Source: Spirochaetaceae bacterium (GTDB lineage Bacteria > Spirochaetota > Spirochaetia > Treponematales > Rectinemataceae). From it: a DNA stretch of 58,900 nt. Positions 1-58,900 of the stretch are shown piece after piece (positions within the stretch are counted from its first letter, which is position 1; every line of letters starts with the position of its first letter). The notes below the pieces were generated by a model, which saw only the letters and a program-made list of their open reading frames with translations, was not told the DNA's origin and did no database searches. The position numbers and the translations under genes were made by a program. The stretch is taken from positions 1 through 58,900 of the forward strand of contig JAJFUL010000296.1 in the NCBI GenBank assembly GCA_021372425.1. The letters are read 5' to 3'.

Positions 1-996
1 AAATTTGAAATACAGGAATTGCAGGATCCGGTCCCTTCCGATGATGAACTACTCATAAAGCTCAAGGCTTGCGGTATCTGTACGCTGGAGCAGCGCCTTT
101 ATACGGGTGCCATGAAGATGCCGCTCCCTCTCATTCCGGGACACGAAGCTGCCGGTGAAATTGTCACCGTTGGGCCAAAAGTCGTCGGTGACTTCCGTTT
201 GGGAGGGAAAGTCGCACTCGATCTGGTGCTGCGATGTGGAGAATGCTATTACTGTCGTATCGGAAAATCCAATCTGTGCGCCAACCGTTTCAAGAAAGGC
301 CAGCGCGCCCTGGGCGGTTTTGCAGAATATATCGTCGTGCGCCCATCGCAGGTGCATCCTCTGCCTGAAAGCCTTTCCTATCATGAGGCGGCTTTTGCCG
401 AACCTCTGGCCTGCTGCATCCACTCGTTAAAGCGTCTCAAGGTGGCAATGACCGAGGATTTGCTCATCGTTGGTGCCGGGGTCATGGGAATGCTACATCT
501 TCTTGTCGCTCAATGTATGGGCTTGAGGACGACCGTGAGCGATCCGGATCCAGCGCGCCGGGACACTGCCCGCGGCCTTGGCGCGGACTTTGTTATTGAC
601 CCGACGGTGACGGACGTTCCCGCCTTTGCCAGGGAGATCACTGGCGGTTTGGGCTATTCCAGCTGTGTAGTGACAAGCCCCGCGCCGGCAGCATTTTCAA
701 GCGCTATCGATTCACTGGCAAAGGCGGCCCGGCTCAATATCTATACTGCCTATGAAGAGAAGATGATGATTCCCGTGGATGCGAACGCCATCCATCGCAA
801 TGAACTCCTCATCACTGGCGCGGAAGGCCGGCTGGAAGAAGATTTTCTTCAGGCCGTCAGGATGCTTTCTTTCGGCAAGGTTGATGTAAAGCCTCTTATC
901 AGTGCGACGACTTCTTTTTCGACCATCGATGAAGGCTTTCGGACAGCGCTTTCAAAGCATGCCTTCCGGGTTCTCCTGGAGCATGAGGCCCTATGA
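1..996 (+). CDS. Zn-dependent medium-chain alcohol/polyol dehydrogenase, 5' end cut by the window edge
   Basis: The frame is open from nt 1 (KFEIQELQDP...), so the TTG at 19 is not the true start. Catalytic-Zn motif GHEAAGEIVTVG, structural-Zn cysteines CGECYYCRIGKSNLC, Rossmann GAGVMG. The stop at 994-996 overlaps the next ATG (ATGA). Confidence 0.85.
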   Translation, partial: KFEIQELQDPVPSDDELLIKLKACGICTLEQRLYTGAMKMPLPLIPGHEAAGEIVTVGPKVVGDFRLGGKVALDLVLRCGECYYCRIGKSNLCANRFKKGQRALGGFAEYIVVRPSQVHPLPESLSYHEAAFAEPLACCIHSLKRLKVAMTEDLLIVGAGVMGMLHLLVAQCMGLRTTVSDPDPARRDTARGLGADFVIDPTVTDVPAFAREITGGLGYSSCVVTSPAPAAFSSAIDSLAKAARLNIYTAYEEKMMIPVDANAIHRNELLITGAEGRLEEDFLQAVRMLSFGKVDVKPLISATTSFSTIDEGFRTALSKHAFRVLLEHEAL

Positions 997-2441
997 TACT
1001 AAGCATTGACGTTGGCACCAGCTCAATAAAGGCTGCTCTATTCGACCGGGATGCTCATTGCAAAGCCATAGATTCGAGGCCCGTGGAAGCACTGGTATCT
1101 AGAGACCCTATTGAACATGAGCTAAGGGCTGAATCCTGGACTGAAGGACTGCGTTCTCTCGTTCCGGCCCTCGTGGCGGCCGGAGGAGGCGAGGCTATCG
1201 AGTGCGTTGTCATTTCAGGCAACGGACCGACACTCCTGCCGGTAAACGCCGCTGGCATTCCGCTGGCACCTGCCATAACCTGGATGGATCGGCGGGCAAT
1301 CGAGGAAGCGGACATGGCCGGAAAGATCGCAGGCCGTTTTCTTGATCCCACCTATAATCTGCCTAAAGCGCTCTGGTTCAAGCGACATCGTCCCGAAATC
1401 TACGAACGCACGGCACATTTTTCGTCTTGTCCCGAATATCTCTGCGCCTGCCTTACCGGAGAATGGTACAGCTTCCTGCCCGCCGAAGGTTTCCAATCCA
1501 TAATTTGGGATTCTGCTTCGATCATGGCCCTAGGGCTTGATGAAAGCAAGTTCCCGCCTTTCATTCGCCTGGGCAGGGTAGTCGGCGCCGTAACGCAGGG
1601 TGCAGCCAGGGTTTTTAACCTGCCCAAAGGCATTCCGGTCATCTCGGGAGGGCCCGACTTTGTCGTTTCACTCATAGGTACGGCCACAACCAAGCCTGGA
1701 CGCGCCTGTGACAGAGCGGGCACATCCGAAGGAATCAATCTCTGCCACGCGGGCAATTTCCCCGATGACTCACGGCTTCTCGTCATGCCCCATGTAATCG
1801 AGCCTAATCTCAACATTTCCGGCGCTATTTCTACGTCTGGCAAGGCGGTGTCCTGGTTCAGGGAGGCTTCTGGCGAAAAGGATGAAGATTACGAAGGCTT
1901 TTTCGAGGAACTCTGTCAGGTCGATCCAGGGGCCGATCATCTTATTTTCCTTCCGTACCTGTCAGGAGAACGTGCTCCTCTTTGGGATGCCAACGCGCGC
2001 GGAGCTTTTGTCGGGCTCACTCTCAACCATGGCCATGCTCAGATGGCGCGCGCTGTTGTGGAATCAACCGGTTTTGCAATGCGTGATGTCATGGCGACCA
2101 TGAAATCTTTGGGCGCCGAGGTTACCGAATTGCGCGTGACAGGCAACCCGGGCAGAAACCCTGTATGGAACCAGATAAAAGCTGATATTACAGGTTGTCC
2201 GCTCCTTGTTCCGCGCTTTCCGAATGCTGAGCTTCTCGGAGACCTGTGCCTTGCGTTGACGGCCCTCGGCGATTATTCCGATGTCGCCTCCGCGGCTGAG
2301 AATCTCGTCGTCATGGAGTGCATCCACGAGCCAGACCTTTCCCTGCGGAACCTATACGATGAGATGTTTGGGCTTTATCGCGAAAGCTATCAGGCTCTTA
2401 AGCCTGTATTTCAGGGACTCTCGGAGATGAAGGAGAAATAG
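993..2441 (+). CDS. FGGY-family carbohydrate kinase (xylulokinase/LsrK-like)
   Basis: 482 aa. N-terminal ILSIDVGTSSIKAALF phosphate-1 motif and C-terminal FGGY-type segments (FLPYLSGERAP, GNPGRNPVWNQIKADI). ATGA overlap with the upstream gene. Confidence 0.85.
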   Translation: MILSIDVGTSSIKAALFDRDAHCKAIDSRPVEALVSRDPIEHELRAESWTEGLRSLVPALVAAGGGEAIECVVISGNGPTLLPVNAAGIPLAPAITWMDRRAIEEADMAGKIAGRFLDPTYNLPKALWFKRHRPEIYERTAHFSSCPEYLCACLTGEWYSFLPAEGFQSIIWDSASIMALGLDESKFPPFIRLGRVVGAVTQGAARVFNLPKGIPVISGGPDFVVSLIGTATTKPGRACDRAGTSEGINLCHAGNFPDDSRLLVMPHVIEPNLNISGAISTSGKAVSWFREASGEKDEDYEGFFEELCQVDPGADHLIFLPYLSGERAPLWDANARGAFVGLTLNHGHAQMARAVVESTGFAMRDVMATMKSLGAEVTELRVTGNPGRNPVWNQIKADITGCPLLVPRFPNAELLGDLCLALTALGDYSDVASAAENLVVMECIHEPDLSLRNLYDEMFGLYRESYQALKPVFQGLSEMKEK

Positions 2442-2443
2442 CT

Positions 2444-3235
2444 ATGTATGGCAAGAATATCCGTATGAACAGAATTTTCAGGAAGTCCGACGGGCGTACC
2501 GTTGTCGTGGCGATTGATCACGGCGGAATTGCAGGCCCAGTGGCGGGTATCGTGCATCCTGCCGAAGTTGTGCGGGATTGCGTTTCGGCCGGCGCCGATG
2601 CAATTCTTGCCACGCGGGGGCTCATCCGCGCTTCTATCGGGGAATGGGACAGGACTGTAGCGATAATTCTCAGGATTACCGGAGGCTTTACGGTTCTGGG
2701 CGGGGGGTTCGAGGAAGAACTCATATGTGAGCCGCAGACTTCGGCAGCCTACGGCTCCGACGCTGTTGCCATGACTGTCAAGTTTGGCCACAAGCGCGAA
2801 GGCGCTTTCATCAGGCAAGCCTCGCTTGCCATTGGAGAATGCGAAGCCCTTGGAATGCCAGTCATGCTTGAAGCTATGGCCAAGATGGAAGGCAAAAAGG
2901 CAAATGATCCCGAGAACATAAGGCTTGCTGCACGCGCAGCCCAGGAAATTGGAGCGGATATCGTCAAGACTTATTACACGGGCGATCCGGATTCCTTTCA
3001 TAAAGTGGTGGAAGGTTGTCCCGTTCCCATCGTCATCCTTGGCGGAGAGAAAAACGATAGCCTAAAGAGCTTGTTCGAGGACGTCTACTGGTCTATCCAG
3101 GCCGGCGGTGCAGGTATAGCCATTGGCCGCAATATTTGGGCGCAGGGGCGCACTGTGGCCATGGTCGAAGCCATGAATGGTCTTGTGCATGGTGGATGGA
3201 CTGTGGAACAAGCGATGAAGCATACAGGAGTCTGA
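2444..3235 (+). CDS. Class I aldolase of the DhnA/FbaB/LsrF family
   Basis: AIDHG near the N-terminus. ADIVKTYY (Schiff-base Lys context, as in LsrF IIKTYY), GCPVPIVILGG, GIAIGRNIW. AAGGAG lies 8 nt upstream of the ATG. Confidence 0.85.
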   Translation: MYGKNIRMNRIFRKSDGRTVVVAIDHGGIAGPVAGIVHPAEVVRDCVSAGADAILATRGLIRASIGEWDRTVAIILRITGGFTVLGGGFEEELICEPQTSAAYGSDAVAMTVKFGHKREGAFIRQASLAIGECEALGMPVMLEAMAKMEGKKANDPENIRLAARAAQEIGADIVKTYYTGDPDSFHKVVEGCPVPIVILGGEKNDSLKSLFEDVYWSIQAGGAGIAIGRNIWAQGRTVAMVEAMNGLVHGGWTVEQAMKHTGV

Positions 3236-3328
3236 ACATGGCTTAGGGCTTGACCATATTTCTGAGCATGATTACCCTGAGCAAGGCGGTGGAACCTTAA
3301 TAAGCATTTCCGCCAGGAGAGTAACCAT

Positions 3329-3910
3329 ATGTCCGAGGCACGCGTTGTCGTCAATCTTTCGAATAGACATATCCATGTGACAAAAGAAGACCTGGCGGTC
3401 CTTTTCGGAAAAGACCACCCTCTTACCAAAACCAAGGACCTGATCCAGCCGGGGCAATTCGCTACGGCCGAAACCGTCACCATCAGGGGACCGAAAGGCT
3501 CCATCGATGGTGTCCGCATCCTGGGGCCGGAGCGGAAAGAGACCCAGTGCGAGATTCTGGCCAGCGACGTTTTCAAGCTCGGCGTGCCAGGGTGCCCAGT
3601 CCGCGAGTCCGGCGATCTCGCAGGCACTTTCCCCTTCGAGGTGATAGGGCCTGCCGGCTCGATCAAAAAAGACCGCGGCCTCATCATTGCGAAGCGCCAC
3701 ATCCACTTTCATCCGGATGAAGCGGTGCGCTTCGGCGTCGTGGACAAGCAGATTGTCAGCCTCAAGGTCGGCACGGAAAGGGCCGCGATATTCCTCAATG
3801 TAGTCTGCCGCGTCGCCAACAATTACGCGCTGGAATGCCACATCGATTTCGATGAAGGAAACGCCGTGGGGATCGCCTCTGGCGTCATGGGCGAAATAGT
3901 GGAGCTTTGA
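3329..3910 (+). CDS. pduL: Phosphate propanoyl/acyl-transferase PduL
   Basis: Two PduL repeats, [16 protein letters not shown] and [11 protein letters not shown]. The domain starts at residue ~5, so I see no N-terminal encapsulation peptide. AGGAGAG precedes the ATG. Confidence 0.85.
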
Positions 3911-4971
3911 TGAACAAGGTCATCTTGAAGGCGCAGGACCTGGATGGTTACCTGACTGAAGAGGACACTGGCAATATTGCACGGATGGATGGGCTTTATC
4001 GCCAGGCGATGGTCTCCTTCAACATCCTCAATACGGGCAAGTCGAAGCAGGAAACCAGGAAGGAAGAGACAAGGCTGATAGACCTGTACAATACGATGGG
4101 AAACCTCATGCAGGAAATCTGCAGGAAGGAGCCCCGTATCCAGGTCTATTCCTTCGTGAGCCCCCAGGAGAACCACGGCGAGGCCTCCCGTCTCATCGCG
4201 AAACTTCGCGACATCAAAACGGGGCGAAACGAATTTGTCTACTACATTCAGCGCGCCTTCGAAATGCTGTTCAATCTCGCGTACGGTGCACGCACTTCAC
4301 AGAAGAACTACCTCATCGTCAAGACTCCCGTCACCATTCCTGTGCAGAATTATGCCGTCCACAAGATCCCCAACCTCGACGAACAGCTCAGCAATTCCGT
4401 GATGTGCGTCATGCTCCGGGGCGCACTCCTGCCTTCGATGATCATTTCGAAGGAAATCCAGGAGTATTCCTCCTCAGGCTATCTCACGCCCTTTGCGCTT
4501 TTCAAGATCAAGCGGGATGACACGAAGAGCGAAGATACGATGGAATATATCCTCGATCTCGATCGTTCCTATTTCAATATCGAGGAGCTGAATGGCAAGG
4601 ATCTTCTCTTTGCTGACCCGATGAACGCGACAGGCGGCTCGCTTGTCACAATCGTGAAATTCCTCCAGAGCAAGGGCATAAAGCCCAGGTCCATAAAATT
4701 CTTCAACGTGATTTCCGCGCTGAAGGGCAGCCTCCGCGTTGTGCGGGCCATCGAGAATGTCACGATATACACGCTCTGGATGGACCCTGCGCTCAACGAG
4801 AGCGCTTATATCATGCCGGGCCTGGGTGATGCAGGCGATCGCATCAACGGCGTGGACGAGGACGAACATCCGCGCGACATGCTGAGGCTCGTGGCCGATT
4901 ACGGCACAAACATAACGGGGCTCTACCGCTCGCAGATCAGGATCATCGAGGAGACGGTCCTGCACCGATAA
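3910..4971 (+). CDS. Uracil phosphoribosyltransferase-like protein with an N-terminal extension of ~95 aa
   Basis: PRPP loop [13 protein letters not shown] and UPRT signature [15 protein letters not shown] at 3910 overlaps the pduL stop (TGATG). Confidence 0.7.
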
Positions 4972-4976
4972 ACCCG

Positions 4977-5783
4977 ATGCGACATCTCATATTCTGTAAT
5001 GGCGACATCATTCTGCCCGCTTCATCTGCTGACAACGCTTCGCTGACGTGGGATGTCTTTCCTTTTGAAGCCCACGGGCATACGTACCACCAGACCTGTT
5101 TCCAGTTCGAAGACGAAAAATTCTGTGTATCGGCGCTCGATGAAAGCCAGCTCGACCTCGCTGGCGGCGCATCACGGGTGAAAGTGCGACAGCTGCTGGG
5201 CAGCCTCGATGCAGGGCAGGGAGCCTTGGTTCTGACAGCGCTCGCGTACGCCAATTGGTCTCTCGTTTCGAACTATTGTGCAAGCTGCGGGGCAGCGCTC
5301 GAGGATGGCTCTGCAGATTATACCAACGCCAGAGTCTGCAATCGCTGTGGACGCGTTTTCTTTCCCAGGATTTCTCCGGCGATTATCGTTCTCATCCATA
5401 GAGACGACAGTATCCTTCTTGCGCACAACGTTTCGTTCCCCGAAGGACGCTATGGCCTTGTCGCCGGTTTCGTCGAAGCGGGCGAGACCTTCGAGCAGAC
5501 GGTCCGGCGCGAGGTGATGGAAGAGGCCGGCATCGAGATTGGCGAACCGCGCTATGTACGTTCGCAACCCTGGCCTTTTCCTGACTCGCTGATGGTTGCC
5601 TTCGAGGCTGACTGGAAATCGGGCGAAGCTCGTCCGGACGGGAAGGAAATCGGCGCACTGGGATGGTTCCGTCTGGACGCGTTGCCCGATATTCCCCCTC
5701 CTGGCAGCGTTGCGCGCTATCTCATCGACAAAGCCGTCGAACAGGCGCGGACACACTTCCCTTGCCAGGAACAAATCCAATAG
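4977..5783 (+). CDS. nudC: NADH pyrophosphatase (Nudix hydrolase NudC type)
   Basis: Zinc ribbon CASCG...CNRCG, Nudix box GFVEAGETFEQTVRREVMEEAGI, NADH-type motif SQPWPFPDS. Confidence 0.8.
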   Translation: MRHLIFCNGDIILPASSADNASLTWDVFPFEAHGHTYHQTCFQFEDEKFCVSALDESQLDLAGGASRVKVRQLLGSLDAGQGALVLTALAYANWSLVSNYCASCGAALEDGSADYTNARVCNRCGRVFFPRISPAIIVLIHRDDSILLAHNVSFPEGRYGLVAGFVEAGETFEQTVRREVMEEAGIEIGEPRYVRSQPWPFPDSLMVAFEADWKSGEARPDGKEIGALGWFRLDALPDIPPPGSVARYLIDKAVEQARTHFPCQEQIQ

Positions 5784-5856
5784 GACGGGACCTTTCTTGC
5801 CCCTACTTGCGTGATGGGATTTTTGCCTTTAGGATGTGAGGTCGAGAGGTGAAACA

Positions 5857-7263
5857 ATGGAGTTTTCCTGGGGATTCATAATTGATCTGGGCCTGATTTC
5901 GGCGGCATTGCTGCTGGCTACCTTTATCCGGTCGAAAGTCCACTTCTTCCAGAAATACCTGATTCCCAATGCCCTGACGGCGGGTTTCATCCTTCTTCCT
6001 GTCTACAATTACCTCCTGCCTGCCCTGGGCGTCACAACAAATTCCCTGGGAGACATGGTCTACCATCTCCTCAACGTCTCTTTCATTTCCATGTCGCTCC
6101 GGTCTTCACCCCCCAAGGAAAAAGGACACAAGCGCGGCGGAGTCATGGGCATGTCCACGGGAATCCTCATGGGCTATGCTACGCAAGCCTTGCTTGGACT
6201 TCTCATGTGCTTTCTGTTCTTCCCGAAGCTGCATCCGGCTTTTGGCCTCCATCTCCCGCTTGGCTTTGCCCTGGGGCCCGGACAGGCATATGCGATAGGC
6301 AAAGGCTGGGAAAGCATGGGCTTTGAGGGCGGCGCTTCGGTCGGGCTCACCTTCGCGGCACTCGGTTACCTTTGGGCCTGCTTTGGCGGCGTGTTCCTCA
6401 TAAACAGGGGGAGAAAGAAGGGCTGGGTGAGCGAGGAAGCCATGAAGATGATGAACGACAAGGATATGCTGCGCGGCACCATCTCCAAAGACAAGGAAAA
6501 GCCAACCGCAGGGCACCTCACGACCGACACGGAAGCCATCGATTCATTCAGCTTTCATCTGGCGCTGGTCTTCGCCGTTTATCTTGTATCTTTCCTCCTA
6601 CTCAAGGGAATCACGTTCCTGCTCGGATTTGTCGGCACTATGGGCCAGGAGTTGGCTACCAACCTCTGGGGCATCAACTTCATTTTCTCGTCGGTGCTTG
6701 CCACGGCGACCAGGAAGCTGATCGACAAGTATCGCATCGGCCACATGGTCGACGATGCCACATTGACGAGGATTTCCGGCTTCTCGGTGGACTACATGGT
6801 TGCCGGCGCACTGGGCGCGATTTCGCTCGTGTTTGTCGGTCAGTACTGGCTGCCGATCATCATCATCTCGGTCGTGGGCGGGATCATGATCACCATCACG
6901 GTTCCATGGATGAGTTCGCGCATGTTCAACGATTGCCAGTTTGAACGGATGCTGATGCTGTATGGCGTTTCTACGGGCACGCTTTCGACTGGACTGGCCT
7001 TGCTGAGAGTCATGGATCCCGAATTCAAGTCGAGGGTATCATCCGATTACATGCTGTCGGCAGGCCTCACCTTCGTAATTGCCATACCTTTCATACTTTC
7101 CATCAACCTGCCGGCAAAGGCATTCGTTACAGGGGATATGTCATATTTCTGGATGATGATTGCTGTGTGCGCGGCATATCTCGTCTATGTGGTGGTCGCC
7201 TATTGTGTCCTTGCCAAAAAGAAAAGCTTCGCTAAGCCGGGACAGCTCTGGTACAAGGACTGA
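5857..7263 (+). CDS. gltS: Sodium/glutamate symporter GltS family
   Basis: Polytopic membrane protein. Its N-terminus LLLATFIRSKVHFFQKYLIPNALTAGFIL matches E. coli GltS LLLGRKLVHSVSFLKKYTIPEPVAGGLL. Start taken at ATG 5857 (MEFSW); the track start is 5836. Confidence 0.7.
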   Translation: MEFSWGFIIDLGLISAALLLATFIRSKVHFFQKYLIPNALTAGFILLPVYNYLLPALGVTTNSLGDMVYHLLNVSFISMSLRSSPPKEKGHKRGGVMGMSTGILMGYATQALLGLLMCFLFFPKLHPAFGLHLPLGFALGPGQAYAIGKGWESMGFEGGASVGLTFAALGYLWACFGGVFLINRGRKKGWVSEEAMKMMNDKDMLRGTISKDKEKPTAGHLTTDTEAIDSFSFHLALVFAVYLVSFLLLKGITFLLGFVGTMGQELATNLWGINFIFSSVLATATRKLIDKYRIGHMVDDATLTRISGFSVDYMVAGALGAISLVFVGQYWLPIIIISVVGGIMITITVPWMSSRMFNDCQFERMLMLYGVSTGTLSTGLALLRVMDPEFKSRVSSDYMLSAGLTFVIAIPFILSINLPAKAFVTGDMSYFWMMIAVCAAYLVYVVVAYCVLAKKKSFAKPGQLWYKD

Positions 7264-7321
7264 GCGCTGTCGGGAGCCTGAGTGGTCGGGGTCCGGGGCT
7301 TTGGCCTGCAGCGGGGGCTTT

Positions 7322-8677
7322 TTATGTCTTGGGGGCATGCGCCTTGAGCAATAGGTCAACCGCGGTCGCGTATTTTTTGCCAGAGGCATCCCTGTTGGCG
7401 AATTTGATCCTGTAGACGGTATTGCCTTCATAGAACTCGAAATGGTTCCATTTCAGCACGCCTGGTGCATCAATATCCTCGATCGGAAACTGGATATTCC
7501 CGGCGCGGCGGGGCTTCTCGTCCCGGCGCGGCTTGAAGATGAGCCCTTCGTAGGTGAGCATGATGCTTCCCCGCCCCAGCTTCTTCATCGTATCCATGCG
7601 CTTGCCCTTCAGTAGCTGGACATTGTCGTCCCCAAAAATCGCCTTGCCCGGGTCCTGACAGTAGACGGTATCCAGTAGCTTTGCCAGATGGGCTTCCTGC
7701 CATAAATCCCATTCCTTGATCGAGGGGAAGAAATTGCCTGTACCGCAGGGTTCCTTGCCCGGCTCTTCATAAAGCGGATGCGGCATTATCCCCCTGTCCG
7801 CAATGGCGAAGCTGCCATCGGCCTTGTATTCCGCGATAAAGCCGCACTCCCTGCACTTGATGAGTCTTTTTTCGCTGTGGAGGCTTTGCAGCGATCCGCA
7901 GGAAGGGCAGGCGTACAGCACAAGTTCGAGATATTCCGCCAGGCGCCGATGCTCGTAGACATAGCCTTTTTGCATCACCCAGGCTGGGTCTTCGTGGTAC
8001 AGCGCTTCATTCAGCCTTGCGTCTATCTCATCGACTTTCATGGTCTTGAGTGTCTCAGGTGCGAAGAGCTCGGTGAAGCCCATTTCGACCTTGCCTCTGC
8101 GCCTGGTATGGGCCCAGCGTGGCTTGGTCATGTAAGCACCCTTGGTCAGAATGCAGACGACCGGAACCTTGAGGGTTTTCAGTAGCTTGGCCGTGGAACC
8201 GAAGGACTTTACGGAAGAGCCATTCCAGGATGAGTAGCCTTCGGGATAGATTCCCACCACGCCTTTCTTCTTCTTGATTATCTCGAATATCCAGCTAACG
8301 GTTTCTATGTCGGGAATGGCCTTCGACTTGGGGATGCAGCCGGCAAGCTTTATCATGATGAATCGCATAACCTTGTTCCTCATATTGCCGTCGCTTGCAA
8401 TCCAGTTCACGTTATGCGGGATGTAGGTGTTCGCAATGAAGGGATCGAGGATCGTGGAATGATTGCCAACCAGGATGAAAGGAGGCTTTATCCGCTTGAA
8501 AAGCTCCAGGCCTTGCGCGCTTGTATTGTACGCCTTCTGCAGCCACCTGCCATAAGTCTGCCTGATTAACCAGATCAGAGCGGGCTGGATCGTAGGCGTA
8601 TATCGACGGGCGTGTATCATGGCGACCTCATTGCACACAGTATGGAAGAAGTTGTCAAAATCATCAACCCAGGGCAA
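7322..8677 (-). CDS. PlsC-family acyltransferase with a C-terminal zinc-ribbon domain
   Basis: HX4D motif in VGNHSTILDP and the EGYSS (EG) motif. CPSCG...CRECG ribbon in the C-terminal half. Alternative start at 8620 (MIHARRY). Confidence 0.7.
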   Translation of the reverse strand: MPWVDDFDNFFHTVCNEVAMIHARRYTPTIQPALIWLIRQTYGRWLQKAYNTSAQGLELFKRIKPPFILVGNHSTILDPFIANTYIPHNVNWIASDGNMRNKVMRFIMIKLAGCIPKSKAIPDIETVSWIFEIIKKKKGVVGIYPEGYSSWNGSSVKSFGSTAKLLKTLKVPVVCILTKGAYMTKPRWAHTRRRGKVEMGFTELFAPETLKTMKVDEIDARLNEALYHEDPAWVMQKGYVYEHRRLAEYLELVLYACPSCGSLQSLHSEKRLIKCRECGFIAEYKADGSFAIADRGIMPHPLYEEPGKEPCGTGNFFPSIKEWDLWQEAHLAKLLDTVYCQDPGKAIFGDDNVQLLKGKRMDTMKKLGRGSIMLTYEGLIFKPRRDEKPRRAGNIQFPIEDIDAPGVLKWNHFEFYEGNTVYRIKFANRDASGKKYATAVDLLLKAHAPKT

Positions 8678-8814
8678 AGGGGACTCCTCATCGTCTCCAA
8701 AGCGGCCATGATTCTGTCCGGGTTACCGCGCTCTGTCCGGTTTGACCCTGACTTGAGCTTTCAGTATTCTTCCATCATCGAATTCAACCTTGAAACGGGA
8801 AAGCCGGGGCCGAT

Positions 8815-9390
8815 ATGGATTTTGGGAAGGTACTTGATGATTGGGACGATTACCAGAAGCGCGAGCAGCAGGAACAAAAGCGTGGCAGCAAGCCGAAGAA
8901 GCCGCAGACTGCAGCCTCCGGGCAAGCGGCAGGGCCTCCGCCCCAGGCCAAAATCCAGTCTCGGACGGAGCCCAGGAAGCCCAGCGCTGACGACTACCTC
9001 AGCCACTGGCTCGCCCTCCACGGGACTGAAGACAAGGATGAAAGCGATGCCTCACCGTATGACGACAGACAAGCGAGGATAAGGAACTCCGAGCGGCTGC
9101 ACCGGATGGCTCCCCAGGCAGTCCTGGACCTTCATGGAAAGACTGCCACTGAAGCCGAAGCAGACCTGGACAGGTTCCTGACGACAGCTTCCCGGCAAGG
9201 TCTGGAAAAAGTCCTCGTGATCCATGGCAAGGGAAATCATTCGGCCAATGAGGGGATCATGGCGGACCTGGTAAAGAAGACGCTGGAAAACAGCGCTCTT
9301 GCTGCTGGATTTGGCTTCGAAGACCGCCAGCACGGCGGTCGTGGAGCTACATGGGTGATTCTGCGGAAGAAAGACTATTTTTCGCGGTAG
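8815..9390 (+). CDS. Smr-domain protein
   Basis: C-terminal Smr core [15 protein letters not shown]...[12 protein letters not shown]-terminal half is low-complexity K/Q/P-rich. Confidence 0.75.
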
Positions 9391-9593
9391 ATGATCCTGC
9401 CGCGGGAGAGGTCGTAGGGTGAAAGGCCAACTCGGACTTTGTCGCCTGGGACGATGCGGATATAATGTTTTCTCATTTTTCCTGACAGATGGGCGAGAAT
9501 GATGTGCCCATTCTGCAATTCGACTCTGAACATAGTGTTGGGAAGCGCTTCGCGCACGATTCCTTCGACTTCAATGGCTTCTTCTTTAGCCAC
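9375..9593 (-). CDS. infA: Translation initiation factor IF-1
   Basis: (V)[69 protein letters not shown] is near-canonical IF-1. GTG start at 9593 with GAAGGAG 5 nt upstream. The longer track ORF to 9653 is an upstream extension. Confidence 0.95.
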
Positions 9594-9661
9594 GGCAACT
9601 CCTTCTGTTACATGTGTTATGGGATTATTGCAAGAGCACTTGCGCCCAGACACCAGATGAA

Positions 9662-9690
9662 ATAGTATGAAACGCCGGGATAATTGTCAA
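9662..9690 (-). promoter_or_regulatory. Candidate sigma70-type promoter for infA
   Basis: On the minus strand: TTGACA (9690-9685), 17 nt spacer, TACTAT (9667-9662), about 70 nt upstream of the GTG start. Confidence 0.4.
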
Positions 9691-9802
9691 CACGCAAGCC
9701 CTGCCTGAGGAGGACAAGACTTGACATTTTGGCATTTATGATGCAATGTGCGCATCCAATAAAATGAACCGGCGTTGAGAGATGCCGCTTCGGGGGAGAC
9801 GA

Positions 9803-10159
9803 ATGGACACAACCTTTACTGATCAGATGAAGAGCCTGCTCATTTCGCAAAAGCGGGAGATTCTTGAGGGTCTCGCCTCCACGAATGAGGAGTTCCGGGC
9901 AATAGTCGCTGAAATGGATCCTAAAGACGTGGCCGATGTGGCCTCCGATGATATCGACAGGAAAATGATCGAGGCCCTCGGGTCTCAGGATATAAAGCGA
10001 CTGAAAGCCATAGATGCCGCCCTTACGAGGATCAACCAGGGGCGTTATGGGCTCTGCATGTCGTGCGGCAAAAAGATTCCGCAGGAGCGCCTGGCGGCCA
10101 TCCCTTATGCCGTGCTTTGCATCGATTGCCAGAAAAGCGAGGAAAGAAGAAACCGCTAG
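9803..10159 (+). CDS. DksA/TraR-family C4 zinc-finger protein
   Basis: C-terminal CMSCGKKIPQERLAAIPYAVLCIDCQ four-Cys finger, preceded by a coiled-coil region. Start taken at ATG 9803 (MDTTF). Confidence 0.8.
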   Translation: MDTTFTDQMKSLLISQKREILEGLASTNEEFRAIVAEMDPKDVADVASDDIDRKMIEALGSQDIKRLKAIDAALTRINQGRYGLCMSCGKKIPQERLAAIPYAVLCIDCQKSEERRNR

Positions 10160-11073
10160 TCAAGCTTGATTTTCAAGGGGCAGGGCGCCACGCCCGCGAC
10201 TCCTGCCCCTTCAATTCCTAATTCCTGCCACTGAAGGTTCCCATCCAGAAACCAGACTGACTTGTATCCTGCAGCCTTTGCCATGTCAGCAGCGAGGCGT
10301 TGGCCTGGTCCCAAGTGTTGCGGCGCATGGGCATCATCACCGAAGGTTATCCTTATTTTCTTTTCGTGCATCTGCTTGAGCAAGGTCAGCGAAGGATAGA
10401 TGGCCTCCGTTTTGCCGCGCAGCAGGCCGCCTGCATTGATCTCGACCACAAGGTCTTTCTCGGCAGCGAGCTCCGCTGCCTGGAAGGCTGCCGATCGGTA
10501 GGCCGCCGAGTTTTCGTCGAACCATCGTTCCCCATCGTTGTTTTTCCTGACCAGGTCGAAATGACCGATTATATCGAAGCCTCCATGCACGATCATGCTG
10601 CAGAGATTCCGGAAATAGGCCTTCCAGACTAGGTCGGCGTCGCCATGGGCGCAGCGTCTGACATTCTGTGCAAAGGCCGTGGCGGGCTGATCGACAGTGA
10701 ATCGTTCCGATCCGTCGAACTGGACATAGTGAACCGAGCCAATCCTGAAGTCAGGTTCAATTGAACTGTAGCCCGGATAGCCAGGCCATGTAACCGTACT
10801 GCCGCTTGGTGCAGAGTCTCCAAGACTGTCAATCTCCAGGCCAAGCAATATGGTCATGCCGCGGGGAGCCCAGGCCGCCTGCAGTGAACGGATAGCAGAT
10901 GCATAGGCTGCCATCGAAGCCCAGGGCAGAGCGCCTTTTGCAGGGAAAGGCAGCGGGGCATGCGAAGAAAAACCGAGGAAGGAATAGCCTTTGTCGAAGG
11001 CGGCCTGCGCCATCACCGGCGCACTGGCCTTGCCGTCGCAGAAATCGCAGTGAGTGTGATAGCTGAAAAGCAT
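10156..11073 (-). CDS. PHP-family (HisJ-type) histidinol-phosphatase-like hydrolase
   Basis: N-terminal YHTHCDFCDGK and GFSSHAP PHP metal motifs, later GHFD. Confidence 0.75.
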   Translation of the reverse strand: MLFSYHTHCDFCDGKASAPVMAQAAFDKGYSFLGFSSHAPLPFPAKGALPWASMAAYASAIRSLQAAWAPRGMTILLGLEIDSLGDSAPSGSTVTWPGYPGYSSIEPDFRIGSVHYVQFDGSERFTVDQPATAFAQNVRRCAHGDADLVWKAYFRNLCSMIVHGGFDIIGHFDLVRKNNDGERWFDENSAAYRSAAFQAAELAAEKDLVVEINAGGLLRGKTEAIYPSLTLLKQMHEKKIRITFGDDAHAPQHLGPGQRLAADMAKAAGYKSVWFLDGNLQWQELGIEGAGVAGVAPCPLKIKLD

Positions 11074-11108
11074 GCCATACTATATCGACAGGGCAGGATT
11101 ACGGCTAT

Positions 11109-12287
11109 ATGCAGACAGGCGCATGCCGGCAGAGCTTGACGGTTCGATGCGGCGGCAATTACTATAAAAACATGGAAAAAGAGCGCCCTCAAACCTCGAG
11201 CCTGCAGAACCTGCTTGGTGCGCTTCCCGATATAGTCTATATTCTGGATGGAAGTGGCCATTTCATCTATCTGAACTCCGCGATCCAACAGCTAGGCTGG
11301 AAGCCCGAAGAGCTCCTGGGCAGGCATTTCACGGAGATCCTGTTCGAGGAAGACAGGTCGCGCGTTTCCCGCGATGCGGTACTGGCAGAAATCCATTCCC
11401 AGCCGGCTTTCCCGGCCATTCCGCCCAAGCTTTTCGACGAACGGCGTTCGGGGGAGCGGATGACCCGCAATCTCGAGGTGCGGATGCTGCACCATGACTC
11501 AGGCGAGATTCGGTATGGCCTCGTCAACGCCTACGGAGAGCCTGAGGTGAGTTCCTCGCTCAGCGTGGTTTTTTCGAATGCCGGACCGGTGACATTCGGT
11601 GTGATCCACGACAACACGATGACCCATCTTTACCAGAAAAGCCTTGAGGAAAACCTGAAGGCCAAGGAACTGCAGCTCCGCGAGACGCATCACCGGGTAA
11701 AGAATAACCTGCAGGTCATGGCAAGTCTTGCGCATCTGCGCGAAATGGAGGCCCATGACGAAGCTACGCGCGACATCCTGTCGGAATTGATCGCCCAGAT
11801 AAAATCAATGTCGATCATCCATGAGACGCTTGGCCAGACAGAGAATATCGAAGGAGTCGATGCGCACGACTATTTTCTGCGATTCGCCAAACTGATGGAG
11901 CAGACCTATGGTTATGTCGGGTCCCCTGTTTCGCTTTCGACGACTGCGGAAGCCTGCATTGTCGATGCCGAAACGCTTTCCTTCATGGCCATGATCGCCA
12001 ATGAATTGCTCTCGAATGCTTACAGGCATGCGTTCCCCGACAAAAGGAAAGGCGAGATCCGGCTTTCCTTTTCCTGCCGGGATGGCAGTTACCGGCTGGT
12101 GGTCAGTGACAACGGCATAGGCTTCGGGGAACAATACAAGGGGCAGGGTGTTCCGAATGCCGGCCTTGGAAGCGAAATAGTGGAGGCGCTGGCGGCGCAG
12201 CTGGGCGGCTCCTTGAAGCGATCATCCGGGCAGGGTACTACGATCGAACTGAGTGTTCCCATGACCCACCAAGTACAGGGAGAGTGA
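11109..12287 (+). CDS. PAS-domain sensor histidine kinase (HisKA_2/HWE-like)
   Basis: PAS segment (YILDGSGHFIYLNSAIQQLGWKPEELLGRHF), H-box ETHHRVKNNLQVMASL, ATPase boxes NELLSNAYRHAF, DNGIGF, GLGSEIV. The start is uncertain; an alternative ATG is at 11172. Confidence 0.75.
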   Translation: MQTGACRQSLTVRCGGNYYKNMEKERPQTSSLQNLLGALPDIVYILDGSGHFIYLNSAIQQLGWKPEELLGRHFTEILFEEDRSRVSRDAVLAEIHSQPAFPAIPPKLFDERRSGERMTRNLEVRMLHHDSGEIRYGLVNAYGEPEVSSSLSVVFSNAGPVTFGVIHDNTMTHLYQKSLEENLKAKELQLRETHHRVKNNLQVMASLAHLREMEAHDEATRDILSELIAQIKSMSIIHETLGQTENIEGVDAHDYFLRFAKLMEQTYGYVGSPVSLSTTAEACIVDAETLSFMAMIANELLSNAYRHAFPDKRKGEIRLSFSCRDGSYRLVVSDNGIGFGEQYKGQGVPNAGLGSEIVEALAAQLGGSLKRSSGQGTTIELSVPMTHQVQGE

Positions 12288-12291
12288 TCTG

Positions 12292-13227
12292 ATGAACCAG
12301 AAGCATGAATTAGTAATTATTGGCGCCGGCCCCGCGGGGCTTGCTGCGGCCCAGTACGCCGCCCGCGCCAATCTCGACGTGCTCGTCATAGAAGAGTTTT
12401 CGGCCGGAGGCCAGAGCCTTGCCATTGATAAGCTTGAAAATTACCCGGGAATTCTGGAACCAGTGTCAGGCTTCCAGCTCGCTGATATGATGCGGACCCA
12501 GGCCGAGCGTTTCGGGGCCAGTTTCATCTCCGCATCGGTACTGGCAGTGAAGAAGTGCGACCGTGATTTTGCGATCGATACGAGCGAGGGAAGTATCGAA
12601 GCTGGAGCCGTAATCGTCGCCACAGGGGCAAAACACCGACACATCGGGGTTCCTGGCGAGGAAGCATTCGCGGGGAAGGGGGTTTCTTATTGCGCTACCT
12701 GCGATGGGCCATTTTTCAGGGGGAAACGGATTTTCGTCATCGGCGGAGGGGATTCTGCCTGTGATGAGGCCATGTATCTCGCCAAGCTCTCGGACCAGGT
12801 CATCATGATCCATCGCAAGGAACGGTTCCGGGCACAGAAAGCCCTGGCTTCGCAGGTCAATGCAAACCCGCATATACATGTACTTTTCAATACGACGGCA
12901 GTTGAGATAAAGGGTGGCAAGAAGGTAGAGTCGATCCTGCTGCGCAATGTTGTCACCAATGAAACGCATGAAGAGCCCGCGGACGCAGTCTTCGTCTTCA
13001 TCGGCTCGGACCCTCAGACGGGCATAGTGCCTTTTGTCTCCAAAGACAAGACCGGATCGATTCTGGTCGATGATCACATGCGGACCAGTGTTCCCGGCCT
13101 GTTTGCCGCGGGAGACGTGCGCGTCTCGCCCTTCCGGCAGATCGTGACAGCCTGCGCGGACGGGGCGATCGCCGCGCATGCAGCTTCACAGTATCTGGAT
13201 GAGGTCCAGGGGAATGCATATCGCTGA
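12292..13227 (+). CDS. trxB: Thioredoxin-disulfide reductase
   Basis: FAD motif IIGAGPAGLAAAQYAAR, redox-active CATCDG, NADPH motif VIGGGDSACDEA. Confidence 0.9.
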   Translation: MNQKHELVIIGAGPAGLAAAQYAARANLDVLVIEEFSAGGQSLAIDKLENYPGILEPVSGFQLADMMRTQAERFGASFISASVLAVKKCDRDFAIDTSEGSIEAGAVIVATGAKHRHIGVPGEEAFAGKGVSYCATCDGPFFRGKRIFVIGGGDSACDEAMYLAKLSDQVIMIHRKERFRAQKALASQVNANPHIHVLFNTTAVEIKGGKKVESILLRNVVTNETHEEPADAVFVFIGSDPQTGIVPFVSKDKTGSILVDDHMRTSVPGLFAAGDVRVSPFRQIVTACADGAIAAHAASQYLDEVQGNAYR

Positions 13228-14974
13228 GTCTGTCTGCGGAAAGCAGGGACGCTGGCGCCTGGCGAAGGTCGCGTTGTGCGCCGGCGCCCTTTTTCTGACA
13301 GGCTTCGAGGGAGCTGCGTCTGCTTCGGCATCGCGCGATTTCTGGAATGAAAAGGAATTCTCGCTCTGGCCCGAGTTTATCCAGAAATCCAGGGCCCGTT
13401 CGCTGGCTGAAGGCTATGTGGACATGATGGGTGATGAGGAAATCCTCTCTCAGGTACTCATGGTCGGCTATGCCGGAACTACACCATCCGAGGGGCTCCT
13501 TCGATGGATCGGGAAATATGGCATAGGCGGCATCAAGATTTTCGGGTGGAATGCAGAGAATACGACGACCCTCGCGGGTGCGATCGAGAAAATGCAATCC
13601 ACATCTATGAAAAGCCCTCATTCGATTCCAGCCCTTGTGGCCACGGACCAGGAAGGCGGATGGATCCGCCATGTAAAGGGGCGTACTTCCGAATCGCCCG
13701 GCAACATGGCGATCGGGGCTACCGGATCTTCATCAGATGCATTCAAGGCAGGCTACCTGATTGGAAAGGAGTTGAGGGTACTGGGCATAACGATGAATTT
13801 TGCGCCCGATATCGACCTTGCGACCAATCCTTCCAGCACCATCATTGGTCCCCGTGCATTTTCTGACGATCCGGCAGTCGTGGCAAGGCTGGGCAATTCC
13901 TACGCCTCGGGCTCTCTCCGCGCGGGCGTCATCCCGACCGCGAAACACTATCCCGGCCATGGCGCGACCTCCCGGGACTCACACGGGACGCTCCCCGTCA
14001 TCGATATCGACTCAAAAACATTCGAGCAGCGCGAACTGAAGCCTTTTTCTGCCCTGGCGCAGGCGGAAATCCCGGCGATGATGAGCGGTCACCTTGCCTT
14101 CCCGAGGGTAACAGGCAATGAGGACCCGGCATCACTTTCCGAAAAGCTGATCACTGGCTATCTGCGCGGGAAGCTACGCTACAAGGGCCTGGTCATCACC
14201 GATGATCTCTACATGGTTGGGGCCCTCGGGTCGCAGACGATACTCGAGACCTGCATCAAGGCCCTCATGGCGGGAAACGACATGCTCCTGCTGTCCACGG
14301 CACCGGAACTTGGCGGCTCGCTCTGGAACGGCCTCCTTGACCGATACAGGTCGGATACGAAATTCAGGGAAAGAGTCAAGGCAGCTGCAACTACGGTGCT
14401 GACAGTCAAGTTCCGCTACCTGCGTCCCCTGGGCAAGAAGGGAATCCTGCCACAACCTTCCAGTGTGGAAGGGCTTCTTCCGGATCCGGAAGCGACCAAG
14501 TTCTTCAATGACTTGGCCAGGCGCAGCGCATCGGTGATTGGATCCAGGAAGAATCTGCCTTTCAGGCCCAAGGGAAAGGTCATGATAGCGGGGCCTTTTG
14601 ACACCTTCATTTCGCGGGGCTGCAAAGCATATCCCAACTCAATCAGTTTCAATTTTTCCTTTCACCCTGATGCCGAGGCTAAGCCAAGCGAGCTCAAGCT
14701 GTTCAAGGCGAGTCTGACAGGCTGCAAGGCTGCCATCATCTGCGTGGCGAATCCGGCTGGACTGCAGTTCGCCGAAGCGGCGTACAAGGAGGGCCTGGAC
14801 GTGGCGATCGTCTCTGTGCTTTCACCCGCGCATGTCAAGAGCGCCTCGTGGTCTAAGGCGACCGTAGCCGTATATCATTACGCCGCAATCTGCTTGCAGG
14901 CCGGGCTTGATGTGCTTCATGGAGATCTCCGCGGGCAGGGCAGGGTGCCAATCTCGATGTCTGGCCAGCCTTAG
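13214..14974 (+). CDS. Glycoside hydrolase family 3 beta-N-acetylhexosaminidase-like, secreted
   Basis: Signal-peptide-like N-terminus (LAKVALCAGALFLTGFEGAASA). GH3 motifs ATDQEGG, NFAPDIDL, KHYPGHG, ITDDL. Start taken at ATG 13214, which overlaps the trxB end by 14 nt. Confidence 0.8.
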   Translation: MHIAESVCGKQGRWRLAKVALCAGALFLTGFEGAASASASRDFWNEKEFSLWPEFIQKSRARSLAEGYVDMMGDEEILSQVLMVGYAGTTPSEGLLRWIGKYGIGGIKIFGWNAENTTTLAGAIEKMQSTSMKSPHSIPALVATDQEGGWIRHVKGRTSESPGNMAIGATGSSSDAFKAGYLIGKELRVLGITMNFAPDIDLATNPSSTIIGPRAFSDDPAVVARLGNSYASGSLRAGVIPTAKHYPGHGATSRDSHGTLPVIDIDSKTFEQRELKPFSALAQAEIPAMMSGHLAFPRVTGNEDPASLSEKLITGYLRGKLRYKGLVITDDLYMVGALGSQTILETCIKALMAGNDMLLLSTAPELGGSLWNGLLDRYRSDTKFRERVKAAATTVLTVKFRYLRPLGKKGILPQPSSVEGLLPDPEATKFFNDLARRSASVIGSRKNLPFRPKGKVMIAGPFDTFISRGCKAYPNSISFNFSFHPDAEAKPSELKLFKASLTGCKAAIICVANPAGLQFAEAAYKEGLDVAIVSVLSPAHVKSASWSKATVAVYHYAAICLQAGLDVLHGDLRGQGRVPISMSGQP

Positions 14975-14976
14975 AT

Positions 14977-15909
14977 ATGTCAGGAGGATGGAATCCTGCA
15001 GGTACGGGAGACATGGAGCAGCTCGCCCAGTTTCTTGTGCATGAGGAATATCGCTGCGTGGCCGGATCTGAAGCGGCCAGGCCGCTGGTGGCGCAAGTCT
15101 GGTTCAATGGTACGGGAAGACGGTCCCGGAGCAGCGGTCTCCTTGTTCATCATGGGTGTCTGGATAATTCCCTCGTAGATGGAATGGCATTGCTGCAACC
15201 GCAGGGAAGCAGCTATTGCATCCTGCCCGGGGACGGCGCCGATGATGGCGAACTGGCCTGGAAACTCCAGCTCTTTCGGCCCATCAAGGGCTTTTACGGG
15301 GAAAAATCCGATATATCCCGCGTGCAGGGCTTTGTCGCCACAAAGGCCCTGGAAGAGCGCGATTTTCTGCTCATGGTTTTGGACAGTGGACAGAAAGAGG
15401 AGATGGAACCTCTTGGGGCTGCCTTGCTGTCTTGCTTCCTTTCGACGCAGGAATTGGCGCTGCACTGTGGAACGATCAGGCAGGATGGTCTACTGGTCCG
15501 GGATGCAGACAAGAATGATTTCCGTGAGCTTTGCAGGTTGCATGAGGAATATCTTGATGAGGAACTACAGTTGCACACGGTTTCATCGCGGTGGACCCTG
15601 CACCAGAAAGTAAATTCACTCCTTGAGCAGCAGCACATTGTGTTGGCATTCAAGGATGGAAAGCCTGCGGGGAAGGCGAATACGAACGCGCGCGGTCTGG
15701 CAGCCGATCAGATTGGCGGCGTTTATGTCCGCCCGGAGTTCCGCAACCAGGGAATCGCCACTGCAATGGTCGGGCACCTGTCCGGGGCAATCCGCGCGCG
15801 CGGCCGGAATTGTATCCTTTATGTCAGGCCGGAAAATCGCGCGGCGCGGCGGGTCTACGAAAAGCTGGGTTTTTCAGCGATCGGCGTGTACCGATCGGTT
15901 TATTTCTGA
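14977..15909 (+). CDS. GNAT-family N-acetyltransferase with an N-terminal domain I cannot identify
   Basis: C-terminal acetyl-CoA motif VYVRPEFRNQGIATAMV and ...YEKLGF. Confidence 0.65.
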   Translation: MSGGWNPAGTGDMEQLAQFLVHEEYRCVAGSEAARPLVAQVWFNGTGRRSRSSGLLVHHGCLDNSLVDGMALLQPQGSSYCILPGDGADDGELAWKLQLFRPIKGFYGEKSDISRVQGFVATKALEERDFLLMVLDSGQKEEMEPLGAALLSCFLSTQELALHCGTIRQDGLLVRDADKNDFRELCRLHEEYLDEELQLHTVSSRWTLHQKVNSLLEQQHIVLAFKDGKPAGKANTNARGLAADQIGGVYVRPEFRNQGIATAMVGHLSGAIRARGRNCILYVRPENRAARRVYEKLGFSAIGVYRSVYF

Positions 15910-15924
15910 TGAGAGGAATATTGC

Positions 15925-16548
15925 ATGATTCATCTTGAGAATTCCGGCAGCAGCAGGATTCTGCATGAGGTCGATCTTTCGGGCATGTTGCTCGTTGACG
16001 AAGAGCTCTGCGGCATCGACGAGGCGGGCAGGGGGCCTCTTGCAGGACCTGTTTGCGCGGCGGCCGTCATCTTGCCTGCGGATTTCCCTTTACAAATGCT
16101 GGATGATTCCAAGGCCCTGACGCCGCGTAAACGAGATCTGGCCTACGACATGATTGTTGAGAGGGCAGTGGCATGGGCAGTGGGCTGGTCCACCTGCGCT
16201 GAAATTGGAAGGCTCAATATTCTACAGGCCAGCCTGCTCGCCATGCAGAGAGCGTTCGATGCGCTCGGGACTAAGCCTGGTCTCGTCCTGGTAGATGGAA
16301 ACAAGGCTCCGAGCCTGTCTTGCCCGGCGGTCTATCCTGTGGTGAAAGGGGATGCGCTGGTCCCTGCGATCATGGCAGCTTCAATAATGGCCAAAGTAGC
16401 CCGCGACCGCGTGATGTACCAGTTGGACAGGGTGGAGCCATGCTATGGTTTTGCAGGGCACAAGGGCTATCCGACGCAGGCGCACAAGCAGGCCATCAGG
16501 GAAAATGGGCTTTCGCAATGGGCGAGGCCAGGGTTCTGCGTGGATTGA
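15925..16548 (+). CDS. rnhB: Ribonuclease HII
   Basis: GIDEAGRGPLAGPV active-site motif, DDSKAL, ASIMAKVARD. Confidence 0.9.
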   Translation: MIHLENSGSSRILHEVDLSGMLLVDEELCGIDEAGRGPLAGPVCAAAVILPADFPLQMLDDSKALTPRKRDLAYDMIVERAVAWAVGWSTCAEIGRLNILQASLLAMQRAFDALGTKPGLVLVDGNKAPSLSCPAVYPVVKGDALVPAIMAASIMAKVARDRVMYQLDRVEPCYGFAGHKGYPTQAHKQAIRENGLSQWARPGFCVD

Positions 16549-16555
16549 ATCTATC

Positions 16556-17200
16556 TCAGTCTTCGCTTTTTTTCGCTTTCCTGACAATGATCTTTCTGGC
16601 GGGCTTGCCTTCAGCGCGATCCGCCTGGCGCGATGCCGGGCGTTTTTCGGCTGAACTGAAGCGTACTGCCGGTTTCGCCTGCCTCCGGCGATCGGACGAG
16701 TAGTCAGGACGACCACCTGCAGGCGGGCGATGATCGGACGAGTAGGCGGGGCGGTCTCTTGCGGGGGCGCGGTGATCAGACGAACTGGAATCGCCATATT
16801 TTCTGTATGGCTTGGGGGGCTTGTCCGAAGAACGTTCGAAAGATCTTTCGGAGGAACGGGGGTAGGAGTCGCCTCTCTGGAATCCGCCCCTCTCGCTCGA
16901 AGCAGTGCGCCGGTCATAGCCGTCGTCATTGTCTCCGCGATCGTAGAGGGATGCATCGGCAGGAACCTTGTTTCCGGTTTTGTCCATGAATTTGAGCGCT
17001 GACTGGAAAGACTTGAGGAAGCCTTCCATGTGCTCGCCAAATACGACGATGGAACGGCGGTCGAAGCTCTCCCCTTCGCTCGGCTTGCTCTCAACGATAC
17101 TCAGAAAAACGTCACCGGTCCGGTTCTGCTTGACGTTGAAAAAATAAGTTCTGCCATCACACATGAACTTGGTCGAGAACAATTCACCGCGGATACCCAT
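16556..17200 (-). CDS. PUR-alpha/Bpur-like nucleic-acid-binding protein (DUF3276 type) with a repetitive basic tail
   Basis: N-terminal GELFSTKFMCDGRTYFFNVKQNRTGDVFLSIVESK...IVVFGEHMEGF is PUR-repeat-like. ATG at 17200 has AAGGAG 5 nt upstream. The track ORF extends to 17251. Confidence 0.7.
   Translation of the reverse strand: MGIRGELFSTKFMCDGRTYFFNVKQNRTGDVFLSIVESKPSEGESFDRRSIVVFGEHMEGFLKSFQSALKFMDKTGNKVPADASLYDRGDNDDGYDRRTASSERGGFQRGDSYPRSSERSFERSSDKPPKPYRKYGDSSSSDHRAPARDRPAYSSDHRPPAGGRPDYSSDRRRQAKPAVRFSSAEKRPASRQADRAEGKPARKIIVRKAKKSED
16689..16786 (-). repeat. Tandem 42-nt (14-codon) coding repeat, about 2.3 copies
   Basis: GATCGGACGAGTAG... recurs at 16689, 16731 and, partially, 16773. 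It encodes YSSDHR(P/A)PA(G/R)(G/D)RP(D/A) units in the tail of the PUR-like protein. Confidence 0.6.
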
Positions 17201-17294
17201 TCTTACTCCTTGCAGAGGGTTCATCCTACACTCCGGAAGCTCTTTGCACAAGGCACCGGAAGCTTGCCTTCATACCGTCTCGCCCTACGGTCGA

Positions 17295-19382
17295 TCAGCT
17301 GTCGGCTGCCCTCACCATCCTCGTATGCCAATCCAGCAGGTACGCCTCGTCCTTGTGCGTGCCTCCGTCGATATCGGCCATTATCCTGAACACAGGCTCG
17401 GTGCCTGAGCCGCGCAGCCAAAGGAAAGCCTTGTCCTGTACCCTGATGCCCCGTGCCGCGGAAAACACGATACGCAACCCCCCTGTGCCCGACAGCGCAA
17501 AATCATCGCCAATCTCTTTTTCATGGCTTCCGTTGGTGGCAAGGGCACGCCATGTCTCGATTCCAAAACGGTTCCGGAGCTCGTCTTTCCGCTGCTCCCA
17601 TTCGCGCAGGAAAATATCGCGATAGGCAGTCTTCAATTTTGCATGATCGCCAGCCTTGACCCGCAAGGCCGCCCGCTCCTCGAAGACGCTGGTGGTCGAC
17701 CAGAGCGGAAGCGTATCGATGATGTCCGACAGGTCGTAGTCGGGGCGATAGGGCTCTTCCTGGCTGCAGGATTCGAGCCAGATGCGGAAGAGGTTCTGCC
17801 CGGTGCTGTCGGTAAACCTGAGCAGCTTGATCATGGCGCCAACCGTGGAAAGCGGATCGCGCACTTTTGCAGGATGAGTAATGTTGCCGCCATTTGAGCC
17901 TTCGCCGAGAATCCGGACAGTCCAGCCTTTGGAGCGCAGCTGTTCGGCCAGGTTGACGACGTTCGCTTCCCCCGTTTCCGCCCTGAAAACGCTTGCGCCG
18001 AACTGCGCGGCGATCCGCTCGATCCTCATGCTGGTGGCATCGTTCACGACGATTGCTGTCTTGCCCGCGGCTGCGGTACCGTTTGCGCCAGGGGCACTTC
18101 CGCGCCCGGAAAGCGCGAGGGTAGCCAATTCCGCGACGCAGGACAGCGCGAAGACTTCCTGAGCCTCGAGAGCCCTGGCTTTCTGCGCCCGCCTGTCGTA
18201 GTACACAAGGTTGCCCCTGTCGCCATCGCAGTCGGGCACATAGCCCAGCTCGAAGCACTGGTCCAGTTTTCGCGCTTCCTGCAGCTTCAAGGCACAAAGC
18301 GATAGGGATGAGCCCTCGGGCACGATCCTGTGGGCGAAAGCCCTCGGCGAATCGTTGATGAAACTGGTCTTGATCCCCAGGCCCGCAAGGAAATCCTCGT
18401 CGATCGAGGTGCTTCGCGCCGAGCCGTTCAGTTCCCCGACAATGCCAAGGGGCCTCTTTTCGCATTCGGCAGCCAGGGTGTCGAGGAATTTCGCCTGGTC
18501 TGCAAGCTCATGCTCGGCGGTGATCACCTCGTGCGTGAAGAGCGTATACGCGGAAACAGCCTGGCGCTTCCATGACGAAACGGAGATATAGCATTTTGTC
18601 AGCTGCTGCGGTTTTGCAGCGCCGATCAGGCTGAGTGCGAGGCTGACACAGTCCTCCCTGCCCAGGAACGCCTTCAGCGTTGTGATGAGCGGGCTTACCT
18701 CGGCTGGAGACAGAACGCCGCCCGAGACGAGGCCGAATTTGACGCCATTATGGCCGGGAGGGTTGTGGCTAGCCGATAGGTAGACGAATCCGTCGGCATG
18801 GCGATCGTCATCGGGGGGGAGGGCCCCCGATGTGGCCGCGAATGCCATGATTTCGGGCGCAGCTATGATGAAGCAGTAATGCACTTCGATTCCCATGCCG
18901 AGCAGGACACGGGCGAAAACATCAGCCATTGCAGGTCCTGTTGGCCTGGAATCGATGCCGAGGATGATGGCCGGCTGCATGTCCGGCTCCTTGCCCTGCG
19001 CCCCGCCTGGCTGGCTTTTCACCGCGCCTTGTCGTGCCGGCGCCGCATTCTTCCGCTCCAGGATGAAGTCCCCGAATGTCTTGGCCATGAGGGCGCAGAT
19101 CACCCTGTCCTCCGGCGAGATGCGGGGACTGAGGGAATTGTCAGCCGGGGCCTTTGTATGGGCGTCTCCTGCCCTGATAACGCTCTTTCCGGCCGACCAG
19201 GGCGCATAGGCGTCATTGGCGGCGGGCCAGGCAAAGACCTTCCGCCAGCCCGAGGCCGAAAGGATGAGACTTTGTGCGGACTCAAGGACAGATTCCCGTG
19301 ACGGCGCTTCTTTTTGCGTCAAAGGTATTTTTTGGGGATCGCCGATTTCGAAACCGGTGCCCGGATGCTGGATTAATGACAA
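17295..19382 (-). CDS. Alpha-D-phosphohexomutase family protein (phosphoglucomutase/phosphomannomutase-like)
   Basis: Active-site LSASHNPPGHNGVKF, metal loop PDCDGDRGN, sugar loop GEGSNGG, phosphate loop LRGSGTEPVFRI. Start proposed at TTG 19382, with AAGGAG 6 nt upstream and TATAAT further upstream. The track ORF to 19706 would overlap the divergent gene at 19479. Confidence 0.8.
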   Translation of the reverse strand: MSLIQHPGTGFEIGDPQKIPLTQKEAPSRESVLESAQSLILSASGWRKVFAWPAANDAYAPWSAGKSVIRAGDAHTKAPADNSLSPRISPEDRVICALMAKTFGDFILERKNAAPARQGAVKSQPGGAQGKEPDMQPAIILGIDSRPTGPAMADVFARVLLGMGIEVHYCFIIAAPEIMAFAATSGALPPDDDRHADGFVYLSASHNPPGHNGVKFGLVSGGVLSPAEVSPLITTLKAFLGREDCVSLALSLIGAAKPQQLTKCYISVSSWKRQAVSAYTLFTHEVITAEHELADQAKFLDTLAAECEKRPLGIVGELNGSARSTSIDEDFLAGLGIKTSFINDSPRAFAHRIVPEGSSLSLCALKLQEARKLDQCFELGYVPDCDGDRGNLVYYDRRAQKARALEAQEVFALSCVAELATLALSGRGSAPGANGTAAAGKTAIVVNDATSMRIERIAAQFGASVFRAETGEANVVNLAEQLRSKGWTVRILGEGSNGGNITHPAKVRDPLSTVGAMIKLLRFTDSTGQNLFRIWLESCSQEEPYRPDYDLSDIIDTLPLWSTTSVFEERAALRVKAGDHAKLKTAYRDIFLREWEQRKDELRNRFGIETWRALATNGSHEKEIGDDFALSGTGGLRIVFSAARGIRVQDKAFLWLRGSGTEPVFRIMADIDGGTHKDEAYLLDWHTRMVRAADS

Positions 19383-19478
19383 TAGTTGCTCCTTTAGACC
19401 CTGATTATAGCGATCCGGCGGCCAATATTCCACTGACGTTGTTGCGTGGCGCCCTTGGAATGAGTATCTTTTATCCCT

Positions 19479-20636
19479 GTGAACCTTCTCAAACTCCTGA
19501 AAAGAATTGCGCCTGACCTGGCGCCACTGCTCGGCTACGTCATTGCCGACCTTCTCTTCGGCAAGAGCGTAAGCTTCTATGTTGGCACCGGCCTGGGAGC
19601 CCTGGGTTTCATCTGCAGACTGATCGTGGACAGGAAGGCAGACTGGTTCCTTCTTGCGGATACAGTCGCGCTTGGGCTGCTGGGCGGTATTTCGCTGATC
19701 TTCCACAGCGAGCTTTTCATGCGTCTCAAACCTGCCATTATCGAGGGAGTATTCGCGATCGGCCTGCTGGTCGTCATCCTGCTTCCCGCCAAGACCCTCA
19801 AGAGTTGGGTGACCCGGCTCATGAACGGCTATCCGCTCGATGACAATGCGATGTCATCCTTGCGGAGAAGCCTCAGGTTGATGGCCGCCGTCTTTTTTAT
19901 CCATATGGCGCTGACAGTCTGGGCCGCTTTCGAGGCCAGCACCCCCGTATGGCGCTTCGTGTCCGGAGGCCTGCTCTATATCATGTTCGGTTTTGGGCTG
20001 CTCCTTGAGTGGCTGTCGGCCAGGAGAAAAACTCTCACCCCAGATGATTCCGCTCCGAAAGGCCAGCTTCTGAAGTGGAGCCTGCTCATCATGAATGATT
20101 CTGGCGGGATATTCGCCGCAAAGGTCGATCGGGATGCAGCGGGCAATCCCCTTTGGGATACGCCGGTGCGCGGCATCGCGGGATCCTCTGCCGAGCTTTC
20201 CCGGCAGGTCGACCAGGGCTTGGGCAGGCTGGGGCTCGATCCTGCGGCAGTCCGGGCAAGGACTGGCAGGGCGTTGTCGATACAGCCGCTTTTCCTGATT
20301 GCCGAGAGCCAGGCAGCAAGGCTTCCCCAGGAAGAACAGTTTAGCCTGGATGCATTGTTCTCTCAGCCAGCCCAAGTTCAGGCGGGAGAGAGGGAGCTTG
20401 TCCTGGCTACAGTACTCGGCATGGAAGCCTTTCCTAAGGGCAACGATCCCACCGAGCGCCGTTTCTGGAGCATGCAGGAGCTTGACGCCCTTGCGGCCGG
20501 GAGCAAGAAGATATCGCTCCATTTGCTGAATGAGCTGCAGATGCTCTCTGGCACGGGAAGCGTCCCGCATCCGGGCATCTTTACGGCAAGCCATACGGAA
20601 AGTATAGTGTCTGAAGAAAATCATGCGATTTCTTAA
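19479..20636 (+). CDS. Membrane protein with an IspZ/YciB-like N-terminal half and a soluble C-terminal domain I cannot identify
   Basis: About 5 TM segments over the first ~185 aa, with YciB-like layout. The C-terminal ~190 aa has a degenerate Nudix-like stretch (GIAGSSAELSRQVDQGLGRLGL) that lacks the catalytic glutamates. Confidence 0.55.
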   Translation: MNLLKLLKRIAPDLAPLLGYVIADLLFGKSVSFYVGTGLGALGFICRLIVDRKADWFLLADTVALGLLGGISLIFHSELFMRLKPAIIEGVFAIGLLVVILLPAKTLKSWVTRLMNGYPLDDNAMSSLRRSLRLMAAVFFIHMALTVWAAFEASTPVWRFVSGGLLYIMFGFGLLLEWLSARRKTLTPDDSAPKGQLLKWSLLIMNDSGGIFAAKVDRDAAGNPLWDTPVRGIAGSSAELSRQVDQGLGRLGLDPAAVRARTGRALSIQPLFLIAESQAARLPQEEQFSLDALFSQPAQVQAGERELVLATVLGMEAFPKGNDPTERRFWSMQELDALAAGSKKISLHLLNELQMLSGTGSVPHPGIFTASHTESIVSEENHAIS

Positions 20637-21510
20637 TTCGATCATCTGGTTTTTGCGCGGTGTGAGGGTCTATGCGCTCGTAGGCTCGTCAGGCACCGGC
20701 AAAAGCTTCAGGGCGAAACTTGTTGCACAGAAATACGGCATCGACCTCATCATCGATGACGGCCTCCTCATCCGCGGCGACCAGCTCATAGCCGGCAAGT
20801 CTGCAAAGAAAGAGGCGACCTACCTTGGTGCCGTGAAAGCCGCACTCTTCCATGACAAGGCGCACAGGGACGAAATCGCAAAGGCCCTCCAGAAGGAAAA
20901 ATTCCGCAAGATACTCATCATCGGCACATCCGAAAAGATGGTATCGCGGATTTGCGAGCGCTTGCAGCTTCCCCAACCTTTCAAGGTTATCAAGATCGAG
21001 GATATTGCCACCAAGGAAGAGATCGAAAAGGCGCTCCAGTCGCGCCAGGTTGAGGGGAAACACGTCATACCCATCCCGGCGCTGGAAATAAAGCGCAATT
21101 ATCCTTCGATCTTTTATGACAGCGTGAGGGTTTTCCTCAAGAAAAGCTTCGGCGCCGGTGCCTCCCTTCCTAAAATCTATGAAAAATCGGTGGTCAGGCC
21201 GGAGTATGCGAAGCGCGGGCGTGTCTCGATTTCGGAGGCCGCCCTTTCGCAGATGGTCGTCCATTGCGTTGACGAATACGATTCGTCGTTGCGGGTAAAG
21301 AGGTTGGCAATTCGTGATGATACACAAGGTTATCGTATAACGGTCGTTCTTGAGGTTCCCTACGGAACAAGGCTCGCTTCGAATGCGCACGCGCTCCAGG
21401 AATATATAGTCGATAATATCGAGCGTTTCACAGGGATCCTCGTAGCCGAGGTCAATATCGTGATAGATCGCTTTACAAAAAATGGGAAAAAGAACATGAG
21501 CAGGAAATAA
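20623..21510 (+). CDS. P-loop NTPase fused to an Asp23/Gls24-like C-terminal domain
   Basis: Walker A GSSGTGKS at residues ~21-28. The C-terminal ISEAALSQMVVHCVDEY...GYRITVVLEVPYGTRLASNAHALQEYIVDNIERFTGILVAEVNIVI resembles Asp23. Overlaps the upstream gene by 14 nt. Confidence 0.6.
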   Translation: MRFLNSIIWFLRGVRVYALVGSSGTGKSFRAKLVAQKYGIDLIIDDGLLIRGDQLIAGKSAKKEATYLGAVKAALFHDKAHRDEIAKALQKEKFRKILIIGTSEKMVSRICERLQLPQPFKVIKIEDIATKEEIEKALQSRQVEGKHVIPIPALEIKRNYPSIFYDSVRVFLKKSFGAGASLPKIYEKSVVRPEYAKRGRVSISEAALSQMVVHCVDEYDSSLRVKRLAIRDDTQGYRITVVLEVPYGTRLASNAHALQEYIVDNIERFTGILVAEVNIVIDRFTKNGKKNMSRK

Positions 21511-21565
21511 TGAAGTTTTGCTGGCGAGGAATGCATGCAAGTCGATTGACGAGGGTTTACACATA

Positions 21566-21594
21566 TTGACGACTCTTTGAGAACTGTGTAGTAT
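21566..21594 (+). promoter_or_regulatory. Candidate promoter for the small basic ORF
   Basis: TTGACG (21566-21571), 17 nt spacer, TAGTAT (21589-21594). Confidence 0.4.
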
Positions 21595-21655
21595 TGTCCA
21601 TGGTGCGCGATGAAGTTGTCTCATTTCGCATCAATTGTAGAGAAGGAGAACTGTC

Positions 21656-21751
21656 GTGCCCTGTGGGAGAAAGCGAAAGCTCAAGAAAATAGCGACACAT
21701 AAAAGAAAGAAGAAGAGAAGACTGAACCGTCACAAGACAAGAGTGTCATGA
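21656..21751 (+). CDS. 31-aa highly basic peptide, AURKAIP1/COX24-like (bS22/mS38-type small ribosomal protein candidate)
   Basis: Absent from the ORF track because it is under 60 aa. GTG start with AAGGAG 7 nt upstream. The translation (V)PCGRKRKLKKIATHKRKKKRRLNRHKTRVS matches the remembered G-KRK-x-K-x-ATHKRKK-x-R-x-NRHK pattern. A terminator follows. Confidence 0.6.
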   Translation: MPCGRKRKLKKIATHKRKKKRRLNRHKTRVS

Positions 21752-21776
21752 ATGTCGCTTTTTTTCTTTGTGAAAA

Positions 21777-21803
21777 GGCCACCCGAATGGGCGGTCTTTT
21801 TTT
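21777..21803 (+). terminator. Rho-independent terminator
   Basis: GGCCACCC-GAAT-GGGCGGTC stem (one mismatch, one G:U) followed by seven T residues. Confidence 0.6.
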
Positions 21804-21927
21804 GTACTATATGAATTATATAAATGGAGCGATGACCGGCGGGTCTCCGTGGCTGACAGGTGCCATGTTGCCAGGTTTTGTTGTGTTTCAATTATTGAAA
21901 TGCTCTTTCAAATTTTGTGCAATCCTC

Positions 21928-21955
21928 TTGTCTTTATGCAAATCAATGTTATACT
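21928..21955 (+). promoter_or_regulatory. Candidate promoter for the buk operon
   Basis: TTGTCT, 16 nt spacer, then TATACT preceded by TGt (extended -10), about 30 nt upstream of the buk ATG. An inverted repeat TTGAAA-N5-TTTCAA lies just upstream. Confidence 0.4.
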
Positions 21956-21985
21956 GAATTCGTACGGTAATCTGGAGGGCTTTTA

Positions 21986-23059
21986 ATGTCTCAGCCTGTT
22001 CTCGTGATAAATCCGGGATCAACGTCGACGAAGCTGGCCGTCTTTGAAGGGGAAAAGTGTCTTTTCTCACAGACGATCAGCCATTCTGCCGCCGAGCTTG
22101 CTCCCTTTCACAATATTGCGTCGCAATTCGACTTCCGGTGCAGGACCATAGTGAAGACGCTGGAAGAGCAGCATTTCGACCTGAAGCAGCTGGTGGCCGT
22201 GGTGGGGCGCGGTGGGCTTCTGCATCCGATCCCGGGCGGTGTCTATGCGGTAAATGAGCCGATGAAGGACGACCTGCTGTCCGCAGAATATGGCGAGCAC
22301 GCATCCAACCTCGGAGGCCTCATTGCTGATGAAATTGCCTCGGGGCTCGGGATTCCAGCCTTCATAGCAGATCCGGTCGTCGTAGACGAGCTTTCGGACA
22401 TTGCGCGCGTTTCGGGGCACAAGCTTTTCAGGCGCATCTCCATTTTCCACGCGCTAAACCAGAAAGCAGTCGCAAAAAGGTACTCAAGGGAACATGGCCA
22501 CAAATACGAGGATCTGAGCCTGATCATTGCCCACATGGGCGGTGGCGTATCGGTCGGCTTCCACGACCACGGAAAAGTCGTCGACGTTAACCAGACGCTG
22601 AGCGGGGAGGGGCCTTTCAGCCCGCAGCGCTCAGGGACCCTGCCGGCGAGCGACTTGGCGAAACTCTGCTTTTCTGGCAAGTACACCGAAGCGCAGGTGC
22701 AGCGCATGATCAATGGCGAGGGCGGGTTGGTCAGCTTTATGGGGACGAACGACATGCGCGACGTGGAAAAACTGTACCATCAGGGCGACCCGACGGCGAC
22801 GCTGTATTACAAGGCTTTCATCTACCAGGTAGGAAAGGCGATAGGTGCATTGGCCGCCGCCGCCCATGGAAGGGTTGATGCAATTCTCCTGACAGGTGGC
22901 ATAGCCTATGGCAAGGATATTGTCGATGGAATCAGCGAAATGTGCTCATTCATCGCACCTGTGATCGCCTATCCTGGCGAAGGCGAGATGGAGGCGCTGG
23001 CCATGGCAGGCTATGGCGCGCTCTCAGGCGAAGTGCAGGTATTGGAGTATAGGAAATGA
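21986..23059 (+). CDS. buk: Butyrate (branched-chain fatty acid) kinase
   Basis: VLVINPGSTSTKLAVF, GRGGLLHPIPGGVYAVN, EHASNLGG. GGAGGG precedes the ATG. Confidence 0.9.
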   Translation: MSQPVLVINPGSTSTKLAVFEGEKCLFSQTISHSAAELAPFHNIASQFDFRCRTIVKTLEEQHFDLKQLVAVVGRGGLLHPIPGGVYAVNEPMKDDLLSAEYGEHASNLGGLIADEIASGLGIPAFIADPVVVDELSDIARVSGHKLFRRISIFHALNQKAVAKRYSREHGHKYEDLSLIIAHMGGGVSVGFHDHGKVVDVNQTLSGEGPFSPQRSGTLPASDLAKLCFSGKYTEAQVQRMINGEGGLVSFMGTNDMRDVEKLYHQGDPTATLYYKAFIYQVGKAIGALAAAAHGRVDAILLTGGIAYGKDIVDGISEMCSFIAPVIAYPGEGEMEALAMAGYGALSGEVQVLEYRK

Positions 23060-23976
23060 AATATATCTCGGAAATCGTGAACAGGGCCGTAGCGGGAGGC
23101 CGTGCGAAGCTCGCGGTCGCAGCGGCGCAGGAAGCTTCGGTATTGGAAGCAGTACGCGACGCTTATGATGCGGGGATCGTGGAGCCTGTGCTGGTAGGCG
23201 AGCCTGCGGCCATCGCCGCGGCGGCGCGCGAGGCCAGAGATGGCGCCGGCGTCGATATTTCGGGTTTCGAAATTGTCCCGGCTGCGGATGGCTATGGCGC
23301 CGCGGCGACCGCAGTCCAACTCGTGAAGACCGGCCGTGCCGACATCCTTATGAAGGGCCTGATCGATACCTCGATCCTCCTCAAGGCCGTCCTGAACAAG
23401 GAAACAGGCATCAACTCGGGCTGCCTTGCGAGCCATGTGGCAGTCATGGAAGTGCCGACCTATCACAAGCTCCTTGTCGTGACGGATGCGGCCATCAACA
23501 TTGCGCCGGATCTTGCCGGCTTCATCGATATCATCAAGTCCGCCACCAAGGTGGCAAAAGCGCTTGGCACAGACATGCCAAAAGTCGCCATGCTGGCGGC
23601 TGTCGAAAAGGTCAATGCCGACAAAATGCCCTGCACGGTCACCGCTGCGATCCTCACTCAGATGAACAGGCGAGGCCAGATCAAGGACTGCATCATCGAC
23701 GGGCCCCTGGCACTCGACAATGCGATCAGCAGCGAAAGCGCCCGGATAAAGCATCTCGATTCGGAAGTGGCGGGCGACGCCGACATTCTCGTGACGCCCG
23801 ATATCGAAGCTGGAAATATTCTTTACAAATGCCTGCTCGACCTGGCACAGGCCAAGGGCGCGGGAATTGTCATGGGCGCGGCAAAGCCGATCGTCCTGAC
23901 GAGTCGCGCGGATACCGCCGATACCAAACTTGCCTCCATAGCGCTTGCTTCCCTTGTGGGAAGACCCAGCTGCTGA
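23056..23976 (+). CDS. ptb: Phosphate butyryltransferase (PTA/PTB family)
   Basis: About 300 aa PTA_PTB-type protein (ILMKG, VTDAAINIAPD, ADILVTPDIEAGNILYK). ATGA overlap with buk. Confidence 0.85.
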   Translation: MKYISEIVNRAVAGGRAKLAVAAAQEASVLEAVRDAYDAGIVEPVLVGEPAAIAAAAREARDGAGVDISGFEIVPAADGYGAAATAVQLVKTGRADILMKGLIDTSILLKAVLNKETGINSGCLASHVAVMEVPTYHKLLVVTDAAINIAPDLAGFIDIIKSATKVAKALGTDMPKVAMLAAVEKVNADKMPCTVTAAILTQMNRRGQIKDCIIDGPLALDNAISSESARIKHLDSEVAGDADILVTPDIEAGNILYKCLLDLAQAKGAGIVMGAAKPIVLTSRADTADTKLASIALASLVGRPSC

Positions 23977-24004
23977 AGCGGCATGCAAAAAAAGGAGAGC
24001 CTCG

Positions 24005-24220
24005 ATGGCTATCAAAGGGAAGCCTGTCATTGACAGGGAACGATGCAAGGGTTGTCTGCTCTGTGTCCGCGCTTGTCCCATGAAGGTGCTGGCGGCTGAC
24101 AAGTCGCCCAATTCCTGGGGTTATTATCCGTCTTCGGTGGCTGAACCGGAGAAATGCATTGCCTGCGGCAATTGCTACCAGGTTTGTCCTGACGTAGCAA
24201 TCACCGTGTACAAACTGTGA
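24005..24220 (+). CDS. 2-oxoacid:ferredoxin oxidoreductase delta subunit (2x[4Fe-4S] ferredoxin)
   Basis: CKGCLLCVRACP and CIACGNCYQVCP. AGGAG upstream of ATG 24005 (MAIKGKP). Confidence 0.8.
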   Translation: MAIKGKPVIDRERCKGCLLCVRACPMKVLAADKSPNSWGYYPSSVAEPEKCIACGNCYQVCPDVAITVYKL

Positions 24221-24231
24221 AGGAGACAGAC

Positions 24232-25305
24232 ATGTCCGAAGAAATTCGCCTTATGAAAGGCGATGAGGCGATTGGCGAAGCGGCGGTGCGGGCGGGCTGC
24301 AAAGCATATTTCGGCTACCCCATAACTCCGCAGAACGAATTGACCGCCTACATGGCCAAGCATATGCTCGACAAAGGTCGGACCTTCATCCAGGCCGAGA
24401 GTGAAGTCGCCGCGATCAACATGGTCTATGGCGCCGCCTCGACCGGCGCCCGCGCCATGACCAGCTCTTCGAGCCCGGGCATCTCCCTCAAGCAGGAAGG
24501 CATCTCCTACCTCTGTGGCGCGGACCTGCCCTGCGTCATCGTCAACGTGGCGCGCTCGGGCCCCGGTCTCGGCGGCATCTCTCCCAGCCAAGGCGACTAT
24601 TTCCAGTCCACCCGCGGCGGCGGCCACGGTGATTACCATACCATCGTGCTCGCCCCGAAAAGTGTCCAGGAAGCCGCCGACCTCACTTACGAGGCATTTT
24701 CCATCTCCGAACGCTACCGCATCCCCGTGCTCGTGCTCGCCGACGGCCTCATCGGCCAGATGATGGAAGGCGTCGTCTTCAAGGACGAGATCGATCCGGC
24801 CAGCCTGCCGCCTGAGCCATTTGCCGTAGGCCATCAGGCCGAAACCGGCCGTCCGAACCGCCATGTCACCAGCATCAACCTGGTTCCCGAGGAGCTTGAA
24901 AAGCAGAACATAGTCCGCTTTGAGCGCTATGGCCAGGTAAAGAAGGAATTGACACGTTACGAGGAAGTGCAGGTCGAAGATGCGGACCTCGTACTGGTCG
25001 CCTATGGCACCGCCGCGCGAGTCTGCCTCGGCGCTCTGCAGGATGCGCGCCGCAAGGGCCTGAAGGTGGGGCTATTCCGCCCCATCACGCTCTGGCCATT
25101 CCCCGATGCCGCGATCGGTCGGCTTGCCGGGAAGGGCAGCCGATTCCTTTCGGTCGAGATGAGCATGGGCCAGATGGTCGAAGATGTACGGCTCGCCGTC
25201 AACGGAAGGGCGCCTGTCGATTTCTATGGCAGGTGCGGCGGCATGGTTCCCAGCGAAGAAGAAGTCCTCGCTGAGATCGAGAGGATTCTCGGGAAAAGGT
25301 CCTAA
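24232..25305 (+). CDS. 2-oxoacid:ferredoxin oxidoreductase alpha subunit (VorB/PorA-like)
   Basis: MKGDEAIGEAAVRAGCKAYFGYPITPQNE is a typical N-terminus. AAGGAG 6 nt upstream of ATG 24232. Confidence 0.85.
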   Translation: MSEEIRLMKGDEAIGEAAVRAGCKAYFGYPITPQNELTAYMAKHMLDKGRTFIQAESEVAAINMVYGAASTGARAMTSSSSPGISLKQEGISYLCGADLPCVIVNVARSGPGLGGISPSQGDYFQSTRGGGHGDYHTIVLAPKSVQEAADLTYEAFSISERYRIPVLVLADGLIGQMMEGVVFKDEIDPASLPPEPFAVGHQAETGRPNRHVTSINLVPEELEKQNIVRFERYGQVKKELTRYEEVQVEDADLVLVAYGTAARVCLGALQDARRKGLKVGLFRPITLWPFPDAAIGRLAGKGSRFLSVEMSMGQMVEDVRLAVNGRAPVDFYGRCGGMVPSEEEVLAEIERILGKRS

Positions 25306-25315
25306 GGAGTTCAGC

Positions 25316-26107
25316 ATGGAAGCAGCATACAGTCATCCAAAAAGTCTCGTGCCGGTTCAGTCGAAATATTGTCCGGGATGCGGACACGGCATTATCCATC
25401 GCCTGATCGCCGAGGTCATCGACGAGATGGGCCTCCAGGCCAGGTCGATCATCACGAACCCGGTTGGCTGCGCCATATGGGCCGACCTCTATTTCGACTT
25501 TGACTCCGTCCAGCCGGCGCATGGCAGGACTCCCGCGGCATCCACCGGCATCAAGCGGATGCTCCCGGATCACCTCGTGGTCTGTTACCAGGGTGATGGT
25601 GATCTTGCCGCAATCGGCACCGCCGAGACGATCCACGCAGCCAACCGGGGCGAAAAATTCACCACGATCTTCGTCAACAACGCGATCTATGGCATGACGG
25701 GCGGGCAGATGGCTCCGACGACGCTCGTCGGCCAATACGCCACGACAGCGCCTTATGGCCGCGATCCCGATGTCGCCGGCATGGGCTATCCGATCAAGGT
25801 ATGCGAGCTGCTCGCTACGCTGCAGGGCACGAAGTACCTCGCTCGCGGTGCGGTCAACAATCCGGTCAACGTAAAGAAGACCAAGAAGTACATAAGGACG
25901 GCCTTCGAGGCCCAGATGCGGGGCGAAGGCTTCACGATGGTGGAGATCCTCTCGCAGTGCCCGACCAACTGGAAGATGAGTCCGGTGCAGTCGGTCGAAT
26001 GGGTCGAGAGCAGCATGATCCCCTTCTACCCTCTGGGTGAGATCAAGAACACGCTGCAGCCGGACCCGGCAGCAGCAGCGGCCGTAAAACCGGCCGGTGT
26101 CAGGTAA
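25316..26107 (+). CDS. 2-oxoacid:ferredoxin oxidoreductase beta subunit (TPP-binding)
   Basis: YCPGCGHG, GDGDLAAIG (TPP motif), NNAIYGMTGGQ. TAAGGAG upstream of ATG 25316. The longer track ORF from 25184 overlaps the alpha subunit. Confidence 0.85.
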   Translation: MEAAYSHPKSLVPVQSKYCPGCGHGIIHRLIAEVIDEMGLQARSIITNPVGCAIWADLYFDFDSVQPAHGRTPAASTGIKRMLPDHLVVCYQGDGDLAAIGTAETIHAANRGEKFTTIFVNNAIYGMTGGQMAPTTLVGQYATTAPYGRDPDVAGMGYPIKVCELLATLQGTKYLARGAVNNPVNVKKTKKYIRTAFEAQMRGEGFTMVEILSQCPTNWKMSPVQSVEWVESSMIPFYPLGEIKNTLQPDPAAAAAVKPAGVR

Positions 26108-26121
26108 GGGAGGCAACCAGC

Positions 26122-26655
26122 ATGACAGAAAAAACCTATATGGCCGGCTTCGGTGGCCAGGGAATCATCTCACTCGGTGAAATGTGGGTGTTCTGTGCCA
26201 TGAAGGAAGGTCTCCAGGTCACCTTTTTCCCGTTCTACGGCGCGGAAAAGCGCGGCGGCGTCGCACGGGCTTCCGTCATCGTGAGCGAGAAGGAGATCGC
26301 GAGCCCCTTGGTTACGCGCGCCGATTCGGTGGTCATCATGAACCAGGATTCGGTTCCGATAGCCGAAGAGGTCTGCAGACAGGGCGGCCTCATCCTGGTC
26401 AATTCAAGTCTCGTCAAGAAGGATCCTGACAGGCCCGATGCCAGGATCATCAGGATTCCCTGCAACGAAATTGCTGAAAGAATCGGGGATGTCCGGATAG
26501 CCAACATGGTCATGATGGGTGCCCTGAGCAAGGCGACGGGAGCGATCAGGCTGGAAAACCTCGAGCCTGTGCTCAAATCATTCTTCCCGGAGAAGAAACA
26601 CGCGCTCATACCGATGAATATCGCGGCCGTGGAGGCTGGGAAGCAGGCTGTCTGA
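26122..26655 (+). CDS. 2-oxoacid:ferredoxin oxidoreductase gamma subunit
   Basis: GFGGQGIISLG...YGAEKRGG is typical of gamma subunits. Confidence 0.85.
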   Translation: MTEKTYMAGFGGQGIISLGEMWVFCAMKEGLQVTFFPFYGAEKRGGVARASVIVSEKEIASPLVTRADSVVIMNQDSVPIAEEVCRQGGLILVNSSLVKKDPDRPDARIIRIPCNEIAERIGDVRIANMVMMGALSKATGAIRLENLEPVLKSFFPEKKHALIPMNIAAVEAGKQAV

Positions 26656-26755
26656 GAGAAGGGCGCGCACCAGGGATAGAAAGGCGTGCACCAGGAAACG
26701 GTCCGCCGTTCCTATCTATACCGAAGTTCGCGCTTTCGCTTATACTGACGGTGCA

Positions 26756-27805
26756 ATGAGCAGTTTGGAAACTGAAACCAGGGCTCAAACCGGTCCCGGG
26801 GATCAAGGGACTGCCGCCGCGAAAGGCGACGGCAGACACCATCCTGGTCGGGTTATTGGGAAGGCGCTGCTTTTCATTCTGAAAGTGATCGTCCTCGTTC
26901 ATCTTGTCTATATTGTTTTTACATCTACACTTATTATTGTTTACAAAGTCATGGACCCACCTTTTACGGTGCTGATGCCCTACAGGGTGTTCGGCTATGG
27001 GTGGAAACTGGAAAAGCCCATGCCGGTTCCGCTCAAGAAGATTCCTCCCTATATACAGTCGATGCTCGTATCGGTGGAAGACGGCAAGTTCTATGAACAC
27101 CATGGCATCGATATGGCCGCCTTCAAGCGAGCGAAGGAGATCAATGCTCGTGTGGGGAAGCCGCTTTATGGCGGATCGACGCTCACGATGCAGGTTGCAA
27201 GAACGCTGTTTCTTGTTCCGGAAAAAAGCTATGTCAGGAAATATTTCGAGGTGATTACGGCGCTCGAGCTGGAGCTTTTCCTGCCCAAGGACCGGATCCT
27301 CGAGCTGTATTTCGGTTATGCGGAATGGGGGAAAGGGATTTTCGGCATTGAGGCGGCTGCGAGGCACTATTACGGAATGGGAGTGGGGGGATTGAACAGG
27401 GATCAGGCGGCGCGGCTCATTGCCCTTCTTTCCTCGCCAATAAAATACAATCCGAACACGTTGACAAAATCCGGAATCCTGCGGGAGCGCTATGCCTACC
27501 TGACGAGGCGCTTTGTCACAAGGAAGGATGACGCTATCGACGAGAACAGGCAGTTGCCGCTGCCGCCAACTCCGCCAGGAGCAGTTGAACCTGGCACCGA
27601 TGTGGACGAGGGAGCCGAGGCGCCGGCTGCCGGGCAGGCTGAAGGATCGGTGAGCCAGGATCAGGCCGGACAGAGTGAAGCTTCATCAACGCAGGGACAG
27701 AGCGTGGGAGCGGGGGCCGAGGCTCCTCAAGCCGGTGAACCTCCAGCCGCTGCACCATCTCAGGCGCAAGGCAGCGATGGCGGACAAGGCTCTGCCGCGC
27801 CATAA
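26756..27805 (+). CDS. mtgA: Monofunctional peptidoglycan glycosyltransferase (GT51) with a low-complexity C-terminal tail
   Basis: A single TM, then GT51 motifs VSVEDGKFYEHHGID, GGSTLTMQVAR, RILELYFGYAEWG. The tail is A/P/Q/G-rich with repeated GAEAP(A/Q)AG. Confidence 0.8.
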   Translation: MSSLETETRAQTGPGDQGTAAAKGDGRHHPGRVIGKALLFILKVIVLVHLVYIVFTSTLIIVYKVMDPPFTVLMPYRVFGYGWKLEKPMPVPLKKIPPYIQSMLVSVEDGKFYEHHGIDMAAFKRAKEINARVGKPLYGGSTLTMQVARTLFLVPEKSYVRKYFEVITALELELFLPKDRILELYFGYAEWGKGIFGIEAAARHYYGMGVGGLNRDQAARLIALLSSPIKYNPNTLTKSGILRERYAYLTRRFVTRKDDAIDENRQLPLPPTPPGAVEPGTDVDEGAEAPAAGQAEGSVSQDQAGQSEASSTQGQSVGAGAEAPQAGEPPAAAPSQAQGSDGGQGSAAP

Positions 27806-27840
27806 GCCGGGGCCGGGTCACAATGATCAGGCGGATCTGG

Positions 27841-28332
27841 CTATTGGTACCTGAGCTGTGTATCTCTGGATACTTTGGTGACGAGCTTGTCGAGGGCATC
27901 CGAAAAGCGCTTTATGTCGGCTGGACTGCGGGGTGTCGAGCTTTTAGGGGATTCCTCTGCGATGCCCAGAAGACGCAATTCGACGGCGGCATCCCTGAGG
28001 GAACGCCGCTGCGCTATCGTATCTTTGCTGAATATGTCTCCCCGGTCGTTCAGCGCGGCTATGTCCCTTGCCAGAAGGCGCTCGGCAAAGGGGATGTCGC
28101 GAGTCACGACTATGTCCCCAAGGGAGACATTCTGCTCGATGTAATGATCGGCTGCGTCGACGCCAGGTTCAACCTGCGTGAAGTATTTTTCAGGAACATC
28201 CTTGACGGCGACGGCGGCCACGAATCTTAGTGCGAATCTCTGTGTTTTGCGGTTCTTCATGGTCTCCGCCTGACGGATGAGGATGGCGCGGATTTCGCGC
28301 GACATGCTGTCTGCATCGATCCAGACGGTCAT
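27841..28332 (-). CDS. yaiI: YaiI/YqxD family protein (UPF0178/DUF188)
   Basis: MTVWIDADS..., GVDAADHYI, GDIVVTRDIPFAERL, LNDRGD. ATG 28332 overlaps the manA stop (ATGA). Confidence 0.8.
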   Translation of the reverse strand: MTVWIDADSMSREIRAILIRQAETMKNRKTQRFALRFVAAVAVKDVPEKYFTQVEPGVDAADHYIEQNVSLGDIVVTRDIPFAERLLARDIAALNDRGDIFSKDTIAQRRSLRDAAVELRLLGIAEESPKSSTPRSPADIKRFSDALDKLVTKVSRDTQLRYQ

Positions 28333-29564
28333 GAGCGCTCCCTGGAAGACACTGAGGCGCAATACAGTCTCCCTGTGCCGTTTGCGCGCAGATGTCGGCA
28401 TGTGTCAGCCACAAAGACGGATTGGCCTGCCTGAATAGTGAGGCTGCCAGCCGGTTCGGCGTTGTGCGCTATATCGGAGAACGCAATCCTTCCCTCCGTA
28501 CAAAGGAGAATTTTGGGTCCTTCACGATCGATGCTGACGGTATCGCAACCATCCAGCTCAATCATGGATAACTCGAATTCGCTTGCAGGAGATTGCCATG
28601 TTGTCACCCCTGTTCTTCCTGTGTCGCATAACGCCCCTTCTTTCGTTGGCATACTATAAAGCGGTCTGGCGCCTGGATCGATGACATCGACAAGCTGTGT
28701 GACATCGATTTTCTTTGAAGTCATACCGCCACGTATGACGTTGTCTGAGGCAGCCATGATCTCCAGAATCGTGCCTTCGAGATAGGAGTGGAGAACCCCG
28801 GCCGGAACATATAGCCCTTGGCCCGGGGCAAGCGTGACGAGCGTGAGGAAGAAGGGCGCGAGCGCCCCCGGATCGCCTGGGTATTCGGCATAGCAATACT
28901 GGGCGGCGCTGGCAGCTGCAACGGAGCCAGTTGTCTCCGCACTGCAATTTTGCAGTATAAAGCGCGCTCTTTGTTCGGTCATCTCCTGAAGCCTTTGGCG
29001 CTGTGTAACGGATATTGTCAAAAGCCGACCTAGAAACGGAATGAAGTCGTCAGACTTTGGCTCATGGGGGAACTTCAAAAAATCGCATATCGCTGGGCCC
29101 ATGAGTTCACGTGCCTCCTGCGGAGGCCTGAAGCCGCAGAGGGCAGTGAATTTCGACAAAGCGATCGCCATCTCCGGCTTGTGATTCTTGTCCTTATAAT
29201 TACGGTCCGGCGACGCCAGCGGTATACCGAGAGAGTTTTCCCTTGCAAAACCCGCCTCTGCCTTTTCCTTCGAGGGATGGACTTGTATTGAAAGCGGTTT
29301 TGCGGCAGAGAGTACCTTGAAGAGGAATGGCAGTTCGCCGTATTTCAGGGATATCGCCTTTCCAAGCACCATATCGGGCTGTTGCCGGATGAGCGTGTCC
29401 AGGGGGGATTCCCTGCCATCCATGCTGCGGACTATTGAGGGCGCCAGCGGGTGGGAGCCCATCCAGCACTCAGCCGCAGGCTTGGAGGAATCGGTCACAA
29501 TGCCAGCGTACTTTGAGAGCCCATCCCGGCTCCCCCATGCGTAGGCCTGGATCGGATTGTGCAT
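28329..29564 (-). CDS. manA: Mannose-6-phosphate isomerase, class I
   Basis: N-terminal MHNPIQAYAWGS, QVHPSK, and HSYLEG in the C-terminal cupin. Start taken at ATG 29564 rather than the track start 29660. Confidence 0.85.
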   Translation of the reverse strand: MHNPIQAYAWGSRDGLSKYAGIVTDSSKPAAECWMGSHPLAPSIVRSMDGRESPLDTLIRQQPDMVLGKAISLKYGELPFLFKVLSAAKPLSIQVHPSKEKAEAGFARENSLGIPLASPDRNYKDKNHKPEMAIALSKFTALCGFRPPQEARELMGPAICDFLKFPHEPKSDDFIPFLGRLLTISVTQRQRLQEMTEQRARFILQNCSAETTGSVAAASAAQYCYAEYPGDPGALAPFFLTLVTLAPGQGLYVPAGVLHSYLEGTILEIMAASDNVIRGGMTSKKIDVTQLVDVIDPGARPLYSMPTKEGALCDTGRTGVTTWQSPASEFELSMIELDGCDTVSIDREGPKILLCTEGRIAFSDIAHNAEPAGSLTIQAGQSVFVADTCRHLRANGTGRLYCASVSSRERS

Positions 29565-29601
29565 GAGAAAGAGCCCGCTGGAATGTTCTGTCACATAGAT
29601 C

Positions 29602-29631
29602 ATTATATAGGCTGGCCAACCGGCAAGGCAA
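29602..29631 (-). promoter_or_regulatory. Candidate promoter for manA-yaiI
   Basis: On the minus strand: TTGCCT (29631-29626), 18 nt spacer, consensus TATAAT (29607-29602), about 38 nt upstream of the manA ATG. Confidence 0.35.
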
Positions 29632-29663
29632 TAATATCTGTCGCGAGAATAGCCCGCCATTCG

Positions 29664-32126
29664 CTACTCGTCCAGGAATCGCTCGACTTCCTTCGCAATG
29701 GCCGGCAGGCCGTCGGCGAGAAGGCGGCAGTGTGGGAGGCTGGCCACGAAAAGTTGGCCGTAGCGGGCGGTCACGAGACGGGGGTCCAGGGTCACGACGA
29801 TGCCGCGGTCGAAGGAATGGCGGATGAGCCTTCCGAAGCCCTGCTTGAACTTGATGATCGCCTCGGGGACGCTGATTTCCATGAAGGAGTTGCCTCCGGC
29901 AGCGTCGACGGCCTGCGAGCGCGCCTCCTGAACCGGATCGCTCGGCACCCTGAAGGGCAACTTGGTCATGATGACCATCGAAAGCGTCTCTCCGGGCGCA
30001 TCGATACCTTCCCAGAAAGAATCCGTCGCGAAAAGAACGCTGGAAATGTCATTCTTGAACATGGTCAGGAGGCGCGACCTCTCATCCATGCCTTGGCGCA
30101 GGCAAGTGATACCCATCGATTCCATCACCGGCTTCGCCTGTTCGAATGAAGAGGCCAGCAGTTCGTAGCTGGTGAACAATACAAGCGCCCTGCCCCTGGA
30201 GGCTTTCAGCAGGCTGATGACGGCATCGCCGACATATGCCTTGAACTGCTCCTTGTTTCTCTGCGGATTGGGCGCTGTCTGGTCTATCGCAAGCAGGGCA
30301 TTCGTCGAAAAGGGGAAGGGAGATGAGTAGATTTTCGTTGAAACATCCTCGCGCCGCCGGTCTATGCCTATCGGCTTCATCCAGAAGTCAAAGGATTCAC
30401 TGACCGTGAGAGTAGCCGATGTGCAGACTACCGTCCTGATCTTCCCGAACAGACTGGCTCCAAGCAAGGTTGCCACGCTCAGCGGCGTCTCGTTGAAAGT
30501 GATGTAAATTTCCTTCTGGCTGGTCCTGCTTTTCTCAATCCAGAAAATCGTGTCCTTGTGTGTTTCGAAATCCTTGAATTGAGCGATGGTATCCGCCAGT
30601 TCGTTGATGCTCCGGAGAGCGATCTGTGTCTCGAGTACGACAGCGTCCTGCGCTCGCATTTCCGGAAGGCTGGCGAGAGCGGCCGTAAGGGTTTCCGTGA
30701 TAGAGAGCAGGTTTCGTTCGACCTTGCCCAAGGGCTCGCAGAGCGAAGTGGCGACCTCATCGGTCTTTTCGCGGATCCAGAGGCTGTTTTCCTGCCTGAT
30801 GAGACCGATAGCCATGGCTTCCAGGTCAGAGAAGGCCGCAAAGCTGTCCTTCACGAGATTTTCGATCGATATGATGATTTTCGCATCGATTTCCTGAATC
30901 AGGCTGAGCCTCTGCAACAGTCCATATTCCCTGTTCCGTTTCTTCCGCGACAGGCGCGCGAGCTTGCGATAGAGGCCAAATCGCGAAAAGCTCTCGGTGA
31001 AGAGGCTTGTGGCGCTCGACTCGATCGAATGAGCTTCATCTACGACCAGGGCGTTGTATGCAGGCAGGATCGATGTCTGTTCCGTACCCGAACTGTGCTT
31101 CCGCGATGCAATGTCGGCGAAGAGCAAATGATGGTTGACGATGAGTATCTGTGCATCCGCGCAGTCTTTCCTTACTTTGATTATGTGGCAAGACTCCCTG
31201 TGCGGACAGCGGATCGATAGACAATTGTCGGATTCGGAACAAATCGTGTTCCAGATTGAATCATCCACGTGGAAAGACAGGTCAGCCCTATCGCCACTTC
31301 CTCCTCTTTCGTCCCAGGAAGCGATCTTCCTGATCGGGCTGTCTTCTGCGAGGAAGAGTCCTTCTTCTTCAAGGACTTCAGAGAGTCGCCGTCTGCAGAT
31401 GTAGTTTCCCCGCCCCTTTATGAGGACTGCCTTGGGTTTTTTCCGGAAAATCGAGGAAACAAGAGGAAGGTCTTTGCTGAAGAGTTGATCCTGCAGATTG
31501 ATGGTCGCCGTCGAGATTACGACTTTTTCGTCATTACCCAAAGCCCAGGCAAGCGCAGGGACGAGATAGGCGAAGGATTTCCCGACGCCAGTTCCCGCCT
31601 CTGCCGCCAATATCCCACCCTGGTTGAAGACCGAGCTGACATCCTGAGTCATGGCGATCTGGGAGGGACGCGGCTCGAAGGATTTCATCTTCTGCGAAAG
31701 CTTGCCACCTGCCTCCAGAACGCTGGCGAGGCCTTCCTCGTCCAGGAGCTTGTGCTGATGTCGTTTCACAGGTTCCGCGACGATATAGAGCAAGCTTACT
31801 TCATTGTTGACGATGTAGCTGCCCACGCCATAGCTACCCGCTTCCGCGGCTATCGAGACGTCCGCATCCGATGGCATGAGGTGACCAGATGGATGGTTGT
31901 GGATAAGTACCGAGCCTTTTTCAAAATAGGACTGAATCGCAGGAACTGCATCAGAGGTTCCACGGGCGACAACATCGATCATGTCGACGAGGCCAGCCGC
32001 GTCAAGGTGCCCAATGGCGAAAATTTCGTTGCCTCCGGCCGACTCGATGGCATCTTTAAGTTCTCCGATCAGGGAGACCGCGAGACGCTCTCCTGCAGGC
32101 ACGCTGGCGCTGTGTTTTGCTGACAT
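29664..32126 (-). CDS. RadC-like JAB/MPN domain fused to a DinG/XPD-family Fe-S DNA helicase
   Basis: Complete JAMM motif E77...HNHPSGHLMPSDAD (31860-31901). Walker A AEAGTGVGKS, DEAH box VVDEAHSIE, Cys cluster CRRR...CSESDNCLSIRCPHRESC, C-terminal helicase motifs (FWEGID, QGFGRLIR). Start taken at ATG 32126 (MSAKHS), which overlaps the upstream stop (TGATG). Confidence 0.8.
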   Translation of the reverse strand: MSAKHSASVPAGERLAVSLIGELKDAIESAGGNEIFAIGHLDAAGLVDMIDVVARGTSDAVPAIQSYFEKGSVLIHNHPSGHLMPSDADVSIAAEAGSYGVGSYIVNNEVSLLYIVAEPVKRHQHKLLDEEGLASVLEAGGKLSQKMKSFEPRPSQIAMTQDVSSVFNQGGILAAEAGTGVGKSFAYLVPALAWALGNDEKVVISTATINLQDQLFSKDLPLVSSIFRKKPKAVLIKGRGNYICRRRLSEVLEEEGLFLAEDSPIRKIASWDERGGSGDRADLSFHVDDSIWNTICSESDNCLSIRCPHRESCHIIKVRKDCADAQILIVNHHLLFADIASRKHSSGTEQTSILPAYNALVVDEAHSIESSATSLFTESFSRFGLYRKLARLSRKKRNREYGLLQRLSLIQEIDAKIIISIENLVKDSFAAFSDLEAMAIGLIRQENSLWIREKTDEVATSLCEPLGKVERNLLSITETLTAALASLPEMRAQDAVVLETQIALRSINELADTIAQFKDFETHKDTIFWIEKSRTSQKEIYITFNETPLSVATLLGASLFGKIRTVVCTSATLTVSESFDFWMKPIGIDRRREDVSTKIYSSPFPFSTNALLAIDQTAPNPQRNKEQFKAYVGDAVISLLKASRGRALVLFTSYELLASSFEQAKPVMESMGITCLRQGMDERSRLLTMFKNDISSVLFATDSFWEGIDAPGETLSMVIMTKLPFRVPSDPVQEARSQAVDAAGGNSFMEISVPEAIIKFKQGFGRLIRHSFDRGIVVTLDPRLVTARYGQLFVASLPHCRLLADGLPAIAKEVERFLDE

Positions 32127-35059
32127 CAGTACGACACTCCCAGGCCAAAATCGATCATATGGCTGACTTTCGCAAGATCCGGTCTGAAGATCAGCGAAAG
32201 TTCGATGGATGGTTCGATATGAAGCATTGATGCCATACCTGCAAGGATTGTGCAATCGGTGCTCAGGCGGAGGAAGGCCGATGAAGGGGCCTCGACCTGG
32301 CTGTCCAGCTCGAGAAGCGAAGCGCGGAATCCTCCGAAAAGGGAGGCCCGCCGGAAAGACAGGGCGGGCAGGAATGGTAGCCTTATCTGCTTAAGCGAAG
32401 GCGCGGCTTCGAAGGTGGCGAGGCGGGCTTCCGCCTCGCCGAAGAGGTACCATGGCGATTCTGCGGCCAGGGCTGCGTATTCACGATAAACAGGATATGC
32501 CGGGGGCAGGCTTGAAACATAACTTTTCCCGCCGCCCTCGAGAAGACGGCCTGCCGGCTGGCATGACAGCCCACTCCCCAGGGCGCAAGTTCCCTCGACA
32601 GAGAACCTGAGCGCAGGCGCAGGGATCGCAAGCTCAAGCCCTGCTGAGGCTCCCCAGCCAGAAGCGATGCCGGGTATGGTTTCATAGTCGACAGCTGCCT
32701 GTACCGCAAGGCCTTTTTCGTCGAAGGGAGCGAAAGTGGAGTTCCTCATCGTCGTATAGCCTATGCTGATCCGCGAGCCGATATTTGCATAGGCATAGTC
32801 TGGCGCAAGGAATTTGCCGGCATTGTAGTCTTCCTGGACGCCGGAAATGCCTGCCTGAAACTCTGTCCATGCCCTGCGCCACAGAGGGAGGAGCGACCAG
32901 GTCAACTTGTCCCTGATTGTCAGGCTGGAAAGGCGCTGGGCCGATTGTGTCTGCGTATCCAGGGCAGGGCCGTCTTCTAGGGAGATATTCAGGTACTGCC
33001 TGTCGATCTGGAAGCCGAGGGAAAAGGCGAGATCCGGGGCAGAGATCTGGTAGTTCCATCCAGCGAGAGCAATCCATGCAGCCCTTTCCGTCAGGTCACT
33101 CCCCTCGATCTGGATTCCCGCGGACTGACCATTGGCATAAGGATAGCGGGAGCTGGAGCCCATAGCGGGGAAAAGTGCAGGCGAGGCAATCCTGAAGCCT
33201 GCTTGTGTGGCCGCCCCGTTTGCTTCTGAAACAGCCCCGCCAGTCTTCAATGCCGCGCCATCAGTTTCTGACAGCTCTACCCAGTCCGTATCAACGCAGT
33301 CGAAATCCCTGGCAAGGGCCTGGCTGTCGAGCCGCATCCAGCGGAGAGGCCTCTCCCCGCCAGGGAGATGGGCTCTGTAAAACACAATATTGTCTGTAGT
33401 TATGACTGGTTCATGGATACCGCCTTCAGGTGGATCCTTCTGCAGGAAAAGCTGCCATTTGCCATCAGGAGCCTTGCACTTCTGGATGATCGCAAGCCTT
33501 GCGAGGCCATCCCCCTGGGTTGTGGAGAGGGCGAGCCTGATGGTGGAGTCTCCTTCCTGATGTCCGCTGCTCTCCTGGACAGAAAGCGAGCGGACTATCG
33601 CCGGCGCATCACGCAGCAACTCGAAGTTCCCTGCTGCATCCTGTCTTGCCGGGACAATCTGCGAGCCCCTGCGCAGCAGCCCGTAAAGCCAAACTGATCC
33701 TGCGCTTGCCCCGGACGCGGTTGGCGCTGGTCCTTCGAACCCGGCTCCCTCCTGCATGGCCGGCAACCATTGTTCCACATTAGGTTCTCTGTCCTTCTGC
33801 AGGGAAAGCCTTCCGCTTTCGAAATCGAAGCGATACTTGGCCTGGATGATTTCTCCGTGCGAACCACTACGCACCCAGTCCACCACAAGCTGCCTGCCAT
33901 CACTGGATGCGCCGAGCCTTTCTATCAGGTTGTCGGCGGCAAACAGGCGGCTGGGGCTCTTTTCGGTGCAGCCATTTTCCGAAGTCGCATCGGCGATGGA
34001 CAGCCTGAAAACCGCATTTTGTTCAAGGTCAACGTAGAAGAGTGAATCCCCACTTGCCGCAAATGCCCCGACCCGTCGACCGGCAACCTCGACCTCGGGG
34101 TCGCTTCTTCCGCATACCGCAGAAGTCTGCTCTGCGAGCCAGGCCATGAATTCTTTCCACAGCGCTTTTTCTGGGGTGCCTGTCAGCTCCTCGACGATGC
34201 CTTTGCTTACCAGTGTGCCGTCATAACCTTTCGAGAAATTGCCGTCCGAAGCCAGGGTCCAAAAGCGGGCGAGCGTTTCGGGGCCATTGCGCTCGACAAG
34301 AAACTGCGAGAACAGGGCTCCGTAGTGATATGCCATGCTTCCTGCGCCTGGGTAGTCATCAAGCCCCGAGACACTCCAGATCGAACCTGCCATACCGCCC
34401 CGGAGGTCAGAAAAAACAGGTTCCAGGGCGGAAGGATCGTGAAGCCGTCCAGTATTCCCGTCGTCATTCTCAGGGATGCAGCCTGGTGTCACGGTGCTGG
34501 CATTGCTTTCCACCCAGACAGCCGTGCCCTCCAGCACGGCATCGGGCATCATCCAGATCGCGGGACTGATGAAATCACCGAAAATCCTGGCCAGCAAGGC
34601 CATGAGGGGAGACCGCATGTTCAGTGTCACTGTATGTGTAAGTTCATGCAAGAAAGTATAATAGAGTTCATCATCCATCGATGCAAGCTCATTCGTCATG
34701 TTGTTTTCTGCCAGATAGAGGACGATCCGGTTGGAGGGATAGGGGATGGAGTAACCATTCAGGTAAGGACTGCGGTCCGACAGCAGGACTGGAATTCTGT
34801 CCTTTCCCCAACTGTGGGGATTCAGCTTGATTCCGAAAAAGCTGTTCAGTTCATCGAGCATCGGATCCGCAAACCTGGCCAGGCGCAGCGCGGGTTCCTC
34901 CAAGCCGGCAGGGTAATAGATATCGAAGGATCTGGTCTGGATGTGGGTAAGGGTATCCAGGCCACTGATGTTCTGCGCTGCACAGAGGCTCGTCGCCAGG
35001 AGAAGACCAAAGAGAATGGCGACAGAAGTGACCGCTCCATGAAAGCGCGCATTCTTCAC
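32126..35059 (-). CDS. 977-aa secreted protein with an N-terminal peptidase-MA-like HExxH domain, a large middle region and a C-terminus ending in an aromatic residue
   Basis: Signal peptide MKNARFHGAVTSVAILFGLLLATSLCAAQ. HELTH at 34634-34648, followed about 35 aa later by LEGTAVWVES (gluzincin-type third ligand context). The last residues FGLGVSY resemble an outer-membrane beta-barrel terminus. GTG start with GGAGG 8 nt upstream. Confidence 0.7.
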   Translation of the reverse strand: MKNARFHGAVTSVAILFGLLLATSLCAAQNISGLDTLTHIQTRSFDIYYPAGLEEPALRLARFADPMLDELNSFFGIKLNPHSWGKDRIPVLLSDRSPYLNGYSIPYPSNRIVLYLAENNMTNELASMDDELYYTFLHELTHTVTLNMRSPLMALLARIFGDFISPAIWMMPDAVLEGTAVWVESNASTVTPGCIPENDDGNTGRLHDPSALEPVFSDLRGGMAGSIWSVSGLDDYPGAGSMAYHYGALFSQFLVERNGPETLARFWTLASDGNFSKGYDGTLVSKGIVEELTGTPEKALWKEFMAWLAEQTSAVCGRSDPEVEVAGRRVGAFAASGDSLFYVDLEQNAVFRLSIADATSENGCTEKSPSRLFAADNLIERLGASSDGRQLVVDWVRSGSHGEIIQAKYRFDFESGRLSLQKDREPNVEQWLPAMQEGAGFEGPAPTASGASAGSVWLYGLLRRGSQIVPARQDAAGNFELLRDAPAIVRSLSVQESSGHQEGDSTIRLALSTTQGDGLARLAIIQKCKAPDGKWQLFLQKDPPEGGIHEPVITTDNIVFYRAHLPGGERPLRWMRLDSQALARDFDCVDTDWVELSETDGAALKTGGAVSEANGAATQAGFRIASPALFPAMGSSSRYPYANGQSAGIQIEGSDLTERAAWIALAGWNYQISAPDLAFSLGFQIDRQYLNISLEDGPALDTQTQSAQRLSSLTIRDKLTWSLLPLWRRAWTEFQAGISGVQEDYNAGKFLAPDYAYANIGSRISIGYTTMRNSTFAPFDEKGLAVQAAVDYETIPGIASGWGASAGLELAIPAPALRFSVEGTCALGSGLSCQPAGRLLEGGGKSYVSSLPPAYPVYREYAALAAESPWYLFGEAEARLATFEAAPSLKQIRLPFLPALSFRRASLFGGFRASLLELDSQVEAPSSAFLRLSTDCTILAGMASMLHIEPSIELSLIFRPDLAKVSHMIDFGLGVSY

Positions 35060-35092
35060 GGTGAAGGCCTCCGCTCAACAGGGAAATCTATC

Positions 35093-35470
35093 ATGAAACC
35101 CAGTCCTAAAAAAGCTTTTAAGTACTGGATATTTGGCTGCAATCAAAGTATTCTCAAACTTGTGGCAATCAAATTTTCTGATGGACATCCCGGCTATGGC
35201 TTTACGCTGGGTGGCCGGCGCTATGAGGCTGATCCCTGGAAGGAACACCGTGCCGAGTCCGTTTTCCATAAGTCCCAGCAGAAGAAAGGAAATACCTACC
35301 TTCATGCCCTGAAGGATCTGTCCTCGGAGGATGAAGAGCTGCCTCTCCCCGAAGATCAGGGCCCGATCGTGTATAAAGATGGCATTTTCCAGATCGATAT
35401 TGCAAACGCAGGTAATCCCTCTACCATAGACCCAGCGCTCAAAGGGCTCATCGATTCAATTCTCAAGTAA
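35093..35470 (+). CDS. Hypothetical 125-aa protein (ambiguous; competes with a minus-strand 76-aa ORF at 35075-35305)
   Basis: Open frame with only a weak SD. The 3' half (…PIVYKDGIFQIDIANAGNPSTIDPALKGLIDSILK) looks protein-like, but the 5' ~90 nt has low third-position GC. I recognise no family. Confidence 0.3.
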   Translation: MKPSPKKAFKYWIFGCNQSILKLVAIKFSDGHPGYGFTLGGRRYEADPWKEHRAESVFHKSQQKKGNTYLHALKDLSSEDEELPLPEDQGPIVYKDGIFQIDIANAGNPSTIDPALKGLIDSILK

Positions 35471-35499
35471 GGACAGGGCATGCTCTGGAAGGATGTCAG

Positions 35500-36282
35500 A
35501 TGATCAAGCTTCTTTCATGGAACGTGAATGGAATCCGAGCCTGTGCAGGCAAGGGTATGCTCGACTGGCTAGCCCGGGAAGATGCCGATTTCGTCTGTCT
35601 GCAGGAGATAAAGGCCAAGGTCGAGCAGCTGCCGGCCGAGCTGCAGAACCCGATCGATGGCCACGGCAAGCCCTACCTGCCACTGTGGGCGAGCGCCGAG
35701 CGGAAAGGCTATTCTGGCACCGCGATTTTTACGAAGCGCGAGCCGGTTTCGGTCTCGAACCTCGGGATCGGGGAATTCGACGGCGAGGGCCGGACGGTTA
35801 TAGCGGATTTCGGCGATTTTACTCTGGTCTCGGCCTATTTCCCGAACAGCCAGGAGGCTGGAACAAGGCTCGACTACAAGCTGCGCTTCTGTTCCGCGCT
35901 GCTCCGGTTCTGTGATTCACTGCGTGCGCGTGGGCGCCATGTCATCGTCGCGGGCGATTACAATATCGCTCATGAACCGATCGATCTCGCCCATCCCGAA
36001 CAGAACGAAGGCAACGCCGGCTACCTGCCTGAGGAGCGGGCCTGGATGGACTCATTTCTGGCAGCCGGCTACATTGATACCTTCCGCAACGAGTGCCCGG
36101 AACCGGGCCATTACACCTGGTGGACCTACAGGGTGCCGAGCGCGCGCCAAAACAATGTCGGATGGCGGCTGGATTACCACTGCGTGAACAGAGAATTCCT
36201 GCCGGCTGTCGTATCGGCAGGAATTCAGAGCGAGGTGATGGGTTCCGACCATTGCCCCGTGTCGCTGATGCTCGATCTGTAA
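35500..36282 (+). CDS. xth: Exodeoxyribonuclease III
   Basis: LLSWNVNGIRA, CLQEIK, GDYNIAH, WTYR, SDHCPV, which are canonical EEP/Xth motifs. Confidence 0.9.
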   Translation: MIKLLSWNVNGIRACAGKGMLDWLAREDADFVCLQEIKAKVEQLPAELQNPIDGHGKPYLPLWASAERKGYSGTAIFTKREPVSVSNLGIGEFDGEGRTVIADFGDFTLVSAYFPNSQEAGTRLDYKLRFCSALLRFCDSLRARGRHVIVAGDYNIAHEPIDLAHPEQNEGNAGYLPEERAWMDSFLAAGYIDTFRNECPEPGHYTWWTYRVPSARQNNVGWRLDYHCVNREFLPAVVSAGIQSEVMGSDHCPVSLMLDL

Positions 36283-36288
36283 CAAGCG

Positions 36289-36329
36289 CGGGGCTCTCTG
36301 GCGGCCCTGATTCCCGCCGGCCCCGTTTT
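36289..36329 (+). terminator. Candidate terminator after xth
   Basis: CGGGGC...GCCCCG outer stem with an inner GGCGG/CCGCC helix, followed by TTTT. Confidence 0.4.
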
Positions 36330-36345
36330 CAAGGGAGATATTGCA

Positions 36346-36927
36346 ATGAGGATTCGTTACAACGCACCGGTTACGCTCACGTTCACGTTTCTTTCGGCCC
36401 TCGTGCTGGGCTTGTCGCTGTCGGTCTTTCCTTCGCTGACAGCACAATGGTTTTCCACTCCGGCACCATTCCGCCCGAACGTCCTGGGCGATTACCTGCG
36501 CCTTTTCACGCACGTCCTTGGGCATGTTTCGGTCCAGCATTATATGGGCAATTTCACCATGATCCTGCTCCTTGGTCCAATTCTCGAGATGACTTATGGC
36601 TCGACATTTCTTCTCGTGAGCATTCTGATCACGGCGCTTGCCACAGGACTGCTCAACATACTGCTTTTCCCCGGGACGGTACTGCTGGGAGCTTCGGGCG
36701 TCGTCTTCATGATGATCGTGCTGGCTTCCATAACCAATTTCCGGAAAGGCGAAATTCCGCTCACCTTTATTCTGGTCATGATCATCTATGTCGGCGGCCA
36801 GGTCTGGGATGCGGTTTCAAAACAAGACAACATTTCGCAGCTGTCACACATCATGGGCGGCCTGGTGGGCAGCTGCATGGGCTTCTTCAAGCCGCAGGGC
36901 GGCAGGCGCGCCATTTCTCGCACCTGA
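36346..36927 (+). CDS. Rhomboid-family intramembrane serine protease
   Basis: Six TM segments, GASGVVFM catalytic Ser motif, and downstream His in LSHIMGGLVG. Confidence 0.8.
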   Translation: MRIRYNAPVTLTFTFLSALVLGLSLSVFPSLTAQWFSTPAPFRPNVLGDYLRLFTHVLGHVSVQHYMGNFTMILLLGPILEMTYGSTFLLVSILITALATGLLNILLFPGTVLLGASGVVFMMIVLASITNFRKGEIPLTFILVMIIYVGGQVWDAVSKQDNISQLSHIMGGLVGSCMGFFKPQGGRRAISRT

Positions 36928-36966
36928 TGGTGCGAAGCCAATGTAAAATCATGCAAGGAGGGATTT

Positions 36967-38199
36967 ATGTACGATTCGGTCAAGGGTGAACTGGCGCAGA
37001 AGCTCGCCGCCATCCGGAATGAAGGCCTCTACAAGGATGAAAGGATAATCGTCTCGCCGCAGGGAGCCTTGATCAGGGTGAACGACGGTGCGGAAGTGCT
37101 CAACTTCTGCGCGAACAACTATCTTGGCCTGGGCAATGACGAAAGCATCCGAAAGGCTGCTGTCGATGCCATGGATAAATGGGGTTATGGACTTTCCTCC
37201 GTCCGCTTCATCTGTGGGACACAGGCTCCGCACAAGGTGTTGGAACGAAAGGTCGCCGAATACCTGGGGACCGAGGACGCGATTCTCTTCTCTTCCTGTT
37301 TTGACGCAAACGGGGCAGTTTTCGAGCCTCTGCTCGATGAGGACTGCGCCATCATCACCGACAGTCTGAACCACGCTTCGATCATCGATGGCGTGAGACT
37401 CTGCAAGGCAAAACGCTGGGTTTTCAAGCACGCCGACATGCGCGACATAGAGGAACTTGATCCCGACACAGGCAAGACGGCCAAGGGGCTCGAGCGCTGC
37501 CTCAAGGAAGCCAAGGATGCGCGCATCCGGATGATTGCCACCGATGGTGTCTTCTCCATGGATGGCGATATTGCCAATCTGAAAGGAATCTGCGATCTGG
37601 CGGAAAAATACAACGCGCTCGTCATGGTGGATGATTCCCATGCGACAGGTTTCGTGGGCAAGACCGGCCGCGGCACCTGGGAATACTGCGGCGTGAAGGG
37701 CAGGGTGGACATTATCACCACAACCTTTGGCAAGGCCTTGGGTGGCGCTTCTGGTGGCGTCATTGCCTCGCGCAAGGAAATTGTCGAGTACATGCGGCAG
37801 AAGGCCAGACCCTATCTCTTCTCCAACACCGTCGCGCCTGCCATTGTCGGTGGAACCACGAGGGCGCTCGACATGCTGAGTTCATCGACGGTATTGAGGG
37901 ACAAACTCGAGGCGAATACGATCCGTTTCCGCGAGAAGATGACGGCCGCTGGTTTCGACATCAGGCCGGGCGTGCATCCAATCGTCCCCGTCATGCTCTA
38001 TGACGAGAAGCTGGCCCATGTCATGGCCGACGAGCTCCTAGACGAGGGCATCTACGTGATCGGCTTCTCCTTCCCAGTCGTGCCGCGCGGCAAGGCCAGG
38101 ATTCGCGTGCAGATTTCGGCTGCCCACGACTTCGACCAGATCGACAAGGCTGTGGCAGCCTTCACCGTGGTCGGGAGGAAGCTTGGCGTGATAAAATGA
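36967..38199 (+). CDS. kbl: Glycine C-acetyltransferase (2-amino-3-ketobutyrate CoA ligase)
   Basis: [38 protein letters not shown] (PLP Lys), typical alpha-oxoamine synthase. The length and end match Kbl. Confidence 0.9.
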
Positions 38200-38244
38200 G
38201 GGGGGTAGCGCGGTTCATCGCCGCTTCCTTGAAAAGAATGCAGA

Positions 38245-38273
38245 GGCTGCCCGGAAAGGGTGGCCTTCTTTTT
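38245..38273 (+). terminator. Rho-independent terminator after kbl
   Basis: GGCTGCCC-GGAAA-GGGTGGCC stem (two G:U pairs) followed by TTCTTTTT. Confidence 0.6.
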
Positions 38274-38365
38274 GCCGAATCTCTGCGGTACTTTACGCTT
38301 TCCCCCTTTTTCGATATATTTCTTTACGTTTATTGCCGATTAAATGTTGATCGAGGTCTTGCGAT

Positions 38366-38680
38366 ATGCCTACGTATGAATATGAATGCCGTGCTTGCCA
38401 CCATACTTTCGAGAAATTCCAGTCCATGTCGGACGAGCCCGTGAAGGTATGCCCAAAATGTGGCAGCGCCGTCCGCAGAAAAATCGGCGGCGGATTAGGG
38501 GTTATCTTCAAAGGGTCGGGATTTTATTGCACCGATTCGAAAAAGACAAGCTCGGCGGCATTGACTGATTCGTCGTCCGGTTCCTCATCTGTTTCAAAGG
38601 AAAATACGGCAACGGCCACCGCGGGAGCAGCCACGGGCGCTGTATCCAGCCCTTCGCCGGGCGGCGGATCAAAAGCCTGA
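38366..38680 (+). CDS. FmdB-family zinc-ribbon protein with a Ser/Ala/Gly-rich tail
   Basis: MPTYEYECRACHHTFE...CPKCGS is the canonical FmdB/CxxC_CxxC_SSSS N-terminus. Confidence 0.8.
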   Translation: MPTYEYECRACHHTFEKFQSMSDEPVKVCPKCGSAVRRKIGGGLGVIFKGSGFYCTDSKKTSSAALTDSSSGSSSVSKENTATATAGAATGAVSSPSPGGGSKA

Positions 38681-39541
38681 TCAGACCGATCCGATAAGCC
38701 TCGCCTGGACATCTTCCAGCGGCATTTCGAGAAGATCCGGGTGGGCTATGAACCGGGCAAAAAGCGAAGCAGCCCTCGCAAAATACAGACCTTCAGAAAT
38801 TCTTTCATCGATGGTCAGTTTCATGCACATGCTGTGATGCTTGAGTCCGGCAGGCCCAAGGCGCCCTTCTTTCTGCTCCAGCTTCCCAAGGACTATGAAA
38901 ATGCTTACGTTTCCCCATTCGTAGAGATGATGGAATGGTGCGTCCAGTCCAATTGAACCCAAGTTTGCAAAATAGCAGGATGCGAAAAGAGGATCGGTAT
39001 CTATCAGAGAAGGCGGAGCGAGGTTGATCCTGTCCAAAAACCTGTATAGAGCCATGAGGACGGCTTTCCCGCCTGGTATTGCATGCACATAACGGACAAT
39101 CAGTTCACCCTTGCCCTCACCGTGCTCCCTTGCATAGGCGATAGCTTCGTTCACTTTCCTGGTCACTTCGGCAAGACCGTCCCCGGGCTTGAAAAAAACC
39201 TTGGCATTAACCTCCGGGGCTTCCTCGGACATCTGCTGCTTGACGATGAATGAAAAGGCAATGTGGTTACGCTGGTACAAGGCCCTGCCATGAACGAAGC
39301 GATTCAGTGCCGGACGAAGCGCCAGAGTCCGGACCGCAGCTGCCATGATCAATGCAAAAAGCGAATAACGTTCGATGGATGAGTCTTTCGCCTTGATATA
39401 ACGGAGCGCATTCTCGACATCGATTTCCTTCTCATAAAATACGGCGGAAGCGTTCCTCCCTCTCAACATGTAAGGCATCATCGCATTGATAGGATGCGGT
39501 TGCTTCACTCGCTTACCGTCGGACCTGTCGAAAAACAGCAT
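38681..39541 (-). CDS. Stand-alone E2/CAT-fold acyltransferase-like protein (2-oxoacid dehydrogenase catalytic-domain family) with an altered active-site motif
   Basis: The C-terminal LTIDERISEGLYFARAASLFARFIAHPDLL aligns with the E2 consensus DHRxxDGAxxAxFL, but reads DER/EG (38789-38809). There are no lipoyl or subunit-binding domains. Confidence 0.65.
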   Translation of the reverse strand: MLFFDRSDGKRVKQPHPINAMMPYMLRGRNASAVFYEKEIDVENALRYIKAKDSSIERYSLFALIMAAAVRTLALRPALNRFVHGRALYQRNHIAFSFIVKQQMSEEAPEVNAKVFFKPGDGLAEVTRKVNEAIAYAREHGEGKGELIVRYVHAIPGGKAVLMALYRFLDRINLAPPSLIDTDPLFASCYFANLGSIGLDAPFHHLYEWGNVSIFIVLGKLEQKEGRLGPAGLKHHSMCMKLTIDERISEGLYFARAASLFARFIAHPDLLEMPLEDVQARLIGSV

Positions 39542-39623
39542 ATTTTACTATACCGAGCGCATGTATCATGGTAAAGCCGCGAACCAGGACAGCCGAACCG
39601 GTTTCTCAAAATAATCATGCCCA

Positions 39624-40775
39624 TTGCGAGACATTCCTATTTTCCATGTGTTACTATTCCATAAGGAGGTGCAAAGCCCAACAATCAAGCGAGGAGGCGT
39701 CCACAAATTGGAGAAAGCCAGGGAATTGTTTGGCTCTCAAAGAATGCTTGTCGTGGCGAATGGACCTGAAAACGAAAGTATTCGTTCCGTAGACTACGAG
39801 CGATTCGACAGGCTCTGCAAAATCCTGAAGGCCGAAGGGGCCCAGGCGTCATGGAATTTCGTCGATTCCATCGAGACGCTTTCTTCGTTGCTTGAAATGG
39901 CAAAGCCCAGCCTAGTCTTGAGTTGTGTTGATCACCTGCCCGGAAAAAGCTGGAAAAGAGGGGAGGCCGTCCCTCAAAATCTGGCGAAAATCAATGTTCA
40001 TGACTGGTTTGAAAAGAGACACATTGCCTATGTGGGTTCTACTCCCGATGTCATCGAGCTGGCGCTTTCCAAGTCGGCGCTCAAGGAAAAATTCATTGCA
40101 GATGGCATCCTGACACCGGAATTTCTTACCTGCGGGTCATTCGATAAGATCCCCGGATTGACAGGTGCCGGATTGCCGCCATTCCCCTGCATAATCAAGC
40201 CCTTGGCCTCGGGCAATTCCCGGGGCATCGCCGATGATTCGGTTGTTTTCGACGAAGCCTCGCTGCACAGGAAAATTGGCCAAGTCCAGGACAAATATCC
40301 GAATATCCTCATTGAGCAGTATCTGGGAATATATCCGGATTTTCGCGAATTCACCTGCGCCTGCATCGGGAATGATGCGCATCGCCGGATAATGCCTGCC
40401 GAAATAGTCATGAAAACACCAAAGGCCATCCCTGTGGTCACCAATGCGGACAAAGAAGGACGCCGAACAGCGGCAATCAGGATCGATGATGCATACCTTC
40501 GCGGCCAGGCCGTCGATTTTGCTTCGCGCATTTTCCGGTCCGCTGGTATCCGGGATTATTCACGATGTGACATGGTTTATGCCGGTGACCGTTTCTGGGC
40601 CATAGAAGTGAATGGGCAACCCATGATTCCCGACGACTGGTTCAAGGCATGCTCGGAAAACGCAGGTCTGTCGGAATCACAATACTTGACTGGAATTTTC
40701 ATCGCTGCCCTGGAAAGGCTCCATCCAGACTTCCGACAGGAGGTTGAAGTGCGTGATGAAGATAGAAAGAAATGA
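39624..40775 (+). CDS. ATP-grasp ligase, D-alanine--D-alanine ligase-like
   Basis: CIIKPLASGNSRGI (compare Ddl VKPxxxGSSxGI), ILIEQYL, AIEVNGQPMI (compare EVNTxPG). The start is uncertain (TTG 39624, internal TTG after GAGGAGG, or ATG 39744). Confidence 0.7.
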   Translation: MRDIPIFHVLLFHKEVQSPTIKRGGVHKLEKARELFGSQRMLVVANGPENESIRSVDYERFDRLCKILKAEGAQASWNFVDSIETLSSLLEMAKPSLVLSCVDHLPGKSWKRGEAVPQNLAKINVHDWFEKRHIAYVGSTPDVIELALSKSALKEKFIADGILTPEFLTCGSFDKIPGLTGAGLPPFPCIIKPLASGNSRGIADDSVVFDEASLHRKIGQVQDKYPNILIEQYLGIYPDFREFTCACIGNDAHRRIMPAEIVMKTPKAIPVVTNADKEGRRTAAIRIDDAYLRGQAVDFASRIFRSAGIRDYSRCDMVYAGDRFWAIEVNGQPMIPDDWFKACSENAGLSESQYLTGIFIAALERLHPDFRQEVEVRDEDRKK

Positions 40776-42630
40776 CCGTATCGGACTGATTCATCCTGCA
40801 ATCGATGCCCATACGCTCGGCATCGTTTCGTTTTCCCAGCTAATGACTGAATGCCGGATACCTGCCATTGTTGCCGACGATGAAGTCAACCGGGACCTTG
40901 AACTTCTGGCTGCCGGAACAGGCGGAAGGGTCTTGTCGGCATGGCTGCAAAACGAGGGGATAAGCATACTTGGGTTCAGCTACCGACTCGATCCCGCCGA
41001 TGCGGCGGAAAAGTTCGGTCATCTTCATGATTTCCTCTGCAGGCAGAGGATGCTGGCAGCCTATGGCGGCAGAATCAGGGGACTGCTTTTTGCTGGTTTG
41101 CCGGAGGCCTGCTCGATGATCCAGGAGCGCTACCCTCGGGTTGGCTGCCTTTTCAAGGGCGATGAGACTCCCGAAGAGACGCTTGCCTTGCTCGGCATTT
41201 CGGTACAAATGCTGCCAGCATCACTTTATGGCGGGATGGGCTATGACACTGAGCGGATGCAGCTTGGCCGGGAAATCATTAATGCTGGTGACTATCTGGA
41301 TGAGCAACCTGCCCCTGCGGCAACATATCCCCAATTTGGGCAGAGGGGCGACACGGTCAATGCCCGGATCAGCAATTACGGGCAACGGGGCATGCTTCCG
41401 CTTATCCGCGTTCATGCGGGCCCTTATCTCCCGGACAGAAAGGAAGCCGTTGCGCTTTTCGGGGATTGGACCAGGACATTGGCATCGAGCGGGTTTCTCG
41501 ACGTACTGTCAATCGGGACTTCGCAGCTGACCCAGTCCAATTTTGGAGAAGACTGGCAGGGAAAAAACAATGGGGGCGGCGTACCGATCAACAGCGCAGC
41601 CGAATTTGCCGGGGTATGGGAGGCTGCCAGGCCTATGCTCGTGCGGACGTATGCTGGCAGCAACAATATCATATCGCTTGCAAGGCTCTACGAAGAGACG
41701 ATCGATAATGCCTGGCACGCACTGTCTTTCTGGTGGTTCTGTCAGATTGATGGCAGAGGGCCGAACAGGGTCCTTGCGAATCTGCATGAGCATTTCGCTG
41801 CGATAAAGTATATCGCTTCGACAGGAAAAGCTTTCGAGCCAAATGTACCGCATCATTTTGCTTTCCGTGGGTCTGATGATCTCAGCTATGTGGTTTCAGG
41901 CTATGTGGCGGCAAAGGCCGCAAAGAAATGCGGCATCCACAGCCTGATCCTGCAGACAATGCTGAATACGCCAAAGACCACCTGGGGCATACAGGACCTG
42001 GCGAAAGCCCGCGCGCTCACCAGGCTTGTACGGACGCTGGAAGATGAAAGTTTCAAGGTCTTCCTGCAGCCAAGGGGAGGGCTGGATTATTTCTCGCCCG
42101 ACCCCGCAAAGGCGAAGGCGCAGCTGGCTGCAGTCACCATGCTGATGGATGATATTGAGCCCGACTCGGTTTCCAGCCCGCAGATCATTCATGTTGTCAG
42201 CTATTCCGAGGCATGCAGACTCGCTGATCCGCCAATAATGATAGAGAGCATTAAGATTGCGCGTTATGCGCTTCATCAGTACAGAAAAGCAAAAACCTGC
42301 GGTTTCCTGTTCGGCTTCCTGAATGGGGAAGAGCTGAAATACAGGGAATCTGCACTTCTCGATGATGCAAGGAAGATGGTCTCGACACTGGAAAGCTTGA
42401 TTCCGGACCTTTATTCTCCGGAAGGATTCTACCGGATGATGGTCGCAGGGGTCTTTCCGCTTCCATGGCTTACATCCTGCAGGGAAGAATTCCCGGCCGC
42501 AGTCTCGATTCAGACAAAAATGGCTTGCGGCGGCATAAAGGCCGTAGACAGTGCCGGCCGAGTTCTTTTGATCGGCGAGCGCATAGCCATGATCACGGAG
42601 AATCTGAAGCGGCAAGAGGTCGGAGTGTAG
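40756..42630 (+). CDS. Putative cobalamin-binding-domain protein fused to a large (~480 aa) uncharacterised domain
   Basis: The N-terminal RIGLIHPAIDAHTLGIVS contains DxHxxG (40804-40821) in a flavodoxin-like beta-alpha pattern, with ...ILGFSYRL further on. I cannot assign the rest to a family. AGGAGG upstream. The gene overlaps the ATP-grasp stop. Confidence 0.6.
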   Translation: MKIERNDRIGLIHPAIDAHTLGIVSFSQLMTECRIPAIVADDEVNRDLELLAAGTGGRVLSAWLQNEGISILGFSYRLDPADAAEKFGHLHDFLCRQRMLAAYGGRIRGLLFAGLPEACSMIQERYPRVGCLFKGDETPEETLALLGISVQMLPASLYGGMGYDTERMQLGREIINAGDYLDEQPAPAATYPQFGQRGDTVNARISNYGQRGMLPLIRVHAGPYLPDRKEAVALFGDWTRTLASSGFLDVLSIGTSQLTQSNFGEDWQGKNNGGGVPINSAAEFAGVWEAARPMLVRTYAGSNNIISLARLYEETIDNAWHALSFWWFCQIDGRGPNRVLANLHEHFAAIKYIASTGKAFEPNVPHHFAFRGSDDLSYVVSGYVAAKAAKKCGIHSLILQTMLNTPKTTWGIQDLAKARALTRLVRTLEDESFKVFLQPRGGLDYFSPDPAKAKAQLAAVTMLMDDIEPDSVSSPQIIHVVSYSEACRLADPPIMIESIKIARYALHQYRKAKTCGFLFGFLNGEELKYRESALLDDARKMVSTLESLIPDLYSPEGFYRMMVAGVFPLPWLTSCREEFPAAVSIQTKMACGGIKAVDSAGRVLLIGERIAMITENLKRQEVGV

Positions 42631-42655
42631 TAGCCCGGACGCACGAGGAGAAAAC

Positions 42656-43801
42656 ATGGATAATGATTCGGTATGGACTGAAGCGATAGCCAGAGTGGAC
42701 AAGGCAGCGGAAAAAGGCGACAGACTCGTCTGGTGCGTCGTCGGCGCCGGTAACGGCGGCCTGTCGATGGCGGGGCACCTCGGCCTGAAAGGCTTTCGCG
42801 TCCATCTCTACAACAGGACAGAAGAGCACCTCGCCGCCGTGAAATGGTTCAAGGGAATCGAGGTGGAAGGCGCCGTCAGCGGTACCGGCCCGATAGACCT
42901 TGCCACTTCGTCGATGGAGGATGCACTGGAAGAGGCAGATGTCATCATGATCGTGACGCCGGCGACCGCGCATTTTCCGCTGGCCTGTTGCATGGCGCCG
43001 TTTCTGAAGACTGGCCAGATTGTCATCCTCAATCCCGGCAGAACTGGAGGCGCTCTCGAGTTCAGGGAAGCTCTGCGGAGCATGAACTGCCCCGCGCGGC
43101 CAGTCATCGTGGAAGCACAGACATTCATCTATGCCTCGAGGATGGTCAACAGACATAAAGGTCATATCTATGGGATCAAGAACAGCGTCGCAGTGAGCGC
43201 GCTTCCTTCTTTCCTCACTCCATCCGTCCTCAGGGTCATAAACCAGGCTTTTCCGCAATTCACCGCCGGGAGCAATGTCCTTGCGACAAGTCTCGAGAAT
43301 ATCGGTGCGGTGTTCCATCCAGCGCTTACCTTGCTCAATGCAGGGTGGATCGAATCCACGGGCGGCGACTTCGAGTATTACCTGCAAGGGATTTCGCCTT
43401 CCGTCGCGATACTACTGCAGAGCATCGACGATGAACGGCTCGCCATAGCGAATGCATTGGGGATCAGGAGCGTCTCGGCCAGGGAGTGGCTCTATCTGAC
43501 CTATGATTCTTCAGGGGATGACCTGTATCACGCGATAAAGGCTACGGTCAGCTATGTCGGAATCAAGGCTCCGACCAGTATCAATCACCGATACATCTGG
43601 GAGGATGTCCCGATGAGCCTTGTTCCCATGTCTTCCATCGGCGCAATGCTCGGAATAAAGACACCCACGATTGATCTGGTCATCCATCTGGCGGAATTGA
43701 TGACAGGCGAGGATTACAGGGAAAAAGGCAGAACGGTGCGCCGCTTGGGCATCGAAGGACTTTCTATCGAGCAGATCCACAGGCTCGTGGCTGAGGGCTG
43801 A
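42656..43801 (+). CDS. NAD(P)-dependent opine dehydrogenase (octopine/nopaline dehydrogenase family)
   Basis: N-terminal VVGAGNGGLSMAGHLGLKG Rossmann. The central and C-terminal regions are typical of the Octopine_DH family (NIGAVFHPALTLLNAGWIE, ...YIWEDVP). GAGGAG 5 nt upstream of the ATG. Confidence 0.8.
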   Translation: MDNDSVWTEAIARVDKAAEKGDRLVWCVVGAGNGGLSMAGHLGLKGFRVHLYNRTEEHLAAVKWFKGIEVEGAVSGTGPIDLATSSMEDALEEADVIMIVTPATAHFPLACCMAPFLKTGQIVILNPGRTGGALEFREALRSMNCPARPVIVEAQTFIYASRMVNRHKGHIYGIKNSVAVSALPSFLTPSVLRVINQAFPQFTAGSNVLATSLENIGAVFHPALTLLNAGWIESTGGDFEYYLQGISPSVAILLQSIDDERLAIANALGIRSVSAREWLYLTYDSSGDDLYHAIKATVSYVGIKAPTSINHRYIWEDVPMSLVPMSSIGAMLGIKTPTIDLVIHLAELMTGEDYREKGRTVRRLGIEGLSIEQIHRLVAEG

Positions 43802-43853
43802 GGCCTGCAGCGCAGAGCCTCAGGAATACTTTTCCAGGATATGGAGGATAGTA

Positions 43854-44540
43854 ATGCAGGAAGCAAAATTGCTATTGGAGTCATACTTGTCCGCCTTGCC
43901 GCCATTCTTTGCGGCCTTGCTGACATTCCTGATCGGGTGGGCGATCGCGGGAGCGATCAAATTCCTCCTGCCAAAGCTGCTCGTGCTGCTGCGGTTTGAC
44001 AGGCTCTGCAACAAGATCGGATTGACCGCCTTTCTTGAAAAAGGCAAGGTCAAGCACAACCCTTCGGAACTGCTGGGCATCCTTGTATTCTGGATACTGA
44101 TGGTAGTGACACTCATCAATACTATTTCATTGCTTGACAATAATATAGCATCTTCAATCCAGGAAACGATGACTTCAGTCTTTCCCCATCTCCTTGCAGC
44201 GGGGCTGATCGTCATCATCGGGGTTATCATCGTCACCTTCCTCTCAAATTTTTTCGTAACAATAGCCAGGAATGCGGCCATGAAAAATCCGGAGCTTATT
44301 GGCAAGGCCATAAAGACCCTGGGCAGCATCATTGTGCTAATCATCGCACTGGAACAGCTGGGAATGGGGGAAACGATCATGAGCGCCTTGCTTGTCATCA
44401 TGTTCGCTGCCATTGCCTTGGGCCTCGCCCTGGCCTTCGGTTTGGGCTGCAAGGACATGGCCAGGAAAGCTGCCGAGGGTTTTATCCGGAACTTAACGGA
44501 GAAGGAGCGGAACAAACAGGGGACCGACCTGGAGGGATGA
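43854..44540 (+). CDS. Integral membrane protein with repeated conserved-TM-helix motifs (MscS-related TM_helix type)
   Basis: Four hydrophobic helices with internally similar flanks, and a charged C-terminus. The family call is tentative. Confidence 0.55.
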   Translation: MQEAKLLLESYLSALPPFFAALLTFLIGWAIAGAIKFLLPKLLVLLRFDRLCNKIGLTAFLEKGKVKHNPSELLGILVFWILMVVTLINTISLLDNNIASSIQETMTSVFPHLLAAGLIVIIGVIIVTFLSNFFVTIARNAAMKNPELIGKAIKTLGSIIVLIIALEQLGMGETIMSALLVIMFAAIALGLALAFGLGCKDMARKAAEGFIRNLTEKERNKQGTDLEG

Positions 44541-44605
44541 AGCAGGTCAGGGGTCGAATAGGGCGCCTGTCTTGTTTAGCTTTTCATAAAAAGAAAAAGC
44601 AAATT

Positions 44606-44647
44606 TATGCAGAATAATTGACATTATAAGCATAATTATACTATTAT
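44606..44647 (+). promoter_or_regulatory. Candidate argG promoter with an overlapping ARG-box-like site
   Basis: TTGACA (44618-44623), 18 nt spacer, TATTAT (44642-44647). The ATG follows 7 nt after the -10 and there is no SD. TATGCAGAATAATTGACA (44606-44623) matches the E. coli ARG-box consensus TNTGAATWWWWATTCANW at most positions. Confidence 0.35.
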
Positions 44648-44653
44648 TCCCCC

Positions 44654-45928
44654 ATGAAGAAGATAGTTCTTGCATATTCAGGTGGTCTTGACACAACTGT
44701 AATCGTGCCATGGCTCAAGGAAAACTATGATTGTGAAGTGATCGCCGCGTGTGGGGATGTGGGACAGGAGACGGATTGGGACAAGCTCGAAGCGCGTGCC
44801 CTTGCCTCCGGAGCCTCGAAGTTCATCAAGCTCGACCAGAAGGACGAGTTTGTCAGCAAGTATCTCATGTCTCTGGTCAAGGCCGGATCGCCTTACGAGA
44901 AGAAATACCTTCTGGGAACTTCGGCTGCTCGCCCGCTCCTTGCAAAAGGATTGGCGGAAGTAGCGCTGGCTGAAGGTGCGCAGGCGATTGCCCATGGCTG
45001 CACTGGCAAGGGGAACGACCAGGTGCGTTTCGAGCTGGGGATCAAGGCCTTTGCGCCGGATATGGAAGTCATCGCTCCCTGGCGGATCTGGGAAATCCAG
45101 AGCAGGGAAGAGGAGATTGCCTACCTCGAGAAGCGTGGGATTCCCGTGCCAATGAAGAAGTCGGATTCCTATTCGCGCGACGACAATCTTTGGCACATCA
45201 GCCACGAGGGTCTTGACCTGGAAGATCCGGCCAACGAACCTCATTATGATGGCATGCTGAAAATGTGCACGACTCCAGAAAAGGCGCCTGACAAGGCTGA
45301 ATATGTCTCGATTGAATTCGAGAAGGGTGAGCCAATTGCCGTGAATGGCGAGCGACTCGATCCGGTTTTGATAGTGAAAAAGCTGAATGTCATCGGTGGA
45401 AGAAACGGCATCGGTATCGTGGACATGGTCGAGAACAGGGTGATCGGCATGAAATCCCGCGGCGTGTACGAGACACCGGGCGGCACGATCATCATGGAAG
45501 CCCACGACAAGCTCGAACAGCTCTGCCTGGACAAGAAGACCCTTTCGTTCAAGATGACCGTGGCGCAGCGATTTGCCGAGATTCTCTACGAAGGCGAATG
45601 GTTCTCGCCGCTCTGCACAGCGCTCCAGGCCTTCGTCGACTCGACACAGGAGATGGTCTGCGGAACTGTCAGGCTCAAGCTTTACAAGGGATCGATGATG
45701 TCAGCGGGGACGACGTCGCCTTATTCGCTTTATGATGCGAGCCTTGCGAGCTTTACGACCGGTCCACTCTTCTCGCACAAGGATTCGACAGGATTCATCA
45801 ATCTGTTCGGCCTGCCGACAAAGGTCAGGGCCAAGCTGAACGCCAACATAGCGGTGCACGGTACGGCCAAAGCCACGGACGCGGCCAGCCCGGGAAGCAC
45901 GGGATTCACGCCGCCGTCGGGAGACTGA
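44654..45928 (+). CDS. argG: Argininosuccinate synthase
   Basis: [38 protein letters not shown], canonical. Confidence 0.95.
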
Positions 45929-45930
45929 GG

Positions 45931-45955
45931 AAGGCCGCTGGCAACAAGCGGCCTT
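45931..45955 (+). other. Intercistronic stem-loop between argG and argH
   Basis: Perfect 9-bp stem AAGGCCGCT/AGCGGCCTT with a 7-nt loop, 3 nt after the argG stop. There is no long T-tract. Confidence 0.4.
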
Positions 45956-45985
45956 TATGGAATAAACTGGACGGCGGAAACAAGT

Positions 45986-47410
45986 ATGGCAAAACTTTGG
46001 CAAGGCGTACCGGGCTCGAAAGCGGTTTCGCTCGATCCAGATATCGAACGCTTCCTCTCATCGCTGTCCGTCGATACTCGGCTCCTGGACGAAGACCTCG
46101 AATGCTCGGCTGCCCATGCGCATATGCTGGGCGAACAGGGCATCCTTAGCCGCGAAGATTCGCTGAGGCTTTGCGACGAGCTTGCCGTGATGCGCTGCGA
46201 ATATCGTGAAGGCAAGCTCGTCGTGGATCCAGCGAGCGAAGACATCCATTCATTCATTGAAGAGGAGTTGGTCCGCAGGCTGGGCGACACAGGCAAGGAA
46301 ATCCATGCCGGAAGGTCGCGCAACGACCAGGTCGCCGTGGCGTTCAGGCTGCACTGCAAAAGGGCTTTTGCGGCCGCGCAGGGCAGAACTCTCGATTGCC
46401 TGGATGCGCTGCTCGATCTTGCGAAGGGCAACACCAGCACACTGATGCCAGGTTACACGCACCTGCAGCGTGCACAAGCCGTGACGCTTGCACACGAACT
46501 CATGGCCTGGTGTGCAGGCCTGGAGCGTGATTACGGACGCTTCGCCGACGGCCAGGCGCGCGCGGATGAATGCCCGCTCGGTTCCGGTGCGCTTGCAGGC
46601 TCGGGGCTGCCTGTGGACAGGGAGATGACAGCCGCCTCCCTGGGATTTGCGCGGCCTTCGCGCAACACGATGGATGCAGTGGCGGACCGCGATTTCTGCG
46701 TCGAATACGCTTCGGCGGCAGCCATGCTCATGACGCATCTGTCGCGCGCCTGCGAGGATATCGCGCTCTGGGCTTCGAGCGAATATGGTTTTGTGTGCAT
46801 TGCTGATTCAGCCAGCACTGGATCGAGCATCATGCCGCAGAAGCGCAATCCCGATCCTGCAGAACTGCTGCGCGGCAAATGCGCGCGCGTCATCGGCGAC
46901 CTCACCTCGCTGCTCGCCCTCCAGAAGGGCTTGCCCTATGCCTACAACCGCGACCTCCAGGAAGACAAGTCCTTGTTCTTCGATATCGAAGACACAATCA
47001 ACGCGTCCCTCTGCGCTTTTGCCGCGCTTGTCCGGGCCATCCAGCCCCAGCCTGAGAAAATGCTTGCTGCGACGCGCGGCAGCTTCATCGAAGCCACGGA
47101 CCTGGCGGAATTCCTCGTTGGGCGGAGCGTTCCTTTCCGATCGGCTTACCAGGCCGCCAAGGCGATCGTCAACCAATGCATCGACAGGGATTGCCAGATC
47201 CGCGACCTTGATGGTGCTCAAATTGCTGCGGCGCATCCGTCGCTCCAGGACATGAAATTCGATATGGAAGAGCTTGCTGATTATCTCCGGCCTGAAGCCT
47301 GCGTGGCCCGCAGGATCCAGACCGGAGGCCCGGCGCCGGGGAAGACGATGGAGGAAATCGACAGGCTTCGTCGTTTTGTGGCTGAAGAGCGAGGCAAGAC
47401 GGGGGCTTGA
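45986..47410 (+). CDS. argH: Argininosuccinate lyase
   Basis: Fumarate-lyase signature GSSIMPQKRNPD, HAGRSRNDQV, TLMPGYTHLQRAQ. Confidence 0.95.
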   Translation: MAKLWQGVPGSKAVSLDPDIERFLSSLSVDTRLLDEDLECSAAHAHMLGEQGILSREDSLRLCDELAVMRCEYREGKLVVDPASEDIHSFIEEELVRRLGDTGKEIHAGRSRNDQVAVAFRLHCKRAFAAAQGRTLDCLDALLDLAKGNTSTLMPGYTHLQRAQAVTLAHELMAWCAGLERDYGRFADGQARADECPLGSGALAGSGLPVDREMTAASLGFARPSRNTMDAVADRDFCVEYASAAAMLMTHLSRACEDIALWASSEYGFVCIADSASTGSSIMPQKRNPDPAELLRGKCARVIGDLTSLLALQKGLPYAYNRDLQEDKSLFFDIEDTINASLCAFAALVRAIQPQPEKMLAATRGSFIEATDLAEFLVGRSVPFRSAYQAAKAIVNQCIDRDCQIRDLDGAQIAAAHPSLQDMKFDMEELADYLRPEACVARRIQTGGPAPGKTMEEIDRLRRFVAEERGKTGA

Positions 47411-47453
47411 ATTCATTGCGCCATCTTGCCTGCCGCTATATACTTTCAAGCCG

Positions 47454-48134
47454 ATGAATTTCCAATGTAATGACAGGGCACCCGACTGCCAGCCAAGGCC
47501 GAGCCCAGCCTTCCCTTGTATCCTGCTTGCAGCAGGTGCAAGCTCGCGTATGGGCCGTCAGAAACTCCTCCTTCCCCTGGGGGATAGCACGGTAATCCGT
47601 TTCGTCGCCCAGGCTATCCTGCAGGTAGTCTCTCCGCTTATTGTTGTTACAGGCAAAGCCGAGGTTGAAATCTCGGACTCGCTTAAAGACCTTGAAGATA
47701 CGCTTGTCATCAGCAATCCCTCCTGGCAAAGCGGCATGGTGAGTTCAGCACAGGCCGGGATCAGCGCGCTTCTTGTCCGTTCCCCCGATTGCCAAGGCTT
47801 TTTCATCCATCACGCCGACAAGCCTTTTGTTCCGCCCGAGGTTTTCGCCGCGCTCAGCGCACGCGCGGAAAACATGGACGCACAGGGGGAACGGCCCATC
47901 GCTCTCATCGCATCCAGAAATGGAAAGCCAGGCCACCCCGTCTATTTCCCGAGATCATATATTCAGGCGATCATGTCCCTGGAAGGCGGCGAACGCCTCA
48001 GGGGCGTCATTGAGGAATTGGGCGGCACGCAAGTCGAATGTGGCAGTGATGCCGTCACCGAAGACATGGACAATCCAGGGGAGTACGAAGCCCTGCTGGC
48101 AAAATACGGAATGGGCGCAAAACGCGACCGTTGA
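47454..48134 (+). CDS. MobA-like NTP transferase, probably a molybdenum cofactor cytidylyltransferase (MocA/YgfJ-like)
   Basis: ILLAAGASSRMGRQKLLLPL, the same as the MocA motif AAGLSSRMGxxK, and later GKPGHPV. Start taken at ATG 47454; the track ORF from 47274 overlaps argH. Confidence 0.75.
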   Translation: MNFQCNDRAPDCQPRPSPAFPCILLAAGASSRMGRQKLLLPLGDSTVIRFVAQAILQVVSPLIVVTGKAEVEISDSLKDLEDTLVISNPSWQSGMVSSAQAGISALLVRSPDCQGFFIHHADKPFVPPEVFAALSARAENMDAQGERPIALIASRNGKPGHPVYFPRSYIQAIMSLEGGERLRGVIEELGGTQVECGSDAVTEDMDNPGEYEALLAKYGMGAKRDR

Positions 48135-48171
48135 ATGATGCGACAGTTGAATAAAAGGATTTGGTGCCTGA

Positions 48172-48660
48172 ATGAATAAAGATAAGGGCATTGAAAAAAC
48201 GAATGCGGTCCGGCACCTCGAGTCAATGGGGCTGGCTTTCGAGGTTCGCCACTACAAGGTGGACGAGGAAGACCTCTCAGCCAAGCATGCTGCCCAGGTG
48301 CTGGGAATGGATCCCGACCAAGTGTTCAAGACAATCGTTCTCCGGGGCGAGAGAACAGGTTATTTCGTCTGCGTCCTGCCAGGATCTTGCGAGATCGATC
48401 TGAAAAAGGCCGCGCGCGCCGCCGGGGACAAAAGTTGCACCCTCCTGCCGCTTGCGGAACTCGAACCGCTGACGGGCTATATCCGCGGCGGCTGTTCTCC
48501 CCTCGGAATGAAGAAGAAATTCCCCACCTTCATCGACGAAACCGCCATGCTGTTCGACAGGATCTCGGTCAGCGCGGGCAAGCGAGGCCTGCAGCTCCTT
48601 ATCAGCCCCGAAGACCTGAAAAACGCGACTGAAGCGGGCATGGCCGATTTGATTGCCTGA
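48172..48660 (+). CDS. ybaK: Cys-tRNA(Pro)/Cys-tRNA(Cys) deacylase YbaK
   Basis: About 160 aa. TNAVRHLE...VFKTIVL...TGYIRGGCSPLGMKKKFPTFIDE is typical of YbaK. Confidence 0.85.
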   Translation: MNKDKGIEKTNAVRHLESMGLAFEVRHYKVDEEDLSAKHAAQVLGMDPDQVFKTIVLRGERTGYFVCVLPGSCEIDLKKAARAAGDKSCTLLPLAELEPLTGYIRGGCSPLGMKKKFPTFIDETAMLFDRISVSAGKRGLQLLISPEDLKNATEAGMADLIA

Positions 48661-49036
48661 AACTCATAAATTTTGCAGAATAGCAAGATGCAGCCATCAT
48701 TTTCCTCTTGCTTTTATCAGTCGGTCTGCTATTATAGGTTTTACGGCTTCAGGACAGCATCGGCGAAAAGCCATAAGACAAGTCGTAATTGCTGTCATAC
48801 AGGAGCGAGATGCTCCACGCCGCGAGGTAAATACCATGATTTTTGTTGTCGAGACGAGTTCCCGCCGCCGCTTTTCCTGAAAATGCCCAAAGGCCGAAAG
48901 GCCGTTGAGCGCGTTACGTCAGATTTCTTCTTACAATGACATCCAGGAAGAATGGAAATCTGCGCTGCCAGAGGCAGGCTTCGAATATTTATGCCTTGTG
49001 GGCTCCGCATACGGTTTTAGACAATGAAGACAGGAT

Positions 49037-50791
49037 ATGGAAACCAGTCAAAACAACACGAAGCCCTACAGCAAGAAACTTTGGGGCTATATCGGCCAGT
49101 ACAAACACCTGGCCATTCCCGGCCTCCTGTGTATCATGACGATCGCGGCTGCCGGGATTTCGCAGCCTCTCATCCTCAAGGAAATCATCGACAAGGCGGT
49201 CCCCGCCAAAGATACGGCATTACTCGCGAAATACGCGCTCCTCTATCTGGGGATCGTGCTCGCCAGCGGGGTTTTGAGCTATTACGGCAGCATTCTCTTG
49301 TCGAAAATGGGCCTCTCCATAGTGACGAATATCAAGCAGGACCTCTTTTCACACCTGCTCAAGCTCCCCATATCATACCTGGATGCCCATCCGGTCGGCG
49401 AACTCATGTCGCGGACCGAAAACGACACCGAGAAAATAAGGGACCTTTTTTCGAACATCGGTGTGACGTTGATCGTCAGCATCCTGAGCATGGTAGGCAT
49501 CTTTATCGTCACCTTCACGCTGGCCCCGGCGCTGGCGGGGGTGATGCTGGTTGCGACGCTTACATTTCTGCTGATCCTCCTCTTCTTTTTCAACAAGTTG
49601 ATAAAGCTCTATGACAAGTCGAGGAGCCTCTATGCGAAAGTCGTTGCCAAGGTGACGGAATTCGTGCAGGGCATCGAGATAGTGAAAGTCTTCAACCGGG
49701 CAAAATGGGCTGCCGACTCTCTCGAGCAGACAGGCAAGGAAAAGAAGGATGTCGACATAAAGACCTCCATGTTCGAATACTCCGCCATGTCCGCCCTCGA
49801 TTCGCTTGTCGGTCCGATATTCATCGTTGCGCTGATTGTCCTTTATTCACCGAAAATCCTCTCGGGCGGCATGAGCCTTGGCACGCTGGTCCTCTTCTTC
49901 GAATACGGCTCCGCCCTTCTGCGCCCTGTGGTGCAGATAGCCGAGAGCATCCGCAGCATGCAGCAGTCAAAAACCTCGCTGAGGCGCATTCTGGCGATCA
50001 TGGCGATACCCGAGGAAGAAGGGAAGCAGAACGAGAAACTGCCGACCTTCGAAAACGAAATACGGTTCGATCATGTCTGGTTCGCCTACAAGGAAGAGGA
50101 ATGGGTCGTCAGTGATCTTTCATTCACGGTACCCAAAGGCTCGATGACAGCCGTGGTCGGCGCCTCGGGCTCGGGGAAATCGACGACGGTCGGGCTGCTC
50201 TGCGGTTTCTACCGGCCGCAGAAAGGCACAATCTACATCGATGAGGTCCCGCTCGCCGAACTTAATCTGGAGGCATGGCGCAAGAAAATCGGCCTCGTGC
50301 TCCAGGATGTATACTTGTTCCCGGGTTCGGTGCTGGAGAATGTCAGGGTCTACAACGACGACATTAGCCAGGAGACCGTGGAAAGCGCGCTCGAGACTGT
50401 GCAGGCGATGGATACGGTCAAGTCGCTTCCCCAGGGTCTTTCAACCAACCTCTGGGAGCGCGGCGGCAACCTGTCCGCAGGAGAGAAACAGCTTTTCGCC
50501 TTCGCGCGCGCCCTTGCGGTCAACCCGGAACTGGTCATCCTCGATGAGGCCATGAGCAATGTCGACATGGAGACTGAGAAAAAAATCACCCACAGTCTCG
50601 CGAAGCTGCTGGAGGACCGCTCGGCGCTCATTGTCGCCCACCGGCTCTCCTCAATCCTCCATGCCGACCAGATCCTTTTCTTCAGCGATGGGAAAATCAT
50701 CGCGAAAGGGACTCACGATGAACTTCTTGAAAAACTGCCTGAGTACCACGAACTGGTGCAGCAGCAGTTCATCCAGAGGAGCGGAGAATAA
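49037..50791 (+). CDS. ABC exporter, fused permease/ATPase (half-transporter 1 of a pair)
   Basis: Six-TM N-terminal domain, Walker A GASGSGKST, signature LSAGEKQ, Walker B LVILDEA. Confidence 0.85.
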   Translation: METSQNNTKPYSKKLWGYIGQYKHLAIPGLLCIMTIAAAGISQPLILKEIIDKAVPAKDTALLAKYALLYLGIVLASGVLSYYGSILLSKMGLSIVTNIKQDLFSHLLKLPISYLDAHPVGELMSRTENDTEKIRDLFSNIGVTLIVSILSMVGIFIVTFTLAPALAGVMLVATLTFLLILLFFFNKLIKLYDKSRSLYAKVVAKVTEFVQGIEIVKVFNRAKWAADSLEQTGKEKKDVDIKTSMFEYSAMSALDSLVGPIFIVALIVLYSPKILSGGMSLGTLVLFFEYGSALLRPVVQIAESIRSMQQSKTSLRRILAIMAIPEEEGKQNEKLPTFENEIRFDHVWFAYKEEEWVVSDLSFTVPKGSMTAVVGASGSGKSTTVGLLCGFYRPQKGTIYIDEVPLAELNLEAWRKKIGLVLQDVYLFPGSVLENVRVYNDDISQETVESALETVQAMDTVKSLPQGLSTNLWERGGNLSAGEKQLFAFARALAVNPELVILDEAMSNVDMETEKKITHSLAKLLEDRSALIVAHRLSSILHADQILFFSDGKIIAKGTHDELLEKLPEYHELVQQQFIQRSGE

Positions 50792-52602
50792 TGAAAGAAC
50801 ATACAGAGAAGAAGCAATCACATATAGCCTGGATCTGGAATATCTGGAAAGAAAGAAAGGGTATGATCGTCCTCCTGCTCGTGCTCACGCTGATCTCGAG
50901 CTTTGTGGCCGTCGCCTTTCCCTTGCTGACCAGGAAACTGTTTGACCTTTTCCAGAGCATCATCGAAAAGAAGGCTGAGTTCAGCGATCCACAGAAGGAA
51001 ATCAGCAAGATAGCGCTCTATTTTCTTGCGCTTGGCGTGGCAGGGTTCATATCCGGGTTCTTTCCCGGCATCCGCGGAGCGCTCAACGTGGTCTTCGATT
51101 ACATCATCAGGAACAAGTATTTCCGCAGTATCGAGGAGAAGGACTACAGGTTTTTCTCGAGATACTCGTCGGGAGACCTGACAACGAGACTGACCTCCGA
51201 CATCAGTGATTTTCCCCGGCTTTCCTGGTTCATGTGCTCAGGCATATTCAGGGCGGTGGAATCCACGAGCAAGGTAATTTTCTGCATTGTGGCCATGTTG
51301 GCCCTCAACTGGAAACTGGCGCTTTTCTCGCTGGCGCCTCTGCCGCTCATGCTCTGGATCTTTTCGAAGACCCAGGACACCATCTACGACAGGGTCAAGA
51401 AAAACGAGCAATCCGTTTCAAGCATCAATGAGCAGCTTGAAATGAGTTTCTCGGGGGCGCGCATCATCAAGGCTTTCGCCAGCGAGGCGAAATACGAGCG
51501 ATTCTTCGACAGCGCGCTTAAGAAGCGATTCAAGACCGAGACCGGTGTCATCAAGATGCAGACAATACTCGACCTCATCTACCAGTACATCGACTATGTG
51601 GCACAGATACTGCTTATATTCATCGGCGGGATGATGGTCGTGAAGGGCTCGATCACCATCGGAACTTTCTACGCATTCTACAACCTGCTCAACATGCTCA
51701 TATATCCGATACTCGACATTCCCAACCTCTTCGTTTCGGGGAAACGCGCTTTCGTCAACATCGACAGGCTCGAGGAACTCAAGGACTTCGAGGTGCCCGA
51801 TCGTGATCCATCGCAAGTGCCGATCAAGGAATTCGAGAAGCTCGAGCTGGTTGCGGCTTCTTTCCAGTACGAGGGAAGGGACAAGCCGGCGTTGGACAAG
51901 GTTTCCTTCGAGCTTGAGCGGGGCGACCGACTCCTCGTGATAGGCCCCGTTGGTTCGGGCAAGACGACGCTCGCCAAAATGATGGCTGGCCTGCTGCCAG
52001 TCCAGCAGGGCGGGCTTTTCGTGAACGGTCTGCCGTTTTCGAAGATAGAGACGGCCGACTGGTCCGCCATGCTGGGCTATGTGCCGCAGGAAGCCCTCCT
52101 TTTTTCCGGGAGCATCGAGGAAAACGTTGCTTTCGGGACAAACGAATCGCCGCCTGAGATCACCAAAGATGAATTATGGCGCTATCTCGAGACAGCCCAG
52201 ATCGGCGATGAGGTGAGAGCCTTTCCCAAGAGGGAAGAAACCCTGCTGGGCCAGCGGGGGATCAGCGTATCCGGCGGCCAAAAGCAGCGGATTGCAATAG
52301 CCCGAGCGCTGGCGCGAAAGCCGCAAATCGTCGTGTTTGACGACATGACTGCGAGCCTCGACACGAAGAACGAAGAGAAACTCTGGCAAGCGCTCCAGGA
52401 TCACGACAAGACCATTATCGCTGTGTCGCACCGGCTTTCCAGCATCCAGTATGTGGACAAGGTTCTCTTCCTCAAAGAAGGCAGGGTGATGGGGTTTGGC
52501 GCCCATGAAAAACTCATGGCGGGAAACGCCGACTATCGCGAATTCGTCGCTTCGCATATACGGCTCGACGCTAAGAATCGATTGAAAATGGATTGTGTAT
52601 GA
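50791..52602 (+). CDS. ABC exporter, fused permease/ATPase (half-transporter 2)
   Basis: Walker A GPVGSGKTT, signature VSGGQKQR, Walker B IVVFDDM. The start overlaps the previous stop (TAATG). Confidence 0.85.
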   Translation: MKEHTEKKQSHIAWIWNIWKERKGMIVLLLVLTLISSFVAVAFPLLTRKLFDLFQSIIEKKAEFSDPQKEISKIALYFLALGVAGFISGFFPGIRGALNVVFDYIIRNKYFRSIEEKDYRFFSRYSSGDLTTRLTSDISDFPRLSWFMCSGIFRAVESTSKVIFCIVAMLALNWKLALFSLAPLPLMLWIFSKTQDTIYDRVKKNEQSVSSINEQLEMSFSGARIIKAFASEAKYERFFDSALKKRFKTETGVIKMQTILDLIYQYIDYVAQILLIFIGGMMVVKGSITIGTFYAFYNLLNMLIYPILDIPNLFVSGKRAFVNIDRLEELKDFEVPDRDPSQVPIKEFEKLELVAASFQYEGRDKPALDKVSFELERGDRLLVIGPVGSGKTTLAKMMAGLLPVQQGGLFVNGLPFSKIETADWSAMLGYVPQEALLFSGSIEENVAFGTNESPPEITKDELWRYLETAQIGDEVRAFPKREETLLGQRGISVSGGQKQRIAIARALARKPQIVVFDDMTASLDTKNEEKLWQALQDHDKTIIAVSHRLSSIQYVDKVLFLKEGRVMGFGAHEKLMAGNADYREFVASHIRLDAKNRLKMDCV

Positions 52603-53885
52603 AAAAACGTCAAAGACTACCCGCTTTTGAATCCCGCGATTTTCGCCTGTGGTTCATTGGGCAAGGCATTTCGGTCATTGGTACCTGGCTGCAGAACACA
52701 GGGCAGTCCTGGCTCGTCCTGAAGCTTACCAATTCTCCCATGAAACTCGGCCTTCTCACAGCCGTGCAATACTTGCCTTCGCTGTTGCTGTCGCTTTTCA
52801 TCGGACCGCTCATCGACATGATCCCGAAACGGACGATCCTGCTCTGGACGCAATCGCTTTTCGCCCTTTCAGCGGCAGTGCTGGCTATTGTCTCATTTTC
52901 TGGGAACGAGCAGTACTGGCAGATCATGCTCATTTCCCTGTTCTCCGGCCTTGTCACCGCCGTCGATTGGCCGACGCGCCAGGCTTTCGTCTCGGAACAA
53001 GTGCAGGATCGATCCGCAGTCACCAATGCGGTGGCGCTCAACAATACGGTTTTCAACATCGCCAGGATCATTGGACCTGCGATCGGTGGAATCTTGATCG
53101 CCGCAGTCGGCATTCCCTGGACATTTGCCCTGAACGCCATCAGCTATCTGGCAGTCATCGTCAGCCTGATCTTCATGAAATCGGGCCGCACGGCGCAAAA
53201 ATCCAAGAGAGGGAATTTCCGAACTGAGGTGATGGAGGGCATGCGATACATCAGGAGCAATCCTGCCCTCGTCAGCCTGCTCGCCATAGTCTGCGTGATC
53301 AGTCTTTTCCTGCTGAACTTCAGCATCACGATACCAAGTTTTGCAAAAATCACGCTTGGCCTAGGGTCCGACGGCTATGGCGGCCTGATGTCTGCCATGG
53401 GTGTTGGAGCCTTGCTGGCAGGCGTTCTCATGTCGCTTGGCGGCAAGAAGCTCGAGCCTAAGCCAAGTTATGTTTATGTCTCGGGATTCATTCTGTCGAT
53501 CGGCATGATCCTGGTTGGGCTGCAGCGTAATCCTTTCCTGTCCGGGTTCCTGCTTGCAATCTGCGGCTTCGGCATGTCTTTCTTCACCACTATATGCAAC
53601 ACCTCGGTGCAGATGCTGTCATCCGACGAGATGCGAGGCAGGGTGATGTCCGTTTACAACATCGTTTTCGTCGGCGTTACGCCTTTTGGCTCACTCTATT
53701 CAGGGAAGATCGCAGATTCACTCGGCGGAAACTGGGCTTTCCTGCTGAGCGGCCTGATCGGGCTTGTTTTCCTGCTTTTCATGCGGTTCTTCGTGACATC
53801 GCACACTTTCAAGGGAATTACCTCCTTTGCGTGGACTGCGGCGCAGCATGAAGAGGCATTGCACGATACTGACCCGGCAATTTAA
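52599..53885 (+). CDS. MFS transporter (EntS/drug-exporter-like)
   Basis: N-terminal FESRDFRLWFIGQGISVIGTWLQ is typical of the MFS_3/EntS type. About 12 TM segments. ATGA overlap with the ABC gene. Confidence 0.8.
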   Translation: MKKRQRLPAFESRDFRLWFIGQGISVIGTWLQNTGQSWLVLKLTNSPMKLGLLTAVQYLPSLLLSLFIGPLIDMIPKRTILLWTQSLFALSAAVLAIVSFSGNEQYWQIMLISLFSGLVTAVDWPTRQAFVSEQVQDRSAVTNAVALNNTVFNIARIIGPAIGGILIAAVGIPWTFALNAISYLAVIVSLIFMKSGRTAQKSKRGNFRTEVMEGMRYIRSNPALVSLLAIVCVISLFLLNFSITIPSFAKITLGLGSDGYGGLMSAMGVGALLAGVLMSLGGKKLEPKPSYVYVSGFILSIGMILVGLQRNPFLSGFLLAICGFGMSFFTTICNTSVQMLSSDEMRGRVMSVYNIVFVGVTPFGSLYSGKIADSLGGNWAFLLSGLIGLVFLLFMRFFVTSHTFKGITSFAWTAAQHEEALHDTDPAI

Positions 53886-53968
53886 TAGTGGTGTTTTTCG
53901 CAAAATGTGTGTGCCGTCTTGTCGCCGGGTCGGTAAATGCCCTGACAGGTGTAAATTGCCCTGGCAGG

Positions 53969-55165
53969 TCAATTCTGCTCGCGGATGCCATTCCTTTCGA
54001 CCAGGTGCCGCAGGATCGCGGCAGTCCCGCCGAATTTGCCCAGCACGATCATGGCCGCTATGATATAGGGCTTGTAGCTGGCTTCGCGGTAAGTGTCATT
54101 CCGGTAGCGGTCGAAAACGCTTGCCGCAACCTCTCCGGCGATGCAGGATACGTCCGTGATATCCGCTGGCAGGCAGTGCATGTAGAGGGCCTTTCCATCT
54201 CTGGTCAGCTTCATTTTCTGCTCAGTACATTCCCAGTCCTTGAACCTGGCATTGTTCGCCAGAGCTGTCTTTTCAAGCTCCTTGAGTCCAGACTGGTCTC
54301 CGGCGTGCAGCAGCGGAACTCTTTTTAACATGACGTCATAGGGTGCCCAGCTCTTCGGATAGACGATGTCCGCATCCCTGAAAGCCTCGTCCATGGAATG
54401 GGTCACCGTGAGACGGCCGCCCGAAGCTTTGGCCTGCTTGTCCGACCGGGCGACCACGTCGGGAATGAGATCATAGCCTTCGGGGTAGGCGAGGGAAATA
54501 TCCATGCCGAACCGGCTGGCCAGGCCGATGATGCCCTGCGGCACCGAGAGCGGCTTGCCGTATGAAGGCGAATATGCCCATGTCATTGCGATCTTCTTTC
54601 CCTTCAGCTTGTCGAGGCCGCCAAAATAGTGCACAAGGTGGAGAAAATCAGCCATGGATTGGGTCGGGTGATCGATATCTGACTGGAGGTTGACGATAGT
54701 CGGCCTTGCGGGGAGTACGCCGGCTGCCACGCCCTCATCCAGGGATTTTGCGACTTCGCGCTGGTACTTGTCGCCTTCGCCGAGATACATATCATCTCGG
54801 ATGCCGATGGCCTCCGAGAGGAAGCTGATCATGCTGGCCGTTTCTCGCACGGTCTCGCCGTGGGCTATCTGACTCTTCCCCTCGTCCAGGTCCTGGACGT
54901 AGAGGCCGAGCAGGTTGCAGGCCGAGGCGAAGGAAAACCTGGTGCGCGTCGAGTTGTCCCTGAAATTGGAGACTGCGATCCCGGAATCCCATACCTTGGG
55001 GCTTATGTTGTTCTCACGCATGGCTCGCATGATGTCGGCCACCAGGAACGTGGCTTCGATCTCATCCCTTGACTTCTCCCAGGTGAGGAGAAAATCCTTC
55101 CCTGCCATATCGATCTTCTTCTGTGAAAGCGTCTCGATCAAACGCAAAATACCTTGTCTGTCCAT
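53969..55165 (-). CDS. ygeW: YgeW-type knotted carbamoyltransferase
   Basis: Near-identical blocks to E. coli YgeW: KDFLLTWE, FRDNSTRTRFS, DLDEGKSQIAHGETVRETA, QSDIDHPTQSMAD, KIAMTWAYSPSYGKPLSVPQGIIGL, ALYMHCLPADI, YKPYIIAAMI. Start at 55165 (AAGGAGAGG upstream) or 55189 (ATGA overlap with the upstream stop). Confidence 0.85.
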   Translation of the reverse strand: MDRQGILRLIETLSQKKIDMAGKDFLLTWEKSRDEIEATFLVADIMRAMRENNISPKVWDSGIAVSNFRDNSTRTRFSFASACNLLGLYVQDLDEGKSQIAHGETVRETASMISFLSEAIGIRDDMYLGEGDKYQREVAKSLDEGVAAGVLPARPTIVNLQSDIDHPTQSMADFLHLVHYFGGLDKLKGKKIAMTWAYSPSYGKPLSVPQGIIGLASRFGMDISLAYPEGYDLIPDVVARSDKQAKASGGRLTVTHSMDEAFRDADIVYPKSWAPYDVMLKRVPLLHAGDQSGLKELEKTALANNARFKDWECTEQKMKLTRDGKALYMHCLPADITDVSCIAGEVAASVFDRYRNDTYREASYKPYIIAAMIVLGKFGGTAAILRHLVERNGIREQN

Positions 55166-55185
55166 TTTCCTCTCCTTCATGCCGG

Positions 55186-56217
55186 TCATTTCTTCTCCGC
55201 AATGATGATTGCATCGGACAATTTTTTGAGCCACATGGTGCCTTCTTCGCCATAGCGCTCTGTTATGAGTTTCCTGGCTGCAGGAAGCATTGCCTTCCGG
55301 AACAATTCAGTCTCTTCCGGCGTCAGCGTGTAAACCTGCATTTCCTTTTCGAACGTTGAAAATTCCAGTGTCGAGGAATCCAGTGTACGCGAAACACCCC
55401 GGCCGGCAAGAACCGCAACGGCAGCCGCGTTGTCGATCAGCTCCTGCAGACGGGGTTCCAGAGAATCGTAGAACTTACCGTTCATGATCCAGACATAGGG
55501 AGAATAGAGAAAATTAGTCTGGGTCATGAATTTCTGGACTTCACCGAGCTTGGCAAGCCTTATCAGGGAAGCAGGGTTCATCTGTCCATCGACAATGTTG
55601 GTTTTCAGGCTCTGATAGACATCAGCCCAGGCGACCGTCATCGGCGTCGCCCCCACGGCCCGGATAGCGGCTTGCTGGACTGGCAGGGCCATTGTTCTTA
55701 TCTTGAGACCCCTCATGTCGTTTGGCGTGCGGATCTGCCTGTGGGCATTGGTTATGGCGAAGAATCCGCCGGATTCGCCGAAGCCTAGCACCTTGTAGCC
55801 GGTCTTTTCCCGGATGTCAGCGGCAAATGCCTTGCCGAAGTCTCCATCGAGAACCTTGTAGGCAGTGTTGTAGCTCGGGAAGGCAAAAGGCATGTTGATT
55901 ATGTCGATGAGGGGGTAAGCCAAGGCTATGCCTCCCGAAGTCGCGATGAACGACTGCAACATGCCGGACTTGACCTGGACCATGCTCTCGTTTTCCTTGC
56001 CGCTTACGCCGCCAGGGTATATCTCGACCTTGATTTGTCCGCTCGAATTTGCCTCGACTTCGCTCTTGAAAACCGAAGCCATCGCCGCCGACGCTATAGA
56101 AAGGGGATCCTGAGGATTCAGATGGGCTATCCTGATCAAAATCTGGCCATGCGCCGAGCAGAGACAGAGCGCCATGACAAAAAGCGTTGCAGAAAAGCGT
56201 TTTCCTCTCACAGACAT
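55186..56217 (-). CDS. TRAP-transporter solute-binding protein (DctP family)
   Basis: Signal peptide MSVRGKRFSATLFVMALCLCSAHG. DctP blocks GLKIRT, VYQSLKTNIVDGQMNP. There are no DctQ or DctM genes in the window. Confidence 0.8.
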   Translation of the reverse strand: MSVRGKRFSATLFVMALCLCSAHGQILIRIAHLNPQDPLSIASAAMASVFKSEVEANSSGQIKVEIYPGGVSGKENESMVQVKSGMLQSFIATSGGIALAYPLIDIINMPFAFPSYNTAYKVLDGDFGKAFAADIREKTGYKVLGFGESGGFFAITNAHRQIRTPNDMRGLKIRTMALPVQQAAIRAVGATPMTVAWADVYQSLKTNIVDGQMNPASLIRLAKLGEVQKFMTQTNFLYSPYVWIMNGKFYDSLEPRLQELIDNAAAVAVLAGRGVSRTLDSSTLEFSTFEKEMQVYTLTPEETELFRKAMLPAARKLITERYGEEGTMWLKKLSDAIIIAEKK

Positions 56218-56266
56218 CTCCCTTGAGCCGGCAGCGTCCATCTGACATCCAGCCGACCACGGCCTT

Positions 56267-58651
56267 TCAATGCAAGACGCCAAGCGCCTCGAGTATCCTG
56301 GCGGGCGTGAATGGCCATTCGCGCATCCAGACCCCGACTGCATCGTGGATTGCGATGGCTATGGCCGGCGCGGCCCCGTTGACCGAGATTTCCGAGACGC
56401 TTTTCGCGCCGAAGGGGCCGACCTCGTCGGCAACCGGCATCAATTCGACATGGAAATCTTCGGGCACCTCGGCTATTGTCGGAATCTTGTAGTCCAGGAA
56501 ATTCGGGTTCAGACAGCGCCCCTTGTCGTCGAAGATCATTTCCTCATAGAGAGAATGGCCTATCGACTTGAGGACAGCACCATAGATCTGCCCTTTGGCG
56601 AGCGCCGGGTTTATTGGGGTGCCGCAATCCTGATAAGCATGGTAGCGCTGTACCGTAACTTCTCCGGATCGTCGGTTGACCGCCACTTGCACAAAGTGTG
56701 CCCCATAGGGAAAGGCTGCATGATCGGTCTTGAATGAGCCATAACCGGAGAGCTCGCCATGGCCTTCACCCTGCACCGAGCGGTGGCCGAGTTCGGCAAG
56801 GCTGATCGAGCCGCGTTTGCCTGTGACCATGCCGTGATAAGCGATGCGAAGGTCGCTGACCGGCTCGCCCAGAATAGCCTGAGAAACTTCCAGGACCTTC
56901 TGTCGCAAGTCTTCGGCGGCACGCAGGGCGGCGCTTCCCGAGAAATAGGTCCCCGATGAGGCATAAGCTCCCTTGTCGAAGGGCGTGATGTCTGTATCGC
57001 CCGAAATGACGGTGACATCGCTGACGTCGAGGCCCATGATTTCGGCGGCTGTTTTCGCCGTGACGGTGTCGAGACCTGTGCCCAGGTCCGCGCCACCCGA
57101 GAGCATGAGCAGTGTGCCGTCGGAGAGCAGGCGCACTTCGGCATTTGCGGCGTCCAGTCCTGGCAGGCCCGAGCCTTGCTGAATTATGACCGCACCGCGG
57201 CCGATCGCCCAGTCGGGGTCAGTGCTCTGCGGCTTCGGTTTGTCCCAGCCAAAAGCCTCGCGCCCGCGCTGGATCATCTCGCCGAGGCCACAAGTGCCGA
57301 GAGTGACGGCGTTGCCTGCCCGGCCTTCGCCGAGGCTCTTGAGTATTTCTATCGTCGCGCCCGAGCGGACACGATTTTTCTCGATCATGGCTAGCTGGTC
57401 TATGCCAAGCGCATCCGCCATCTCGGCAAGTGCCGTCTGCAGGGCAAAGGAACCTTTCGGAGCCCCGTAGCCCTGGTATGCACCGGCTGGCGACAGGTTC
57501 GTATAGTATGATTTGACCTCGAAACGCGCGTTGTCGCAGAGAAGGAGAGGCAGGCTCTTGGAAATGGCATTCATCGGGACGGTGAGGCAGTGTTGCCCAT
57601 AAGGACCGGTATCCGCATCGAGCTTCATGAGAATAGCGGTCAAGGTGCCGTCTTTCCTGGCACCCAGCCTGACGGTGATCTCCATCGGATGGCGCGTCCT
57701 GCTTGCGATAAATTCTTCCTTGCGGGTATAGCGGAAATACACAGGGCGGCCTGTCGTCCAGGCGAGGTAGCCCGCGACATCCTCGACCACGATGTCCTGC
57801 TTGGAGCCGAAACCGCCGCCTACGCGTTCCTTGATGACGCGGACCCGGTTTTCTGAAATGCCGATCGCTTTGGCGACGATGCGCCGCACATGCCAGGGTA
57901 CCTGGGTCGATGCGCGCATGACGAGGCGCCCCGCCTCGATCGTGGCGAAGACCACGTGCGGCTCGAGCGGCGTGCACTGCACGCGGTCGGTCTTGTAGGT
58001 CCGCTCGATCACCTTGTCCGCGGCGGCAAACCCTTTATCCATGTCGCCGATGCCATCAGCAGCGCTGGCGGCTAGGTTCCGGTGCGGGTCCGCGTGTATC
58101 GGGAACTGGTAGATGATGGGATCATCCCGGCCATCCCCTTCCGTCTCGGTGCCTTCCGGCGCCGAGCCTGCGACATAGGAAACTTCGCCGCCGTGGATGA
58201 CTGGCGCGCCGGATTTGATGCCGGCGATTTTTGCCTGAGCGATGCTGAGTACCGGTTCCAGCACTTCATACTCGACCTTGATGTGCCTGAGCGCCTCTTC
58301 GGCGATTCCCTGGGTCTCCGCGAGCACCGCGGCCACCCGGTCGCCAACATGGCGGACTTTGCGCGGGAACATCCGTTGGTCGTAGGGTGAGGGCTCGGGA
58401 TAGCCCTGGCCGGCAGTCGTGTAGACAGAATCGGGGCAATTCTCATGTGTCAGGATTGCGACAACGCCCGGAATCGTCTCGGCCTCGGAACAGTCGACGG
58501 ACTTGATCCACGCATGGGCATAGGGGCTGGTGAGCATCTTGAGGGCGCAGGCGTCGGTGGGGATCTTGTCCTCGACATAGGCCCGCTCGCCTTTGGAGAG
58601 GCTTTCCGCATCGACTTTTTCGCGATCCTTGCCGATATGGCGCAGGTCAGG
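56267..58651 (-). CDS. Xanthine dehydrogenase/aldehyde oxidase family molybdopterin-binding subunit or domain
   Basis: SPYAHAWIKSVD, GGGFGSKQ, TQVPWHVR, AYQGYGAP and the C-terminal GAKSVSEISVNGAAPAIAIAIHDA are family blocks. The first ATG/GTG/TTG is at 58537, but the conserved N-terminal block (IGKDREKVDAESLSKGERAYVED) lies upstream of it. That block is in frame and runs up to the TGA at 58652-58654. Confidence 0.8.
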   Translation of the reverse strand, partial: PDLRHIGKDREKVDAESLSKGERAYVEDKIPTDACALKMLTSPYAHAWIKSVDCSEAETIPGVVAILTHENCPDSVYTTAGQGYPEPSPYDQRMFPRKVRHVGDRVAAVLAETQGIAEEALRHIKVEYEVLEPVLSIAQAKIAGIKSGAPVIHGGEVSYVAGSAPEGTETEGDGRDDPIIYQFPIHADPHRNLAASAADGIGDMDKGFAAADKVIERTYKTDRVQCTPLEPHVVFATIEAGRLVMRASTQVPWHVRRIVAKAIGISENRVRVIKERVGGGFGSKQDIVVEDVAGYLAWTTGRPVYFRYTRKEEFIASRTRHPMEITVRLGARKDGTLTAILMKLDADTGPYGQHCLTVPMNAISKSLPLLLCDNARFEVKSYYTNLSPAGAYQGYGAPKGSFALQTALAEMADALGIDQLAMIEKNRVRSGATIEILKSLGEGRAGNAVTLGTCGLGEMIQRGREAFGWDKPKPQSTDPDWAIGRGAVIIQQGSGLPGLDAANAEVRLLSDGTLLMLSGGADLGTGLDTVTAKTAAEIMGLDVSDVTVISGDTDITPFDKGAYASSGTYFSGSAALRAAEDLRQKVLEVSQAILGEPVSDLRIAYHGMVTGKRGSISLAELGHRSVQGEGHGELSGYGSFKTDHAAFPYGAHFVQVAVNRRSGEVTVQRYHAYQDCGTPINPALAKGQIYGAVLKSIGHSLYEEMIFDDKGRCLNPNFLDYKIPTIAEVPEDFHVELMPVADEVGPFGAKSVSEISVNGAAPAIAIAIHDAVGVWMREWPFTPARILEALGVLH

Positions 58652-58900
58652 TCAGAATTCCTCGGCTGGCGGGAGCTGGTATGATGGATCTGAGAGCCGG
58701 ATGGCTGCGAGTTTCACAGCGTCGAAGTACTGGACATAGCCTGTGCAGCGGCACAAGGTGCCGGAAAGCGCGTCCTTTACTTCGTCTTCGCATGGATTCG
58801 CACTGTGTGACAGCAACTCACGGATCGAAAGGACTACGGCAGGCGTGCAATATCCGCACTGCACACAGGCAGTATCGATCAATGCGCGCTGGATGACCCT
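58652..58900 (-). CDS. [2Fe-2S]-binding subunit or domain of the XDH-family enzyme (5' end beyond the window)
   Basis: QCGYCTPAVV and CRCTGY motifs of the second 2Fe-2S domain. The frame is open to nt 58900. It ends at TGA 58652-58654, in the same frame as the Mo domain. Confidence 0.8.
   Translation of the reverse strand, partial: RVIQRALIDTACVQCGYCTPAVVLSIRELLSHSANPCEDEVKDALSGTLCRCTGYVQYFDAVKLAAIRLSDPSYQLPPAEEF

What the first reader, a model, noticed from the sequence alone, without database searches (positions are those of the whole stretch)
39624..43801. Unassigned three-gene operon: ATP-grasp ligase, a DxHxxG (cobalamin-type) protein with a large unknown domain, and an opine dehydrogenase
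Three co-directional genes are tightly coupled. The start of gene 2 (40744-40756) overlaps the gene 1 stop at 40775, and a 25-nt gap with GAGGAG precedes gene 3.

- Gene 1 has Ddl-like ATP-grasp motifs (IKPLASGNSRGI, EVNGQP).
- Gene 2 opens with a B12-binding-domain-like strand-loop carrying IDAHTLG (DxHxxG, 40804-40821). It continues for about 480 aa that I cannot place in any characterised family. By eye there is only a faint, unverifiable resemblance to the TIM-barrel large subunits of carbon-skeleton mutases.
- Gene 3 is a clear octopine/nopaline-type dehydrogenase (GAGNGG Rossmann).

I know of no described pathway that combines these three activities. The neighbours are suggestive. An atypical E2/CAT-fold acyltransferase is divergently transcribed upstream. 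A small membrane protein and argG-argH lie downstream, and arginine is the classic amino substrate of octopine-type enzymes.

Working hypothesis (inference): a B12-dependent rearrangement, an ATP-dependent amide ligation and a reductive N-carboxyalkylation together make or catabolise an opine-like modified amino acid or dipeptide.
Basis: partly seen in the sequence, partly recalled or inferred. Interest (0 to 1): 0.75.

Follow-up and report, generated by a model that had tools for sequence, protein, structure and literature searches.

The report
Uncharacterised B12 mutase–opine dehydrogenase operon
The window carries a very widespread but never-characterised operon that always pairs a vitamin-B12-type radical "mutase" with an opine dehydrogenase; in relatives it is switched by the osmotic-stress messenger c-di-AMP, so it probably makes an unknown stress-protective amino-acid derivative.

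Summary
**Observation: confirmed.**
- Gene 1 (39744-40775) is a Ddl-like ATP-grasp.
- Gene 2 (40756-42630) has an N-terminal His-on B12-binding domain. Its "unknown" ~480 aa fold as a glutamate-mutase-E-like TIM barrel (Foldseek 4e-12; replicated in a sister clade at 3e-15).
- Gene 3 (42656-43801) is a true opine dehydrogenase (1bg6, 1.5e-72).

**What tools add.**
- The conserved core is ODH + mutase. They are adjacent in 77/82 loci of this clade, in 82/85 loci of a sister clade only ~27% identical, and in both fusion variants examined.
- The third enzyme is interchangeable but always an ATP-dependent amide-former.
- A small MscS-type membrane protein (43854-44540) belongs to the module (44/82 loci).
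- argG-argH and the CAT-like gene do not belong.
- A c-di-AMP OFF-riboswitch precedes the operon in 22/72 sister-clade loci and in one locus of this clade. The window has none.

**Best reading.** This is a c-di-AMP/osmotic-stress-linked, B12-dependent synthesis of an amidated opine-type solute. The substrate and product are unknown.

**Prior work.** The gene association was predicted computationally in 2009 (PMC2667541). No paper in the searched corpus has characterised it since.

**Verdict.** A new family of AdoCbl-type isomerase in an orphan pathway. Interest 0.72.

The parts
39744..40775 (+). Gene 1: Ddl-like ATP-grasp carboxylate-amine ligase, 343 aa from the corrected start (the mechanical ORF starts at 39624)
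   Evidence: PF07478 at 4e-11. It scores 49.6 bits against the NCBIfam Ddl model, far below the 245-bit cut-off. PDB matches are DdlB at 1e-7 and VanA. The start is supported by alignment with the L009 and L096 homologues. A homologue is adjacent to the mutase in 26/82 loci of this clade.
40738..40743 (+). AGGAGG ribosome-binding site for gene 2, lying inside the 3' end of gene 1 (translational coupling)
   Evidence: Read directly from the sequence.
40756..42630 (+). Gene 2: single-chain AdoCbl-type isomerase homologue, 624 aa, in a GlmS-GlmE-like fused architecture
   Evidence: The AF2 model has pLDDT 86.5 and pTM 0.88. Foldseek top hits are glutamate mutase E (4e-12), lysine 5,6-aminomutase (1e-8) and MMUT (3e-6). 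Hhalign of the superfamily profile against a GlmE profile gives 83% probability, E 8.5e-6. It has more than 2,900 homologues.
40756..41160 (+). Gene 2 residues 1-135: flavodoxin-like cobalamin-binding domain. The DAHTLG motif is at 40804-40821 and the His19 codon at 40810-40812.
   Evidence: The family profile matches solved B12-binding domains: 4jgi at 5e-6, 2yxb at 5e-5, plus MttC, MetH and HcmB. The DxHxxG, SxL and GG positions are in register. His19 and Gly22 are invariant.
41386..42627 (+). Gene 2 residues ~211-624: eight-stranded TIM barrel plus C-terminal helical/beta cap, GlmE-like. Invariant Glu485 (42208-42210) aligns with GlmE Glu330.
   Evidence: Secondary structure comes from the AF2 model, fold matches from Foldseek, and the residue alignment from hhalign.
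42645..42650 (+). GAGGAG ribosome-binding site for gene 3, in the 25-nt gap
   Evidence: Read directly from the sequence.
42656..43801 (+). Gene 3: NAD(P)H opine dehydrogenase, CENDH-like, 381 aa
   Evidence: PF02317 at 1e-47. 1bg6 matches at 1.5e-72 over the full length and Pecten octopine DH at 3e-16. The His (AVFHP) and Arg/Asp (HRYIWED) line up with the corresponding residues of both solved enzymes. An ODH gene is adjacent to the mutase in 77/82 loci.
43854..44540 (+). Small MscS-type membrane protein, 228 aa with about 5 TM segments and no MscS beta or C-terminal domains
   Evidence: PF05552 at 1e-10, with two repeats, and NCBIfam 'msc' at 6e-17 (below its cut-off). It lies on the same strand within 3 kb of the mutase in 44/82 loci. 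In PVC-group and WOR-3 loci it sits between the ODH and the mutase.

Best explanation
Positions 39744-44540 encode a four-part module.

**Shown**
1. Gene 2 is a single-chain member of the adenosylcobalamin radical-isomerase superfamily. It has an N-terminal His-on B12-binding domain fused to a TIM barrel like that of glutamate mutase subunit E. It belongs to a new family, about 14% identical to GlmE.
2. Its obligate partner across the whole superfamily is a CENDH-type opine dehydrogenase (gene 3). The two ORFs usually overlap or abut.
3. A third, interchangeable enzyme is always an ATP-dependent amide-former. Here it is a Ddl-like ATP-grasp. Elsewhere it is an AsnB-like synthetase lacking the glutaminase Cys, another ATP-grasp, or an ATP-grasp fused to the mutase and followed by a class-I glutamine amidotransferase.
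4. In this clade a small MscS-type membrane protein is part of the unit.
5. In relatives the operon lies behind a c-di-AMP riboswitch.

**Inferred**
- The module is expressed when c-di-AMP is low, meaning hyperosmotic stress or demand for K+ and osmolytes.
- It then makes an opine-type solute, an N-(1-carboxyalkyl) amino acid.
- The mutase rearranges the carbon skeleton of a glutamate-family amino acid, or of its N-carboxyalkyl derivative, by radical 1,2-migration.
- The ODH reductively condenses the amino group with a 2-oxo acid using NAD(P)H.
- The ligase converts a carboxylate to an amide, which lowers the net negative charge.
- The membrane protein acts as a release valve or tension sensor.

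The order of the steps and the identities of the substrate and product are unknown.

**My confidence by level**
- Fold, cofactor class and pairing: about 0.85.
- Physiological role in osmotic or c-di-AMP stress: about 0.45.
- Glutamate-type substrate: about 0.25.
For: **Fold and cofactor**
- Two independent AF2 models from clades about 27% identical both have AdoCbl isomerases as top PDB matches. The window protein hits GlmE at 4e-12. The sister-clade protein hits GlmE at 3.4e-15 (RMSD 6.8 Å over 448 columns), then ornithine and lysine aminomutases, MCM, HCM and IcmF.
- The N-terminal domain matches solved B12-binding domains in register.
- His19 is invariant.
- Hhalign to GlmE gives 83% probability and aligns GlmE Glu330 with the invariant Glu485.
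- Distant relatives hit PF06368 and PF02310, and some are fused to the MutL/GlmL reactivase-like domain.
- In Rikenellaceae a cobalamin riboswitch plus a TonB-dependent receptor abut the gene.

**Pairing with ODH**
- 77/82 loci in this clade.
- 82/85 loci in the sister clade.
- Both fusion variants examined.
- The two clades are homologous over their full length, E 5.5e-71.

**ODH chemistry**
- 1bg6 matches at 1.5e-72, and the His and Arg/Asp align with those of both solved enzymes.

**Third step is an amide-former**
- In this clade: Ddl-like ATP-grasp in 26 loci, AsnS-like in 19 and ATP-grasp_4 in 3, out of 82.
- In the sister clade an AsnS-like gene is present in 31/85 loci.
- The AsnS-like partner has a full AsnB-type synthetase domain (about 1e-45) but starts MAAIAG, with no Cys nucleophile.
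- L177 encodes a mutase-ATP-grasp fusion followed by a GATase.

**Osmotic and c-di-AMP link**
- RF00379 lies directly upstream of the operon in L093 (117 bits) and L007 (90 bits).
- A custom model found 22 strong hits in 80 sister-clade loci, all on the coding strand just ahead of the ODH. Rfam confirmed 10 of 10 tested, at 79-111 bits.
- L093 has promoter, aptamer, terminator and then the ODH start.
- In L171 the riboswitch precedes AsnS-ODH-mutase.
- MscS-type proteins are present in 48/82 loci. A PTS-EIIA domain is present in 16/82, fused to the ODH where the domain structure was checked.
- Glutamate/aspartate transporters and an Asp/Glu racemase are neighbours.
- A review describes the c-di-AMP riboswitch regulon as K+ transporters, amino-acid transporters, cell-wall remodelling and osmotic-shock proteins (PMC7266159).
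Against: - No riboswitch is present in the window itself, even at E<=1. In this clade only 1 of about 80 loci has one. The c-di-AMP link therefore reaches the window only by homology.
- c-di-AMP riboswitches also control cell-wall genes, so the riboswitch does not single out osmolyte synthesis.
- No substrate is identified. The first half of the barrel cannot be aligned to GlmE by sequence. Conservation of the substrate-binding Arg66, Arg100, Arg149 and Glu171 is therefore untested.
- The Asp of DxHxxG is Glu in some members and Cys in the whole sister clade, which is unusual for His-on enzymes.
- No adenosyltransferase or other B12 gene lies in the window.
- A simple opine carries net negative charge and has no precedent as a bacterial compatible solute.
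- The locus samples are 'best 80' sets that include some near-duplicates, so the frequencies are approximate.
Confidence: 0.45

Rival explanations
1. Cell-envelope building block. The module makes a modified D- or branched amino acid or dipeptide, for example a 3-methylaspartate-type or N-carboxyalkyl residue. This is ligated and amidated for incorporation into peptidoglycan or another wall polymer, under c-di-AMP control.
For: - c-di-AMP riboswitches commonly control cell-wall remodelling genes (PMC7266159).
- The partners resemble wall enzymes: a Ddl-like ATP-grasp, an AsnB-like amidating enzyme and an Asp/Glu racemase next door in 10 spirochaete loci.
- One relative is fused to Peptidase_M15_3.
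- A D-Ala-D-Ala carboxypeptidase, and Mur ligase plus FemAB genes, lie near sister-clade operons.
Against: - The wall-related neighbours are sporadic, on the opposite strand or lineage-restricted.
- The invariant core contains no Mur, Fem or transpeptidase component.
- MscS-type proteins and PTS-EIIA domains fit osmotic control better.
- Gene 1 scores far below the Ddl family cut-off.
Confidence: 0.2
2. Catabolic or fermentative route. The mutase rearranges an amino acid, as in the glutamate, lysine and ornithine fermentations. The ODH-family enzyme then oxidises the resulting amine, or acts as an NADH sink by forming opines as in invertebrate anaerobiosis.
For: - The nearest structural relatives (glutamate mutase, ornithine and lysine aminomutases) all work in anaerobic amino-acid fermentations (the pathway roles are established knowledge).
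- In those pathways an amine dehydrogenase follows the aminomutase.
- The hosts are mostly anaerobes.
- Amino-acid transporters lie nearby.
Against: - ATP-consuming ligases accompany the pair in about 59% of loci in this clade, which is unexpected for energy-yielding catabolism.
- No methylaspartase, thiolase or CoA-transferase partner is present.
- No invariant Lys for PLP is found in the B12 domain, so an aminomutase mechanism is unlikely.
- Control by a c-di-AMP riboswitch and the MscS partners are not explained.
Confidence: 0.12
3. Opine-type metallophore. Like staphylopine or pseudopaline, an opine dehydrogenase finishes a polycarboxylate chelator, here built on a mutase-rearranged amino acid and exported through the membrane protein.
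For: - Opine dehydrogenases (CntM type) finish known metallophores (established knowledge).
- The product would carry several carboxylates and an amine.
- A membrane protein is co-encoded.
- A TonB-dependent receptor sits next to the mutase in Rikenellaceae.
Against: - The loci contain no nicotianamine-synthase-like enzyme, no ABC importer and no dedicated exporter.
- The Rikenellaceae receptor lies behind a cobalamin riboswitch, so it is probably a B12 importer.
- The ODH is CENDH-like and did not match any CntM-type metallophore dehydrogenase among PDB sequences at E<=1e-3.
Confidence: 0.04
4. Gene 2 is not a radical AdoCbl isomerase. The B12-like domain binds methylcobalamin for methyl transfer, binds no corrinoid at all, or serves as a sensor.
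For: - The Asp of the Asp-His-Ser triad is not conserved. It is D or E in this clade and Cys in the sister clade.
- The GG element reads FAGLP.
- No adenosyltransferase or reactivase lies in the window.
- Some database entries name relatives 'methionine synthase'.
- The single-sequence and family-only profiles gave no significant match to GlmE.
Against: - The best structural matches for two clades are exclusively AdoCbl isomerases, not corrinoid methyltransferase TIM barrels.
- Some relatives are fused to the MutL/GlmL reactivase-like domain.
- GlmE's ribose-binding Glu aligns with an invariant Glu.
- The axial His is invariant.
Confidence: 0.08

Closest known systems
Glutamate mutase (GlmS/MutS + GlmE/MutE, EC 5.4.99.1)
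   Same: - It has a His-on B12-binding Rossmann domain plus a TIM-barrel catalytic domain.
- It is the best PDB structural match for both clades.
- Hhalign gives 83% probability over the second half of the barrel and the C-terminal cap.
- GlmE Glu330 aligns with Glu485.
- Some relatives are fused to the GlmL/MutL-type protein.
   Different: - Here the enzyme is one polypeptide (S-E order) rather than two subunits.
- Identity is about 14-15%.
- The window protein does not hit PF06368.
- The first half of the barrel cannot be aligned, so the Arg claw and Glu171 are unverified.
- The partner is an opine dehydrogenase, not methylaspartase (compare the E. coli O157 cluster).
Lysine 5,6-aminomutase and ornithine 4,5-aminomutase
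   Same: - They are the second-best structural matches.
- In their pathways an NAD(P)-dependent amine dehydrogenase acts next (established knowledge).
   Different: These enzymes need PLP bound to a Lys of the B12-binding subunit. No invariant Lys exists in residues 1-135 of the gene 2 family.
N-(1-D-carboxyethyl)-L-norvaline dehydrogenase of Arthrobacter sp. 1C (CENDH, PDB 1bg6)
   Same: Gene 3 aligns over its full length at E 1.5e-72. The Rossmann motif, the His and the Arg/Asp are conserved.
   Different: As far as I know, the physiological role of CENDH is itself unknown. No mutase partner has been described for it. This is my recollection and was not tested here.
'Novel B12-dependent protein family' predicted by Zhang, Rodionov, Gelfand and Gladyshev 2009 (PMC2667541)
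   Same: The description matches. It has an N-terminal distant B12-binding domain. It is 'always adjacent to' pfam02317. D-Ala-D-Ala ligase and asparagine synthase lie nearby.
   Different: - That work covered 11 genomes in four phyla.
- It gave no fold for the large domain and did not place it in the mutase superfamily.
- It mentioned neither a c-di-AMP link nor a membrane partner.
- I infer that it is the same family from the description, not from accession numbers.
NAGGN osmolyte pathway (AsnO amidotransferase + Ngg ATP-grasp/GNAT)
   Same: It is a stress-induced solute pathway built from glutamate-family amino acids. It uses an AsnB-like enzyme and an ATP-grasp ligase to form amides that neutralise charge (established knowledge).
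   Different: It has no B12 enzyme and no opine dehydrogenase. This is an analogy of logic only. Homology was not tested.
Amide-containing crown-gall opines (heliopine/vitopine, succinamopine)
   Same: They are N-carboxyalkyl derivatives of glutamine or asparagine. They show that amidated opines exist in nature (established knowledge).
   Different: They are made in plant tumours by T-DNA enzymes. They involve no mutase and have no osmotic role.

Membership tests
AdoCbl-dependent isomerase superfamily (glutamate mutase-like) | Cobalamin-binding Rossmann domain with the DxHxxG...SxL...GG signature and an axial His | tested here: met
   The family profile aligns in register with 4jgi, 2yxb, MttC, MetH and HcmB. 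His19 and Gly22 are invariant and Ser75 is invariant. The GG element is represented by FAGLP, with Gly114 invariant. The Asp position varies: D or E here and Cys in the sister clade.
AdoCbl-dependent isomerase superfamily (glutamate mutase-like) | TIM-barrel catalytic domain of the GlmE, KamD or MCM type | tested here: met
   Foldseek gives 1cb7_B at 4e-12 for the window protein. For the sister-clade protein it gives 3.4e-15, with TM 0.65 (target-normalised) and RMSD 6.8 Å over 448 columns.
Glutamate mutase proper (EC 5.4.99.1) | Scores above the Pfam PF06368 (Met_asp_mut_E) threshold | tested here: not met
   The window protein has no Pfam hit. Only distant relatives score, at 19-27 bits around the 26.6-bit cut-off.
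Glutamate mutase proper (EC 5.4.99.1) | Substrate-binding Arg66, Arg100, Arg149 and Glu171 (residue numbers recalled from the 1CCW literature) | tested here: inconclusive
   The first half of the barrel does not align by hhalign. By eye, R218 in IRVHAG resembles R66 in QPRAG, and R297 in LVRTYAG resembles R149 in QARHG. A low-probability alignment gives the latter weak support. No equivalent of Glu171 is evident.
Glutamate mutase proper (EC 5.4.99.1) | Glu330, which binds the adenosyl ribose | tested here: met
   Hhalign aligns GlmE KVIVKTPHEA with gene 2 IIHVVSYSEA, placing Glu330 opposite the invariant Glu485. Lys326 aligns with Val481 and is not conserved.
Glutamate mutase proper (EC 5.4.99.1) | Separate S and E subunits, with glmL and methylaspartase in the operon | tested here: not met
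   Here the enzyme is a fused single chain and no methylaspartase was found in any locus inspected. Compare the E. coli O157 glmS-glmL-glmE-mal cluster.
Opine dehydrogenase (PF02317; CENDH and octopine DH type) | N-terminal GxGxxG Rossmann fold plus the C-terminal Octopine_DH helical domain | tested here: met
   PF02317 at 1e-47 with a GAGNGG motif. The alignment to 1bg6 covers the full length at 1.5e-72.
Opine dehydrogenase (PF02317; CENDH and octopine DH type) | Catalytic His plus the Arg/Asp pair (His212, Arg324 and Asp329 in Pecten OcDH; numbering from memory) | tested here: met
   AVFHP aligns with AVMHP of 1bg6, and HRYIWED aligns with TRYFFED of 1bg6 and NRYLTED of 3c7a.
D-alanine-D-alanine ligase | Scores above the NCBIfam Ddl family cut-off | tested here: not met
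   TIGR01205 scores 49.6 bits against a 245.65-bit cut-off. Gene 1 has the ATP-grasp fold with Ddl-like C-terminal motifs but is not a Ddl orthologue.
c-di-AMP riboswitch regulon (RF00379) | Aptamer upstream of the operon on the coding strand | tested here: not met
   The window has no hit at the gathering score or at E<=1. Among homologous operons the feature is met in L007 of this clade and in 22 of the 72 sister-clade loci that have enough upstream DNA.
MscS mechanosensitive channel | TM3 pore helix plus the beta and C-terminal domains (PF21088, PF00924, PF21082) | tested here: not met
   The window protein has only PF05552 TM-helix repeats. Full MscS genes with all three domains are found beside the operon in 7 of 82 loci.
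B12-dependent radical SAM enzymes | A CxxxCxxC cluster motif | tested here: not met
   Cys119 is the only invariant Cys, and no CxxxCxxC motif appears in the alignment.

The most novel reading that the evidence does not exclude
This would be the first cobalamin-dependent compatible-solute pathway. Under control of the osmotic second messenger c-di-AMP, a new family of AdoCbl radical mutase and an opine dehydrogenase convert a glutamate-family amino acid into a previously unknown class of branched, amidated opine osmolyte. The pathway would be used by thousands of anaerobic and thermophilic bacteria across more than a dozen phyla. A minimal MscS-like protein would serve as its dedicated release valve.
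Probability: 0.3. Interest if true: 0.88.

Novelty: new variant of a known kind. Interest (0 to 1): 0.72.

Why it matters
**A likely new B12 enzyme activity.** Only about a dozen AdoCbl-dependent isomerase activities are known. A new family with thousands of members, fixed to an opine dehydrogenase, almost certainly hides new radical chemistry and a new metabolite.

**A link to osmotic signalling.** The c-di-AMP link would tie vitamin B12 availability to osmotic or envelope stress physiology. It would also assign a function to one of the commonest unexplained gene sets behind the ydaO-type riboswitch.

**Directly testable.** The family occurs in cultured organisms: Caldanaerobacter subterraneus, Halothermothrix orenii, Tepidanaerobacter and Rectinema subterraneum.

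**A possible role for bacterial opine dehydrogenases.** These enzymes are used as biocatalysts for making chiral secondary amines. As far as I know, the role of CENDH in its own host has never been established.

Tried and rejected
**Led nowhere**
- Single-sequence searches of gene 2 against Pfam, NCBIfam and PDB sequences gave nothing.
- A profile of the close family alone against PDB sequences gave nothing.
- Hhalign of the close family against a single GlmE sequence gave 1.3% probability. Only the broadened superfamily profile against a GlmE profile reached 83%.
- Local and global hhalign on the first half of the barrel gave no usable alignment, so I could not map the GlmE arginine claw.
- The two-sequence covariance model found no further riboswitches in about 80 loci of this clade. 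Rfam on 10 more loci also found none. The window region has none at E<=1.
- Block 2010 and Nelson 2013, the ydaO gene-list papers, are not held. I could not check whether they list this operon.
- Of ten literature searches, only one found a paper on this gene association. That was the 2009 prediction, which one search found again. One other search located the c-di-AMP riboswitch review.

**Considered and rejected**
- Arginine as substrate through argG-argH. The adjacency is lineage-restricted and argG has its own promoter.
- The CAT-like acyltransferase as a member of the module. It appears in only 10 loci and is replaced by PCMT in Rectinema-type loci.
- A PLP-dependent aminomutase mechanism. 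The B12 domain has no invariant Lys.
- A B12-radical-SAM enzyme. There is no Cys motif.
- The ODH as a mere cobalamin reductase. It keeps the full opine-DH catalytic residues and has no flavin or metal site (inference).

Full report
**1.

Three co-directional ORFs lie at 39624/39744-40775, 40744/40756-42630 and 42656-43801.
- Gene 2's likely ATG (40756) is 12 nt downstream of AGGAGG (40738-40743) and 20 nt inside gene 1, whose stop is at 40773-40775.
- A 25-nt spacer containing GAGGAG precedes gene 3.
- Gene 1's true start is most likely ATG 39744, giving 343 aa. Two homologous ATP-grasps align from there.

Gene identities:
- Gene 1 hits Dala_Dala_lig_C at 4e-11 and DdlB at 1e-7. It falls far below the curated Ddl cut-off (49.6 against 245 bits). 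It is therefore a Ddl-like ATP-grasp but not a Ddl.
- Gene 3 is a genuine opine dehydrogenase. It hits PF02317 at 1e-47 and aligns over its full length with Arthrobacter N-(1-D-carboxyethyl)-L-norvaline dehydrogenase (1bg6, 1.5e-72). The His and the Arg/Asp pair are conserved.
- Gene 2 alone hits nothing in Pfam, NCBIfam or PDB sequences.

**2. What gene 2 is.**

It has more than 2,900 homologues, almost all unnamed. They form about 400 clusters at 50% identity. Two conserved peptides of the family occur in 442 of about 185,000 species-representative genomes. These include Spirochaetota, Planctomycetota, Verrucomicrobiota, Armatimonadota, Syntrophales, Bacteroidota, Firmicutes, Dehalococcoidales, Omnitrophota, WOR-3 and Gracilibacteria. 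One cultured organism, Rectinema subterraneum, is among them.

*The N-terminal domain binds cobalamin.*
- In an alignment of 32 homologues, His19, Leu21 and Gly22 of DAHTLG are invariant. The Asp is D or E.
- A superfamily profile aligns residues 1-~135 in register with solved cobalamin-binding domains (4jgi, 2yxb, MttC, MetH, HcmB). DxHxxG, SxL and the GG position all correspond.

*The large domain is a GlmE-like TIM barrel.*
- An AF2 model (pLDDT 86.5, pTM 0.88) shows a flavodoxin-like domain, a linker, an eight-stranded barrel and a C-terminal cap.
- Its best PDB matches are glutamate mutase subunit E (4e-12), lysine 5,6-aminomutase (1e-8) and human methylmalonyl-CoA mutase (3e-6). Generic TIM barrels follow.
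- As an independent replicate I modelled a Caldanaerobacter protein from a sister clade. This clade is about 27% identical and homologous over its full length (E 5.5e-71).
- That model's first ~25 matches are all AdoCbl isomerases. GlmE leads at 3.4e-15, with RMSD 6.8 Å over 448 columns. Ornithine and lysine aminomutases, MCM, HCM and IcmF follow.
- Its N-terminal domain matches isolated B12 domains at TM 0.83-0.85.
- At sequence level, the broadened profile against a GlmE profile gives 83% probability (E 8.5e-6). The match covers gene 2 residues 384-607 and GlmE residues 235-441. GlmE's ribose-binding Glu330 lies opposite the invariant Glu485.

*Other support for the superfamily assignment.*
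- Distant relatives score weakly on PF06368.
- Some relatives are fused to the MutL/GlmL reactivase-like domain, and one is fused to an ATP-grasp.
- In two Rikenellaceae loci a cobalamin riboswitch plus a TonB-dependent receptor follow the gene directly.

*Limits of the assignment.*
- The protein is not glutamate mutase itself.
- It is a single chain, about 14% identical, and fails PF06368.
- It has no methylaspartase partner.
- Its first half-barrel cannot be aligned, so the substrate-binding residues are unverified.
- No PLP-type Lys and no radical-SAM Cys motif is conserved.

**3. What the unit is.**

I analysed context in 82 non-redundant loci of this clade, counting genes on the same strand within 3 kb.

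| Neighbour of the mutase | Loci (of 82) |
|---|---|
| ODH | 77 |
| Any ATP-dependent ligase | 48 |
| - Ddl-like ATP-grasp | 26 |
| - AsnB-like synthetase | 19 |
| - ATP-grasp_4, with a DegT aminotransferase | 3 |
| Small PF05552 membrane protein | 44 |
| Full MscS | 7 |
| PTS-EIIA domain | 16 |

- The loci without an ODH are truncated contigs or the Rikenellaceae variant.
- The PTS-EIIA domain is fused to the ODH in the loci where the domain structure was examined.
- In PVC-group and WOR-3 loci the small membrane gene sits between the ODH and the mutase.
- The AsnB-like partner has a complete synthetase domain (about 1e-45 to AsnB) but a truncated glutaminase domain without the Cys nucleophile.

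The sister clade gave more than 7,000 database hits and includes Halothermothrix, Caldanaerobacter, Tepidanaerobacter and Melioribacter. It shows the same rule. ODH is directly upstream in 82 of 85 loci, and an AsnS-like gene is nearby in 31. ODH also precedes the mutase-ATP-grasp fusion, which is followed by a class-I glutamine amidotransferase. It precedes the mutase-MutL fusion as well.

The invariant core is therefore ODH + mutase, with an interchangeable ATP-dependent amide-forming step.

- argG-argH and the CAT-like gene co-occur only in about 10 close spirochaete relatives.
- argG has its own near-consensus promoter at 44618-44647.
- In relatives a racemase and an SDF transporter are inserted before argG.

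**4. Regulation in relatives.**
- Rfam finds a c-di-AMP riboswitch (RF00379) directly upstream of the ODH-mutase operon in two places. One is Caldanaerobacter (117 bits). The other is an Armatimonadota member of the window's own clade (90 bits).
- A model built from these two found 22 strong matches in 80 sister-clade metagenome loci. All lie on the coding strand just ahead of the ODH. In one case the match lies ahead of AsnS-ODH-mutase.
- Rfam confirmed 10 of 10 tested, at 79-111 bits against a threshold of 38.
- That is 22 of the 72 loci with enough upstream DNA. The figure is approximate, because the sample is similarity-ranked and contains some near-duplicates.
- In Caldanaerobacter the order is promoter, aptamer, 12-bp terminator hairpin with a T-rich tail, then the ODH start. 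That is the layout of an OFF switch.
- The window itself has no such element. Among about 80 loci of its clade, only the Armatimonadota locus does.

**5. Most likely function.**

[quoted passage not shown] From general knowledge, low c-di-AMP accompanies demand for K+ and osmolytes.

Other features point the same way:
- MscS-type proteins are present in 59% of this clade's loci.
- PTS-EIIA domains are associated with the ODH.
- Glutamate/aspartate transporters are neighbours: SDF in spirochaetes and GltS in Lutispora.

The best-supported reading is stress-induced synthesis of an opine-type solute:
- a radical 1,2-rearrangement of a glutamate-family skeleton by the mutase;
- NAD(P)H-dependent N-carboxyalkylation by the ODH;
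- ATP-dependent amidation that removes a negative charge;
- a minimal MscS-like protein acting as valve or sensor.

Which parts are shown and which are inferred:
- Shown: fold, cofactor class, pairing and riboswitch.
- Inferred: the physiological role, the order of steps and the substrate.

The main rival is a cell-envelope building block. It uses the same riboswitch evidence and the wall-like flavour of the ligase, amidase and racemase partners. Fermentation, metallophore and non-AdoCbl readings are less likely, for the reasons given under the rivals.

**6. Relation to what is known.**

[quoted passage not shown] They described it as 'always adjacent to' pfam02317, with D-Ala-D-Ala ligase and asparagine synthase nearby, and they called for experiments (PMC2667541). 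The association is therefore not new.

None of my ten literature searches found a later characterisation, a fold assignment or a c-di-AMP connection. However, paywalled papers and the original ydaO gene lists could not be read.

As far as I could check, this analysis adds:
- the GlmE-type barrel and membership of the AdoCbl isomerase superfamily;
- the scale and phyletic breadth of the family;
- the universality of the pairing across deep clades and fusions;
- the rule that the third enzyme is an interchangeable amide-former;
- the MscS-like partner;
- the c-di-AMP riboswitch.

**7. Verdict.**

This is a real, conserved, orphan pathway built around a new family of B12-type radical isomerase. 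I rate novelty as a new variant of a known kind and interest at 0.72.

Noticed in passing
L067:9965-10166 and L085:6880-7081: In two Rikenellaceae loci the mutase homologue has no ODH neighbour. It is preceded by small membrane proteins and two or three SAM-methyltransferase-like genes. A cobalamin riboswitch and a TonB-dependent receptor follow it. This may be a variant pathway or a B12-uptake island.
   Followed up: partly
alignment A7 (sister clade), residues 13-18 of P0452: The whole sister clade has C-V-H-V-A-G instead of DxHxxG. The Asp of the canonical Asp-His ligand pair is an invariant Cys. In the window's clade it is Asp or Glu. This is unusual for His-on cobalamin enzymes.
   Followed up: no
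window 44618-44647: A near-consensus sigma-70 promoter (TTGACA-18-TATTAT, 11 of 12 matches) lies immediately upstream of argG. It marks argG-argH as a separate transcription unit.
   Followed up: yes
window 32126-35059 (-) and 5836-7263 (+): Two long ORFs (977 aa and 475 aa) have no Pfam family at E<=1e-5. The 977-aa ORF has a counterpart at the same position in the syntenic relative L009, which also has no Pfam hit on record.
   Followed up: no
L096:8724-8838: An FMN riboswitch and an ECF-type S-component gene lie directly downstream of the Lutispora ATP-grasp-ODH-mutase operon. Upstream lie a YcbB-type two-component system and a Na+/glutamate symporter.
   Followed up: no
P0187 (732 aa; representative-library protein): This relative of the mutase carries a C-terminal Peptidase_M15_3 domain (the VanY / L-Ala-D-Glu peptidase type). 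It hints at D-amino-acid or cell-wall chemistry in at least one lineage.
   Followed up: no
L075:~1-4090: In a Candidatus Anammoximicrobium contig the ORF with ODH similarity upstream of the mutase is about 1,360 aa long. It may be a multi-domain fusion or an ORF-calling artefact.
   Followed up: no
window 38366-38680 (+): A zinc-ribbon protein (PF09723) with a long Ser/Ala/Gly-rich tail, together with the KBL-type aminotransferase at 36967-38199, is conserved upstream of the operon in about 13-15 spirochaete loci. Both are absent outside that lineage.
   Followed up: partly
L036:6058-6708 (-) and six similar Rectinema-type loci; L094:4896-5690: A protein-L-isoaspartate O-methyltransferase (PCMT) gene is divergent from the ATP-grasp in Rectinema-type loci. 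A PCMT-like methyltransferase sits just upstream of the ODH in Melioribacter. The recurrence across clades is unexplained.
   Followed up: no
L178:1-1047: An RtcB RNA ligase gene interrupted by an intein lies near the mutase-MutL fusion locus. It is unrelated to the finding.
   Followed up: no
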